Origin: Stegostoma tigrinum
Taxonomy: Eukaryota
Length of the DNA: 64,000 bases
Direction of reading: 5' to 3'
NCBI RefSeq assembly: GCF_030684315.1
Contig: NC_081400.1
Coordinates: 8,127,464-8,191,463 of the forward strand
This document shows positions 1 to 64,000 of this stretch, piece after piece. Both the position numbers and the translations under genes were made by a program. Under the pieces are notes generated by a model. That model searched no databases. It saw only the letters and a program-made list of their open reading frames with translations, and was not told where the DNA came from. Position 1 is the stretch's first letter, and every line of letters starts with the position of its first letter.

Positions 1-2395
1 CAATAGGTAGAACACTCTCCTGCAGCTCCTTGGCTCCTTTCAGGATTTTCTTCACTACCTCAACCAATCCCACTGGCTTAGCATCTTTTACCACATCCTT
101 TTTCTCAGTATCTTTCTTAAACCACCAGCCCTGTGACTTTGTGCGTTGCACCCTCTGGCAGTGAAAACATCTTTTGACAGTATCTTTCTTAAACTGGCAC
201 TGAGTCACTGTGTGTTCCAATCCTTGACAGTGAAAACGTCTAAAGCATCTTGGCTTCTTTTCACCAACTTCTTTTTCATTTGTGGTAAACTGTCCCAGCG
301 TGATCTACCTTTTGTTTTTCATTGGAGGATCTAATTTTTCCTCCAATTACGAATGTGTCTGGGATGAAATTGTTATCGGAAGCTAAATTTCAGTACTTTG
401 ATAAGTGAATAAACATCCTTCATCTCTGCAGCTTCTCTTACTTTGGTAAATTTCTGTTCTTCAGTATGAGTTCTTATCATCTCTGGAAGTGAGTTTTAAA
501 ACTACTCCAGCAGAATAATCTCTCCAAAATCCTCATATGTTTTCTCTCTATCTTTAATGCTCTCACACATCTATTGAAGTTGATGTCATTAATTCTTTAA
601 AACTCAACAAAACTCTGACTTGGTTCCTTCTATATGTTTCTGAACCATTGTCTATATGCTTCTGATACTAATTCGTAGGCACTGAAAATAGCTTGTTTTA
701 CTTCTTTGTAACCTCTTGACACCTCGTCTGACAACGCTGCGAATATCTCACCATCTCTGCCGACCAACTTAGTATGAATTAATGTCATCTACATATCCTC
801 TAGCATTTTATCTGCTTCACAAATTTCTCCAAAAAAATGAAAAAGGCTTCAACAGCTTTGCCAGTGATTTTTGGTAACATTTTGACATTTTTCTGTATTT
901 TGACATTTTGTTGGATACCGTGAGTTTGCTTATTCTCATTTCTATCTTGTACTTTTCCTTCTACCATTTGAAGTCTTTTTGTTTCAGGTTCCAACTCCAT
1001 CTTTTCTAAGGTGAACATTCTCTCTCTCTCTCTCTTTCCTTTTCCTCTCCTTGTAACCATAATTTAGTTCTCTCGCCTTCTTTTCATTCTCTAACTCCAG
1101 TTGTCTTACTTGCAATGTATGTTTAATTTTACAATGCCACTGCATTTGCCAGCTTCTCCGGTATAACTAATTGCTTGACTAACTCCATTAGAATTTCAGC
1201 TTTCCTTTTATCTCGAGTTAAACCGAATTCTAATTCATTTGTGAATTCTAATAATATATCATCCCTCTGCCTTTCTAAACTTCCTTGGAAATTTTGTGAA
1301 GCATCTTTAAAACCTCAGAACCTCTTTAACAATTTTAAAAGCCATTTAATTTGTGTTTGATTTAACCAACCACACGTAACCTAAATTAAACATATTTTTC
1401 TTACTAAAGTTTCAATTGAAGAACTAGTACACTCATTCCTGGCTGTAAAAAAAACCAAATCCTTCCAGATCCTGAACTTAATCGACCAAATCCCGGTCTT
1501 GAGTGCCCAATTTTTGTCATGACTGTGACTGGCCAGAACCCTGTGTTAATTAAGCCAAAATACAAGTTCCAATCTGCTATGACAGCAGTCAGGATTCCCT
1601 TTAATAAATACTCCCAAAACACCCAGAGAAGCTTATCTTTCCCCCTCACAATCTATTGAAGTACTGGCTAAAAGAAAGAAAGCCCCTGACCTCCAATTTA
1701 CAAGTAACAAGAACCAAGTTATTGATTTAATCCAATAATGAACAAATCAACAAAATTATTGGACGACTAACTATTCCCTAATTGATCTAAATTCGAATGT
1801 ACTGCTTTTTAAGTAAAGACAAGTCCCAGTAATATAAACTGAATTAATAAGAAGCAATAAGTTATAACTTAATCTGTCCAATTTTACACAGACAGTCTGC
1901 TGGAATATTCTGTCATATCTGGTCTCTGCACAAACATTTTTTTCCCGGTAATTGTGGTGTTAGGTATGTTTTATCTCTATGATTTCTGCAATGAGGACTT
2001 TGAGCTAAAATACTGTGGTACCTTTGATTAATTAGACGAAATTTCTTTTTTCTGCGAACTGAATGGTGCTAACACTGGCCGGAAGCCAGTACAAATGGTA
2101 GCTGGGTCTCCCCGACTTTCCAAATGCTCTCCTTGTATATACCGTAATGGCAAAATCAAATTCTTCAAAAATGATTGGTTTCAGGTTATTAACACCATTA
2201 GTTTTAAATTCAATTGACTTTGCATCGCTGAATTGGTTTTTGAATTAATCAGCCAAATTCAAACTCACTGCCAGTTTTGCCTGCCACTTGTAAGTCTTTT
2301 TGATACACTGTTTCAGTTTTTGAGGTTGCCTGTACTGGCAACTTCAGCTGCTGCTCACAGTCATTCGTTTTGTAATTATAAGTACAGACAAAGCA
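1..2395 (-). mobile_element. Decayed Gypsy-type LTR retrotransposon: 5' LTR, PBS and gag with two zinc-knuckle repeats
   Basis: Minus-strand ...TGACA followed by the PBS-like ttgggcactcaagaccgggat (~1490-1516). gag-like charged ORF at 800-1060. 72-bp tandem CFHC-type knuckles at ~106-249. LTR extent is approximate. Confidence 0.6.
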
Positions 2396-2399
2396 TTAA

Positions 2400-5002
2400 A
2401 AGAACATAGAACATAGAACAGGCCCTTCGACCCTTGATGTCGCGCCGATCCGTGAACTAATCTAAGCCCCTCCCCCGACACTATCCCATCATTATCCATA
2501 TGCTTATCCAAGGACTGTTTAAATGCCCCTTGTGTGGCTGAGTTAACTACATTGGCAGGCAGGGCATCCCACACCCTTACCACTCTCTGAATAAAGAACC
2601 TGCCTCTGACATCTGTCTTAAATCTATCACATCTCAATTTGCAGCTATGCCCCCTCGTACAAGTTGGCTTCATCATTCTCGGAAAAAGACTCTAACTGCC
2701 CACTCTATCTAATCCCCTGATCATCTTGTATGTCTCTATTAAATCCCCTCTTAGCCTTCTTCTCTCCAGTAAGAACAGACCCAAGCCCCTCAGCCTTTAC
2801 TCATAAGACCTTTGCTCCAGACCAGGCAATGTCCTGGTAAACCTTCTCTGCATCTTTTCCAATGCTTCCACAGCCTTCCTGTAATGGGGTGACCAGAACT
2901 GTACGCAATATTCCAAGTGAGGCCACACTAGCATTTTGTACAGTTGTAGCATGACATGACAATCCCCGTATCAATAACACCTAACTCACCATATGCCTTC
3001 TTAACAGCTCTATCAACCTGGGTGGCAACTTTCAGGGATTTATGTACATGGACCCCATTTCCCTATGCACATCCACACTACTAAGAATCTTTCCATTGAC
3101 CCAGTATTGTGCCTTCCTGTTATTCTTCCCAAAGTGAATTACCTCACATTTATCTGCATTGAACTCCATTTGTCACCTTTCAGCCCAATTCTACAGTTTA
3201 TCCAAATGTCCCTGCAACCTGCAACATTCTTCCACACTGTCTACCACTCCACTGACTTTAGTGTCATCTGCAAACTTACTAACCCAACTATGCCTGCGTC
3301 CAAGTCATTTATAAAAATGACAAACAGCAGTGGTCCCAAAACAGATCCTTGTGGCACATCACTAGTAACTGGACTCCAGGCTGAATATTTTCCATCAACC
3401 ACCACTCATTGCCTTTTTACAGAAATCCAGTTTCTAATCCAAACTGCTAAATCTCCCACAATCCCATGTCTCCGTGTTTTCTCCAAAAACCTACCATGTG
3501 GAACCTTATCTAAGGGTTTACTGAAGTCCATGTACACTACGTCAACTACCCTTCTCTCATCTATATGCTTGGTCACCTTCTCAAAATCTCAGTCGGGTTT
3601 GTGAGACACGACCTGCCCTTGACGAATCCATGTTGACTATCTCCAATCAAATTGTTGCTTGCTCGATGATTATAAATCCTATCTCTCATAATCCTTTCCA
3701 AAACTCATCCCACAATAGGCATAAGGCTCACGGGTCTATAATTACCTGGGCCATCTCTACTACCCCTCTTGAACAAGGGCACAACATTTGCAATCCTCCG
3801 GTCCTCTGGTACTAAACCTGTAGAAAATGAAAACTCAAAGATCAAGGCCAAAGGCTCCGCCACCTCCTCCCTAGCTTCCAGACAATCCTCGGAAAAATCC
3901 CATCCGGCCCAGGGGATTTATCTACCTTCACACCTTCTAGAATTGATAACACATTCTTCTTACTAACCTCAATCCTTTCAAATCTAATAGCTCGTATCTC
4001 AGTCTTCTCCTCTACAATATTCTCCATTTCCTGAGTGAAAACAGATGAGAAATATTCGTTTAGTACCTCTCCAATCTCCACAGGGTTCACACACAATTTC
4101 CCACATCTGTCTTTGACTGGCCCTATTCCTACCCTAGTCATCCTCTTATTCCTCATATACCTATAGAAAGCTTTAAGGTTCTCCTTCATTCTACCTGCTA
4201 ATGTCTACTCATGTCCCGTCCTTGCTCCTTCCTAGCTAATCTGTAACTCTGCATCACCTCATCTGAACCATTTCATCTCATCGTCACATAAGCCTCCCTC
4301 TTCCACTTAATAAGAGAATAAATTTCTCTAGTAAACTACGGTTCCCTTAACTAATCACTTCCTCTCTGCCTGACAGGGACATACCTATCAAGGACACACA
4401 ATATCTGTTCCTTAAACCAGGTCCACATTTTGATTGCCCCCATTCCCTGTATTTTGTTACCCCATTCTATGCCTCCTAAGTCTTGCCTAATCGCTTCATA
4501 ATTGCTCTTCCCCCATCTATAACTCTTGCCCTGTGGCATGTTCCTATCCCTTTCCATCGCTAAACTAAATGTAACCGAATTATGGTCACTCTCTCCAAAG
4601 TGCTCACCTACCACTAAATCAAACACCTGGCCTGGTTCATTACCAAGTACCAGATCCAGTGTGGCCTCCCCGCTTGTCGGCCCTTCGACATACTGCATCA
4701 GGAAACCCTCCTGCACACATTGGACAAAAACAGATCCATCTGACCAGTTATAATAGATACTGTTATAATGTTATAACACTCGTATAATGCTGTACTAGAG
4801 TTATAGCATTTCCAGTCAATGTTGGGGAAGTTAAAGTCTCTCATAATGATCACCCTGTTCCTTTCACTCCTGCCCAGAATCGTTTTGCCAATCCTCTCCT
4901 CCACATCCCTGGAACTTTGCGGAGGCCTATAAAAAAACTCCTGGCAGTGTGACCTCTCCTCTCCTGTTTCTGACCTCAGCCCATACCACCTCAGTGGACG
5001 AG
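2400..5002 (-). mobile_element. CR1 LINE, 5'-truncated and internally deleted (endonuclease + RT fragments)
   Basis: ORF fragments DFNFPNIDW, LDLVLGNEPG...GESDH, DKSPGPDGI, FFIQRVVRVW. (TTCTATG)n tail at ~2400-2420. Confidence 0.9.
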
Positions 5003-6127
5003 TTTGATATTGAACCTGAAGGTTATTCATCCAGCTGGGAATGAAATATGTCATATTGCTATCTGGAAGAATATTGATGACAATGCCACAGAATTAAGGA
5101 AAGATCTTGCTGCAACTCTACGTGTTGTACATGTGAGTTTAGATGCAATTATTCTTCTCCCCTTTTTGTTTCAAAGTAAAAGAAGTATTTAATGAGTTCA
5201 TATGTCCCATAATTTAATGTCTGAGCCAAAAGAACAGTCTGCCAATCCGAATACAAAGTTAATGTAATGCTAAGTGCGGACAAAAAAATGGCTAGGTATC
5301 AACTTTCTCATCACTTCAACCCAAATCAATGATCATAGGCTAGATAAGTCGAGGTTTCTGGTCAGTCGTACGATTGAAACATAAATCAGACACTGTACTT
5401 TCACTATGCATAGCTTTGGATGACACGCAAATATGTAATGGTTCAATCTGCTGTGGTAGCACAGATTTCGTGGAAGGAAAGGAACGTGTTGAATTAACAA
5501 GATGGGTTGTGATTTCAGTTTTGACTGGATATATTCAGGATTTTCCACCTTGCTCTAGTTATGGTGGAGTTCTTGATGCTGAGGTTCCACATGCCTGAAA
5601 GATTAATGACAACATGGTACATAATGCTCAGTAGCTGCTCATTAATTTTTCTACTGAAAATATAAAGCAGACAACTGTGGATGCTGGAACTCTGACTGTA
5701 TCTGGAGGAAAAAAAGCAGGGCTAATCTTTGGAGTTCAGTGACCTTTCATCAATAACACAGAGCTCATTGAAATGTCTTTCATTATTGGCAAATTGGCAT
5801 TACATTGCAAAGAGATAATTATATCAAGTTCTGGCGTAACGTATTCCATATTCAGGCTTTATTGTGTTCATTGATGCTAGCTCGAAGGGCCGAATGGCCT
5901 ACTCCAGCACCTATTGTCTGTTGTCTATTGTCTATTCCTCTACTAAATTACATTTCCACAGCCATGAGATAGAATTGCAAAACAGATAGACACAGCATAA
6001 AGTCGAGGAAATGATGCATTAAATATTACGAAACTCATGCTTCTTTTTGCTTTCTGAATGACAGATAACAGGAGAAGTGGTGTTCTAATCGTCATAAACT
6101 GCTTCAGCTGAGGAATGGTCTTCCCTG

Positions 6128-6172
6128 TCAGTGTCTTGAACCTGCAGTTGATGCCAGGCTAGCATACAGTAT
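6128..6172 (-). pseudogene. Copy A ITIM exon (ILYASLASTAGSRH*)
   Basis: Same length and motif as copy B exon 6. The acceptor reads cacgg| instead of cag|. Confidence 0.78.
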
Positions 6173-6433
6173 CCGTGGAAGAATGAATACAAAGCAATTA
6201 TACAAAGAAGAAGCAGTGTTCATTCAACATTTGGTGATAATTCTCCCATTCAGTTAGATCATATACGATTTTTATTCTCATGCTCTCATAATGGTTCCCA
6301 GGTGTTCACTAACATTAAACAAAATGGCAGTAGAAATGTTTCCAGATCTCTTCTCTTTCTGTGTACACAGCCATTTCTCTGAATGTAATGAAATAATGTT
6401 CAGAATTACCTTGGTACCAGTGTTAATCATCAC

Positions 6434-6596
6434 TTGTGGAAGCAAGGTCATTGGGGTCATTTAAGAGACTGCTGGACATGCATATGGTCACAGAAATTTG
6501 AGGGTGCATCCATGAGGATCAATGGTCGGCACAACATTGTGGGCTGAAGGGCCTGTTCTGTGCTGTACTGTTCTATGTTCTATGTTCTATGTTCTA
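6434..6596 (+). mobile_element. Short CR1 3' end
   Basis: Near-identical to ~23980-24142 and ends in (TTCTATG)n. Confidence 0.9.
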
Positions 6597-7107
6597 AGTA
6601 GATCGTGTCTTTCCATCCTTTACAGCCAGGGATAATTTCAAAACCTATTTAACTTGCTCTGATAAGGCAACAGTTTGAGCAGTGTAATCATTTCATCAAG
6701 GCACCATTCTCGAATTAGATACAGTTATTGCTTGTAAATTTCCAGATTTATACATGGAGCTAAATTCAGTTCTATAAAAATGTTAAATAGTGCAATTGTA
6801 TTGATTCATCAACTTGTGCAGCTGTTGGTTGAAAGTTGAACCTGCTAAACTGAGTTTTATAAAACCAGTGAAAGGCTATTTCAGGTCTTTAAAAAAAAAC
6901 ACTTTGTACATTTGCCCCTTGTTTATGCTCACAAGCTCGCCAGTCCTTGGTTCTTTTGTCCATGTTCCACTACCCTGATGTCACAACAAATAAGTATCAA
7001 AATGTCACACTGATTGTTTTAATTAACATGTAAAAATCAAAGAAAATGCTTGCACACTGTTGGGGATTAGGACATGTTGCGTTACAGCAAACGTGGGCAC
7101 TTCCTAC

Positions 7108-7216
7108 CTGAGTCCCATTTTCTGTATGCCCACCCAGCAGTGACAGAAAATGCCAACAAAATAATAATCATCACCACCAAAGTCCCATAATACTTGAATT
7201 GGTTAGTGGTCTGTGG
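7108..7216 (-). pseudogene. Copy A TM exon (QFKYYGTLVVMIIILLAFSVTAGWAYRKWDS)
   Basis: Aligns without gaps to copy B PFLLYGSSVLMIFLLMASTVVISWSRRNQNA. Phase-1 donor |gtagg. The available acceptors are out of phase, so the 5' boundary is approximate. Confidence 0.75.
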
Positions 7217-8339
7217 CTGTCCAGGAAAAAAGAAAGAGCAAATCCATCATATAACTCTGACATGTCTCGATACACTTATATCAATCTGACTCTTTTCCAA
7301 GATCTAATCCCTGTTGTGGAATGTAAAAGCATCAACATTTCTACCACAAAGCAATTTAATACCTTTTTTTTTCCATTTAGAACTCCTCCCTGTTTCTTGA
7401 CAATCATCATTTTTTTTTACTTACGCCCCCACTCCTCTTTAGCAAATCATGTCTAAATCCTTCCCTGCAAAGGTCTTGCTGGACAGCAGGCAAAATATTT
7501 CTGGAATTTGATGCACTTTATCTTTGGTTCAAACTTTTAAATGTACAGTCATCCACTTAGTGTTAAAGGTTCGATTCAACATGTTCAAAACTGCATTAAT
7601 TTCAAAAATAAATTTTCTTCTAAGTAACCCAAGCACAACAACAGTGATCCATAGAACGCTGTCACTTTCATTTGAACATGGAATGATAAAACTATATCCA
7701 TAGTACATTAATGTTTAATTGCAATATAACCAGCTTCTCTGTTTGGTGTTAAAAGAGTTGCCCATTTTTCATTTTGTTATTTTGTTCTGAAATGAATTTT
7801 GAGTCACAAGATGAAAATAACAGATAGGCTTTGGGACAACTTTGAAAGAGAGGAAATAACAGATCAGGTAAGTTTTTTTTTGTCAGGCCCAGCCTTGGAG
7901 ATTAATCGCAGTCTGATCATTGATTTTTTTTTAAAAGGCTACCAACCAACACAGTCACCCTAGGGAAAAAAAATGTGTTCGAAGACAGAGGAGAAGGTGG
8001 CTGTTAACGAGGGAAGGACGTGGCAGTTGTTTCCAGCAAGTCTGAAAGAGATCCAATATTCAAACAGATAGCAATTTTTAAATGCTGACTGAGTCCTTGG
8101 GCAGAGTCGATCAGTCAATCAAGGTGGAACCAGAATTCAAGTTTTTTTTCCTAAAATATCAATTCCTGAGAGATTGTACAGAAATGCTGTTCTACAGCAA
8201 GATGATTGCCATCTCCCTGCTGATCTGCTGCTCCAACTTCCAGAAGCTCAAAGAAAAAAAAACAGAATTATTGCTGGCTTTGCCAGGGTGAACCGAGGTG
8301 AAGTGAATCAACGTTTCAGAAAAAAGGGAGTCCATATTG

Positions 8340-10102
8340 GACGGCCGGTCCCTATACTCTTGCATTCCCCATTAAGATGGCCTAAAGGCCCTCCGCTTGT
8401 TCCTGTCCTGCAGGCCCGACCAGTCCCCCTCCATTGACACGCTCATCTGCCTAGCTGAACTCGTCCTCACCCTTAACAACATCTCCTTCAATTCCTCCCA
8501 CTTCCTACAGACAAAGGTGGTGGCCATGGGTACTCGCATGGGTGCAAGCTATGCCTGCCTCTTTGCAGGATATGTGGAACAATCCCTCTTCCAAAACTAC
8601 CATCCCCCACCTCTTCCTCTGTTACAACTCTGACTGTATTGGCGCCGCCTCATGCTCCCATGAGGACTCGAACAGTTCATCCACTTCACTAACACCTTCC
8701 ACCCGAACCTTAAGTTCATCCGGACAATCTCCGTTACCTCCCTCTCCTTCCTGGACCTCTATATTTTCATCTCTGGCAAATGCCTGGAAACCGATATCCA
8801 TTTCAAGCCTACTGACTCCCGCAGTTACACCTGTACACCTCCTCTGACCCACCTTCCTGAAAAAAGTTCATCCCCTATTCCCAATTCCTTCACATACACC
8901 ACGTCTGCTTCCAAGATGAGGCATTCCACTCCCAGGCATCCAGATGTCCTCATTTTTCAAGGACTGCAACTTTCCCTCCACAGTATTCGAAAATGCCCTC
9001 GACCATGTCTCTCGCATTTCCTGCAACTCATCGCTCACACCCTCTCCCAGCAATAACAACCAAAATGGAATAACCCTCATCCTCACGCACCACTCCACCA
9101 ACCTCCAGATCCAACGCATCATCCTCCGACACTTCTGCCATCTGCAATCTGACCCCACTACCAAAGACATTTTCCCTCCACAACCTTATCTGCTTTCCAG
9201 AGGGACAACTCTCTCCATGATTCCCTTGTCCGCTCCATACTCCCTACCAGCCCCACCACACCAGGCACTTTACCCTGCAACAGCAGGAAGTGCTACACCT
9301 GCCCCCACACCTCCCTCCTCACCCCCATCCCAGGCCCTAAGAAGACTTTCCACATCAAGTAGATGTTCACCTGCACAACTGCTAATGTGGTATAGTGCAT
9401 TCGCTGTTCCCGTTGTGGCCTCCTCAACATCGGGGAAACCAAATGGAGGGATGGGGACCACTTTGTGGAACACCTACCATTGGCTCACAACAAACAACTG
9501 CACCTACCAGTCACGAACCATTTCAACTTCCCCTCCCATTCCTTGAATGCCACGTCCATCCAGAGCCTACTTCAGTGACACAACGATGCCACCCAAAGGT
9601 TGCTGGAACAGCAACTCATATTTCACTTGGGAAACTTACAGCCCAATGGTATCAATGTGGTCTTCACAAGTTTCAAAATCTCCCCTCCCCTGAACGCATC
9701 CCAAAAGCGGTCCAGCTCATACCTGCCTCCCTTTCCTGCTCTCCCACCTATCCACTCCTCACACCTCAAACCCCACTCCCATCTCCTCCAGAACAGCCTC
9801 ATCCCACCTCCCTGACCTTTGCATCCTCCCTGGACTGATCTATCCGCTCCTTAACTCACCTTTACTGGTCCCAACGCCGCCTCCTTGACCTATCTGTCTC
9901 CCCTCGTTTATCCATCTTCTGTCCGCTTCCCCCTTTCTCCCTATTTATTTCAGAACCTCCTTCCCCTCTCCCATTTCTGAAGAAGCGTCTAGACCTGAAA
10001 CGTCAGCCTTCCTGCTCCTCTGATGCTGCTTGGCTTGCTGTGTTATTCCAGCTCTACACCTTGTTATCTCGGATTCTCCAGCACCGTTAGTTCCTACTAT
10101 CA
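8340..10102 (+). mobile_element. Penelope-like retroelement (RT + GIY-YIG remnants)
   Basis: AMGTRMGASYACLF RT motif, FTCTTANVV...C..CG..IGET GIY-YIG region, LIFHLGNLQPNGINV C-terminus, pyrimidine-rich tail and a hammerhead-type terminus. Confidence 0.85.
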
Positions 10103-13100
10103 GTGTCCATATTTATCCCTTTGAACACTGCATCATAAAGTGCGTTTAGGCAATCTAGCCAATTTTGATATTTTATTTTATGTATCCGTTTACTGTCTTT
10201 CTTATGTGTCAATGTGGAAGAAAACAAATGCTTCAGGTTTGGATCACATATGTTAACCAGCAGGTGGTACTATTTGATTCTCATTTTGGTAAAATTAATT
10301 TTATTTCATTAATGGTTTATCCTTTCTTTAAGGTTCAAACCTGGTGCCTAAAGATGAGGTATTTATGAAATCTGGGATTGTTTATTCAAAGTCTTGTTAG
10401 GAACCATTGGCCTGAATTTTTGAGGACTTTCTAATGGGTTAGTTTCACTGTGTATCAAAAACATTGGTAGAAAATATGCTTTGGTTCAGTTGTCTGTCTC
10501 TGTGTCGTAACTTGTAAACTTGAAACTTGGACCTTTAAAAACTGGCTTTTAAACGGTCAGGAATTGGATTTTAGTACATAGAATATGTCATCAGATGCAA
10601 AGTTTGTACACAGAAGTAAGATGGAAATTGTCAGTGTTTTTGAACATTTGGAAAGTTTCTCTGGTATGCTTGAAGGGTATGGCAAAACTTGAAATAGTCG
10701 AATTGACAATCATTGCTGATACAAGCAAAGAAGGCATCATGTTTAATAATGAGATAGTAGGAACTGCTGATGCTGGAGAATCTGAGACAACAAGGTATGA
10801 TTTCTGAAGAAGTGTCCCGACCCAAAACATCAAGCTTTCCTGCTCCTCTGATGCTGCTTGGCCTGCTGTGTTCATCCAGCTCCACATCATGTTATCTCAT
10901 ATTTAATAATGAGTTGGGTTTAATGGAAATAGAGGGGCGAGATATGATTTAGGCCATATACAAGATGCATTAGTGAACTTTGAGTTGCAGCTCATGTAAA
11001 CAGGCTTGTGAACCATTAGAATGACTTCCATTATGTGAGAAAAATGAATGGAATTCCAAAAAAACAGGTGGAACTTTAATCTTAAAAAAAAATTGAACGA
11101 TGAGAGACAGAAAGCGAAGAAAGAGAGAGAGAACGGGAATTTAAGTTAAAATAGAAACTACACAGGTTCAGCAACCGAAACAAAATGCTTGGGAAAACGT
11201 GGAATAAGAAGGTTCTAGTCACAATCTACGATTCAGTTCAGAGAAGTTTAAGTTTACTCGGACTTTGCCAAAAACATGAAGAGAAGGATGGAAAAGGTCA
11301 CATAGTTTTACACCCATTATGGTCTTCCACCGTGAGTACTGGCTGATCAAGGATCAAACCTTACATCAAGACAATCTCAAGATGTCATCAGTAGTTTAGG
11401 GCTTCAACATTCATCATCCACAGACTCAAGGTGGTTTGGAGGGATATCATCAAGCTCACAGTCAAAGTCTATTGTTATGATAGTGCAAAGGACTGGAACA
11501 AATTATGAGATTTTCTCTTATCTGCAGCCAGAGGTTATCTAAATGAATGTATCACCTTAAGCCCATTTAAGTTAGCTTATGGCCACGAAGTAAGAAGACC
11601 ATGAATACTAATTAGGGATAAATTGCTAGGCCAGTCAAACCAATGGGCAATGTTCAAAACGTATATCTACATTTCTCAAAAAGTTAATAGGAACATGTAG
11701 AGTTGCACAGGAACATTCAACAACTTCACAACACGATATGAAGGAGTGGGTTAATAAATGGGCAGCTACCAAAAATGTTAAAACAGGAGATGACTTTCTA
11801 TATGGCACCTGTACAAGTTGAACCAGCAAAATTGAAATTCAATGGCCCCAACAGAATAGGTTAAAGCCAAGAGAGTAGAAACCAACAGAATAGGTAAAAT
11901 GAATTATCCATGTAATCTACTAGTTGGCACTCCTGATTGTATGGGAAAAAAGAATATATTTATGTCAGGCTCCTAATTATTGACTACAGTTCCACGTTTA
12001 ACATCCTAGTTTGAATCAAACTCATCTCTAAACTCCGAGATCTATATCTCACCATCCCCGCCCCCACTCTTTAATTGGATCCTGAACTTCCTGGTCCATA
12101 GACCACAATAAGTAAGAATAGGCAACAACACATTCTCCACCATAATCCTCAATGCTGGTATCAGTTAACTGTGCACATACCCACCCACACATACTTTTTC
12201 TACTCTCATGACAATGTGGCCCAATTCAGCACCAGCTCCATTTACAATTTTGCTGTAGGTCAGATCTCAAACAACGATGAAGAAGAATACAGGAAAGGGG
12301 TGGAGTGCTTAGTGGCATGGCGAAGAAGAAAATTCTCTCCATAAGTATCCTCAAAATAAAGGAGGTGGTCACTGACTTCAGAAAATGGAGTGAACGGTAT
12401 GCTCCCATCTGCATCAACAGTGCTGAGATAGAGATAGTTGACAGCCCCATGTTCCTGGTGGTAGTTATCGCCAACAATCCGTCCTGGTTCACCTATACCC
12501 ATGCAGAAGTGAAGAAAACACAACGAATGTTTTAATTCCTCAGGAATCTAAGTAAATTCGGTATATTCTCAAATATTCTTACAAATTGTACAGGTTCACC
12601 ATAAAATATACCCTCTTTGGATGCTTCAGAGCATGGTTTGCAAACTGTTCTTCCCAAGATCACAAGAACTGACAGAGAGTAATGAACATGCAAACCAGCC
12701 TTCCATCCATTGATTCCATGTATACTTTCCACTGCCTTAAGAAAACCGCCAACATTCCCAAAGACCCCTTCCAACCCGGATATACTCTCTTCCACCCTCT
12801 GCCCTTGGGCAGAAGACACAATTGTTTGAATGAATGCACAAGTAGATACAAGAAGAGATAATGGGAACTGCAGATGCTGGAGAATCCAAGATAACAAACT
12901 ATGGGGCTGGGTGAACACAGGAGGCCAAGCAGCATCTTCGGAGCACAAAAGCTGATGTTTTGGGCCTAGAACCTTTATCAGAAGAGTTTCTTTCCCACTG
13001 CTTTCTGGTTTTGATGTAAGTGTTTATCTCTTTCCCTCTGCACCTTCTTGGCGGATCTAGACCTATATTCTGCACTCTATTCTGCTACCCTGATGCACTT

Positions 13101-13204
13101 TGTATTGTACAACCTGCCTGTATAGCACAAAGGAACAAAATCTTTCACTGTAGCCCAGTACAAGTGATAACAATAAACCAATCAGTTTGTTTCATGCAAG
13201 TATC

Positions 13205-13520
13205 GTCACAGAATCCCTGCAGTGTGGAAACAGATCCTTCAGCCCAACAAGTCCACACTGACCCTTCGAGCATCCCACCCAGACCATTTCCCTATCAGCT
13301 ACTTAATCTACGCATCCCTGAATGCTACTGGCAATTTAGCATGCCCAAACTACCGATCCTGCACATCTTTGGACTGTGAGGATAGGAAATCAGATCACCC
13401 AGAGGAAACTCACACAGACACAGGATGAATGTGCAAACTCCACACAGGCAATCAACTGAGAGTGGAATTGAACCCATGTTCCTAGTATTGCAAAGCAACA
13501 GTTCTAACCACTGAGCCAAA
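13205..13520 (-). mobile_element. HE1/V-SINE-type tRNA-derived SINE
   Basis: Reverse complement has the head tggctcagtggttag...ttcaattcc, a central tgtgtggagtttgcac domain and a CR1-like tail. Confidence 0.75.
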
Positions 13521-14227
13521 GCATTATTGTCAAGGAAGTAACGAGCATGTAGAGCTGTGGCAATTAATAATGTGGCAGAAGAGAATTAAAAAAAGAATAA
13601 GAGCGAAAGATACTTTGACCACTTCCAAATCTCTGAATATTTGAATAGCAAATTTGGATACCTGTAGCATTCAGACCTTAAACTAACATAAAAGAACTTC
13701 GGATGGTAAAAATCAGGAATAAAAAGGGAAAAGCTCAGCAGGTCTGGCAGCATCTGTGAAGGAGAAAACAAAGTTAAAGTTTCGGTTCTGGTGACCCTTC
13801 CTCAGAACTAATGTACCCCTGTTAACGTAACTGAAGAAAGATTTATCGACTGAAAATTTGAGATTGCTGAACAAATGTGAAGAATTTTGCAAATATACAT
13901 TTTGATGTACAACATTAGCCTGACCTGGTTTGGATATAGGTAATTTGTATTCAATAAAACAAAACCCACATCAGTTAAATCCTGAGGAATGTACTAAAGT
14001 AACAAGAATTTCAATACACGACCAAGAATCAATTGATCAAACCAAGCCTGAGTATTTAGAATTCACCTGCATACTGGTTCCTAATTCAAATGTTTGAATT
14101 TGGATACATGAAGACTATAGGGAAAAAATGTGCATTAAAAAGACACTTTCATACCTTACACCAAGACCGGAAGATTGCATTCATAGGGTTAGCAGTGCAC
14201 CATTCTTCTCTAAAATTGATTTGCTAG

Positions 14228-14570
14228 TAGGTGGTACAGTGGCTTAGTGGTTAGCACTGCTGCCTCCCAGTTGTAAGAACCTTTATTCAATTCCAGCTGG
14301 GGTAACTCTCTCTTGCAGTTTGTGTGTTCTCCCCCTATCTGCATAGTTTTTCATTGGGTCCTCCAGTTTCCTCTCACAGTCCAAAATACACAGGGAAGGT
14401 GAATTGGCTGTGCTATATGGTCCCATAGTATTCAGGGATGTGTAGTTTAGGAGGGTTAGATGTTATAAATTCAGCAATATGGGGTTATGGTAAACTGTGG
14501 GTATGGATGGGATGCTCTGTGGTGCAGACTCAATGAACCAAATGGCTTCTTACTGCAATTATGGATTCAA
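14228..14570 (+). mobile_element. HE1/V-SINE-type SINE (diverged)
   Basis: ggtggtacagtggcttagtggttagcactgctgcctc head, similar to the other copies. Confidence 0.7.
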
Positions 14571-16119
14571 TTATCTTGGCAAATATTGCTGACAATGAGA
14601 GTAAAGGATATTTATGAATTTGTCACATCTAATGGATTTTACCAATGTCGAGTTATGCCATTTGAATACAGGAATGCATCAGGCACATTTCAATGATTAG
14701 TGAATAGCATTAAATTTAAGGTGCCTAATCGTGCAAGTTGTTTGGACAACAACGTCATATAGAGTAATACGCGGAAGAAACACAGAGTAGAGATAAATCT
14801 TATTTACAGAATTACAGTCTGTCATATTGGTTTTAAAAGTAGCAAAGATTGATTTTGCATAAGGCAAGGTGATGTACCTAGGTCATACTATTAGGCAACA
14901 ACAGAAGTGAGAGCTGCAATTGATTTTACCACGCTGAAAACAAAATGGAAAATGAGAGGGTTCTTGGGAATGCGTGTCCTCAGTTGAAGGCTTGTAATTA
15001 ATTTAGTACAATTGGCTCCTGTATTAATTAGAGCTATTTTAATAAACTAAAATTTGCAGTCGATATTATCAGCTTTGAAGCTTGAAAAGAACTCTCACAG
15101 GATGATGAGGTTAGAATGAAAAGCTCATTCCTAATTTTCGCATGAAATTGAACAGAAGATATTTAACACTCTCTGATTGAGAAAGGACCATCAGCCGTGT
15201 TAACAGCTCTTCAAAACGTTGATGTTTGTGTTAGAAGTCGGCATTTTGAGTTAGTCTTACGGACTGTAATCCTCAGGTTTTTTTGATACGTTTAATATAT
15301 TAAACTCCATTATTGTTGATACAATATGTCATATCTGCATCAGTCTACATTAAGAAAACTTTACATGCGGCCAAGAATTTTAAAAAAGTGCAAATGCAGT
15401 TTTCTCACCCCAAATGTAAATTGCTATACATTGAAGAACGTGACCAGGAGAACTGAAAGATGAGTAAATATGTGGTGCATGGGAGAATGGATGTGAGTTC
15501 TGAATTTTGCTTATGTTCACATTATTACTAACCACATCATGAAAAAGACTTTCTTTAACGTAGCGTTTGATGTCTGAGGTTCTAAACATAACTTTTCGTT
15601 GCTTTAGTTTTATTCCTTTGTTGATATTGAATGGAAGTGAATTGCTGAGTTGATATCATTAGTTCCAATGATGTTAGAGTACAGTTAGGCCATTCAGACC
15701 ATCGAACCTGTTCCAGCATTCAACCATTCTCCTGCCTTCTCGCTGTAAATCTTTAGGGAGTTATAAATCAGAAAATATCTGTCGTTATCTTAAATGCACT
15801 CAATGACTTCGCCTGAAGATCCCTCTGTGCAATGGACACCACAGATTAACCACCGTTGTCGGTCGTTCACTCTGAAGTTGTGCTCCAGATTCAAGTCTCT
15901 CCTAGTAGAAACATCTTCTCCACATCCACTCTATCCAAGCTTCTCAGTTTTCTTCAAGCTTCAATCAGATCCTCCTCCATCCCTGCTGATGATCTGATGA
16001 TCAGACGAGCAGATATGTTTGGAAAGAGGGGCAAAACTTTGAAGATGTACAGTGACATTGATATTAATTACATCGCTCATAACCATTAAAACACAAATGA
16101 AATCACATTCAATATGTAC

Positions 16120-16420
16120 CTCTTTGATTATGAGACGATTTAGCTGATGAGAGCTTTAGCAGAGGTGGTTTGAATACATCTAGTGATGACAGCATCGTTC
16201 CTTGACTCTTTTGTTCGAATTCCAAAATGATTTCTCATGCTATATCTCCCGGTGCAGTCGATTGTCCCAGAAAAATCTGGCCAAAGTTCGACATCCCACG
16301 TGGAAACATTCCAGCAGATGGGGAGTGGACTTGTGACAACATTTTTCACCAAACGGATCAATGAAACATTTTCCACGGAAAACGTTTTATCCACCTGTAG
16401 AGACAAGAGTTCGGCAGCTC
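16120..16420 (-). pseudogene. Copy A C-domain exon
   Basis: 87-nt intron after VJ, ctcttcag| acceptor. WNVS and YS are retained, but the B-strand Cys is now Arg (LIR) and the F strand reads TRC vs TCS. Two TAA stops near the end; 301 nt (out of phase). Confidence 0.85.
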
Positions 16421-16507
16421 CTGAAGAGTGCGGAAGATGAGAAGAAAATACTGTTCAAAATTCCTGATTACTTAAGGCGAAATTAGTAAAACAGTCTTAA
16501 CGCTTAC

Positions 16508-16846
16508 CTGTTATGAACAATTTCGAACCATTTCCGAATATGAAGGGCATTCTGTTAATTTTTTTTCTGGCTGAACAATAGTATAGACCGGAATCACTTT
16601 TCTGGACGCTAGCAATCACAAGAATATAAACAGTAGAGTCGTTATTAACTTCCCCAGAATATCTCCCATGTGGTAGAAAGTGCTTGGTCACGATGTAAAC
16701 GCTTTGCACATGTTCTTGCTGCTGCTGTTTATATCAGTGAACAGAGAGACTGGCAACCCAACCTGTGTGACAATGAAACCTAACAAGACTTCCAACTGAG
16801 ACAGTTTCAACTGTTGGACCCCGTGAGAACACTGTCTGACAGATAA
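16508..16846 (-). pseudogene. Copy A V-J exon (TVFSRGPTVETVSVGSLVRFHCHTGWVASLSVH*YKQQQQEHVQSVYIVTKHFLPHGRYSGEVNNDSTVYILVIASVQKSDSGLYYCSARKKINRMPFIFGNGSKLFIT)
   Basis: The conserved Trp codon is TGA (16736-16734) and the phase-1 acceptor AG is missing (ctta|TTATC). The |gtaag donor is intact. About half the residues are identical to copy B by eye. Confidence 0.9.
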
Positions 16847-17857
16847 TAAGTGAAGAAAAAAAGTTAAAAATGTTGTGAGGCAAAATGAATTTTTATCAAG
16901 AAATATCAAAATCAACAAATTATCTGCTAAGGGAAATGGGACAAAAATCACATCATTTTACAATAGAGAAATGGTATGTGCAATTTTTGTCTATTTAGAG
17001 ACTTTTGACAGTATGATTCTTCACAACAAAATGAACATTACAAGGAGAGCTTCTACCAAGCCGAAGCTATTCGTGATATTACGCTGGAACTAGTGCTTGA
17101 ATCCATAATTTAGAAAAGCTAACCTGAAAGAAATTGGAGCACAGAGTTAAGAAAATCATTGTCTACAGCGAATATTCTTACCGTGAGGTTTGCACTGACT
17201 TTTCAATTTTGTTTTTTTGAGGCTGAAGCAGAGAAATCATGCTTTGAACTGCATGGCTGATGCAAGGAGCGCAGGCAGGTAAAAATAGCCGAATGGAAAA
17301 TATAGCACAACGTTTGGGATCGCAGTTAGCTTTCTGTTTTACACTTTAAGCGTGCACACATTTGCCTCTGAGCAACTGTAAGCCCAATGCAAATTTCTTT
17401 CAACTCGTGTAAAACATAGATTTTGACACTTCTTTTATAGACTTTGAAAAAAAATTCAAAATCATTCAGTTTTTTCACTAAAGTAACGATGCAGGGAACA
17501 ATATATTCTTTCTGCTGAGACATTAAACGAAGCCAACTCCATACAACTTCAGGCTGAGGTTCATATCAGATGTTCAATTAACACTCAAATAGTGCAAGTG
17601 CATATTGTTTGATTGTTTTGGGATATTTATTTTATTCTTGTGGCATCATGCTGATGAAGCCAATGTTAATGAATATATTTCTGGTTTTACGAGAGGAAAA
17701 AACATCCACAGGAAAAAAAATCCAAAGAACTGTGGACTCAGAACAAAAACAAAATAAAAAGCAGGCGCAGTTGGAAAACTTAGCTTTCTTATAACATCTG
17801 TGGATAAGAAATCAGAGTTGGCGTTTCGGCCCCAGTGATCCTTCTTCAGAGTGATTA

Positions 17858-18152
17858 GATTAGATTCCCTACAGTGTGGAAACAGGCCCTTCAGCCCAAC
17901 AAGTCCACACCGCCCCTTGAAGCATCCCACCCAGGCCCATCCCCCTATAGCCCACCCACCCCTGAACACCACAGGCAATTTAGCATGGCCAATCCACCTA
18001 GCCTGCACACCTTTGGACTGTGGGAGGAAACCAGAGCACCCGGAGGAAACCCACACAGACTCAGGGAGAATGTGCAAACTCCACACAGACAGTCGCCCGA
18101 GGCTGGAATCGAACCCAGGTCCCTGGCGCTGTGAGGCTACAGTGCTAACCAC
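17858..18152 (-). mobile_element. HE1/V-SINE-type SINE (young)
   Basis: tRNA-like head tggttagcactgtagcctc...gggttcgattcc, V-domain and CR1-like tail. Confidence 0.85.
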
Positions 18153-20249
18153 ATTCTTTGAAGGATCACTGGATCCAAAACGTTAATTCATATCTGTTGA
18201 GATTTTTCCAAAAGTGTTTTTGTTGTTAATAATAACACGTCTGTTCAACCACTTTATCTAACTATCCGAGTAATATAAATGAGCTGTGCACATGCAAAAC
18301 AAGATCCTGTTGATCATCGAAAACTCCCAGGATTATACCTTTTATCATTTATTTCCTTGTCTTGTTTGTCCTGCCCAACGATGTTTATTTCATATTTATC
18401 AGGTTGAATTATATTTCCAACTGATCACTCCACCTGATTACCCTGTTCATATCTTCTTGCAGTAAAAAGCTACACTCCCCACTATTTACAGTCCCACCGT
18501 TTTATAGCATTTGCAAACTTACTAATCAATCTACTTACTTTCAAATCTGAATAAGTTATTTGATGAAACAGCAAGTTGCCAACACTGACCCCTGTACTGC
18601 CCACAGACTTCTAGTTGGAAAATTACCCCTCAACCAGCACTCTGTATTTCCTGCGACAGAACCAATTGTGGATCCACCTTGCCACGTTTCTTTGAAAACC
18701 AAAGGCTCTTGTCCTTTCCTATCAGTGATCAATGCGTCTCCTTATCACCTTATGTTGAAATCCAAGTAAACTGCATCAAAACCATTACCTTCATCTACAC
18801 ATCTGTTTACCACTTCAACACCTTTAATTAAGTTGATAGCCCTGCCTTCCACTTAACTAAACCACCCTGACTGCATTTGAAGAATCCATGTCTCTCCAAA
18901 TGCAGATTAATTTTGCCGCCTACAATTGCTTCATTTAGTTTCCCCACCACTCAGGTTACGCTGACCCACCTGCTGTCTCCCTGGCTTTGTTTTTGCATAA
19001 CGGAGCCTCGATAGTTGTTTTTCAGTCCTCGAGCACCTGCCTTCGTGATTCTGAAGAAGAGTCACTGGACCTGAAACTTTAACTCTGATTTCACTCCACA
19101 GATGCTGCCAGACCTTCTGAGTTTTTATAAGAAATTCTGTTCATTTTATTGTTTGGAACAGCTTGCTTTGCAAAAGAACCCCTGCTGTACTCAAGATATT
19201 ACAGCTTTGATACATAAGAATCATATGTCATTGAGTGTAACACGTTGGAGCGATTCTTGCTACTTAAGTAGAAGCCTTCCTCAATGTTTCACTCTAAGCT
19301 TTGTTAAGCATTGGTTCCAACATCACAGCGAGGATAAGTCAGACGTCACTAGTTCAGCGATAGTCCTGTTCTTATGAGACTCCTGAGCACATGAATATTG
19401 AATTGTGCCGATTTCTTGACTCAGCTGCTGCATGCCAATAAGGTCACATCTCGTTGTAGAAACAAACCCAATCAGTTTTGATTGCAGTTATAACCTAATT
19501 ATTGATGGATTCGTGTACAATAATTTACATTTTCATTTGGAACATTTCAGAAAACTTTTAATGATTGTAATGGTGTACTTGTATATCACGAGACTGGTAA
19601 TGCTGTGTACTTATTTTTCATACTTTATTGCGATCTGTTTATCACATTTTACCTTTGTAAGGGAAGTATTTGGGAGTATTCTGTCCCTTATAATGAATTT
19701 AGTTTATGAATGTTTTCCATGTCGAAGGCAGTAAGGGAGGAAATGTCTTTTTTTGACCATTCAAATTGGAGGTGCTGGTGAATTGAAGGTTCATTTGTCT
19801 CGTTTCATTTTGCAGATAAATCTTGAGCATGCATATTATTTGCACTTTCCAAATTGATCATAAAGAATGGCGATTACATTTTATTACTTAGTTCTCTGCA
19901 GCTTAGGCGTAGTGGAAGCATAAAAATCATTCTCTTAACAGTTACAAATTAAAAATGCACGTTTTTATTGGGATAACGGGGCGAGAGAATTAGAAATTAT
20001 GTATACAAATTTTCGAGCACTTTATTGGCAGAACAGGGACCCAGCTTTCTCATTTTTCTGATCTGAGACTCACAAGATAGTTCCAGAGCTTTTGCTCGTT
20101 GAAGTGATTAAGTTGCATGGCAATTTATGAATAATCATCACAAATCCAAAATAAGCTGTTGCTTCAAAACGATAAATATAAAAATAAAAATAAACTGCTT
20201 TACCTTAGCTGCAGTCTTCCGGGTCCGTCTTACCTCCGCTGCTGCTCGC

Positions 20250-23200
20250 ACTCCTCCTGCAGAATGTGGCAGTTGGGAGACGTGGCACACGTCTCCACTG
20301 GCTACATCTGCGGGAAGTGCACCCAACTACAGCTCCTTGAAAACCGTGTTAGGGAAATGGAGCTGGAGCTGGATGAACTACGGATCATTCGGGAGGCAGA
20401 GGGGGTAATTGAGAGGAGTTACCGGGAGTTGGTCACTCCTAAGGCTCAGGACGAAGATAGATGGGTTACAGTTAGGGGGAGGAAAGGGGACAGACAGACA
20501 GTGCAGAGATCCCCTGTGGGCATTCCCCTCAGCAATAAGTATTAATTTTGGATACTGCTGGGGGGGATGACCTACCAGAGGAAAGCCATAGTAGTCAGTT
20601 CTCTGGCACTGAGCCTGACACTGTGGCAAAGAAGGGAAGGGGGCAGAATAGAAAAGTACTCGTGGTAGGGGACTCGATAGTTAGGGGAATCGACAGGAGA
20701 TTTTGTGGTCAGGATCGGGATTCCCGGAAGGTATGTTGCCTCCCTGGTGCCAGGGTCTGGGATGTCTCCGATTGGGTGTATAAGGTTCTAAAAGGGGAGG
20801 GCGAACAGCCAGAAATCGTGTTACATATTGGCACTAATGATATAGCCAGAAATAGGATTGAGGATATAAAAAGTGATTTCAGGGAGTTAGGATGGAAGCT
20901 GCAAAGCAGGACGAACAGAGTAGTGTTCTCTCGTTTACTACTGGTGCCATGAGATAGCGAGGCGAGGAACAGGGAGCGGGCGCAGCTTAACACGTGGCTA
21001 CGCAGCTGGTGTAGGAGGGAGGGCTTCAGATATGTAGACAATTGGGATGTCTTCTGGGGAAGGTGGGACCTGTACAAGAAGGATGGGTTGCATCTGAACT
21101 GGAAGGGGACCAATGTCCTGGGTGGAAGGTTTGCTCGAGTACTTCTAGAGGGTTTAAACTAGTATGGCAGGAGGGTGGGAACCTGACCTGTATACCGGAG
21201 GTGAGAGTTGATGCAGGTGAGGCAGTAGCAAGAGGTAGACCAGCTAGTGGGAAGGATTTTCCTGGGAAGAAACCAAGGGATCAGTTCAAGTGTGTTTGCT
21301 TTAACGCAAGGAGTATCAGGAATATAAGTGATGAACTTAGAGCGTGGATCAGTACCTGGTGCTATGATGTTGTGGCCATAACAGAGACATGGGTTTCTCA
21401 TGGGCAGGAATGGTTGCTGGATGTTCCAGGTTTTAGAACATTTAAAAAGAATAGGGAGGGGGGAAAAAGAGGAGGGGGTGTAGCACTACTAATCAGAGAG
21501 GGTATCACAGCTACAGAAGCTTCCATTGTCGAGGAAGATCTGCCTACTGAGTCAGTATGGGTGGAAATTAGGAACAGCAAGGGAGTAGTCACCTCGTTAG
21601 GGGTTTACTACAGGCCCCCCAATAGCAGCAGGGAGATTGAAGAAAGCGTAGGTCGGCAGATTTTGGAAAAGTGTGGACGTAGTAGGGTTGTTGTAGTGGA
21701 TGACTTTAACTTTCCTAATATTGATTGGAACCTCCTTCGAGCAGAAGATTAGAATGGAGCTGTTTTTGTAAGGTGTGTTCAGGAGGGTTTCCTAACGCAG
21801 TATGTTGACAGGCCGACGAGGGGAGAGGCCATTCTAGACTTGGTGCTCGGAAACGAGCCGGGGCAGGTATCAGATCTTGTCGTGGGAGAGCATTTTGGTG
21901 ATAGTGACCATAACTGCCTCACATTCTACATAGCTATGGAGAAGGAGAGGATTAGGCAAAATGGGAGGATATTTAATTGGGGAAGAGGAAACTTTGACGC
22001 GATTAGACATGAGTTAGGAAGCATGGAGGGAGCAATTATTCCATGGTAAGGGCACTATAGACATGTGGAGACTGTTTAAGGAACAGTTGTTGCAAGTGAT
22101 GAGTAAATATGTCCCTCTGAGACAGGCAAGAAGGGGTAAGATAAAGGAACCTTGGATGACGAGAGCGGTGGAGCTTCTTGTGAAAAGGAAGAAGGCAGCT
22201 TACATAAGGTGGAGGAAGCTAGGGTCAAGTTCAGCTAGAGAGGATTACACGCAGGCAAGGAAGGAGCTCAAAAATGGTCTGAGGAGAGCCAGGAGGGGGC
22301 ACAAGAAAGGCTTGACAGAAGGAATCCGGGAAAACACAAAGGCATTTTACACTTACGTGAGGAATAAGAGAATGATCAAAGAAAGAGTAGGGCCGAACAG
22401 GGATAGCATCGGGAACTTGTGTGTGGAGTCTGAGGAGGTAGGGGAAGCCGTAAATGAGTTTTTTGCTTCTGTCTTTACGAAAGAAACGAACTTTGTAGTG
22501 AATGAAACCTTTGAAGAGCAGGTGTGCATGCCGGAATGGACAGAGATAGAGAAAGCTAATGTGCTGAAAATTTTGTCAAACATTAAGATTGACAAGTCGC
22601 CAGGCCCGGACCAGATTTGTCCTCGGCTGCTTTGGGAAGCAAGAAATGCAATTGCTTTGCCACTTGCGAGGATCTTTGCATCCTCGCTCTCCACTGGAGT
22701 CGTACCTAAGGACTGGAGAGAGGCAAATGTAATTCCACTCTTCAAGAAAGGAAATAGGGAAATCCCCGGCAATTACAGACCAGTAAGTCTCACGTCTGTC
22801 GTCTGCAAGGTGTTAGAAAGGATTCTGAGGGATAGGATTTATGACCATCTGGAAGAGAATGGCTTGATCAAATGCAGTCAACACGGCTTTGTGAGGGGCA
22901 GGTCATGCCTCACAAACCTTATCGAGTTCTTTGAGGATGTGACTAGAAAAGTTAATGAGGGTCGAGCTGTGGATGTGGTGTATATGGACTTCAGTAAGGC
23001 ATTTGATAAGGTTGCCCATGTTAGGCTCATTCAGAAGGTCAGGAGGAATGGGATACAGGGGAATGTAGCTGTCTGGATACAGAATTGGCTGGCCAACAGA
23101 AGGCAGCGAGTGGTAGTAGAAGGAAAATATTCTGCCTGGAAGTCAGTGGTGAGTGGTGTTCCACAGGGCTCTGTCCTTGGGCCTCTACTGTTTGTAATTT

Positions 23201-24142
23201 TTATTAATGACTTGGATGAGGGGATTGAAGGATGGGTCAGCAAGTTTGCAGATGACACAAAGGTCGGAGGTGTCATTGACAGTATAGAGGGCTGTTGTAG
23301 GCTGCAGCGGGACATTGGCAGGATGCAGAGATGGGCTGAGAGGTGGCAGATGGAGTTCAACCTGGATAAATGCGAGGTGATGCATTTTGGAAGGTCGAAT
23401 TTGAAAGCTGAGTACAGGATTAAGGATAGGATTCTTGGCAGTGTGGAGGAACAAAGGGATCTTGGTGTGCAGATACATAGATCCCTTAAAATGGCCACCC
23501 AAGTGGACAGGGTTGTTAAGAAAGCAGATGGTGTTTTGGCTTTCATTAACAGGGGGATTGAGTTTAAGAGTCGTGAGATCTTGTTGCAGCTCTATAAAAC
23601 TTTGGTTGACTGCACTTGGAATACTGCGTCCAGTTCTGGTCGCCCTATTATAGGAAAGATGTGGATGTTTTGGAGAGGGTTCAGAGGAGGTTTACCAGGA
23701 TGCTGCCTGGACTGGAGGGCTTATCTTATGAAGAGCGGTTGACTGAGCTCGGACTTTTTTCATTGGAGAAAAAGAGGAGGAGAGGGGAGCTAATTGAGGT
23801 ATACAAGATAATGAGAGGCATAGATAGAGTTGATAGCCAGAGACTATTTCCCAGGACAGAAAAGGCTAACACGAGGGGTCATAGTTTTAAGTTGGTTGGA
23901 GGAAAGTATAGAGGGGATGTCAGAGGCGGGTTCTTTACACAGAGAGTTGTGAGAGCATGGAATGCGTTGCCAGCAGCAGTTGTGGAAGCAAGGTCATTGG
24001 GGTCATTTAAGAGACTGCTGGACATGCATATGGTCACAGAAATTTGAGGGTGCATACATGATGATCAATGGTCAGCACAACATTGTGGGCTGAAGGGCCT
24101 GTTCTGTGCTGTACTGTTCTATGCTCTATGTTCTATGTTCTA
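20250..24142 (+). mobile_element. Near full-length young CR1 LINE: ORF1 (Cys zinc finger, coiled coil, SGNH esterase) and ORF2 (APE endonuclease + RT)
   Basis: ORF1 CxxC/CGKC, VVGDSIVR, HIGTND, DGLHL. ORF2 [43 protein letters not shown]. Few stops or frameshifts. (TTCTATG)n tail. Confidence 0.96.
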
Positions 24143-24302
24143 GGATTCACAATGTTTCAACTCATCATATTGTTGTAGAAATTGCCTAATACAGACAGTG
24201 GAAACATAAAAGATCTCTTAACTTGATATGGTAATTTATGGATGTGGAATTCTTTTTTTCTTTTCATGTGTGTAAGTAATTAATGATCTCCTAGAAAAAA
24301 AT

Positions 24303-24485
24303 ATAGAACATAGAACAGTACAACACAGTACAGACCCTTCAGCGCATGATGTTGAGCCAAACTTTTACCCTAATCCTAAGGCCTATCTAACCCCCATTCC
24401 TACCTTTCTACTGTCATCCACGTGCCTATCTAATAGTCGTTTAAATGTCCCTAATGAGGCCGACTCCACTGCTCTCTCCGGCATA
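24303..24485 (-). mobile_element. CR1 3' fragment
   Basis: atagaacatagaaca tail and CR1 3' UTR in reverse orientation. Confidence 0.75.
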
Positions 24486-26489
24486 GAGATGATCCACCAA
24501 GGAAGATGATATAGCTTTGCAGAATTTCAACACATTTGGACTCATTCTTAAATAATTCTGATGTTGATCCTTGTCTTATCTTCTCTACTTGCCTGATTGT
24601 GAGGCCTTGTTCCAATTTAAAACAAGAGAGAAGCAGTTTGAATGGGTGGGCTCAATATCTCACAGAAGAGGATTTTTTTTTGGTTTTGGCCTTCAGTAGC
24701 GTTTGCTCGAACCTTGAAGTTTGATGTTTATACTTTTATTCCTCTCCCTGTCAAAGCTAAAAGCTGTTTTGTTTTTCCTGTTGCTAGAATTAGATGCTTG
24801 ACAATATGTTTTTATGAATTTGCTTTTGCCATGGGTGCCTTTATGAGATGTTATAATATTTGAACTGTTAATGAGTAGTAGTTAATGTATCTATTATAGC
24901 AGAAACAACGGAAGAAAGACACTTGTGACGTGAGCTTAACAGAGGAAAGGTTGGAGAAGGCAGAAAGTTCCAGAAGAAAGTCTGTGTGTACTTGGAGAGA
25001 TAAAGTTTTATAGTTTATCATTGTTTTATTAATTAGATTTATACAGTGGTACTTGTGTTTATTTGAACGGCATTCTAGCAGAATTTAGACTAGTCATGGA
25101 ATAGTTAGTCCTAAGGTGGGAACTGATCAGTTTGTCAATAATTCTGTCAATTTGGTCATTGTTGGGGTTTAACGTATAAGTTGTTTCATATTATTTATAA
25201 AGTGGATCGGAATTTTCTTTCTTTTAGCCAAATCTTTTAACAGAGTACGAGGGAAAGCCGAGCTTCACTGCTTGCATTGGGGATGATTGTTAGAAGGGAT
25301 TTCTATTTCCGTGATAAAAGATTGAGGATTGTACTTTAGTATAATAAAGCAGAGGGGTTTGGCCATTCCCCCTCCAAAACAGTAAGAGGGAATTAGATCT
25401 CATTGAAGATAATAAAGATAGCTTACTACTAGGTTTTTTAAAAAAGGAAACTCATGATGGGGGAAGTGAAGATAAAAATCTCAGGTGTTTTCATTGGAAT
25501 AAAGTAGGCAACATGAAGTCACAGTGTTGGTGGTTTAGGCAAAACCATCGGAAAATGGCTGTAGGAGGGAAAAAAGGGCACACTTGTTATTTTTGCTAAA
25601 GTAGTAACTGAAATTGGAGGATGCCCTGTTCAAAAGTTGGATGAAAAGGACATTCCAGATCTTCATAAACCATGGGAAGGTACGGTTGACTCGTATATGC
25701 CAGGAGCAGCAGAAGTTAACAGTATTAACAGATTTGGTATCATGTCAATCTTTGATGTTCAGATGAGGAGATATGGAAGGCAGAAGGACTATTGCTCAAA
25801 AATATGCTGGTACCTGGAATTCGTGGAGAGATGAGAAGTGTTCGATTATGTAGAGTAATGTTGGAGTATCTGGCAAAAAGTGAAGAATGATGTTTGGAAT
25901 ACTGGGGACACCCTCAGTTTCAAAAATATAATTTGTCCTTGGTAACATTATACCTGGATCACAAGTCCGAGTGCTGCTTACTCTAGTTGAAATGAGTGTG
26001 GAAAATCAGCCAACTGATGTATTACAGGAAGTATATCCTGAGATTTTTGCTGACAGTGTGTTAACAAGGTCACAGAGCCATTGGTTGAAACAGAAGTAGA
26101 AATCAAAGATTACACATTACAAGTTGAAATAGAATTATCAGAGATAATGTTTAAGAAAAAAAAATCATTCAGGAACAGGTGGTGGTCAAAATGGATGTTT
26201 TTAGTGATAACAAGGTGTAGAGTTGGATGAACACAGCAGGCCAAGCAGCATCAGAGGAGCAGGAAAGCTAACCTTTCGGGTCGATACCCTTCCTCAGAAT
26301 GCACTCCCTACTACCTCCAGATATTATAAATTCAGGGAAATTAACTGGATTATAACGGAAGGATTAAAAATTGAAGCAATTGTTTCGAAAAGTGTGCATA
26401 GAAGAAGAATCTGAGTGTATTCCCAAATGTTACTATCTCAATAAGAAAGTGGAGACCACCACATTTTCTGAAGACAAGAAATGGTCAGA

Positions 26490-29445
26490 GGTTTAGGCGC
26501 GACAGAAGTACAAGTATGCAAGGAGAGGGAGTTGTCCTTTTGATAAGGAGGACATAACAGTGCTTAAAGGGGATATTCTTATTGCATCATCAAATGAGGA
26601 CATATGATTAGAACTTAGAAACAAGAAGGGGATGGCCACTCTGTTAGAACTGTATTATTGACCTACAAATAGCTAGCGGGTATTAGATGAACAGATATGC
26701 AAACAGATTCCAGATACTTGTGGGAACCAAAGAGTAGTGTTGGCTGGAGTTTTCAATTTCCCCTGTATTGACTGAACTACCCAGAATGTAAAAGGCTCAG
26801 ACAGCGTGGAATTTGTCAAATGAGTCCAATGAAGCTTCTTAAATTGATATAGAACATAGAAAAGTACAGCACAGTACAGGCCCTTCGGCCCACAGTGTTG
26901 TGCCATGGAATAATCCTAATCCAAAACTAAAATAACCTAACCTACATTCCCCTCAATTCACTCCTGTCCATGTGCATGTCCAGCAGTCGCTTAAATGTCA
27001 CTAATGACTCCGCTTCCACGACTACCACTGGTAAACTATTCCATGCACTCACAGAGGACAATGTAGAGGACCATGCCTTGGAAGGTGCAACAGCTGCCCT
27101 CCTGTTAGGAGATGAGTTAGGGGAAGTGACTGAAGTGTCAGTCGGAGAGCACTTTGGCCCAGTGACCTTAACTCTCTTAGCTTTAACATAGTTACGGGAA
27201 TAGTTAGGACAGGACTATAGGTTAATGTGCTAAGCTGGAGCAGGGCCCTTTTTGGGTCCATTAAGCAGGATCTAGCAAATGTCAATTGGGTGAGTCTGCT
27301 TGAAAGACAAGTACAGAATGGCAAATGTGAGGCTTTTAAAATTGTGATATCAAGAGTCCAGGGACAGTATGTCCCTGTTAGTATGTAGGGCAAAGTTGGT
27401 AGGTTTCGAGATCCCTGGCTGACGAGGGATATTGAGACTCTAGTCAGTAATAAGAAGAAGGCATACATTGTGTTCAAGCTATCAGGTTCAAGTGAATTGC
27501 TTGATGGCTGGCAAAAGTATGGGCACACACTCAACAGGACTGGCAGAAGAGGTTGATCTGGCAGATAAGGTTAAAGATAATCTCAAGGTTTTATAGTTAA
27601 ATTAAGAGTAAAAGGGTGTCTAAGGAGAGATTGGGTCCAATTGAAGATAAACATGGTCATCTAAACGTGGAACCACAGAAGATGGGGGAGATTTTTAATG
27701 AATATTTCTCCTTAGTGTTTGCTGAGGAGAGAATCATGGATGCTAAGATAATGAAGGAAACAAGTGAGAATGTTTTGGGCCACACACACGTTAACAGAGA
27801 AGAGATATTTATAGCCTGAAAGCCCTTAAGGTTAATACATTTCCTAGGCCAGATCAAGTGCATTGTTGGACGTTGTGAGAGGCTATGGAAGAAATTGCAG
27901 ATGTCATTGCAGAGATTTTTGCTTCAGTTTTAGCCACCGATTAAGTTCTGGTAGCCTGGAAGTTGGATAATGTTGTTTCATTGTTGAGGAAAGGTAGGAA
28001 AATCATGCCAGGGAATGACAGGCCAATGAGTGGTAGGTAAGTGATTGGAAAGGATACTGAGGGACAGAATCAACCAACGTTTTCAGGTTTAGGGCCTTAT
28101 TAGGGGCAGTCAGTGTGGAATTGTGCCCGGGAAGTCAAGTCTGGCAAATCTTTTAGAATTTCCGAGGATATAACCAGCAGAACGGATGACAGTAGGTCAT
28201 TGGATGTTGTCTATATGGACTTTAGCAAGCCCTTTGGCAAGGTCCCTCACTGCAGGCTGGTCATAAAATTTAAGTTGCGTGGGGTTCAGGGAATGTTAGC
28301 TAATTGCCTTAAAAATGGGCTCGATGGTAAGAAGCAGAGGGTAATGTTTGAAAATCGTTTCTCAGACTGGAGACTTGTGACTACTAGTGTGCCACATTTG
28401 GTGCTGGGACATGTTATTTGTTATTTACATAAATTATCTGGGTGTGAATGTACAAAGCATGCTTAGTAGGTTTGCAGATGATACTGAATTAGAAGATATC
28501 GTTGATTGCGAGGAAGGTTAACAAAGATTATAGAAGAATATTGATCAGGTAAGGAAGTGGGTTGAGGATTGGCAAATGCAATTCAAAACAGATAGGTGTG
28601 AGGTGTTGCATTCTGGAAAGTCAAATCAAAGTAGGGCTTATGCAGTAAATGCATAATTATTCACTAAATGCATTTAATGGTAAGTGTTATGAAAAAGAGG
28701 GATCTAGGAGTACAAGTACATAATTCATTGAACATGGTATCACAGGTGGACAGGGTGGTGAAGAAGGCATTTACTATGTTGGCCTTCATTTGTCAAGGCA
28801 CAGAGTATAGGAGTTATGTTACAGTTGTATAAGTTGTTAGTAAGGTCACGCTTCGAGTATTATCCAAAGAGTCATGGTCATACAGCACAGAAGCAGACCC
28901 TTCGGTCCAGCCAGTCCATGCCGGCCATAATCCCAAATGAAACTTGTCCCATCCGCCTGTGGTTAGCCCATATTCCTCCATACACTTCTTATGCATGTTG
29001 TATTGTGCGCAGTTTTAGTTGCCCTGCTATAGGAATGACATAGTTAAACTGTGTAAAGAACATTTTCAGAAATGTTGCCAGGATTAGTCAGCTTGAGACA
29101 TAGGGAGAAGTTGGGAAAATAAGGGTTGACTTTATTGAAATGTATATAATCATGAGATGCATCGATAAGATGAAGGTAAACAGTCATTTTCCCAGAGATA
29201 GGAGTTGAAGATTAGAGGGCATAGTCTTCAGGTGAGAAGAGATAGATTTAAGAAGGACCTCAATGACAACTTCTGCACACAGAGAGTTATGCATATATGG
29301 AATAGGCTGCGACATAATGTGGGTGATGCATGCACAATAACAACATTTAAAATAAAATCACTTGGATAGGTACATGGATGGGAAGAGTTAAAAGAGACAA
29401 GGACCAAATATGGGCGGCTGGAACTAGCTGATATTGCAAGTAAGT
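26490..29445 (+). mobile_element. Old CR1 LINE (ORF2 remnants) with nested antisense 3' fragments at ~26850-27050 and ~28870-28990
   Basis: VGEHFG, ERLGPIEDKHG and DVVYMDFSKPFGKVPH motifs with many stops. Confidence 0.85.
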
Positions 29446-29719
29446 TATAGAAAGGATGTGTTGCGGGTAGCACTGGCATTACCAGTAAGAGGTCATTTAG
29501 GGTGTCAGAAAAGCATAGGCCAACATACAAAAGAAACATTTTTACTGGCCGAGACTACAATAAGATTGAGTTGAACTTTACCAGACATGTAATACATAAA
29601 AGATCCTTTAATTTGATATAGTAATTTATGGATGAGTGATTTTTTGTCTTATGTGTATAATGTATCAGGAAACGTGTCATTACCAAAGTATTTGTTGACA
29701 GTAAAGGATGTATCAACTA

Positions 29720-31825
29720 GAGTCTAAATCCACATTTGATATGTGGGAGGATTTTAAAGAGAGGTTGATTAGTGTGCAGGACAGACATGTCCCTGCAGAA
29801 ATGAGGGATAGAAAGGGCAAGATTAGGAAACCATCGATGACATGAAATTGTGAGACTAGCAAAGAGGAAAAAGGAAGCAGACATAAGGTCTAGGTGACAG
29901 AAAACAGATGAGCTTTGGAAGAATATAGGGGAAGTAGGACCAATTTGAAATGAGCAATTAAGAGGGCAGAAATTGGTCATGAAATATCTTTAGCAAACAG
30001 GGTTAGGGAAAATCCCAAAGCCTTTTCTTCATACATAAGGAGCAAGAGGGTAACTAGAGAGATGGTTGGCCCACTCCAGGACAAAGGAGGGAAGTTATGG
30101 GAGGAAATGAGTGAGATTCCTAATGAGTACTTTGCATAGATATTCACTGAGGAGAGGGACATGATGGATGTTGATCGATGTTTGATTACTGTAGGTCAAG
30201 TAAGCATAAGGATCGGGGAAGTGCTGGGTATTCTAAAAGGCATTAGGGTCGACAAGTCCCCAGGTCTGGATGGGATCTATCTCAGGTTACTGAGGGAAGT
30301 GAGAGAGGAAATAGCCAGGGCCTTAACAGATATCTTTGCAGCATCTTTGAGCATGGGTGAGGTCCCGGAGGACTGGAAAATTGCTAATGTTGTCTCCTTG
30401 TTTAAGAAGGCTAGCAAGAACAATCCAGGTAATTATAGACTGGTGAGCCTGATGTCAGTGGTGGGGAAGCTGCTGGAGAAGATATTGAGGGATAGGATCA
30501 ATTTACATTTGGAAAAAAATGGGCTTATTACTGATAGACAGCATGGTTTTGTGACGGTAAGTTCATGTCTTACCAACTTGATAAATTTCTTTTGAGGAAC
30601 TGACAAAGTTGGTAGATGAGGGAAGGACTGTGGATGTCATATACATGGACTTCAGGAAGACGTTTGATAAGCTTCCTCATGGTAGGCTGATGGAGAAAAT
30701 GAAGTTGAATGGGATCCAGAGTATACTAGCTAGTTGGATAGAGAACTGGCTGGGCACCAAGGGACAGAGTTGTAGTGGAAGGGAGTTTCTCAAAATGGAG
30801 ACCTGTGACCGGTGGTGTTCCACAGGGATGTGTGCTGGGACCACTGTTGTTTGTGATATATATAAATCATCTGGAGGTAGATATAGATGGTCTGATTAGC
30901 AAGTTTGCAGATGACACTAAGATTGGTGGAGTAGCAGATAGTGAAGAGAACTGTCAGAGAAAATGGAGAATATAGACAGATTGGAGAGTTTGGAGAAATA
31001 GCAGATGGAGTACAATCAAGGCAAATGCCAGGTAATGAATTTTGGAAGATCTAATTCAAGAGCGAACTATGTGGTAATTGTAAAAGCCCTGGGGAAAATT
31101 GATGCACAGAGAGATCAGGGTGTTCAGGTCCATTGTACCCTGAAGGTGGCAACGCAGGTCGATAGTGGTCAAACAGTCATATGGCATGCTTTCCTTCATC
31201 CAACGAGGTATTGAGTACAAGAGTTGGCAGGTCATGTGACAGTTTGTATCGGACTTTGTTCGACCACATTTGGAATACTGTGTACAGTTCTGGTTGCCAC
31301 TTTCTAAAAGAATGCAGATGCTTTGGAGAGGGTACAGAGGATGTTCACCAGGATGTTGCCTGGTATGGAGGGTGCTAACTATGAAGAGAAGTTGAGTAGA
31401 TTAGGATTATTTACATTAGAAAGATGGAGGTTGCGTCAGGACCTGATTGAGGTCTACAAAGCCATGAGAGGTATAGACAGGGTAGATGGCAAGAAGTTTT
31501 TTTTTCCCAGAGTGGGGGACTCAATTACTAGGGGTCACGATTTCAAGGTGAGAGAGGAAAAGTTTCAGGGACATATGCGTGGTAAGTTCTTTACACAGTG
31601 GGTGGTGGATGCCTGGAATGCGTTGCCAGTGGAGGTGGTAGAGGCCAGCACAATAGTGTCATTTAAGAGGTATCTGGACAGATATATGAGTGGGCAGGGA
31701 ACAGAGGGATACAGACCCTTGGAAAATAGGCGACAGGTTAAGATAGAGGATCTGGATCGGTGCTGGCTTGGAGGGCTGAAGGACCTGATTCTGTGCTGTA
31801 ATTTTCGTTGTTCGTTCTTTTTTGC
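29720..31825 (+). mobile_element. CR1 LINE, 5'-truncated
   Basis: [45 protein letters not shown]. Confidence 0.92.
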
Positions 31826-34800
31826 TCTAGAATACCAGAGGCTGTAGCATTACACAGTATCACAGCTAAAAGGATTGTAGAAGAGTTACTCTTTGTATCT
31901 CTGTGAGTGCCTACAGGAAAAAAATCAGATCAAGGATCAAATTTTGCATCAAAATTATTCGGGAAGTTATGGATAGCTTCAGAATAAAACAATTCAAATG
32001 GACTGAGCAACGACCAGAATGTCCAGGAATGCTCGAAAGATGGCATCATAATTTAGAGACTATCTTAAGGGCTTATTGTCAAGTCTATCCCAATAATTGG
32101 GATAAAGAAATTGCTCTTGAACTTTTTGCATTTAGGGATGCACCAAATTAATCAACCAAATTCAGTCCATTTGAATTGTTTTTGTTTCTGCATGAGCTGA
32201 GAGGACAATTGAAATTAATTCAAGAGAAATCGGTGAGTCAGAATTCAGAGACAATATGATTGGACTTTGTGTAAAATTTTCGGGAATGATTAAAGAGGGT
32301 GGGTGAGTTGGTCGGACAGCATTTAAAACTATTACAGCATATGATGAAACGGATCAGAAAAACAATCAAACACTGTTTTGCTTACAGACATAAAGTATTC
32401 ATCTTACTTCCATTTGCAGGTGAACCTTTAAAAGCAAGCTTTAGTGGGCTGTATCAAATCGAAAGGATATTTAGAAAGATGGTCGATTCGATAAAGACTC
32501 CAGATAGAAAGAATTCTGATAGTGTGCAATGTCACGGTACTCAAACAGTATATTGATAGGGAAGGAAAGGAAAAGGAGAATGTGTTACTGTTTATAACAC
32601 AGAGTGATGGACCATCTTCAGAGGATTTTGAACTGGCCCTTCATCAAATTAAGAACAAAAACAAAATTACTGGAAACGTTCAGCAGATCTGGCAACATCT
32701 GTGGAGGAGAAAACAGCTAACATTTTGGGTCCGGTGACCCTTCCTCAGAGCTGAGGAAGTTTCATCAAATTAAATTGGTCAATGAGGAAGTTCTCAAAAA
32801 TTTGGGTAACTATTATCTTAGCTTTCAGAGGGAAATCAAAATGACCAGATTGAGTTATTACTAGCACGTGGGGAGATATGTGAGAATGATTTGAGAAGTA
32901 CTATCTTAACTTTGTATGACATAGCTGTAAGGAATGCTGTTCCAATTAAACAATATCCTCATAAATGTAACCCTCTAATATTCGAAAAGAGGTTGAATGC
33001 CTGCTCCAAGACAACACAATCAAAGTGAGTTGCAGCGACTGGAGCTCACCCATAGTAAATTTACCAAAAGCAGATGATAGCCATTGATTATCTGTAGATT
33101 TTTGCAAAGTGAATGCAGTTGCAAAGTCTGTTCCATATCCGATTCCATGATTAGAAGGCTGTATTGAGAAGTTGGAACAAGCAACTCATATTTCGAAGTT
33201 GGAATTACTCAGAATTTTGCAGGTATCTTTATCCAAAAGATTGAAGACAAGTTCGGTTTTTTTTGTGTGCATTGGATGAGCTTTGGCAATCTGAAGACAT
33301 GCCCTTTTTGGTTTGGAAAATGCACCATCTGATTTCATAGACTAACCAATAAGATCATTTCTAGATTTCCCAATTGTATTATTTACATCGACCTGTGATT
33401 ATTAGTCAGACGTGGAAGAAACATATGCATCGTTTATTAGAATTATTCAATTGACTTTGGGAAGCAGGTTTGGTGATAAACCTGGTGAGGAGTGAATTCG
33501 CCAAAGCCCAAGTCATGTACCTGGCTCATGTTATTGGACATGGACAGAATGTGAAAACAAAGGTAATTGGGGAGTTTCCCATGCCATCACTGAAGACAAC
33601 AGTACTACGTTTTCTGAGATTGAATAGATTTTATTGGAAACTTGCATCGAATTTTAGCAGTGTGTTTTCTCCACTGATAGACATATTGAAGAATTACAGG
33701 AAATTTCACTGGACGACAGACTGTTAGGAGGCATTCAACAGTTTGAAAGCTGTGTGAAGTAGCGCCCCAGTATTATGCAGACGTAATTATGGAAGGCCAT
33801 TCAAAGTGGCTAGCAATGCGAGTGGAGGTGCTGTCTGTAGTGTGCGCTTACTAGAAGTCGACAAGAAGATAGAAAGACCTAACTGATATTACTCCACAAA
33901 ATTGAATATTCATCAATTCAAATATTCCACAATTGAGAAAGAGATCTTGAGCTTGGTTTTGGTGTTACAAAATTACACCATTTATATTGACAGTAATGTG
34001 CCTGAGACAACTGTGTATACTGATCGCAACCAATTAGAGTTTTGGACAAATTTATGGGCACAACTTCCATACTGTTTAGATGGATCTTATTTTTGCAGCC
34101 ATTCAGTTTGACAATCATACATGTGGTAAGATGAAAAAAAAACACAATTGCTGATATTTTGTGGCGATTTGGAATGAAGGAAGATGCAGGAGTAAACGGC
34201 CTCAAACAGAACATAATAGTGAATGCTTGCATGCTTAGCGTCAATGTAATATGCATGAACTGTAATAGTGCTAATAAAATAAGACTCGGGTTTTAAATGA
34301 AACCATTTTTGTAATTTTTTTTGTGTAGTGGGTGTGACGATGCTGTGATTTAAAAAAAAGGCTTATTTTATCCTTTTTTTGATGAGGGTTTGTACAGGCA
34401 AATGCACTAAAGAATCTAGAGAGGATCAGTTTAATGATGGAAGGGGAGCGGACAGTTGCCCCAGATCAGGTTGTCTCTCTATTTTTTTGCTGAAGTAGTC
34501 ACCAGCCGTTTTGAGTCCCGGAGGGTCACATGTTTCAATGAAGGATTCCTCTAACTTTCTCCAAAATCTCTCTTTTGGATGTAATTCCCTCAAACCTGTA
34601 AGAAACTGTGTTTGAATTTATATTTTGTTCAAGGGTTTTTTTTTTAATGGGCTGTTGCTACAATGGAACAGTTAATTAGTTAAGTTGGTGTATTAGGTCC
34701 GTTAGGTTTTCCAGTGGCTGAGCTACTCTAAATTCCAGTTTCTTTTGTTTTTGTTTCAACTGTTGGGTTTAAATAAATTTGTTTTTGCTGAAAACCGAGT

Positions 34801-36299
34801 GGTTCGATCAGTTGCATCACACTTGGAACATGCACTTGACACCTGCATTTTAAAATAAGAAGAAAGTGAGGATTTAGGTTACCTTGTTAAAATATTTTAA
34901 GGATTCCTGGCCTGGCCCATAGGAGTACCATGGCACAAAAACAGAAGTTTCTGGAAATGGTTCAGCAGGTTCAGCAGCTTCTATGAAGAAAAAATCAGTT
35001 AACTTTTCGGGCCTGGTTACACGTTTTCAGAACCAGTTGCAGCAAGGACATGGCAAAACAGTATTTTCAAGCTTCCCTGAAATTCACAACATTCTGACTT
35101 TTATCTTTGGTGTCAACACTTCAAAATAATTGGTTTCACATTCTAAAATTTAGGCCCTGGCAGCACTGAGTATGTTAATATATTCCAAGCACTATAGGGG
35201 CTCTTGAAAGTTGTTCATTACCATTTATTACCAGATAATTGAGGAAGAGGTAACTTAATTTCATTATATATATGCAAAAAAAGAGAGCAAACACCAAAGC
35301 AACATCCACTGTTAAGAAAATAAGAACATTTTAGACTTTTGTAAATTGTTCAACTGATGTGTACTACCCAAATTGAGCACTTACAGAAAAGGAAGAAACA
35401 ATGGAAATTTGACCAATTAAGAGAAATATACTAACAGTGTTTGCATCAGGAAGAAAAAAAACAAAAGAGGCACGTAATCTACAGCTATTCTTGTTTCTCC
35501 TCCTCTAAATGTAAAGAATCTTATGTCCCATCACCTCCAACGCGAAAATCAAATCACATATACTGCTCACGTACAAAGCTATTCACATGCTAGGAATTAA
35601 AGTAAAACTGAAATAAATGTTTCAAGATGTCGGTTAAAAATGACATTCAATGCATAAATGTTGGCACTGATACGATCACTGATGCAACTTTAAGCATCAG
35701 ACTCTTGGTTCTGCATTGCAATTAGTTGCCTCTTCCTTTCTCTCTTACTATTTTTGTTGATATTTTACTTGCTGGTCTCCATATTTCTTTATCAACTTCC
35801 TTTGGTCCAGCAGGACTTTTACTCATGATTGAATCTACTCTTTCCTTTTTCCCCTTAGACAACTTATTAAAAAGAAAAGACAAATTGGTTCAGATTGGAT
35901 TGAATACATGCTAGCTCAGCTATAATGTGTACAACAAGGCACGAAATCTCTACCATATCCAGCTAGAAATCATTTCGGCTAGTATCCTGGTGCATTCAGG
36001 CAACTTATACAACATTGTTAATGGATGCATGTAAACTTTCAGAAACATCGGCCAGGCGAGATAAAGTTTCATTCATTTGAGAAATCTTGATCTTTTCTGG
36101 TGAACATCATGCATTTCAGTGTGGAGTGACACATAACACAACTTCATTTTAAGTTGAGCTTCAGATCAAGAAAGTTTTACATTAGCAAAACTCAGATACA
36201 TATATATGGCATCTCTCTCTCTCCTATTTGCTTCAGTTTATCACATGTACAATTTTACATGTTTGAATGATTTAGTGAGTGCTAGTGTTTTATTGGTTA

Positions 36300-37700
36300 T
36301 GCATAAGAAAATAAGAACTGGAATTGGCCATTGAGGTCATTAGTCTGTTCTGCCATTCCATGGGATCATGGTTGGTCACAGCCGAAATCCATTTGCCTGC
36401 CTTTGGCCCATATCCTTGAATGCCTTTGCAAAAAATAGTGTGAGATCTAAAATTAACAACTGATCTAGCATCTACTACCATTCGTGGAAGACATAACTAC
36501 ACCCTTTTTTATGCAGAAGTGTTTCTTAGCATCAATCATGAACATTCTGGCTGTAGACCCCTGACGATGTCCCAGAGATCTGGAACCCTGAAACAAGTTT
36601 ATCTTTATCTACCCATCGAGTTAAATACATTGAGGGCTTCGACCAGATCATCCCTTACCCTCTCACATTCTCGAGAATGCAGACTTAATTTGTTTAAACT
36701 CTATTTATAACTCTAATCTTGAAGTCTAGGTACCACTCTTGCAAATCTACATTGTCTTTCCTCAAATATCAATATATCCTCCCCAATGTCGAAGTGGATA
36801 ATGTCACACTTGCTCGCATTGCACTGCATGTACCACAGTTTTGCTTATTCATTAAGTCTATTAAATCACTGTAATTTTATACTATTTTTGCACCGTCTAC
36901 AATACACCTAACTTTGTCCATCAATTAATTTGGATATATGGTTTTCTGTGTAATTACCAAATCGTTAATAAATAACGTAAATCATAAAATCCCTAACCCA
37001 GATCCTTGTGAGATACCACTGTTCACATATGTCAAGTTGAATGTGTAACAATTATGCTTATTTACTGTCACTTACCTCAGCGAATTCCCCAGCCAGATCA
37101 TTAATTTGCCCTCAAGGCTACGCACTTTTAATTGGCTAAAAGTGTTTTTTTTTAGAAAAAAATCTGAGATGTTATTAAATGTCATCCTGAAGCCCATATG
37201 AACAATATCTGTAGACATTATCCTGAACACTAACTCAAACATTTCTTGAACATTTTCAATGAGGTCTGAGAGTGAGATACCAGTTTTGGTCCCATGCTGG
37301 CTATTCTGAATAACTGAACAATTTTTTTGTTTGGTTATTGCATCTCTAATTATAGACTCCAATAATTTGCCCATCACAGATGTTCGGCAAACTCATCCGT
37401 AATTTCTTGTATGCTTTTCTCTTTTTCCCTTCACAATAAGCAGAATAACCTGTGCAATTTTGGTTCCAGAGAATGACGTGTGCAATTTTTCATTCCAACG
37501 TGATGACTTCTGTCTCTAAGGAACTCTGAAAATTATACTACAATGTGCTCTGTTATTTCCTTGCACACCCTTGGATGAAGAATAAGAAAACCAGGAGATT
37601 TGTCACTCTTTAATTCCATTAATTTCCTCGTTACCAGCTTTTTACTTCAGTGAGTCTTATTCAGTATCTGTCTGGGATCCATTGTCAATTTCCTCACGCT
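36300..37700 (-). mobile_element. Degraded CR1 LINE
   Basis: ORF 37072-37377 (GKLLESIIRD...SQHG) and a CR1-like 3' end near 36300. Confidence 0.7.
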
Positions 37701-38379
37701 GGAGGCTTATCACAAGCTCCATACTTATGCGAATATCTTTTGCACACTGCGCACTAACAACCAGCATACACATTCATGGTAATATGCATATTCATTCCAC
37801 TAACCTGCATATATGTATATCAATGCTGTCTCTCATCCTACCATTAGAAGAACTCCAAATTATAATTGATAAGTCACCGTTTTAACCATTCATTGGAAGT
37901 AGTGAAGTGCATTGCTACTTTCATACTCAGCTTGCCTGTTGTTTTAATGCCATCAACAATTTCAATTGTTTTATGTATGTCCCATCTGAATTAATCTTCA
38001 ACTGATTAATGTACATCAATGAGTGATAACAAGAATGAATTGTCCATGCATATCCCCTTTTTGTTATGGCTCCAGAAACCTAACCAATAGCCTACTATGT
38101 AGTCATTTGTACTTTTTCCAAATATCTATTATGTGAAATACTCACATAACTCTTGTAAGTCAATAAAATATTGCACATAGTCTTTCCCTTTTATCAATAT
38201 TAGTTATTGGTATTGTAGCATTCCTGTTCAAGAAGACACCCACATTCAGGAGCTATTAAACGTGCAATACAAATCTGTGCCCCAAAATGGATTTACAACC
38301 TCTCCATTAAGATCACTGAAAAAAGTAACAAACTTCATATACCTTCGATATAGCAAAAATATCTTTTAATCAGCCAGTT

Positions 38380-38930
38380 CAGATGAGCTATGAAACACGT
38401 CCGGAACAGGTGAGACTAGAATGTCAGTAAAAATATTACCAATGTCCCAATAAGCCAAAGTAATTGCAAGCTTGATGATTCTGCTGATAACATCAAGGTG
38501 GGTAGGACAATAACTGTCAAAGGTTGTGAGGAATGCAGAAATTAATGTGGTTAGAACGGATAAGTGAAAATAAATTTGACAGATGGAGCATAATGCAAAT
38601 AAAAATGGGAGTGTGTCCACATTGGTAGGACATATCGGAAAGCAATTTAATGGAGGGTGTTTTCAGACTTCAGAGGGATGCATGGTGCTGGTACATAAAT
38701 CAACCGAATTTATTCTGAGGGTTCTGCAAGGCATTGAATAGGCAAATGGATTGTTGATCTTCATTGCAAGTAGCGTGTTGTCCAATAGTACAGACCTTTC
38801 TGTGTAGTTTTACAGGGTATGTGTAAAACACATCTAAAGGACTCTGTCTGGATTTGTTCCCATTATTTATGAAATTATATAATTGAATTGGAAGCAATTC
38901 AGTGAAGGCTCACTTGATTGATTACTTGGG
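38380..38930 (+). mobile_element. Degraded CR1 RT fragment
   Basis: Remnants resembling ADxxKVG and WQMExN of CR1 ORF2. Confidence 0.55.
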
Positions 38931-40218
38931 TGACCTGCTTCTCTGGTCATGGCCATTTGGGCTGCGTCCACTGAGTAAGGGTGATATCATTTTGGTTCGT
39001 CAGTATATTTGAATGTGGGCTTGGGCAAGTAGCTCATTGGTGTGCTCATTAATGATCAATGTGTTTTTCCATGACATTGACTTCTACAGTTTGTATCTTT
39101 ATCTATGTATAAAGGGGCAGTTTATTGTTCCTAATAGAAGAAGAAAAATGGTTCTAATCAGGGCTTAGCCTGTTTTAACTAATACAGTTAGAAGGCAACG
39201 TGTCTGAGTTATGCATCTACATTTAGAATTTTGTTGTTTAAAATAGTGAGAAATTCTTGTTGAGCAAATAGAAATCCTAGCCCATGTGTTTCTTTTCAAA
39301 TTGTGGGCCAAGAAGACAGTTATGTTGGGCAATTCATAACGGATGGTTTCAGATAACAGGGAGGAAAAACAAACTCAACTTAATGTAGCCTACGTACCGT
39401 TAACAAAAGCAGTGAAATGAAACTAATGACAATACATATACGATAACAGAAACCCATCCAAAACACCAAATGCACATTGGCTGTACCACAATGTAGGAAC
39501 ATCATCAAAAAAAGAACAAAAAATGAACAAGCTGCTTCAGGATAATCAAATGTTGAAGTAATTACAGAGTTCAGAACTACAAATCATAACATCCAGTCTT
39601 TCTGAGCATTATGTTTCTTTTAGTGATGAGTTTATGCTGTAGTCTGTCGGGTGAACCGCTTTTTTTTGATTTGATAACTGATTAGGTGAAGTTACATTTG
39701 TCGTAATACGCATATTCATTCCACTAACCTGCATATATGTATATAGTTTTCTTTTTAGCTGTTATTTACATACTGGAAAACGTATTGCATCAAACCACAG
39801 AAACGATTTAAGTACGAAATTGCAGTTTGGTTGGCCAGGCAGCATTTATTGTCCATTTCTAATTGCCCAGAGGACAGTTAAGAGTCACCTACATTGCTGT
39901 GGGTCTGGAGCCACATGTTGGCCAGACCAGGTAAGGATGGTAATTTTCTTCCCTAAAGGGCATTAGTGAACCAGGTGGGTTTTCCAACATTCGGCAATAG
40001 GTTTGTGGTCATCATCAGATTCTTAATTCCAGATATTTAGAACAGCATTCAAATTCCACCATCTACCATGGTGGAATTCAAATGCACACCCCCAGAACAT
40101 TAATTGGGTCTCTGGATTAACAGTCTCTCTGCTTCTACCTCCCCTTAAATTTTTCTCAATACTTGGGATTTTGATATTTTTAAGTGACCTATATAGGAGC
40201 TGAATTTTCACTGGCTAT

Positions 40219-40537
40219 AGAATCCCTGCAGTATTGAAACAGGCCCTTTGGCCCAACAAAGTCCACACTGACCATTAGCACATCCCACCCATACCCAGCC
40301 CCTGTAACTCGCCCGATCTACACATCCCTGAACACTATGGACAATTTCACATGACCAATCTACCTGACCTGCACATCTTTGGACTGTGGGAGGTAACCAA
40401 AACACCCAAAGAAAACCCACGCAGACACGGGGAGAATGTGTAAACTCCACACAGACAGTCACCTGAAGATGGAATTGAACTCAGGTCCCTGACGCTGTGA
40501 GGCAGCATTGATAACCATTGAGCCGCCATGCCACCCA
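40219..40537 (-). mobile_element. HE1/V-SINE-type SINE
   Basis: Same head, V-domain and tail as 17858-18152. Confidence 0.8.
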
Positions 40538-40984
40538 GAAATTTATAGCAGAGAATGGTTTTATGGGCGGCATGCTAGCTCAATGTTGATTCCTCATTTG
40601 GAGGTCTGTGACTCTATTTCCAATTTCTCATCAAAATATCATCTTTAATCCATTAACCACTTGCGATTTTTCCATCATCAACATCAGTGTGATCTTCCTG
40701 TACTATCTAGCACAATCAAATCTCTTGCTCTAGATCTGGAGTCAAATGTGGACCAGACAAGGCAACGAAGGCCATTGTCCTTCTCAAAAGGGGCTTCAAT
40801 GAACCAAGTGAATTCTTATGTCAATCTGCATTAATTACAGAGTAGTACATTGCAAACTGCCACGAAGGGATTCGATCTCATGCCCTCAGACAATTAGCCT
40901 CGAATCTTGGATCACTAATTCTGTGACATTATCACGAGATCACTACTATTTCCATATTTAATTAAATTGTAATTCAATTCAGGA

Positions 40985-40990
40985 TTTATT
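40985..40990 (-). promoter_or_regulatory. Putative polyadenylation signal AATAAA of copy B
   Basis: About 260 nt past the stop. Plus-strand context ttcaggatttatt matches ttcaggctttatt at 5851-5863, downstream of the copy A stop. Confidence 0.55.
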
Positions 40991-41247
40991 TAAGAATGTT
41001 AAAAAATGAAGAAACACAATACAAAAGATTGATCTCTCACTGTGTGTCTATTCTTCTAGTTTTCTACATTTGCATTTCAGACTAATGTGCATCAAGCTAC
41101 TTCAGCACAAAATAACAATGATGAATATTTGCTTGAGGTATCGCTTAATATTGGTCCTTACTGTTTACTGAATGGAAAAATTAAAACAGCAGTGTGAATG
41201 AACTCCTGCGTCTTGCTTTGTTAGATGATTCAGCATTTCATTTCCCA

Positions 41248-41292
41248 TCAGAGTGTCTGTTCTGCTGTATATGCAAGTTGAGCATAAAGAAT
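41248..41292 (-). CDS. Copy B exon 6: terminal exon with ITIM (ILYAQLAYTAEQTL*)
   Basis: cttctcccttag| acceptor, phase 0, IxYxxL consensus, TGA at 41250-41248. Same-length paralog ILYASLASTAGSRH* at 6128-6172. Confidence 0.78.
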   Translation of the reverse strand: MLYAQLAYTAEQTL

Positions 41293-41466
41293 CTAAGGGA
41301 GAAGATATATGATATCAATAACAAAAAAAATAGGAATTATCAATTAATTTCACCCCTAGCGTGGATTCATCGGCACATTAATTAATGGAGCCAGCGTTGA
41401 AGTCAAAATATCAGTGTCTCTTGGCCTGAAAATCTGTTTTCAAGGCCCATGTACCCCAGATATTTT

Positions 41467-41494
41467 CTGAAGAAGGGTCTCGACCCGAAACATC
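41467..41494 (+). ncRNA. Minimal hammerhead ribozyme core
   Basis: CTGAAGA-A-GGGTC-TC-GACCC-GAAA-CATC. Confidence 0.55.
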
Positions 41495-42469
41495 AAACTT
41501 TCCTGCTCCTCTGATGTTGCTTGGCCTATTGTGTTCATCCAGCTTCACACCGTGTTACCACAGATATATGTCTGAACTCATATTAAATAAACAATAAGAA
41601 ATTCACTAAATCCTCTGAACCAGATCGTTGAGTGACCATGCTATGGAGCACAGAAGTAAGGCCTTTCTGCTCATCGGTTTTATGCAAGTGAAAAACAAGC
41701 ACTTCCAATTATTATAGCCCCATTTACCAAACTTTACTTCCAGGGCTTGTATACAACAAGAGCACAACTAAACACTTGTTAAAACTTGTGAGGATTTCTA
41801 TCTCCTCCACACTTACAGGCAACGGACTTTAAATTATACTCTAGTTGGAAAAGGTAAAGTCCTCAACCCTCCTCGAAACAACCTGCCTCTTAACTGAAAT
41901 CTATGCCACTAGCCATTTCTTCCTCCACGAAGGGAAAGAGAAAGTATATTCCTGTCCACAATGTTTATGTCCCTCGTAACATTGGCAAATTTACTCATGC
42001 CCCTCCTAAAAATGTTTAAATGAAAATAACCCCATCCTACCAAATCTGTCTTTATCAGTGAAAATATTACTTCTGAACATGAAATGAGTAAAATACTTCA
42101 AATTCAAATTCCGTCATCCTTGAACACATTTGAACAGGTTCATATAAAATATCCATATACACAATGCTGTTGAATTGAAAACTAAATTTTCATCATTTAA
42201 TGTAATATAAAGTACAAATGTTTGTCACTTTCTCTTTGTAACAGATCAAAGACTATAAAAATCCTAATCACAATTATCCCTTCTATTTTCCATCGCTACA
42301 CACAGGCGCATTATTCAGATTGATGCAGATTTCCTCAAAATTACTGATATTGAGGATCCAAAAAAAATGTTTTCATATCTCGTCAGTTCGACCAAAAAGT
42401 TACACAGCGCTGCTTTGGGGCATTCATTGTGGTTTTCTTTTAGGGAGCTTATTATCAACACCAACCTGC

Positions 42470-43290
42470 CTTAAATAAAAACCAAAGGAACTGTGAATAC
42501 TGCAAATCAGAAACACGAACACAAGTTGCTGTAATAGCTCAGCAGATCTGGCAGAAACTACGTAGAGAAATCAGGGTTAGCATTTCGAGCTCGGTGACCC
42601 TTCTTCACAAATGATGGAAACTTTCAGTTTATATGCTGCAGATAGGACGCGGGGAGGCGGTAAGGAGTCAATGATAGGTGGGAATACAGCCCAAAGAGAG
42701 ACAAAAACAGGTGGACAGATAAAGGCATAATAACAATCTGGCTTCGAGGGTGAATAGCTGTTAATGGCTAACAATAGTTCTTGTAATGGCAGAGCATGTA
42801 ATAACAAGGCCTGGTGTTTGGACAAGGGAGTCAGGAAATGGGTGAGTTCAGGCCCTATATTTGTTGAACTCCAGCCTGTTTCTGGAGGGCTGCATGGCCC
42901 CCAAAGGAAAATGAGGTGTTATTCTTCCAGCTTGCACGAAGTTTCTCTGGAACACTGTAGCAAGCCTGAGACAGGGATGTTAGCAGGGAACAGGGTGGTG
43001 TGTTAAAGTGGCAGGCAACTGGAAGCTCCGGGTCATTTTTGCAGGCAGAATGTAAATGTTTGGTGAAGCGGCCACCCAGCCACCTCTGCGTTTCCCCAAT
43101 GTAGAAGAGAGCACATTGTGAGCAGTAAATGTGGTAGACTAGATTGTATGAACTGCAGGTGAAGTTTCTGCGCTACCAGCATTTCTGAAGGGTCACCGGA
43201 CCCAAGATGTTAGCTTTTATTTCTCTTCACTGATGCTGCCAAGACCTGCTGAACTTTTCCAGAAACTTCTGTTTTTGTTTCTGTCTTAAA
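42470..43290 (-). mobile_element. Penelope-like remnant inside the last intron of copy B
   Basis: Antisense YIGET/HFN/LEE..LIF GIY-YIG C-terminal remnants, flanked by hammerhead-type termini. Confidence 0.65.
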
Positions 43291-43335
43291 TTCTTATCCG
43301 AAATCTAATGATAATGATAATTTCCCTGCACTCAC

Positions 43336-43394
43336 CTCCTTTTCTTTGTCACGATGTCTCGAATCTGAGCAATTATATTTCTTGGCTCGATCAG
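43336..43394 (-). CDS. Copy B exon 5: cytoplasmic (ADRAKKYNCSDSRHRDKEKE)
   Basis: tttccctttgtattag| acceptor, GAG|gtgagt donor, 59 nt, phase 1-0, 140 nt after the TM exon. Phases fit both neighbours. Confidence 0.7.
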
Positions 43395-43534
43395 CTAATA
43401 CAAAGGGAAACATAAACATTTGCAATTTCCACAATGAAATTTTGTTGATTATCATATAAATAAACACAGCAAAATAAAATTCGACAGTAATGTGATTAAT
43501 TTTGAGTAAAAACACGGGCACATCACATTCTTAC

Positions 43535-43642
43535 CCGCATTTTGGTTCCTGCGGCTCCAACTAATGACTACAGTGGAAGCCATAAGGAGGAAAATCATCA
43601 GAACGGAACTTCCATAAAGCAAGAAAGGACAAATCAGACGTC
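43535..43642 (-). CDS. Copy B exon 4: connecting peptide + transmembrane (GRLICPFLLYGSSVLMIFLLMASTVVISWSRRNQNA)
   Basis: Polypyrimidine tract + caaccag| acceptor, |gtaag donor, 108 nt, phase 1-1. Uncharged hydrophobic run followed by RR. Clear paralog at 7108-7216. Confidence 0.8.
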
Positions 43643-44984
43643 CTGGTTGTGAAAAGGTAAAAATGTTACCATTAAAATTTTCATCACCTGAGCTATCATA
43701 TATGGCAGAAAGACTAGGGACAGGCATGAACGTTATTTTGAAACAATGATGGTTTAGAACTTAATGTCTCACTAGAGGGTTCCTCCATAAGGTTCTTATG
43801 ACAAACTACCAAATGTTTTCTGCAAGCAATTGCACTGGCCACAAACTTTAATTATCCGATTGAATAGTTTAGCAAAACATGATACTAACTACTGGGTGTG
43901 TTTTAAACTGTCAAGAAATGTCATTAATTTTCCATCATTAATGTTTACCAATGATCAAAACTCTCTTTTCAAATTTGGATTAAAATCATTGAGTTCCAAA
44001 GTGTGAATGTCGAAAGTTTGTATGACTATTCAAGAATTAATTACTTCTCTATTTGAGAAGTTCTTAGAGGCTGACACGCTTTTACAAGGCAGGTTTAAGG
44101 TAATCAGGCACAGGCCACAATTTAAGTCAATGGAAGAAGCAGTGATTTCAACGTCTGAGCCCACAAATTAATAAATACATTTATGTTGTTTTGGGTAGGT
44201 TGGACTCGCAATCATTGACTTCCAGTTGGAGAACTTTAGAATTGCGTAGAGTAGAAGCTACTGAGCACATCAGGAGCACATGGCTTAACTTAGAAGTTGG
44301 TCGTGGGAAGAGAAGCTCAGATTAAAATTTTATTTGATGGGAAAAATAAAGAACAGATTTCAGTTAAGGAAAAGCGTACATTATGAGAATACTGCTTCCT
44401 AGCAAATAATGTCAGCAAGAAACTGTATCAAAAACAATATTGTCAAACATTGCATGAAGGCCTAGAATGCAGACAATGTTTAGAGACAGGGAATTGGCAG
44501 ACTCAGTTAGAAATGTTAGCAAACATTATGCAAGACCAAATAGTCCTTGATTAAATGAATCACAAGGCGTTAATGAAATTCGCAGGAGAAATAGAATTAT
44601 CTTTCTCTGATCTTTTATGTTACATAGTTGAATTTTTGACAATGCGGTGTTGTAAGTGGCAAATAGGCTTATAAAAGTATTGGATTTTCCTGCCATTAAT
44701 CTGAATCTGTCATGTTAGGTATAGAATGCCTTTCCTCTGTTTATGCTGTTAGAAGCATCTATATCATTTAGTGCTGCAATCAGTACACTTGGCTCGAGCT
44801 ATTGAAATGCCACTGCAAAACTAGCGAGTATAGCTTATTTACTACCCATGGATAGTGCATGAGGCTGATAAAAGGAGGAGGTCAGTATCAAAGTATTAGA
44901 AAGAGCAATGAGCATAGGAAGTGTTAAGAAGAGAAGAGTAGATAAAGAATACTCTGTGTCTGCAGAATTCACACAGAATATGTA

Positions 44985-45450
44985 TGGCGGAGGAGATTTA
45001 CCAGGATCCTGGCTGGACTGGAGGGCAGATCTGATGACGAAAGGTCGAGGGAGCTAGGGCTTTTGTCATTGGAGTGAAGAAGGATGAGAATTGACTTAAT
45101 AGATGTGTACAAGATAATGAGAGGCATAGATAGAGCAGATAGCCAGATTTTTCTTTCCCAGGGTGGAAACGAGTATTGTGAGGGGCTCAATTTTATTGTG
45201 ATAGGAGGAAAGTGTAGGGGAGATGTTGGAGGTAGGTTCTTTACACAGAGAGTGGACTACGTTGCTGGCATTGGGAGTGGTATTAGATACAAGTGGAATT
45301 AGGAACATTTAAACTATTCTTGGATAGGCACATGGGTGATAGGAAAATGTAGGGTTTGTGGGGGAGTTCATTTTTAGAGTAGGATAATAGGTCGCACAAC
45401 ATCATGGGAAAAGGGTCTGTACTGTGCTGTACAATTCTATGTTCTCTCTA
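44985..45450 (+). mobile_element. CR1 3' fragment
   Basis: DLIDVYKIMRGIDR...FFTQRV and a ttctatgttc tail. Confidence 0.85.
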
Positions 45451-48024
45451 TGTCCTTTTGAGCTAAATCAGTGCTGATTATATTCACACAGGAGATGTAG
45501 TAAAGACACACACTAGTGATAACTATGCTCAGTGCGATGAAATGAAATAATTGAAATGCAGTTAAGAAATAGAGGAGGAACAGAATTTGATGGTTTTGGT
45601 GTGCTTCATTGCAAATTTAATGGTAGAACAACGATCAAAATAACTTAGAGGATGTTAAATGAGACCACATAGTGTCTTGAAAAATAAGAAGTATAAAAAA
45701 GGTGATAATTATATCACTATATTGTATTTGCAATTGTGCAGATAAAATAATGCTAAAAATACAATTGTTAGTGGGTGTTAATTATTACGGTAAAAACAAA
45801 TATTTATTCAGAGATTTTAGATGAAATAACTTCTGAATTTGTGAGAGATCAAGCCTACATCCATCTAACGAATTGCAACTGCATTGAAATGTGAATGTTT
45901 GGTAGTTTAACAAAAATGTTAGGGACATCAGTACCAGGAGATGAATTCCATGACTGTCTTCCAAGTCATTAACATAGATAAATCCCCAAGGTCAGATAAT
46001 ATCTATCCCAGGGTACTGAAGAAGGCAAGAGAGGAGTTTGCTGACAACTTGACAGAGATCTCTGTAGCCCTTTCATCCATAGGCAAAGCCCGAGAAGAAC
46101 GTTGAATAGCCAGGGTTAATTCTTTGTTGAAGAAGGGACACAAGAATAATCCAGGAAAACATTGTCTGACAACTTATAACACAGGAAGGAGAATTATTAC
46201 GGAAAATTGTGTGAGAGAGGAATTGATGTCAATTGAGGAAAAAAAAAAGAATTTGTTTGGAAAAGACAGGATGGCATTAGTCAGTCATGCTGACAACACA
46301 GTGTGGAGCTGGAGCAATATAGCAGGACAGGCAGCATCATAGGAGCAAGCAAGTTGACGTTTCAGGTCGGGACCCTTCTTCAGAAATGGGGAGGGAGGAG
46401 GGAGCTTGCAAATAAATAGAGAGAAGGAGTGGGGCTGGCGAACTTAGGTGAGATGGTGATAGGTGAGTGCAGGGAGGGAGTGTTGGAGATTGGTAGGTGG
46501 GATAGGTGGGGCGGATTGGTGGAGTGTCCATCTTCTCCCCAACCCAGGGAGATTAGAACACGGGAAAGGGATACTTAGAAGGGTATGTGTGCTCAACACA
46601 CGAGTCAAGATTTGGGAGTGTGAGTGACCCATATCTGAATCTCCCCCTCTGATTGTCTATTCACTTCTTGATTCTGTGTTTCTCTATGATTCGCTCCATA
46701 TTTAACTTCTCTCCCACCACCTGCTGATTCTCCCCCCGTCTACTTCTTTCTCCCTCTCTGATTCTTTCTTGTGTTTCCAATTCACTCCCCTCATATCCTG
46801 CTTCTCTCCCACTGAAATCCATTTTAAAAGTGCCAACACTTCAACGCATAATTGGGTTTCTGCTCGTGGAGAGTTGTCCCTCTGACATCTCACGACAATG
46901 CTTCATGATGACATAATGTCTGGAACTCTTCGCTTTTGTGTTTTTGGGTCAGCATGCATCCATAGTCATGGGTGTCAAAAAACACAGACTTAATTCTTAA
47001 AGACTTATGATCACTGTCATAAAAATTTCCAGCCGTAGTCGTTTGCTACTTGCCTGGCTTCTTTCTCTCAAAGATAGTAGGAACTGCAGATGCTGGAGAA
47101 TCTGAGATAATAACATATAGAGTTGGATGAACACAGCAGGCCAAGCAGCATTAGAGGAGCAGGAAAGCTGAATTTTTGGGCCTAAACCCTTCTTCAAAAT
47201 TTTCTGAAGAGAGGTCTAGGCCCAAAACGTTCCTCAAAGACGTCATTGATGCAAGGGAATGTGATGTTAATTTGATGACAGTGACTTAATTGAAGGAGGC
47301 ATATGCAAATTAGCAAAACCTCTCTTGGACATATATTAGGAGCTTAGTTCACTTTAAGTATTTCTCCATCCCTCTTAACATCTTGCCATTTCCATATCAT
47401 TTTAGTTCTATACCTCTGAGATTTTGTCTAAATATCTGTGTATTGCTTCCTCACTTCTTGGATTTCTACATACCCCAAACAAGTGATTGTCGCTTTTGCT
47501 TTAAGTTTCATACACATGACCTCTTTTGAGAAAGTTTCCAAGGTATCACCTAACCTTATCGGAGTTATTTATTCCTTGATTAAAATAGTGAGTTTACGCT
47601 TCTTGTGTAGGTCTCTCTTCACCCCATCTTGCCTGAATTGTCTATAATCTGGCATATTATGCCAATTTGCATATGCCTCTTTCAAATAAGTTTCTGTCAC
47701 GAAATTAGCATCACATTGCCTTGCATTAATGAACAAACTGCATTCATATAACTGACACATGAAATTATTTGCATCAAATTAATGGCACTGAACATTGCCA
47801 TGCTCCCTTCATTTTTATAACTTGACTACATTGACACCGCCTTCTAGATTGACTTTGCTCATCTTGCAAGTTTGTTTTCACGTTAGCCATTCCAGTACAG
47901 ATAATACATATCCTACTTAACAAAATTGGTTGAAGCCTCAAGAGCAACCACCTTGCCACCTGATAAGTCCTCAGTTGGTTCCATTCAGCACATTTTGCTA
48001 TTGTTTCAGATTTGCAGCAAAGAA

Positions 48025-50420
48025 CAGAGGACAAAGAAAATTACAGCATACGAACAGATCCTTTGGCCCACCAAGCCTGCAAAGACAAGTTGCCCATCAC
48101 AACTAAAACCCCCTCCCCTTCTGGGGACTGTATCCCGCTATTCCCATTCTATTCATGCATTTGTCAAAACACCCTTTACACATCAGAATTGTATCTCATG
48201 CAGCTACTTCCCCTGGCAGCTAGTTTTAGGCACCCACCACCCTTGGTACAAACAAAATCTTACCGGGTACGTCACCTTTAAACCTGGTCCCTTGCACCTT
48301 AAATTTTTGCCCCCCCAGTAACTGACTCTTGCACCCTGGGAAAAAAGGTACTGACTGTCCACTATCTCCGTGCCCTTCATAATGTTGCAAACCTCTAACA
48401 GGTCTCCCCTCAACCTCAGTCACTGCAGTGAGAACAATCATTTTTCTCCATATTCTCATCATAGCTAAGGCTCTCCCTACCAGGAAATATCCAGACAAAT
48501 GTTTTCTGTACCCTCTCCAAGGCCGCCACATCCTTATGTTGCCTTATCAATGACAGTTTGCCACCTGCATTGCCACTTTCAGTTACCTGTGTACCTGTAC
48601 ACGCAGATCCCCCTGCCTATCAGAGCACTTACGTGTTCTGGCATTTATGTAGAACGGTCTAGGTCCGAAACATCAGCTTTTGTGCTCCAAAGATGCTGCT
48701 TGGCCTGCTGTGTTCATCCAGTTCCACACTTTGTTATCTTCCAAAATGCATTGCCTCACATTTTCCCGGGTTAAACTCCATCTGCCATCTCCCTGCCCAA
48801 GTCACCAACCGATCTATATCCAGCTGTAACCTTTGAAGGTCCTCAACACTTTTGGCTACCAATCTTTGTTCCATCAGCAAACTTACTAATTGCACCAGTT
48901 ACATTTCCCCCAAATCACTTATATCTATTAGAAATAGCAAATGACCCAATACTGATCCCTGAGGAATGCCACTAGTCACAGCCCTCCATTCAGAAACACA
49001 CCCTTCCACTGCTACCCTCTGTCTTCTACGACCAAACCAATATTTTTTATCCGTCTTGCAAGCTCACCTCTGACCCCATGCGATTTTACCTTCTGCATCA
49101 ACCTGCCATAAGGGACTTTGTCAGAGGTCTTGCTGAAGTCCATGTAGACAGGATCCACTGCCCTACCCTCATTGATCATCTTCATAACTTCTCAAAAAAC
49201 TCAACCAAATTAGCGAGACATGATCTTCCTTTCACAAAACCAAAATGCCTCTCGCTAATATGCCCACTTATTTCCAAGTTGGAGTGAATATTTTTTCGAA
49301 GAATCTACACCAACAATTTCACTGCCACTGACATAAGGCTCTGTAATGAGCTGGATTATTCTTGCAGCCTTCTTAAACAAAGGATCAACATCAGCTACTC
49401 TCCAATCCTCTGAGACCTTCCCTGCAGCCAGTCAGGATACAAAGATTTCCCTCAAAGCCCCCAGAAATTTCCACCCTGGCGTCTTTCAGTATTTTGGAGT
49501 ATATTCCATCAGGCCCTGGGAACTTGTCTACATCCATGTTTTTTTTCAAGAGCCCAACATCTTCTCCCTTTTGATCTCAACATGATCCAAACTATCTATG
49601 CACGAATCCCCAAACTTATCTCTTCGGTGAATACTGACACAAAGTACTCATTCAATACATTGCCCTTTTTTTCTGGCTCGACACATAAATTCCCTTCCTT
49701 GTCCTTGAGTCCGTTATGCCTCTCCATGGCTAAAGCTAGCTCTTTATATATGTATAAAAAGCCTTGGGGTTTTCCTTAATCCTGTTGGCCCATGACATTT
49801 CATGACCCCTTTTAGCCTTCTCACTCCTTGCTTAAGTTTCTCCTGACTTTCCTAGCTTTGTGTGTTCCTAGCCTCCTACTCTTGATAAATGCATCCTTTT
49901 TCTTTTTGTTTAGGCTCACAATATCTCTCATTATCCAAAGTTACCTCAATGTTCCTTAGTTAACCTTCATCCTTACAGAAATCTGCTGTTCCCAAGTTCC
50001 TCGCAACTAGCACTTGAAAGCCTCCCACATACCACATTTTGATTTGCCCTCAGACATCTGCCACCAATCTACTTTCTACAGTTCCTGTCCAATATTGTTG
50101 CAATTAGCCTTCCCCCAGTTTAACAGCTTCACCTCACAACTGTACCTATCTTTATCTATCAGTACCTTAAAGCTTAGAGAATTGTGATCACTCTTCCTGA
50201 GCTGCTCCCCCAACTGAAATAGAGCAGCTCTCTTAATAGAGAGAGATTACTGATGGTCGTTAAGCATGGCAGTCATTGCAACTTAACTGATGGAGAATTT
50301 GAGAAGATGTGACATTCATGGTAACCTCAACCTCCCCGACTGAATAATCGACATCTGGTCGGGCTCATTTCCCTGTACTAGTTCTAGTACGGCTCCCTTC
50401 TTCATAGGACTACCTACACA
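48025..50420 (-). mobile_element. CR1 LINE, degraded
   Basis: GDLLEVCNIMKG, antisense RT segments and an ELVQGNEPDQ endonuclease remnant. Confidence 0.8.
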
Positions 50421-52099
50421 AGGAGCTGCAGGGATGGGGTTGTTGGGAAGATCATTGGGAATTACCCACAAACCAATTTCCAGAAGCAGTGACTGCACTG
50501 ATGCAGATCTTCCCAAGGTCAGCCAATCAGTGTTACCACTCTGCTGCCCTCTTCCGGGTGAGTTGTCAGTTCTTTGTTAACTTTCATTGAGTTAGTATAT
50601 TCAAATTATCCTGGATGGTTGGTTAGCTTAATTGACTAGTCAGCTGAATTTTCGTATTGGCTGGAGTTGCCATGAATGTCCCATCTTCTCATGTTCTCCA
50701 TCCACTAAGATGTGATGACTGCCATGCTTAACGACCACCAGTAGTCTCTCTCTATTAAGAGAGCAGCTTTGTTTTCCTCTAGGACTGTGGTTACTTTACA
50801 TTACCTAGCATTCTTAGTGCTGCATTAGATGGATGTAAAACATAAGCCACCGTAGCATTTTACACGCAGTTGAAAGTCATAATAGAATAGGTAAGATGAA
50901 TTTCACATCACATTTGAGATTTTATGTGCCGGAGGCAAAACTCATGTTGCATACATGGATAGTAGAATAAATTGTATTAACAGGTGGCATGTTCTCATAT
51001 GGGAAATAAAAAAAAAGTCCTGCTCTTTTATTCGTATTGTACCCTGATTATTGTGTGAAGGATATACTTTCCTTCATTGGGAAATGGTATACTTGCCTGA
51101 GAGACATGGAGGGATACAGGAGTGGGTGATAATGTCACACATGGAGAGATTATTGACTGAGGCTGTATTGACTAAGTTGAGAAGAATGACAGTGCTCTGA
51201 ATGAAGCATAAAGAAGTCTAAGAGCCCTCGGCAGACGTGATGAAGTAAGGGTGCTTCTCCTGTTTGTTTAAGTCGACAACAGGACTCAAAGTATTAAGGT
51301 ATCGGATATTTACGGCTGGAATGAGGAAACATTTCCTCTTTCAGTTGGCCAACATGTTCGGTTCTCTACCATGGAAGACAGAGAAAGCTGGATCAGTAAG
51401 AATGTTTCTTAAAGAGGTTTTCTTTTAAATATTCAAAGCATCAAAATGTACAGAGACAATGTGGGGAAATGATGAGGAGATAAATGAATATGTCTTGATA
51501 ATCTGAGTCACAGAACAGAAACATTGGAGCTAGAAGCATTAGGATCTTAAACTAGATATCAGGCCAGTACTAACAAATGATGGAGTGTTAGGCGAAGAGA
51601 TAACACCATCACATTGGCTACCAATGGACCTAAAGAAAAAAAAAACTAATTGCCTGATTCTTACAGTCAGTAAAATTGACAAGTCTCAAGAGAAAAGAAA
51701 AAGATGACCAGACTTCAATTGCACAACCTGAACTGTATTTGTCCAACATGATTTTTTTTACAATCTTATGGGACAGTATCAACAATAATCTACAAATAAT
51801 TGGCATGATTGAAACATTCCAGAAGTGCTGTAGAACCAGAGGCCTCTGTAAACAGGAGGCTCCTTTGGTAGGTTATTTGAAGGAACCTCAACAAGTTCAA
51901 TGATCATATCGAGTTTTTTATGTTGATAATGGATAAAGATTCACTCGTGAATGTGAAAAATGTTTTACTTGATGACAATGGGTATGAAATATCTTGCATA
52001 TAAAAACAATTGTTAGAATGGGATTTTAATTTCCTTTCCAGAATTGAAAACTTCTTTTTGTGATTTTGGCAGAATCCTACAGATTAGATTTTTTTTCTA

Positions 52100-55040
52100 T
52101 GCCTTCGTAGGATGTGAGCAACGCTGGCTAGCCAGCATTTCTTGCCGATCCTTGTTTCCCTTGAGAAGGTGATGGTAAACTGCCTTCTTGAACTGCTGCA
52201 ACTCACCTGTTATCGACTAACCTACATTGCCGTTAGAGGGATTTCCAGGATTGGGATCCAGCAACAGCGTAGGAACAGTAATATATCTTTAAGTAAGGAT
52301 TTTGAGTGGCTTGGAGGGGAACTTCAAGATGGTAGTGTTCCCACGTGTTTGGTGCTCTATACTTCTAGATGGAAGTGGCCCTGTGGTTGTAAGGTGCTAT
52401 CTGACAATCTTTGGTAAATTTCTGCAGTGCATCTTGTAGATAGTGCTTTGGATAGTAGAATGAGTGAATACTTGTGGACGTAATGCCAATCCAGTGGGCT
52501 CTTTTATTCTGGAAGCTATCAACCTTCTTGAATGTTGTCAGGGCTGCACTCATCCAGGCAAGTGAGGAGCATTCCATCATACTCCTGACTTGTGCCTTGT
52601 AGAGAGTGGACAGGCTTTGAGGAATTAAGGAGGTGAGTTACTCTCCACAGTATTCATAGAACATAGAACATTACAGCACAGTACAGGCCCATCGGATCTC
52701 GATGTTGTGCCTACCTGCCATACCAATCTGAAGCCCATCTAACCTACACTATTCCATGTATGTCCATATGCTTATCCAATGAAAATTTAAATGTACTTAA
52801 AGTTGGCGAATCTACTACCATTGCAGGCAAAGCGTTCCATACTCTCACTACTCTCTGAGTAAAGAAACTACCTCTGACATCTGTCCTATATCTATCACCC
52901 CTCAATTTAAAGCTATGCCCCCTCGTGCTCGCCATCACCATCCAAGAGAAAAGGGTCTCCCTATCCACCTTATCTAACCCTCTGATTATCTTATATGTCT
53001 CAATTAAGTCCCCTCCCAAACTTCTTCTCTCCAAATGAAAACAGCCTCAAGTCCCGCAGGCTTTCCTTGTAAGACCTTCCCTCCATATCAGGCAACATCC
53101 TAGTAAATCTCCTCTGCACCCTTTCCAAAGCTTCCACATCCTTCTTATAATGCGGTGACCAGAACTGTACGAAATGCTCCATGTGCGGCCGCACCAGAGT
53201 TTTGTACAGCTGCAGCATAACCTCTTGGTTCCAGAACTCCATCCTTCTTTTAAAAAAAGCTAAAACACTGTATGCCTTCTTAACAGCCCTGTCAACCTGG
53301 GTGGCAACTTTCAAGTGTCTGTGTACATGGACACCGGGATTTCTCTGCTCATCTACACTACCAAGAATCTTACCATTAGCCCAGTACTTTGCATTCCAGT
53401 TACTCCTACCCAAGTGCATCACCTCACACGTGTCCGCTTTAAACTCCATTGCCACCTCTCAGCCCAGCTCTGCAGCTTATCTATGTCTCTCTGTAACCTA
53501 CAACATCCTTCATTACTATCCACAACTCCACCGACCTTAGTGTCGTCTGCAAATTTACTAACCCATCCTTCTATGCCCTCATCCAGGTTGTTTATAAAAA
53601 TAATGAACAGCAGTGGACCCAACACCGACCCTTGTGGTACACCACTAGTAACTGGTCTCCAGGATGAACATTTCCCATCAACCACCGCCCTCTGTCTTCT
53701 TTCAGCAAGCCAATTTCTGATCCAAACTGCTATATCTCCCACAATCCCATTCCTCTGCATTTTGTACAAAAGCCTACTGTGGGGAACCTTATCGAAAGCC
53801 TTGCTGAAATCCATATACACCAGATCAACTGGTTTACTCTCATCTACCTGTTTGGTCACATTCTCAAAGAACTCAATAAGGTTTGTGAGGCACGACCTAC
53901 CCTTCACAAAAGCGTGCTGACTATCCCTAATCAAATTATTCTTTTCTAGATGATTATAAATCCTATCTCTTATAACCTTTTCCAATACTTTACCAACAAC
54001 TGAAGTAAGGCACACTGGTCTATAATTACCAGGGTTGTCTCTACTCCCCTTCTTGAACAGGGGAACCACATTTGCTATCTATTCCTAGCTTCTGACCTTG
54101 TCTTGTAGGCCCAGTGTATATATGATGAGTCCAGCTGAGTTTCTGGGCAATGATATCCTCCCAGGATGTTGATAGTGGGGAATTCAGTGATGGTAACGCC
54201 ATTGGATATCAAGCGGTAGTTGTTAGATTGTTTCTATTTGGTGATGGTCATACACTGGCATTTTTGTGACGTGGATGTCACTTGCCACTTGTCAGCCAGA
54301 GGCTGCATATTGTCCACATCTTGTTGCATTTGAACGAAGGACAGCTTCAGTATCTGAGGAGTCACAAATGGTGCTTAACATTGTGCAATCATCAGTGAAC
54401 CTCTCCACTTCTGACCTTATGATGGAAAGAAGTTCATTGATGAAGCAGCTGAAGATGGTTGGGCCGAGCGCACTGCACTGAGAAACACCTGCAGAGATGT
54501 CCTGGAACCGAGATGATTGATCTCCAACAACCCCAACTACCTTTCCTATGTGTCAGTTATTACTCCAAACCTTTTTTGCCCCCGATGCCCATTACTTCCA
54601 GTTTTGCTAGGGTTCCTTGATGTCACACTCAGTCGATCGCAGCCTTGATGCCAAGGGCTGCCACTCTCACCTCACCTGTGGAATTTAGTTCTTTTGGTCA
54701 TGTTTGAACCAAGGCTGTAATGAGGCCAGGAGCTGAGTAGTCCTGTCAGAACCCGAACTGGTCATCTCTGAGCGCGTTATTGCTGAGCAGGTAATGCTTG
54801 ATAGTACTATTGATGGCATCTTCCATCACTTTACTGTTGATTGAGACTAGACTGCTGTGGTAGCGATTGGCAGCACTGGATTTGCCCTGCTTTTTGAGTA
54901 CAGGACATACTTGAGCAATTTTCCACATTGCCAGATAGATATCAGTGTTGTAACTGTATTGAACAAGCCTGGCCCGGGGAGTGGCAAGCTCGGGAGCACA
55001 ATTAATCAATTCTATCGCCAGAATATTACCAGGGTCAGTA
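52100..55040 (-). mobile_element. Older non-LTR retrotransposon (CR1/L2-group) interrupted by a younger CR1
   Basis: MWKIAQVCPVLKK...SINSKVME...DQFGF (54746-55171) and MECSSLAW (52365-52580) flank the nested element. Confidence 0.7.
52655..54082 (-). mobile_element. Young 5'-truncated CR1 (RT)
   Basis: ORFs 53419-54069, 53000-53455 and 52744-53034 with intact RT motifs. catagaacatagaac tail. Confidence 0.95.
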
Positions 55041-55659
55041 GTGTGAATTGAACAGGAACTAATGAAGAAAGGCCTTTCCACATCTGAATCTGCCCAAACC
55101 CAGAAATTCAATACATTCACTTCAATTACAAAGGGGACCATTAGGGATCTTGGCAGAAGACGCCTTGGCACAGATTGCGCTTAACACGTCTGGAATGAAC
55201 ATTAATTACAATAACGAGCAGTGATGGACCAACAAGGAAAGAAATAGAAGAATACTTGTTAGTCGGGGGGATAATGATGAAATAATTTTTGGAAATACGA
55301 CAGAACAGAAACTCCAGAATTGATCTCTTCATTGAAATCCTTTGTTTCGATTTATAGATACACTGTAATAGTCAAAGCTAAATCGGTGAAGTGTGAACAA
55401 ATGTCGTGAGCATAAATTCAAATTTAATATTTGAAAGTATAGACTTGCCTCCAACTATGCATGTATTTCCTAGATAGATTGAAGGATCTAACTATGCAGA
55501 AATAAAGATAAACTAGGCAGCAAGGTGAGAAAGTAAATGAGGTGGTAGTTTGTCAGAAACATTGAAAGAAAACGATTTTTGGTGAATAAACAGCTGATAC
55601 AAACACTCAGTGTCTCATCGGAATTAAATATAAAATATATCAATAATATAAATTGTTAC

Positions 55660-55962
55660 CTGTCTGGTATGAATAGTTTTCACTGATAAGATGTGTTGTT
55701 GAGTTGATTTGAATTGAGCAAGTACAAACAAACCAGTTGCTATGCTTGCTTACTTCGACTCCGATTTGACTGCTGACACTATATATACCGTCATGGATTA
55801 TTATATCTGTGTCAATCCATTCCTCCTTCGCCTGTGACGAAACATTCCAGCGAATGGTAAGGTAATTCGAGGCTGCACTGCTCATGAAGCACATCAATGG
55901 GATAGTTTGCAGTGAAAGAATTTCATCTGATGGTGAGTGTAAGAGTGTTATTGTCGGGGAAC
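55660..55962 (-). CDS. Copy B exon 3: C1-set-like Ig constant domain (GSPTITLLHSPSDEILSLQTIPLMCFMSSAASNYLTIRWNVSSQAKEEWIDTDIIIHDGIYSVSSQIGVEVSKHSNWFVCTCSIQINSTTHLISENYSYQT)
   Basis: Acceptor ctctgcag|, donor |gtaac, 303 nt, phase 1-1, after a 92-nt intron. Light-chain-like PxxxLLxxPSxE A-strand, LxC, IxW, YSVSSxI E-strand and F-strand TC. Confidence 0.9.
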
Positions 55963-56054
55963 CTGCAGAGTTTTGTAGGTAAGATGTATTTAAAATATAA
56001 CATCGGTATGTGGGTATTTACTGCGAACTGATAAGCAACAACGCTCATTCTTAC

Positions 56055-56390
56055 CGACAATGAATAATTCAGATCCTTTTCCAAATATGAAGGATGATCC
56101 ACTAAACTTCTTAGCAGCGCAGTAGTACATGCCTGAGTCTTTTATTTGCAGATCATCAATAACAAGAGTATAAATAGTCCCTTCTTCGTTAACCTCTCCT
56201 GAAAATGTTCCGTTTGGACGCGTATGTTTTAGAACGGTGAAAACGAGCTGTATGTGTTTTCGTTGCTGGTATTTATACCAGAAAATAGTTCCAGCTGCGA
56301 GCCATCCCGTGTGGCAATGCATCTTACATTTACTTCCAACTGAGGCAGTTTGAACTGTTGGAGTCTGCAGGTACGCTGCCTGAGAGACAA
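56055..56390 (-). CDS. Copy B exon 2: germline-joined V-J Ig domain (VSQAAYLQTPTVQTASVGSKCKMHCHTGWLAAGTIFWYKYQQRKHIQLVFTVLKHTRPNGTFSGEVNEEGTIYTLVIDDLQIKDSGMYYCAAKKFSGSSFIFGKGSELFIV)
   Basis: Acceptor ttctccag| and donor |gtaag, 336 nt, phase 1-1, open frame. V-set hallmarks: B-strand Cys, WY, LxI, DSGxYYC, and a J motif FGxGSxL in the same exon. 64 residues separate the two core Cys. Confidence 0.93.
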
Positions 56391-56839
56391 CTGGAGAACA
56401 GAATGTATTACATTAATTTCTTGTGTAGTAGGAAATCAAGAAAAAATATTATAGCTCAAAAACTCCCAGGCAATGAAAACTGTCTTCTGTGTTGTTCATC
56501 TTGTATTCTTGGAAAAGTGATGGTCCCCTGGACACACTGCAAGATCACACTGCAAGATCACACAAATAAAATAAAGACAAAAGAATCAGCTAATCTTTTG
56601 TTTTGTGATTGTACTGAAGGGTGTTTTTGTATTTGGGCGACGTAATGAGTTCCCCTGCTCTATTCCAAACGTGCCTGTTATGTTAGAACATTGGCCTTTT
56701 GTAATAGACCAATAATAACTTTAATTGTTAACGCGACATTAATATTAAATACTGCCAGATTGAACGTGCCACAAGAATCATCTTTTTAAGTGATTTTACA
56801 TTCGTAATTAAGCCACAAATTTATGAAAGATAATCTTAC

Positions 56840-56882
56840 CGGGCAACAAATGAAAAAGCGCCAGCGGAGTCAAGAGGATCAT
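56840..56882 (-). CDS. Copy B VJ-C1-TM-ITIM IgSF receptor, exon 1 (leader): MILLTPLALFHLLP(V)
   Basis: ATG at 56882, 43 nt of hydrophobic coding sequence ending G|gtaag (phase 1), typical of Ig/TCR leader exons. A homologous stretch lies at the same place in copy A (17124-17159). Confidence 0.8.
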
Positions 56883-58579
56883 TGTCTGCGATGAACTTAT
56901 TACTTCAAATTTCACACTGATGTTTTGTTTTTCTGCTTTATTGTTTGCATGATCCAGAGCAGAGCATTTATGTAAGATAAGTTTAAGAAATTGCTACTTT
57001 ATCAGAAAAAGAAGACGTGTGGAAAATGTAACGTCATGTAAATGATATTTGTGGATTTCCTGTTTACGCATTAACTGCGTGCAAAGAATTGACCCTTGAA
57101 AGGGCATTTGGTTAAAATTTGGTTTGATAATGCAGTAAAAGGAAATGTGCCGCCCGCGATTGGAACAGAAACGGATGTTGCAAGTTAATAACATGGCAAT
57201 GGTGTTATTTTGAGTACTGCGCTTTATATTAGCCTGCATCTTAACCAAAATCTGAAAAAAATTACGCGAGTTCAACTGAAACTGATTTAATGAAGATGAA
57301 TGTTATATTACATGTCCATGCACAGTTCCAGCAATATGTGAATTTCTCACACCCGTTTGGTGGTTGAAAGAGCTCTTTTCCTATTTCTGTGTTAGCTTTC
57401 GCTGAGAAGGCCACCATGAAGCTTACCGCGCATCATATCATAACATAACGGCCCAAAGTAGAGAAATGAATTCCATCTTCAAAATGTTTTCCATGTCTGA
57501 ACTGGAGGAATACTGCACGGTTGGAGTCGTACTCCTATGTCTGAGAGACTAAGATGAGACGCCAGCATGTACTATCAGAAAAAAGAGACAGTGTATCTGC
57601 CCAGTTAAGTTCACTGGCTACTCTCTCGCGCACAGATCCACAAGGGCAGACAATGCATGCATAAGAGTAATCTCCCCACCTCAAATTATCCTACGAAAAC
57701 GGCAGTCATTTTTTAAATAGAAAAGTTAAGGTAAGTTATCCGATCCGTTTCAAGTTACTCACGTGGAATGGCTGCAACTGACATCGTCCACTCAGTGTGC
57801 AGTCGTCACCCCAGGAAGGATACTCAGCGAGCTTCAGAATTGAACAACATTCTCTAAGGATTTCAGGGCAGATCAAATTCCAGGCACAATGTATAAACAA
57901 ATCAAAGAGGAAAAGTTTTTTTTTCTTCTGTATTAAGTCAGAATTGCCTTGAAAGTTTCCAGACGTGGATTCAACTGATTTCAAATCAAATAGATCCGAA
58001 CAGTAGGTACATCAAATGCAGTTCCTGGGATACTTTGACAGGAAATTGAAACAGTTGCGTTGAAGGAATTTCATGCTCATCTGAATTCCCACTCAAACTA
58101 AAAAAAATCAGAATGGTGACAACAAACTTTCAGAGTTAGTGATATAAATAATAAGTTGTGAATGCACTGAACTGAATTGCATATTTAAACAAGAAACCTT
58201 AATGTAAGCATTATAAGGTGAATTGACCCCTTTTCGCGTTAATGGTCCTATTGCCACTTACTTCACTCACGGCTGGTAGATTGTCCACAATTATACTTTC
58301 CCATTTTTATTCTCGTCATAATCCGTGATTAAAAATCTGAATATGTCTCCTTTAAATATAATTAACAACACAGCCGTGACAACATTCTACAGTTGAAAAA
58401 AAATCTTCAGTTTCACTTCTTTATGAGCAAAAACAAAACTTCTCATCTCTGTCTTAAATTCGTGAGCACTTATTCTAACATTATGCCATAGAGATAGTTT
58501 TTGTTTTTGTTAAAGGCACTGGGAAAGTAATCCAGAAAAAAATGGGGAAAATGCGTCCGACTGAGTTTCGGCTCGCTAA

Positions 58580-60545
58580 GGTTTCGGTTCCCTAAAAGCA
58601 CAATGATTCTTGCCTTCGTTAGCCAAGGCATAGAGATTAAGATGGAGTGTGTGGCGGCGTGAGGGGAGGGTATGCTGCAACTCTAAAACACGTTGGTTAG
58701 ACCACTGTTACAGTTCTGTGCTCACTTCTAGAAGCCACATTATTGGAAGAATTTTATGGGAGAGGAGACTGAAGATTTATCTCGAGAGTGTCAGTCATGA
58801 AGCGGAATTGGACAGATGGGGCTGTTTTTCTTACAACAGAAGAGATTGCCAGGGGACGTGATTCCATGTATAAAATTATGAGGCACATGAAAGGGGTAGA
58901 CAGGAAGACACTTTGTTTTTCATTGTTGGAATGAACAATTTCTGAAGAGGCAGATTTATAAAAGAAGCAATGCATTTTGAGGAGTTGTGAGAGAAAATAT
59001 TTTCACACAGAAGATTGTGGGAATTTTGAACTCACTGACTGTAACAGTGTCAGAGGCAGAAACCCCTACAGAAAGTAATAAGAGTTTAGATGTGCAGTTG
59101 TGATAGTTGTTAATGTGCACATATCTTTGTAAGTTGAATCACAGGTAGATGGGATGGTAAAGAAGAACTTTGGCACACTTGTCTTCGTTGGTCAGAGTGT
59201 TGAGTATAAGAGATGGGACGTCATGTTGCCATTGTACAGGTCATCAGCCAGGCTAGTACCACATGCAAGTCTGGTTGTACCGCTATAAGCATGAAATTAT
59301 TGTACTAGAAAGGGCGCAGAACAGACTTACAAGAATGTTACCGAGACAGGAGTATTTGTTTCAAAAGGAGGCTGGACTGGCTGGGAGTCGTTTACACTGG
59401 AGGTTGGGTAGTTGAAGGGTGACCTTATAGTGGTTTATAAATACATGAGGAGCATGAATAAGGTGAATAGCAAAGGTTATTTCTTTTCCCCTAATGTTGG
59501 GGCATTCAAAGCTAGAAGGGATAAGTTTAATTTAAGAAGAGAAAGATTTGTAAGGGACCAGAGGGGTACTTTCTTTCATACACATTTTTTTGGGGGAATA
59601 AACTTCCAGAATAAGTGGTATGTGCAGGTACAGGTGCAACATTTGACGAATGATTGGAAAGCTTTCGAAATATGCAGTTTAGAATGTCAAATCTGGTGGT
59701 CGGCATGTCGGTGATGAACCACAGCTCGCAGACTGTATGAAACATTAAAATATCACACTATCATTTTCACAGATGATAGCACTGCTAAATCCCACTTGAT
59801 GTTCATTTTCCCCCAACTGTACACTTTCTAAAATGTCTAGTTCATCCACATATATTAATAAATAGAAACATTATACATAAATGTGTGTGGAACCGCAGGT
59901 GTTCAGGGAGATACTGAACGGGTACTTTGCATCTGTGATTTCTGTGGAGAAGGAAATGGAAGACAGAGAACGTTGGGAAATGAAAGAAAATGTCCATTTT
60001 ACAGAGTATGACTTGCTGAGCATCTTAAAATGCATAAAGGTGGATAAATCCTGCACCCGATCCATTTTATCTGAGAGCTCTGTGGGAAGCGAGGAAAGAG
60101 ATTGCTGGGTCTCTTGTAGAGATAGTTCTCCCATCGGTAGGCGCAGGTGAGGTGCTGGAAAACTGGAGACTGGCTAAAGTTATGTCACTATTTGAAAAAA
60201 AGATGTTCAGGAGAAGCCAGGGATCTGTAGAGCTGTGAGCTTGACATCAGTGATGGGCAAGTTGTTGGAGGGAATCCTGAGGAACAGGATTTACAAGTAT
60301 TTGGAAACATAAGACACAGTCAGCATGGCTTTGTGCATGGGTAATTGTGTCTCACTAACTTGATTGAATTTTTTGGAGAAGTAATGACGATGATTGATGA
60401 GACCAGAGCAGTGGATGTGGTCTACATGAACTTCAGTAAGATGGTTGGCATCGTTCATCGTGGTAAATCTGTTAACAAGGGAAGATAACATGGAATACAG
60501 GGAGAAGTGACTATTTGGATGCAGAATTGCTCAAAGGTAGAATAG
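58580..60545 (+). mobile_element. Cluster of degraded CR1 fragments
   Basis: GDLIVVYKYMR, CVEPQ..EILNGYFASV and DVVYMNFSK remnants. Confidence 0.75.
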
Positions 60546-62220
60546 AGGGTGAGGCTCTGGAGCAGTGCGGGTGTGGTGGGGCTGGAGGGGAGTGTGGAGC
60601 AGACAAGGGAGTCCTGGAGACAGTGGTCCCTCCAGAAAGCAGGCAAGAGTGGGGAGGGGAAAATGTTTTTGTTGGTGGGGTCGGATTGCAGATGGTGGAA
60701 CTGTTGGAGGATGATGTGTTGGATCCGGAGGTTGGTGGGGTGGTATGTGAGGATGAGGGGGATTCTGTTGTGGTTGTTATTGCGGGGAGGGGGTTTGAGG
60801 GATGAGTTGCAGTCAAAGCAGGAGACATGTTCGGGGGTGTTCTTGACCACTATGGAGGTCAAGTTCCAGTCCTTGAAAAGCGAGGACCTCTGAGATGTAC
60901 AGGAGTGGAATGCCCCATCCTGAGAGCAGATGCAGTGAAAGCGAAGGTATTAGGAATAGGGGATGGCATTTTTGGAGGAAGCTGGGTGAGAGGAGGTGCA
61001 TTCTAGGTAACCATGGGAGTCGGTGGGTGTGAAATGGTTATCAGTTTCTTGGTAGTTGCCAGAGATGGAAACAGAGAGGTCCAGGAAGGAGAGAGAGGTA
61101 TTAGAGATGGTCCAGCTGATTTTAAGGGTGGGGTGGAAATTGATGGTGAAGTGAATGAACTGTTTGTGCTCCTTGGGGGAGCATGAGGTGGAGCCGATAT
61201 AGTCATCAATGTAATGGAGGAAGAAGTGGGGTTTGGGGGCAGTGTAGTTACGGAAGAGGGATTGTTCCACATAACCTACATGTACACCTACACCTACCCG
61301 CGTACCCACTCTCTCCGTGACTCCCTTGTCTGCTCCACACTACCCTCCAGCCCCACGACACCCGGCACTTTTCCCTGCAACTGTAGGAAGTGCGACACCT
61401 GCCCCTAGACTTCCCGTCTCACCTCCACCCCAGGCCCTAAGAAGACGTTCCACATCAAGCAGATGTTCACCTGCACGTCTACTAATGTGGTATACTATGT
61501 CCGCTGTTTCTGTTGTGGCCTCCTCTACATCGGGGAAGTCAAGCAGAGGCTCGGGAACCACTTTTCAGAGCACCTATGCTTGGTTCGTACCGAACACCTG
61601 CACCTCCCAGTCACAAAACATTTCAACTTCCCCTCCCAATCCTCAGGCGACATGTCCATCCTGGGTCTCCCGCAGTGCTACAACAATGCTACCCGAAGGT
61701 TGCAGGAACACAAACTCATATTCCATTTGGGAACCCTGCAGCCCAATGGTATCAGTTTTGACTTCACAAGATTCAAAATTTCCCCTTCCCCCACTGCATC
61801 CCAAAACCAGCCCAGCTCATCCCCACCTCACCAACATGTCCTTCCTCCCACCTCCCCCTCCTCCCACCTCAAGCCACACCTCCATTTCCTACCTACTAAC
61901 CTAATCCTGCCCCCTTGACCTCTCCATCCTCCCTAGACTGACCTATCCCCTCCCTACACGCACCGTTACTGGCTCCATCCCCACCTCTTTATCTTGTCTG
62001 TCTCCTCTCCACCTATCTTCTCCTCTAGCCATCTTCCCCGCCTCCCCCTCTCTCCCTATTTATTTAAGAACCCTCTCCCCCACCCCCTTTTCTGATGAAG
62101 GGCCTAGGCCTGAAACATCAGCTTTTGTGCTCCTGAGATGTTGCTTGGCCTGCTGTGTTCATTCACATCCACACTTTGTAATCTCGAGTTCTCCAGCATC
62201 TGCAGTTCGCACTATCTCTT
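60546..62220. mobile_element. Penelope-like element with inverted 5' part (60546-~61300 minus; ~61305-62220 plus)
   Basis: Minus-strand YIDD RT motif (60950-61309), plus-strand GIY-YIG ORF 61463-61918 (NVVYYVRC..CGLLYIGE) and a hammerhead terminus at 62092-62120. Confidence 0.88.
62092..62120 (+). ncRNA. Minimal hammerhead ribozyme core in a Penelope terminus
   Basis: CTGATGA-A-GGGCC-TA-GGCCT-GAAA-CATC matches the CUGANGA / stem II / GAAA core. Confidence 0.6.
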
Positions 62221-64000
62221 AACGAGAAAGTGATTGCTTTTTTCATGTGAAAGAAACATTTTAACAGCATATGGCATCATGGAACCACAGCAAACTAGCA
62301 CTTGAAGCTTACTATCTCCACTGGCCTTGCGTAAAATAAATCATTCCGGTTGTTAGGGGTCCAAATGATCTTCAACAATGAGGAATGAGTTTCGATTCCT
62401 AGAGACTTCTTTCCCATTCAATATAGTCATGGATGGTTTGAAACTCCTCGCTTCCATGTTCCTGCTGTTTCCATGTAATCCTAGATTCCTCTACTGATTA
62501 AAAATATGTCCTCCCACAGATGTCCTTGCCAAGGAATTCCTAAGACTCACACCCTTTTAGAGAAGAAATAGATCCCTATTGCAGCCTTAAGTTGGCGACA
62601 ATTTATTCTGGGAACATACCTTCTGGTTCAAGACTCCGACATTTATTTTCTCACACCTCAATTATTCTCTCTTCTTTCTATTTACATCCATCCGTTTTCA
62701 GTACAAATGACATTAAGACTTAAGTGCGCTGTCATTTACTTTGGAGAAAGCAATTTTTTTCTGTTCTCAAGGGTTGAGAATGCAAGTTGTACAAGATAGC
62801 ATCAGCCGGTACTGGAATTGAGCCCAAGGCTTTGTACCACCCTGCATTACAATCTGATACTCGAGCGAACTTGGCAAACTGATGCCAGGCCCTTAACCAC
62901 TTACAGAGCCATAATTACAGTCATCAAGGTTTGTCTTTAGTTTACCATTTCCTTTTCTTCTATCCAAAAAAAAATCCATTAAATCTGGAATCAATGTTGA
63001 TTTTGTATTTAAAGAAGGGGCTCTCGACTCAAAATATTTTCTCTGATCTCTCTCCACAGATGCTGCCGGACATACTGAACTTATCCAGCTATTTCTGTTT
63101 TTTTTTATGTCTGATTTATAGCATCGACAATTCTTTGTTACTTTCCACCCTACTCTGACAATAGTGCGAACAATTTCATATTTACCACTCCAAGATTTCT
63201 ATATACCTTCGTATTCATAACTGATATTTTATCTGGCTTCCTGTAACTATTTTTAAATTGGTTCAAAGTATTTTTAAAGTTGCAATAAGGCCATAAAAAT
63301 GGCTCAAAATTTATCTACAGCCATAGGAGCTTTTCATGTCAAACTTATTCCAGATGCAAAGTTCTAAGAACTCAAACCCTTCGCTCATTCCACTCATACA
63401 TTCTTCTGCCACATCTCACTAATATTCTAAGTGAAGTATTTCATCCCTCATTTGGATATGCCTGATATAACTTGAGCTGCGAAGTGTCCTTTGATATAAA
63501 CATGAAACCTCCATGAAGATCTCAGTTTCATGGCTTTGCCAAAGTAACGCCAGCTGCCACTTTGTTGTGATATCGACAACTCAAGTCAAAGGTTCGACTT
63601 ACAACACAATTCTTTCCACTGTTCATGGGAAACATCTTGGAGATTGTTCACTCAAAAGCTCTGGATGAAGCATTTTAAAATTGCCCATCTTCTTCAATTG
63701 CTAATAGTAACTTAGTTTCTTTTAATAAGCCTTGTATGTATGAAGATATTTGCCTGTAATGGTCGATCAGGTCAACAGTAAGGAAACATTCCGAAAATCT
63801 ATGACACTGATTAAAACTGAATTAACCTTACTGATAATGATTAACTTTCATAATCAATAACCATAAGCTATTCAGTCTGTCATGAAATGCAGGCAAGAAA
63901 AAAAAAAGGAAAAAAAGAGAATAATTGCTTGCTTTTCTTCCTGAATGGGGCTTTAAGGCAGGAACAGGATACTGATTGTGGATGATCGGCCATGATCATA

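Follow-up and report, generated by a model that had tools for sequence, protein, structure and literature searches.

An intact, non-rearranging VJ-C1 gene with a predicted ITIM tail in Stegostoma tigrinum belongs to a clustered elasmobranch family with probable PRARP-like relatives

Models of antigen-receptor origin need a non-rearranging VJ-C1 membrane receptor for the RAG transposon to split. Shark candidates for such a receptor have so far been UrIg, UrIg2 and NKp30, while PRARP-type genes have been discussed for bony vertebrates. PRARP reportedly consists of a non-rearranging VJ domain, a C1 domain (said to be unrecognisable in birds), a transmembrane (TM) segment and a tail with a potential ITIM, and is said to occur in reptiles, birds, amphibians and bony fish; to our knowledge, cartilaginous fish are not among the groups reported. 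A gene from the shark Stegostoma tigrinum, identified in a stretch of 64,000 nt (the window), has the same design, with one VJ exon without recombination signals (RSS), a V-C1 ectodomain, a TM segment and a short tail with a tyrosine-based motif. Homologues of its family were found in exactly the groups reported for PRARP, but the shark family has multiplied into numerous clustered copies that form two subgroups.

Other germline-encoded receptors share parts of this architecture. NITRs, which are confined to bony fish, are germline VJ-type receptors shaped by birth and death, many of them with ITIM tails; the shark genes likewise form a multigene set of germline VJ-type receptors, but their second domain is of the C1 type, whereas that of NITRs, if there is one, is of the I type, and their relatives are elasmobranch. 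SIRP-alpha combines a V domain carrying a J-like strand G with two C1 domains, an uncharged TM and four tail tyrosines, its ITIMs recruiting SHP-1/2, whereas the window protein, compared with that description, has a single C1 domain and three tail tyrosines, one of them in a signalling motif. SIRP clusters are among the near neighbours in a protein atlas, which serves as a lead only. Finally, cartilaginous fish commonly have germline-joined Ig light-chain (IgL) clusters, and the window gene resembles Ig light and TCR chains in its V-J-C1 order, split leader, phase-1 exons and C1 fold, as well as the TCR in its membrane-proximal cysteine.

UrIg and UrIg2 are also non-rearranging elasmobranch genes in which V and J form one exon, the leader is split and the constant domains are of the C1 type (Flajnik et al. 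2023; PMC12227049). UrIg2 is membrane-bound through a TM segment, was automatically annotated as a light chain and has 9-11 C domains, and UrIg has several; both are single-copy genes, UrIg being linked to the MHC and UrIg2 to the antigen-receptor complex (PMC12227049). By these descriptions, of which that of UrIg2 makes no mention of an ITIM, the window gene stands apart through its one C domain, its ITIM and its membership in a multicopy family.

At the level of sequence, the window gene is confirmed as an intact, real gene. The original prediction had proposed a minus-strand model of six canonically spliced exons encoding 297 residues, and its coordinates, GT/AG boundaries, phases and single terminal stop were all reproduced. 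Specifically, exons of 43, 336, 303, 108, 59 and 45 nt add up to 894 nt or 297 codons, every internal boundary has AG before and GT after the exon (10/10 splice dinucleotides canonical), the phases run 1,1,1,1,0, and the only stop lies at the very end (Table 1). Homology searches were run exon by exon, and the exons were joined only to check frame and stop. The leader-V-C stretch was recovered letter for letter in DNA contigs from four runs on two samples, all from a single study whose data may underlie the assembly; the contigs are contiguous, identical to the window and free of joints. Read-through past the C-exon donor would reach a stop 12 codons on. A candidate element resembling an octamer, ATGCAAAC, which begins the search region's only such match 61 nt before the ATG, was dropped, as the upstream region of a paralogue in the window lacks it and chance alone would be expected to give a 7/8 match.

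Table 1. Features of the window gene and of its tandem paralogue (positions in the window)
Feature	Position	Strand	Description
Exon 1	56840-56882	-	start codon and split leader (MILLTPLALFHLLP + 1 nt), donor GT
Exon 2	56055-56390	-	leader end and germline-joined VJ domain, phase 1-1
Intron 2	55963-56054	-	VJ to C exon, 92 nt
Exon 3	55660-55962	-	single C1-type constant domain, Cys-x-Cys in strand F, phase 1-1
Intron 3	43643-55659	-	12,017 nt, retrotransposon debris throughout
RT ORF in intron 3	53419-54069	-	Pfam RVT_1, E=2e-32
Exon 4	43535-43642	-	stalk with juxtamembrane Cys, uncharged TM, basic stop-transfer (RLICPFLLYGSSVLMIFLLMASTVVISWSRRNQNA); 108 nt, phase 1-1
Exon 5	43336-43394	-	cytoplasmic segment DRAKKYNCSDSRHRDKEKE, phase 1-0
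Exon 6, coding part	41248-41292	-	ILYAQLAYTAEQTL and stop; ILYAQL, a canonical ITIM
Polyadenylation signal AATAAA	40985-40990	-	predicted from sequence, ~258 nt 3' of the stop
Tandem paralogue, now a pseudogene	6128-17159	-	found by tblastn; layout as in the window gene
Pseudogene leader-like part	17124-17159	-	
Pseudogene VJ-like part	16512-16850	-	
Pseudogene C-like part	16119-16418	-	
Pseudogene TM-like part	7109-7198	-	
Pseudogene tail-like part	6128-6172	-	ILYASL...

The proposal that the distant TM and tail exons form part of the gene was borne out by collinearity with P0061, a 300-aa RefSeq model from the bamboo shark Chiloscyllium plagiosum that is named 'lachesin-like'. The five exon peptides from VJ to tail match it in the right order at 53-77% identity: the VJ exon with residues 17-127 (75%), the C exon with 129-228 (73%), the TM exon with 232-265 (53%; tblastn with P0061, E=9.8e-8), the cytoplasmic exon with 268-286 (74%) and the tail exon with 288-300 (77%), and the exon 1 peptide is identical to residues 1-14 at 11/14 positions. 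Since each exon peptide finds its counterpart in order, the gene model is beyond chance. LINE fragments fill the 12-kb third intron, and tblastn with ten family proteins detected no further family exon in it that could compete. One bamboo-shark isoform model skips the TM exon and thereby yields a soluble form; the same skipping could produce a soluble form of the window protein, as an exon of this length and phase can be omitted without loss of frame.

The V domain has the expected landmarks, namely the Cys, WYK, DSGMYYC and FGKGSELFIV, and matches Pfam V-set at E=5e-12; its end, YYCAAKKFSGSSFIFGKGSELFIV, agrees with the J motif that had been read inside the exon. No heptamer was found within the VJ exon and no heptamer-spacer-nonamer match within 4 kb of it, while the scan of the whole window returned three weak matches against 0.75 expected, none of them near the genes. 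With V and J in one exon that lacks recombination signals, the gene never rearranges, as originally proposed. In the PDB, the nearest V domains are mammalian V-kappa and TCR V-alpha, at 42-44 bits, and the V domains of tetrapod family members score 42-49 bits at 24-33% similarity. A word-indexed search with the P0061 V domain returned family members only, with no IgL or TCR V domain among its 41 candidates.

By sequence and predicted fold, the second domain is of the C1 type, in agreement with the original reading. C1-set is the sole Pfam match of the C exon, although at E=0.031 it falls below the cut-off (15 vs 21 bits); 8/10 relatives pass, the best at E=1.2e-9. Sequence matches of the C exon in the PDB are all Ig C1 domains, and a profile search of the same database was dominated by multi-domain antibody constructs, which leaves the families unranked. 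The AlphaFold2 model (pLDDT 80) contains strands A-B-C-D-E-F-G, strand D included, and in Foldseek it ranks TCR C-beta, IgNAR C, CL and CH3 highest, at TM-scores of 0.7-0.76. A Cys-x-Cys in strand F marks the family: it is present in 37/38 elasmobranch database members, in coelacanth and lungfish and in 4/6 turtle or crocodilian members, but in only 1/31 Ig C domains. The elasmobranch tally has been given as 39/40 with the window gene and the pseudogene added, the pseudogene itself being without the motif.

The expected uncharged TM and canonical ITIM can be read directly in the translations, where the hydrophobic segment contains no charge and the 45-residue tail, with three tyrosines, has one of them inside the signalling motif ILYAQL. 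A juxtamembrane Cys and an uncharged TM are seen family-wide; the segment is free of charge in 24/28 members of subgroup A, and the remaining ones were flagged on a 21-residue span that can include a flanking residue. None of these 28 members has an ITAM. The tail consensus is E-T/S/I-x-Y-A-x-L-x-F, and the form T-x-Y-A-x-L, found in most members, fits the textbook definition of neither an ITIM nor an ITSM. Conservation of the juxtamembrane cysteine suggests a disulfide-linked dimer; a complex prediction with two copies of the P0061 ectodomain scored 0.00, which speaks neither for nor against dimers.

To see the gene as a lone relic would overstate the case: it belongs to a multigene family whose copies are clustered, and at least 15 elasmobranch species, comprising sharks, skates and rays, already have RefSeq gene models of it. 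Against 1.84 billion representative sequences, phmmer with the C exon gave only 35 matches at E<=1e-3, the best being elasmobranch proteins of ~300 aa, and a profile search collected 45 elasmobranch and two tortoise proteins, with several per species on one scaffold. The elasmobranch members fall into subgroup A, which has FGxG, and subgroup B, which does not. RefSeq names them 'kappa/lambda light chain-like', 'heavy chain Mem5-like', 'lachesin-like', 'TCR chain-like' or 'uncharacterized', much as the anticipated mis-annotation as light-chain-like would have it.

Beyond elasmobranchs, homologues were found in coelacanth, lungfish, frog, squamates, turtles, crocodilians and birds, those of birds lacking PF07654 in the Pfam lists. 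The tortoise protein P0079 matches the shark profile at E=3.9e-46, and coelacanth P0025 and lungfish P0024 match the C exon alone at E ~1.5e-5 among the 1.84 billion sequences. Shark and sarcopterygian/tetrapod members have in common the VJ and C domains, the juxtamembrane Cys, the TM and a terminal YAxL/V, so that the suggested likeness to PRARP/VJ-C1 genes extends to homologues of the same architecture. In the C-domain tree, which was built without shark IgL and TCR C domains, SIRP, UrIg and NKp30 and thus has thin outgroup sampling, 56/56 family domains lie on one side of a branch with 97/83 support and the Ig C domains on the other; the window domain is sister to P0061 (100/100). The available data are compatible with a model, to which we assign a probability of roughly 70%, in which an intact VJ-C1-TM-ITIM gene belongs to a clustered elasmobranch family that shares descent with the PRARP-like receptors of sarcopterygians and tetrapods.

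A further step, that the elasmobranch genes are an undescribed cartilaginous-fish branch of PRARP itself, that the receptor was present in the jawed-vertebrate ancestor and that it expanded in sharks into a diversified innate family, is advanced tentatively, as a proposition at somewhat less than even odds. We infer the PRARP identity from the reported features of PRARP and from the matching architecture and taxon range. No database entry among the family matches carries the PRARP name, and the literature search for shark PRARP or VJ-C1-ITIM genes returned passing citations only.

The shark genes might instead follow a PRARP-like design without being orthologous, either as an independent VJ-C1 offshoot or as closer kin of SIRP or UrIg that gained the TM and tyrosine tail separately. 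The V domain resembles the tetrapod family no more closely than it does V-kappa or V-alpha, the tail motifs differ (TEYAAV in tetrapods vs TLYAHL/ILYAQL in sharks), and both the outgroups of the C-domain tree and the SIRP lead leave room for this account. It is nevertheless unlikely, as the C domains form one group and have the Cys-x-Cys in common, the juxtamembrane Cys, uncharged TM and terminal YAxL/V occupy the same positions, and the coelacanth and lungfish members bridge the shark and tetrapod groups.

Less probable still is a copy with an open frame that is silent or newly dead, its protein never made. All sequencing runs found for the gene are genomic DNA, with no RNA run among them, the long intron is full of LINE fragments, and the neighbouring paralogue is a pseudogene. 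That neighbour, however, has at least six lesions: a TGA replaces the invariant Trp of the V domain and an Arg the strand-B Cys, the C exon ends in two stops, the leader lacks a phase-1 GT donor after it, and GG replaces the last acceptor. In contrast, the window gene has 297/297 open codons, intact splice dinucleotides, a polyadenylation signal and all family-invariant residues (Cys pairs, both Trp, DSGxYYC, FGxG and CxC). The C domain of the pseudogene groups with Stegostoma P0064 (100/88), and its retention of the same layout, with a far TM part, indicates that the far TM and tail exons do belong to the window gene.

A conventional shark cluster gene, of germline-joined Ig light-chain or TCR type, near which the far exons lie by coincidence, is very improbable, even though RefSeq labels, the prevalence of such IgL clusters and the nearest PDB V domains all lean that way. 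Relatives have conserved TM, cytoplasmic and tail exons in collinear order, and unlike in shark IgL the C exon ends without a stop or C-terminal Cys and continues into a phase-1 GT donor. Unlike a TCR, the gene has neither RSS nor a separate J, and its product has an uncharged TM and its own signalling motif instead of ITAM partners. In the phmmer search, the C exon showed no significant similarity to shark IgL or TCR C domains among the 32 of the 35 significant matches that were checked by name or sequence, bona fide constant regions of these kinds numbering zero. The least probable reading, a short UrIg/UrIg2 family member, can draw on the shared VJ exon, leader, C1 domains, UrIg2 TM and light-chain annotation and on Mobula multi-C proteins among the weak C-exon matches, but founders on the C-domain number (tblastn found no additional family C exon in the window), on the Mobula domains lying across the 97/83 branch without Cys-x-Cys and on the missing mention of an ITIM for UrIg2.

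Under the favoured reading of a VJ-C1-TM-ITIM family related to PRARP-like receptors, the product would be a 297-residue type I membrane protein with a split leader, a VJ domain, one C1 domain, a stalk, an uncharged TM helix and an ITIM tail. Its VJ domain would bind a ligand, upon which a Src-family kinase may phosphorylate the tail tyrosine; SHP-1/SHP-2-type phosphatases would in turn be recruited and cell activation damped. The family probably evolves by birth and death in clusters across sharks, skates and rays.

A shark gene of PRARP design in a multigene cluster would date this type of receptor to the base of the jawed vertebrates. If the elasmobranch genes are indeed a PRARP branch, an inhibitory, non-rearranging, TCR-like VJ-C1 receptor would have been present in the last common ancestor of jawed vertebrates, and its expansion in sharks, with subgroups A and B, many V variants and soluble isoforms, would be analogous to that of NITRs or KIRs. 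The family supplies specific genes in which expression and ligands, the recruitment of SHP and any chromosomal linkage to the MHC or the antigen-receptor complex can be studied. In practice, dozens of shark and ray models that RefSeq labels 'Ig light/heavy chain-like', 'lachesin-like' or 'TCR chain-like' belong to this family, and a census of Ig or TCR genes should leave them out.

Read from its sequence, the six-exon, minus-strand gene at 41248-56882 is intact, does not rearrange and would encode a VJ-C1-TM-ITIM receptor. The six exons of the original prediction were read in place, and a script verified their lengths, splice sites, phases and stop: every internal exon has AG upstream and GT downstream, the splice phases run 1,1,1,1,0, and the joined exons give 894 nt, in which 297 sense codons precede a single stop at the extreme end. 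The introns measure 449, 92, 12,017, 140 and 2,043 nt, and an AATAAA lies ~258 nt downstream of the stop. The V domain carries the canonical Cys, WYK and DSGMYYC, with the J motif FGKGSELFIV inside the same exon, and the C domain comprises 100 residues. The feature is real and its gene model is sound; the join served for the frame and stop check, while homology searches were run exon by exon. The gene was also found in four runs, all genomic DNA, identical to the window and from one study, which may be the source of the assembly.

That the gene lacks recombination signals and does not rearrange, as had been proposed, is borne out by sequence scans. The heptamer is absent from both VJ exons, that of the gene and that of a second copy in the window. 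When the window was scanned in full for heptamer-spacer-nonamer sets, three weak matches came up versus 0.75 expected by shuffling, none of them near either copy.

By sequence and predicted fold, the C domain is of C1 type, in line with the original prediction, and Pfam, PDB and AlphaFold2/Foldseek all point the same way. A clear non-C1 result had been named as a ground for rejecting that prediction, and the check did not yield one. The sole Pfam family touched by the C exon is C1-set, below the cut-off (E=0.031; 15 vs 21 bits), and this family is passed by 8 of 10 relatives (best E=1.2e-9). Sequence matches in the PDB are exclusively Ig C1 domains (CH3, CL, IgA). An AlphaFold2 model built with a 40-row family alignment (pLDDT 80) has strands A, B, C, D, E, F and G together with two short helices, which are typical of C1 domains, and Foldseek matches it best to TCR C-beta, IgNAR C1/C2, CL and CH3, with TM-scores of 0.7-0.76. 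The usual strand F of a C1 domain reads Tyr/Phe-x-Cys; here it reads Cys-x-Cys (C79-T80-C81 of the C exon). This feature recurs in 37 of the 38 elasmobranch database members of the family and is present in the gene and absent from the second copy (the total given with both is 39/40 elasmobranch). It is also found in the coelacanth and lungfish members and in 4 of 6 turtle or crocodilian members, but is nearly absent from Ig C domains (1 of 31).

Judged by homology, the distant TM and tail exons are part of the gene. Among 1.84 billion cluster representatives, a phmmer search with the C exon as query returned just 35 matches at E<=1e-3, the top ones ~300 residues long and sharing the order leader, VJ, C, Cys-stalk, TM and short tail, with the terminus ...E-T-L-Y-A-H-L-A-F-T-A-D-P-T-L. 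The nearest relative is P0061, a 300-aa RefSeq model from Chiloscyllium plagiosum named 'lachesin-like isoform X1', to which all five peptides from the VJ exon onwards match collinearly (see table). Additionally, tblastn with ten family proteins confined family exons in the window to the gene and the second copy, and no further family exon was detected in the 12-kb C-TM intron, which holds LINE debris.

Features of the receptor gene, its second copy and nearby retrotransposons
Feature	Position	Strand	Length (nt)	Peptide or content	Identity to P0061	P0061 residues
Leader exon	56840-56882	minus	43			
VJ exon	56055-56390	minus	336		75%	17-127
C exon	55660-55962	minus	303		73%	129-228
Strand-F Cys-x-Cys	55718-55726	minus				
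TM exon	43535-43642	minus	108	RLICPFLLYGSSVLMIFLLMASTVVISWSRRNQNA	53%	232-265
Cytoplasmic exon	43336-43394	minus	59	DRAKKYNCSDSRHRDKEKE	74%	268-286
Tail exon and stop	41248-41292	minus	45	ILYAQLAYTAEQTL	77%	288-300
Pseudogene, tandem paralogue	6128-17159	minus		same far-TM layout, C-TM spacing ~8.9 kb		
Non-LTR retrotransposon remains between the two copies	21042-23742	plus		endonuclease ORF and 559-aa RT ORF		
Non-LTR retrotransposon RT fragment in the 12-kb C-TM intron	53000-54069	minus		RT ORF 53419-54069, RVT_1 E=2e-32		

The second copy is a pseudogene in which the V domain's invariant Trp has become TGA, the strand-B Cys has become Arg, the C exon carries two stops at its end, and the leader donor and last acceptor are gone. 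The contrast between this dead neighbour and the intact gene argues that the latter has been kept by selection. The C domain of the pseudogene is nearest to that of Stegostoma P0064 (LOC125449850), its sister in the C-domain tree, and the duplication is therefore older than the split of these sharks. The far-TM layout shared by both copies, in turn, indicates that the long C-TM intron predates the duplication and is ancestral. No conserved non-immune gene was found in the window, whose contents are the two family copies and LINE elements.

The gene belongs, as one copy, to an elasmobranch multigene family that has been misnamed. With a ten-member profile, 45 elasmobranch proteins and two tortoise proteins were recovered, the former spanning Scyliorhinus, Mustelus, Cetorhinus, Carcharodon, Rhincodon, Chiloscyllium, Hemiscyllium, Stegostoma, Heterodontus, Pristiophorus, Leucoraja, Mobula, Hypanus, Pristis, Narcine and Amblyraja. 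Their database names range from 'immunoglobulin kappa/lambda light chain-like', 'Ig heavy chain Mem5-like' and 'immunoglobulin gamma-1 heavy chain-like' to 'T cell receptor alpha chain-like', 'lachesin-like' and 'uncharacterized'. Members cluster on single scaffolds (at least 15 in Heterodontus, 7 in Cetorhinus, 5 in Rhincodon) and form two groups that co-occur on the same scaffolds: group A, which includes the gene, is marked by the FGxG motif, and in group B strand G is degenerate (LQNGxTLLVG, no FGxG) and the tail is longer, with the terminus ...I/P-x-Y-A-S-L-E-F. Two additional V-domain Cys occur in group B (P0019, P0076, P0012, P0023, P0031, P0034, P0028), and some group-B models stop upstream of the TM, resembling secreted light chains.

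Of 28 group-A members, 24 were scored as having an uncharged TM; the remaining four were flagged on a 21-residue window able to include a flanking residue. A Cys lies upstream of the TM in nearly all family members, and no ITAM was found in any member examined. The terminal tail motif is conserved across the family with a variable -2 residue, which is I in the gene (ILYAQL, a textbook ITIM), T in most members (TLYAHL) and S or V in some; in turtles and crocodilians the motif is TEYAAV, a textbook ITSM. An inhibitory or switch function is a reasonable inference from these conserved motifs, rather than a result. In Chiloscyllium plagiosum LOC122552429, RefSeq isoform X2 is missing precisely the 38 residues of the TM exon, with the tyrosine tail retained (P0015 vs P0041), a model that predicts a soluble form. 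The TM exon of the window gene is 108 nt long with phase 1-1, so that its skipping would preserve the frame.

The family also extends beyond elasmobranchs. Coelacanth P0025 and lungfish P0024 each match the C exon alone at E ~1.5e-5, and tortoise P0079 matches the family profile at E=3.9e-46 and leads to members in turtles, crocodilians, squamates, birds and one frog. These relatives have the VJ, C, Cys, TM, YAxL/V design in common with the elasmobranch family. P0024 (Protopterus annectens) has two V domains before its family-type C domain and its model ends without a TM; either the architecture is a variant one or the gene model is incomplete.

In a C-domain tree (87 rows, IQ-TREE, LG+C20), all 56 family domains fall together on one side of a 97/83 branch, with teleost IgL C, frog IgH C and multi-C proteins of gar, Mastacembelus and Mobula on the other; the tree was built without bona fide shark IgL, TCR, SIRP, NKp30 or named UrIg and PRARP sequences. 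The C domain of the gene is sister to that of P0061 at 100/100. The V domain by itself does not discriminate by sequence score, since V domains of the tetrapod family reach 42-49 bits and V-kappa/V-alpha 42-44 bits.

Two described sets of non-rearranging receptors invite comparison. UrIg and UrIg2 are shark VJ-C genes with many C domains and no mention of an ITIM (PMC12227049), whereas the gene has one C domain and an ITIM. In the tree, the multi-C domains of Mobula, perhaps UrIg2-like, are placed outside the family group. PRARPs, as the abstract of their 2019 description reportedly has it, are VJ genes that do not rearrange and that carry a potential ITIM, are V-C1 in every group except birds, and are said to occur in bony fish, amphibians, reptiles and birds. 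That description, as far as the abstract goes, fits the tetrapod family recovered here, including bird members without a C1-set match. PRARP (Fu et al. 2019) is listed among the VJ genes of the MHC in one paper (PMC10751288) and counted within the joined-VJ set in another (PMC11599192). In the literature searched, no description of the family in cartilaginous fish was found, and one may still exist. Since PRARP was compared by description, we infer membership of the family in it, with a probability of roughly 0.6-0.7. The elasmobranch multigene family is most likely the cartilaginous-fish branch of the PRARP lineage.
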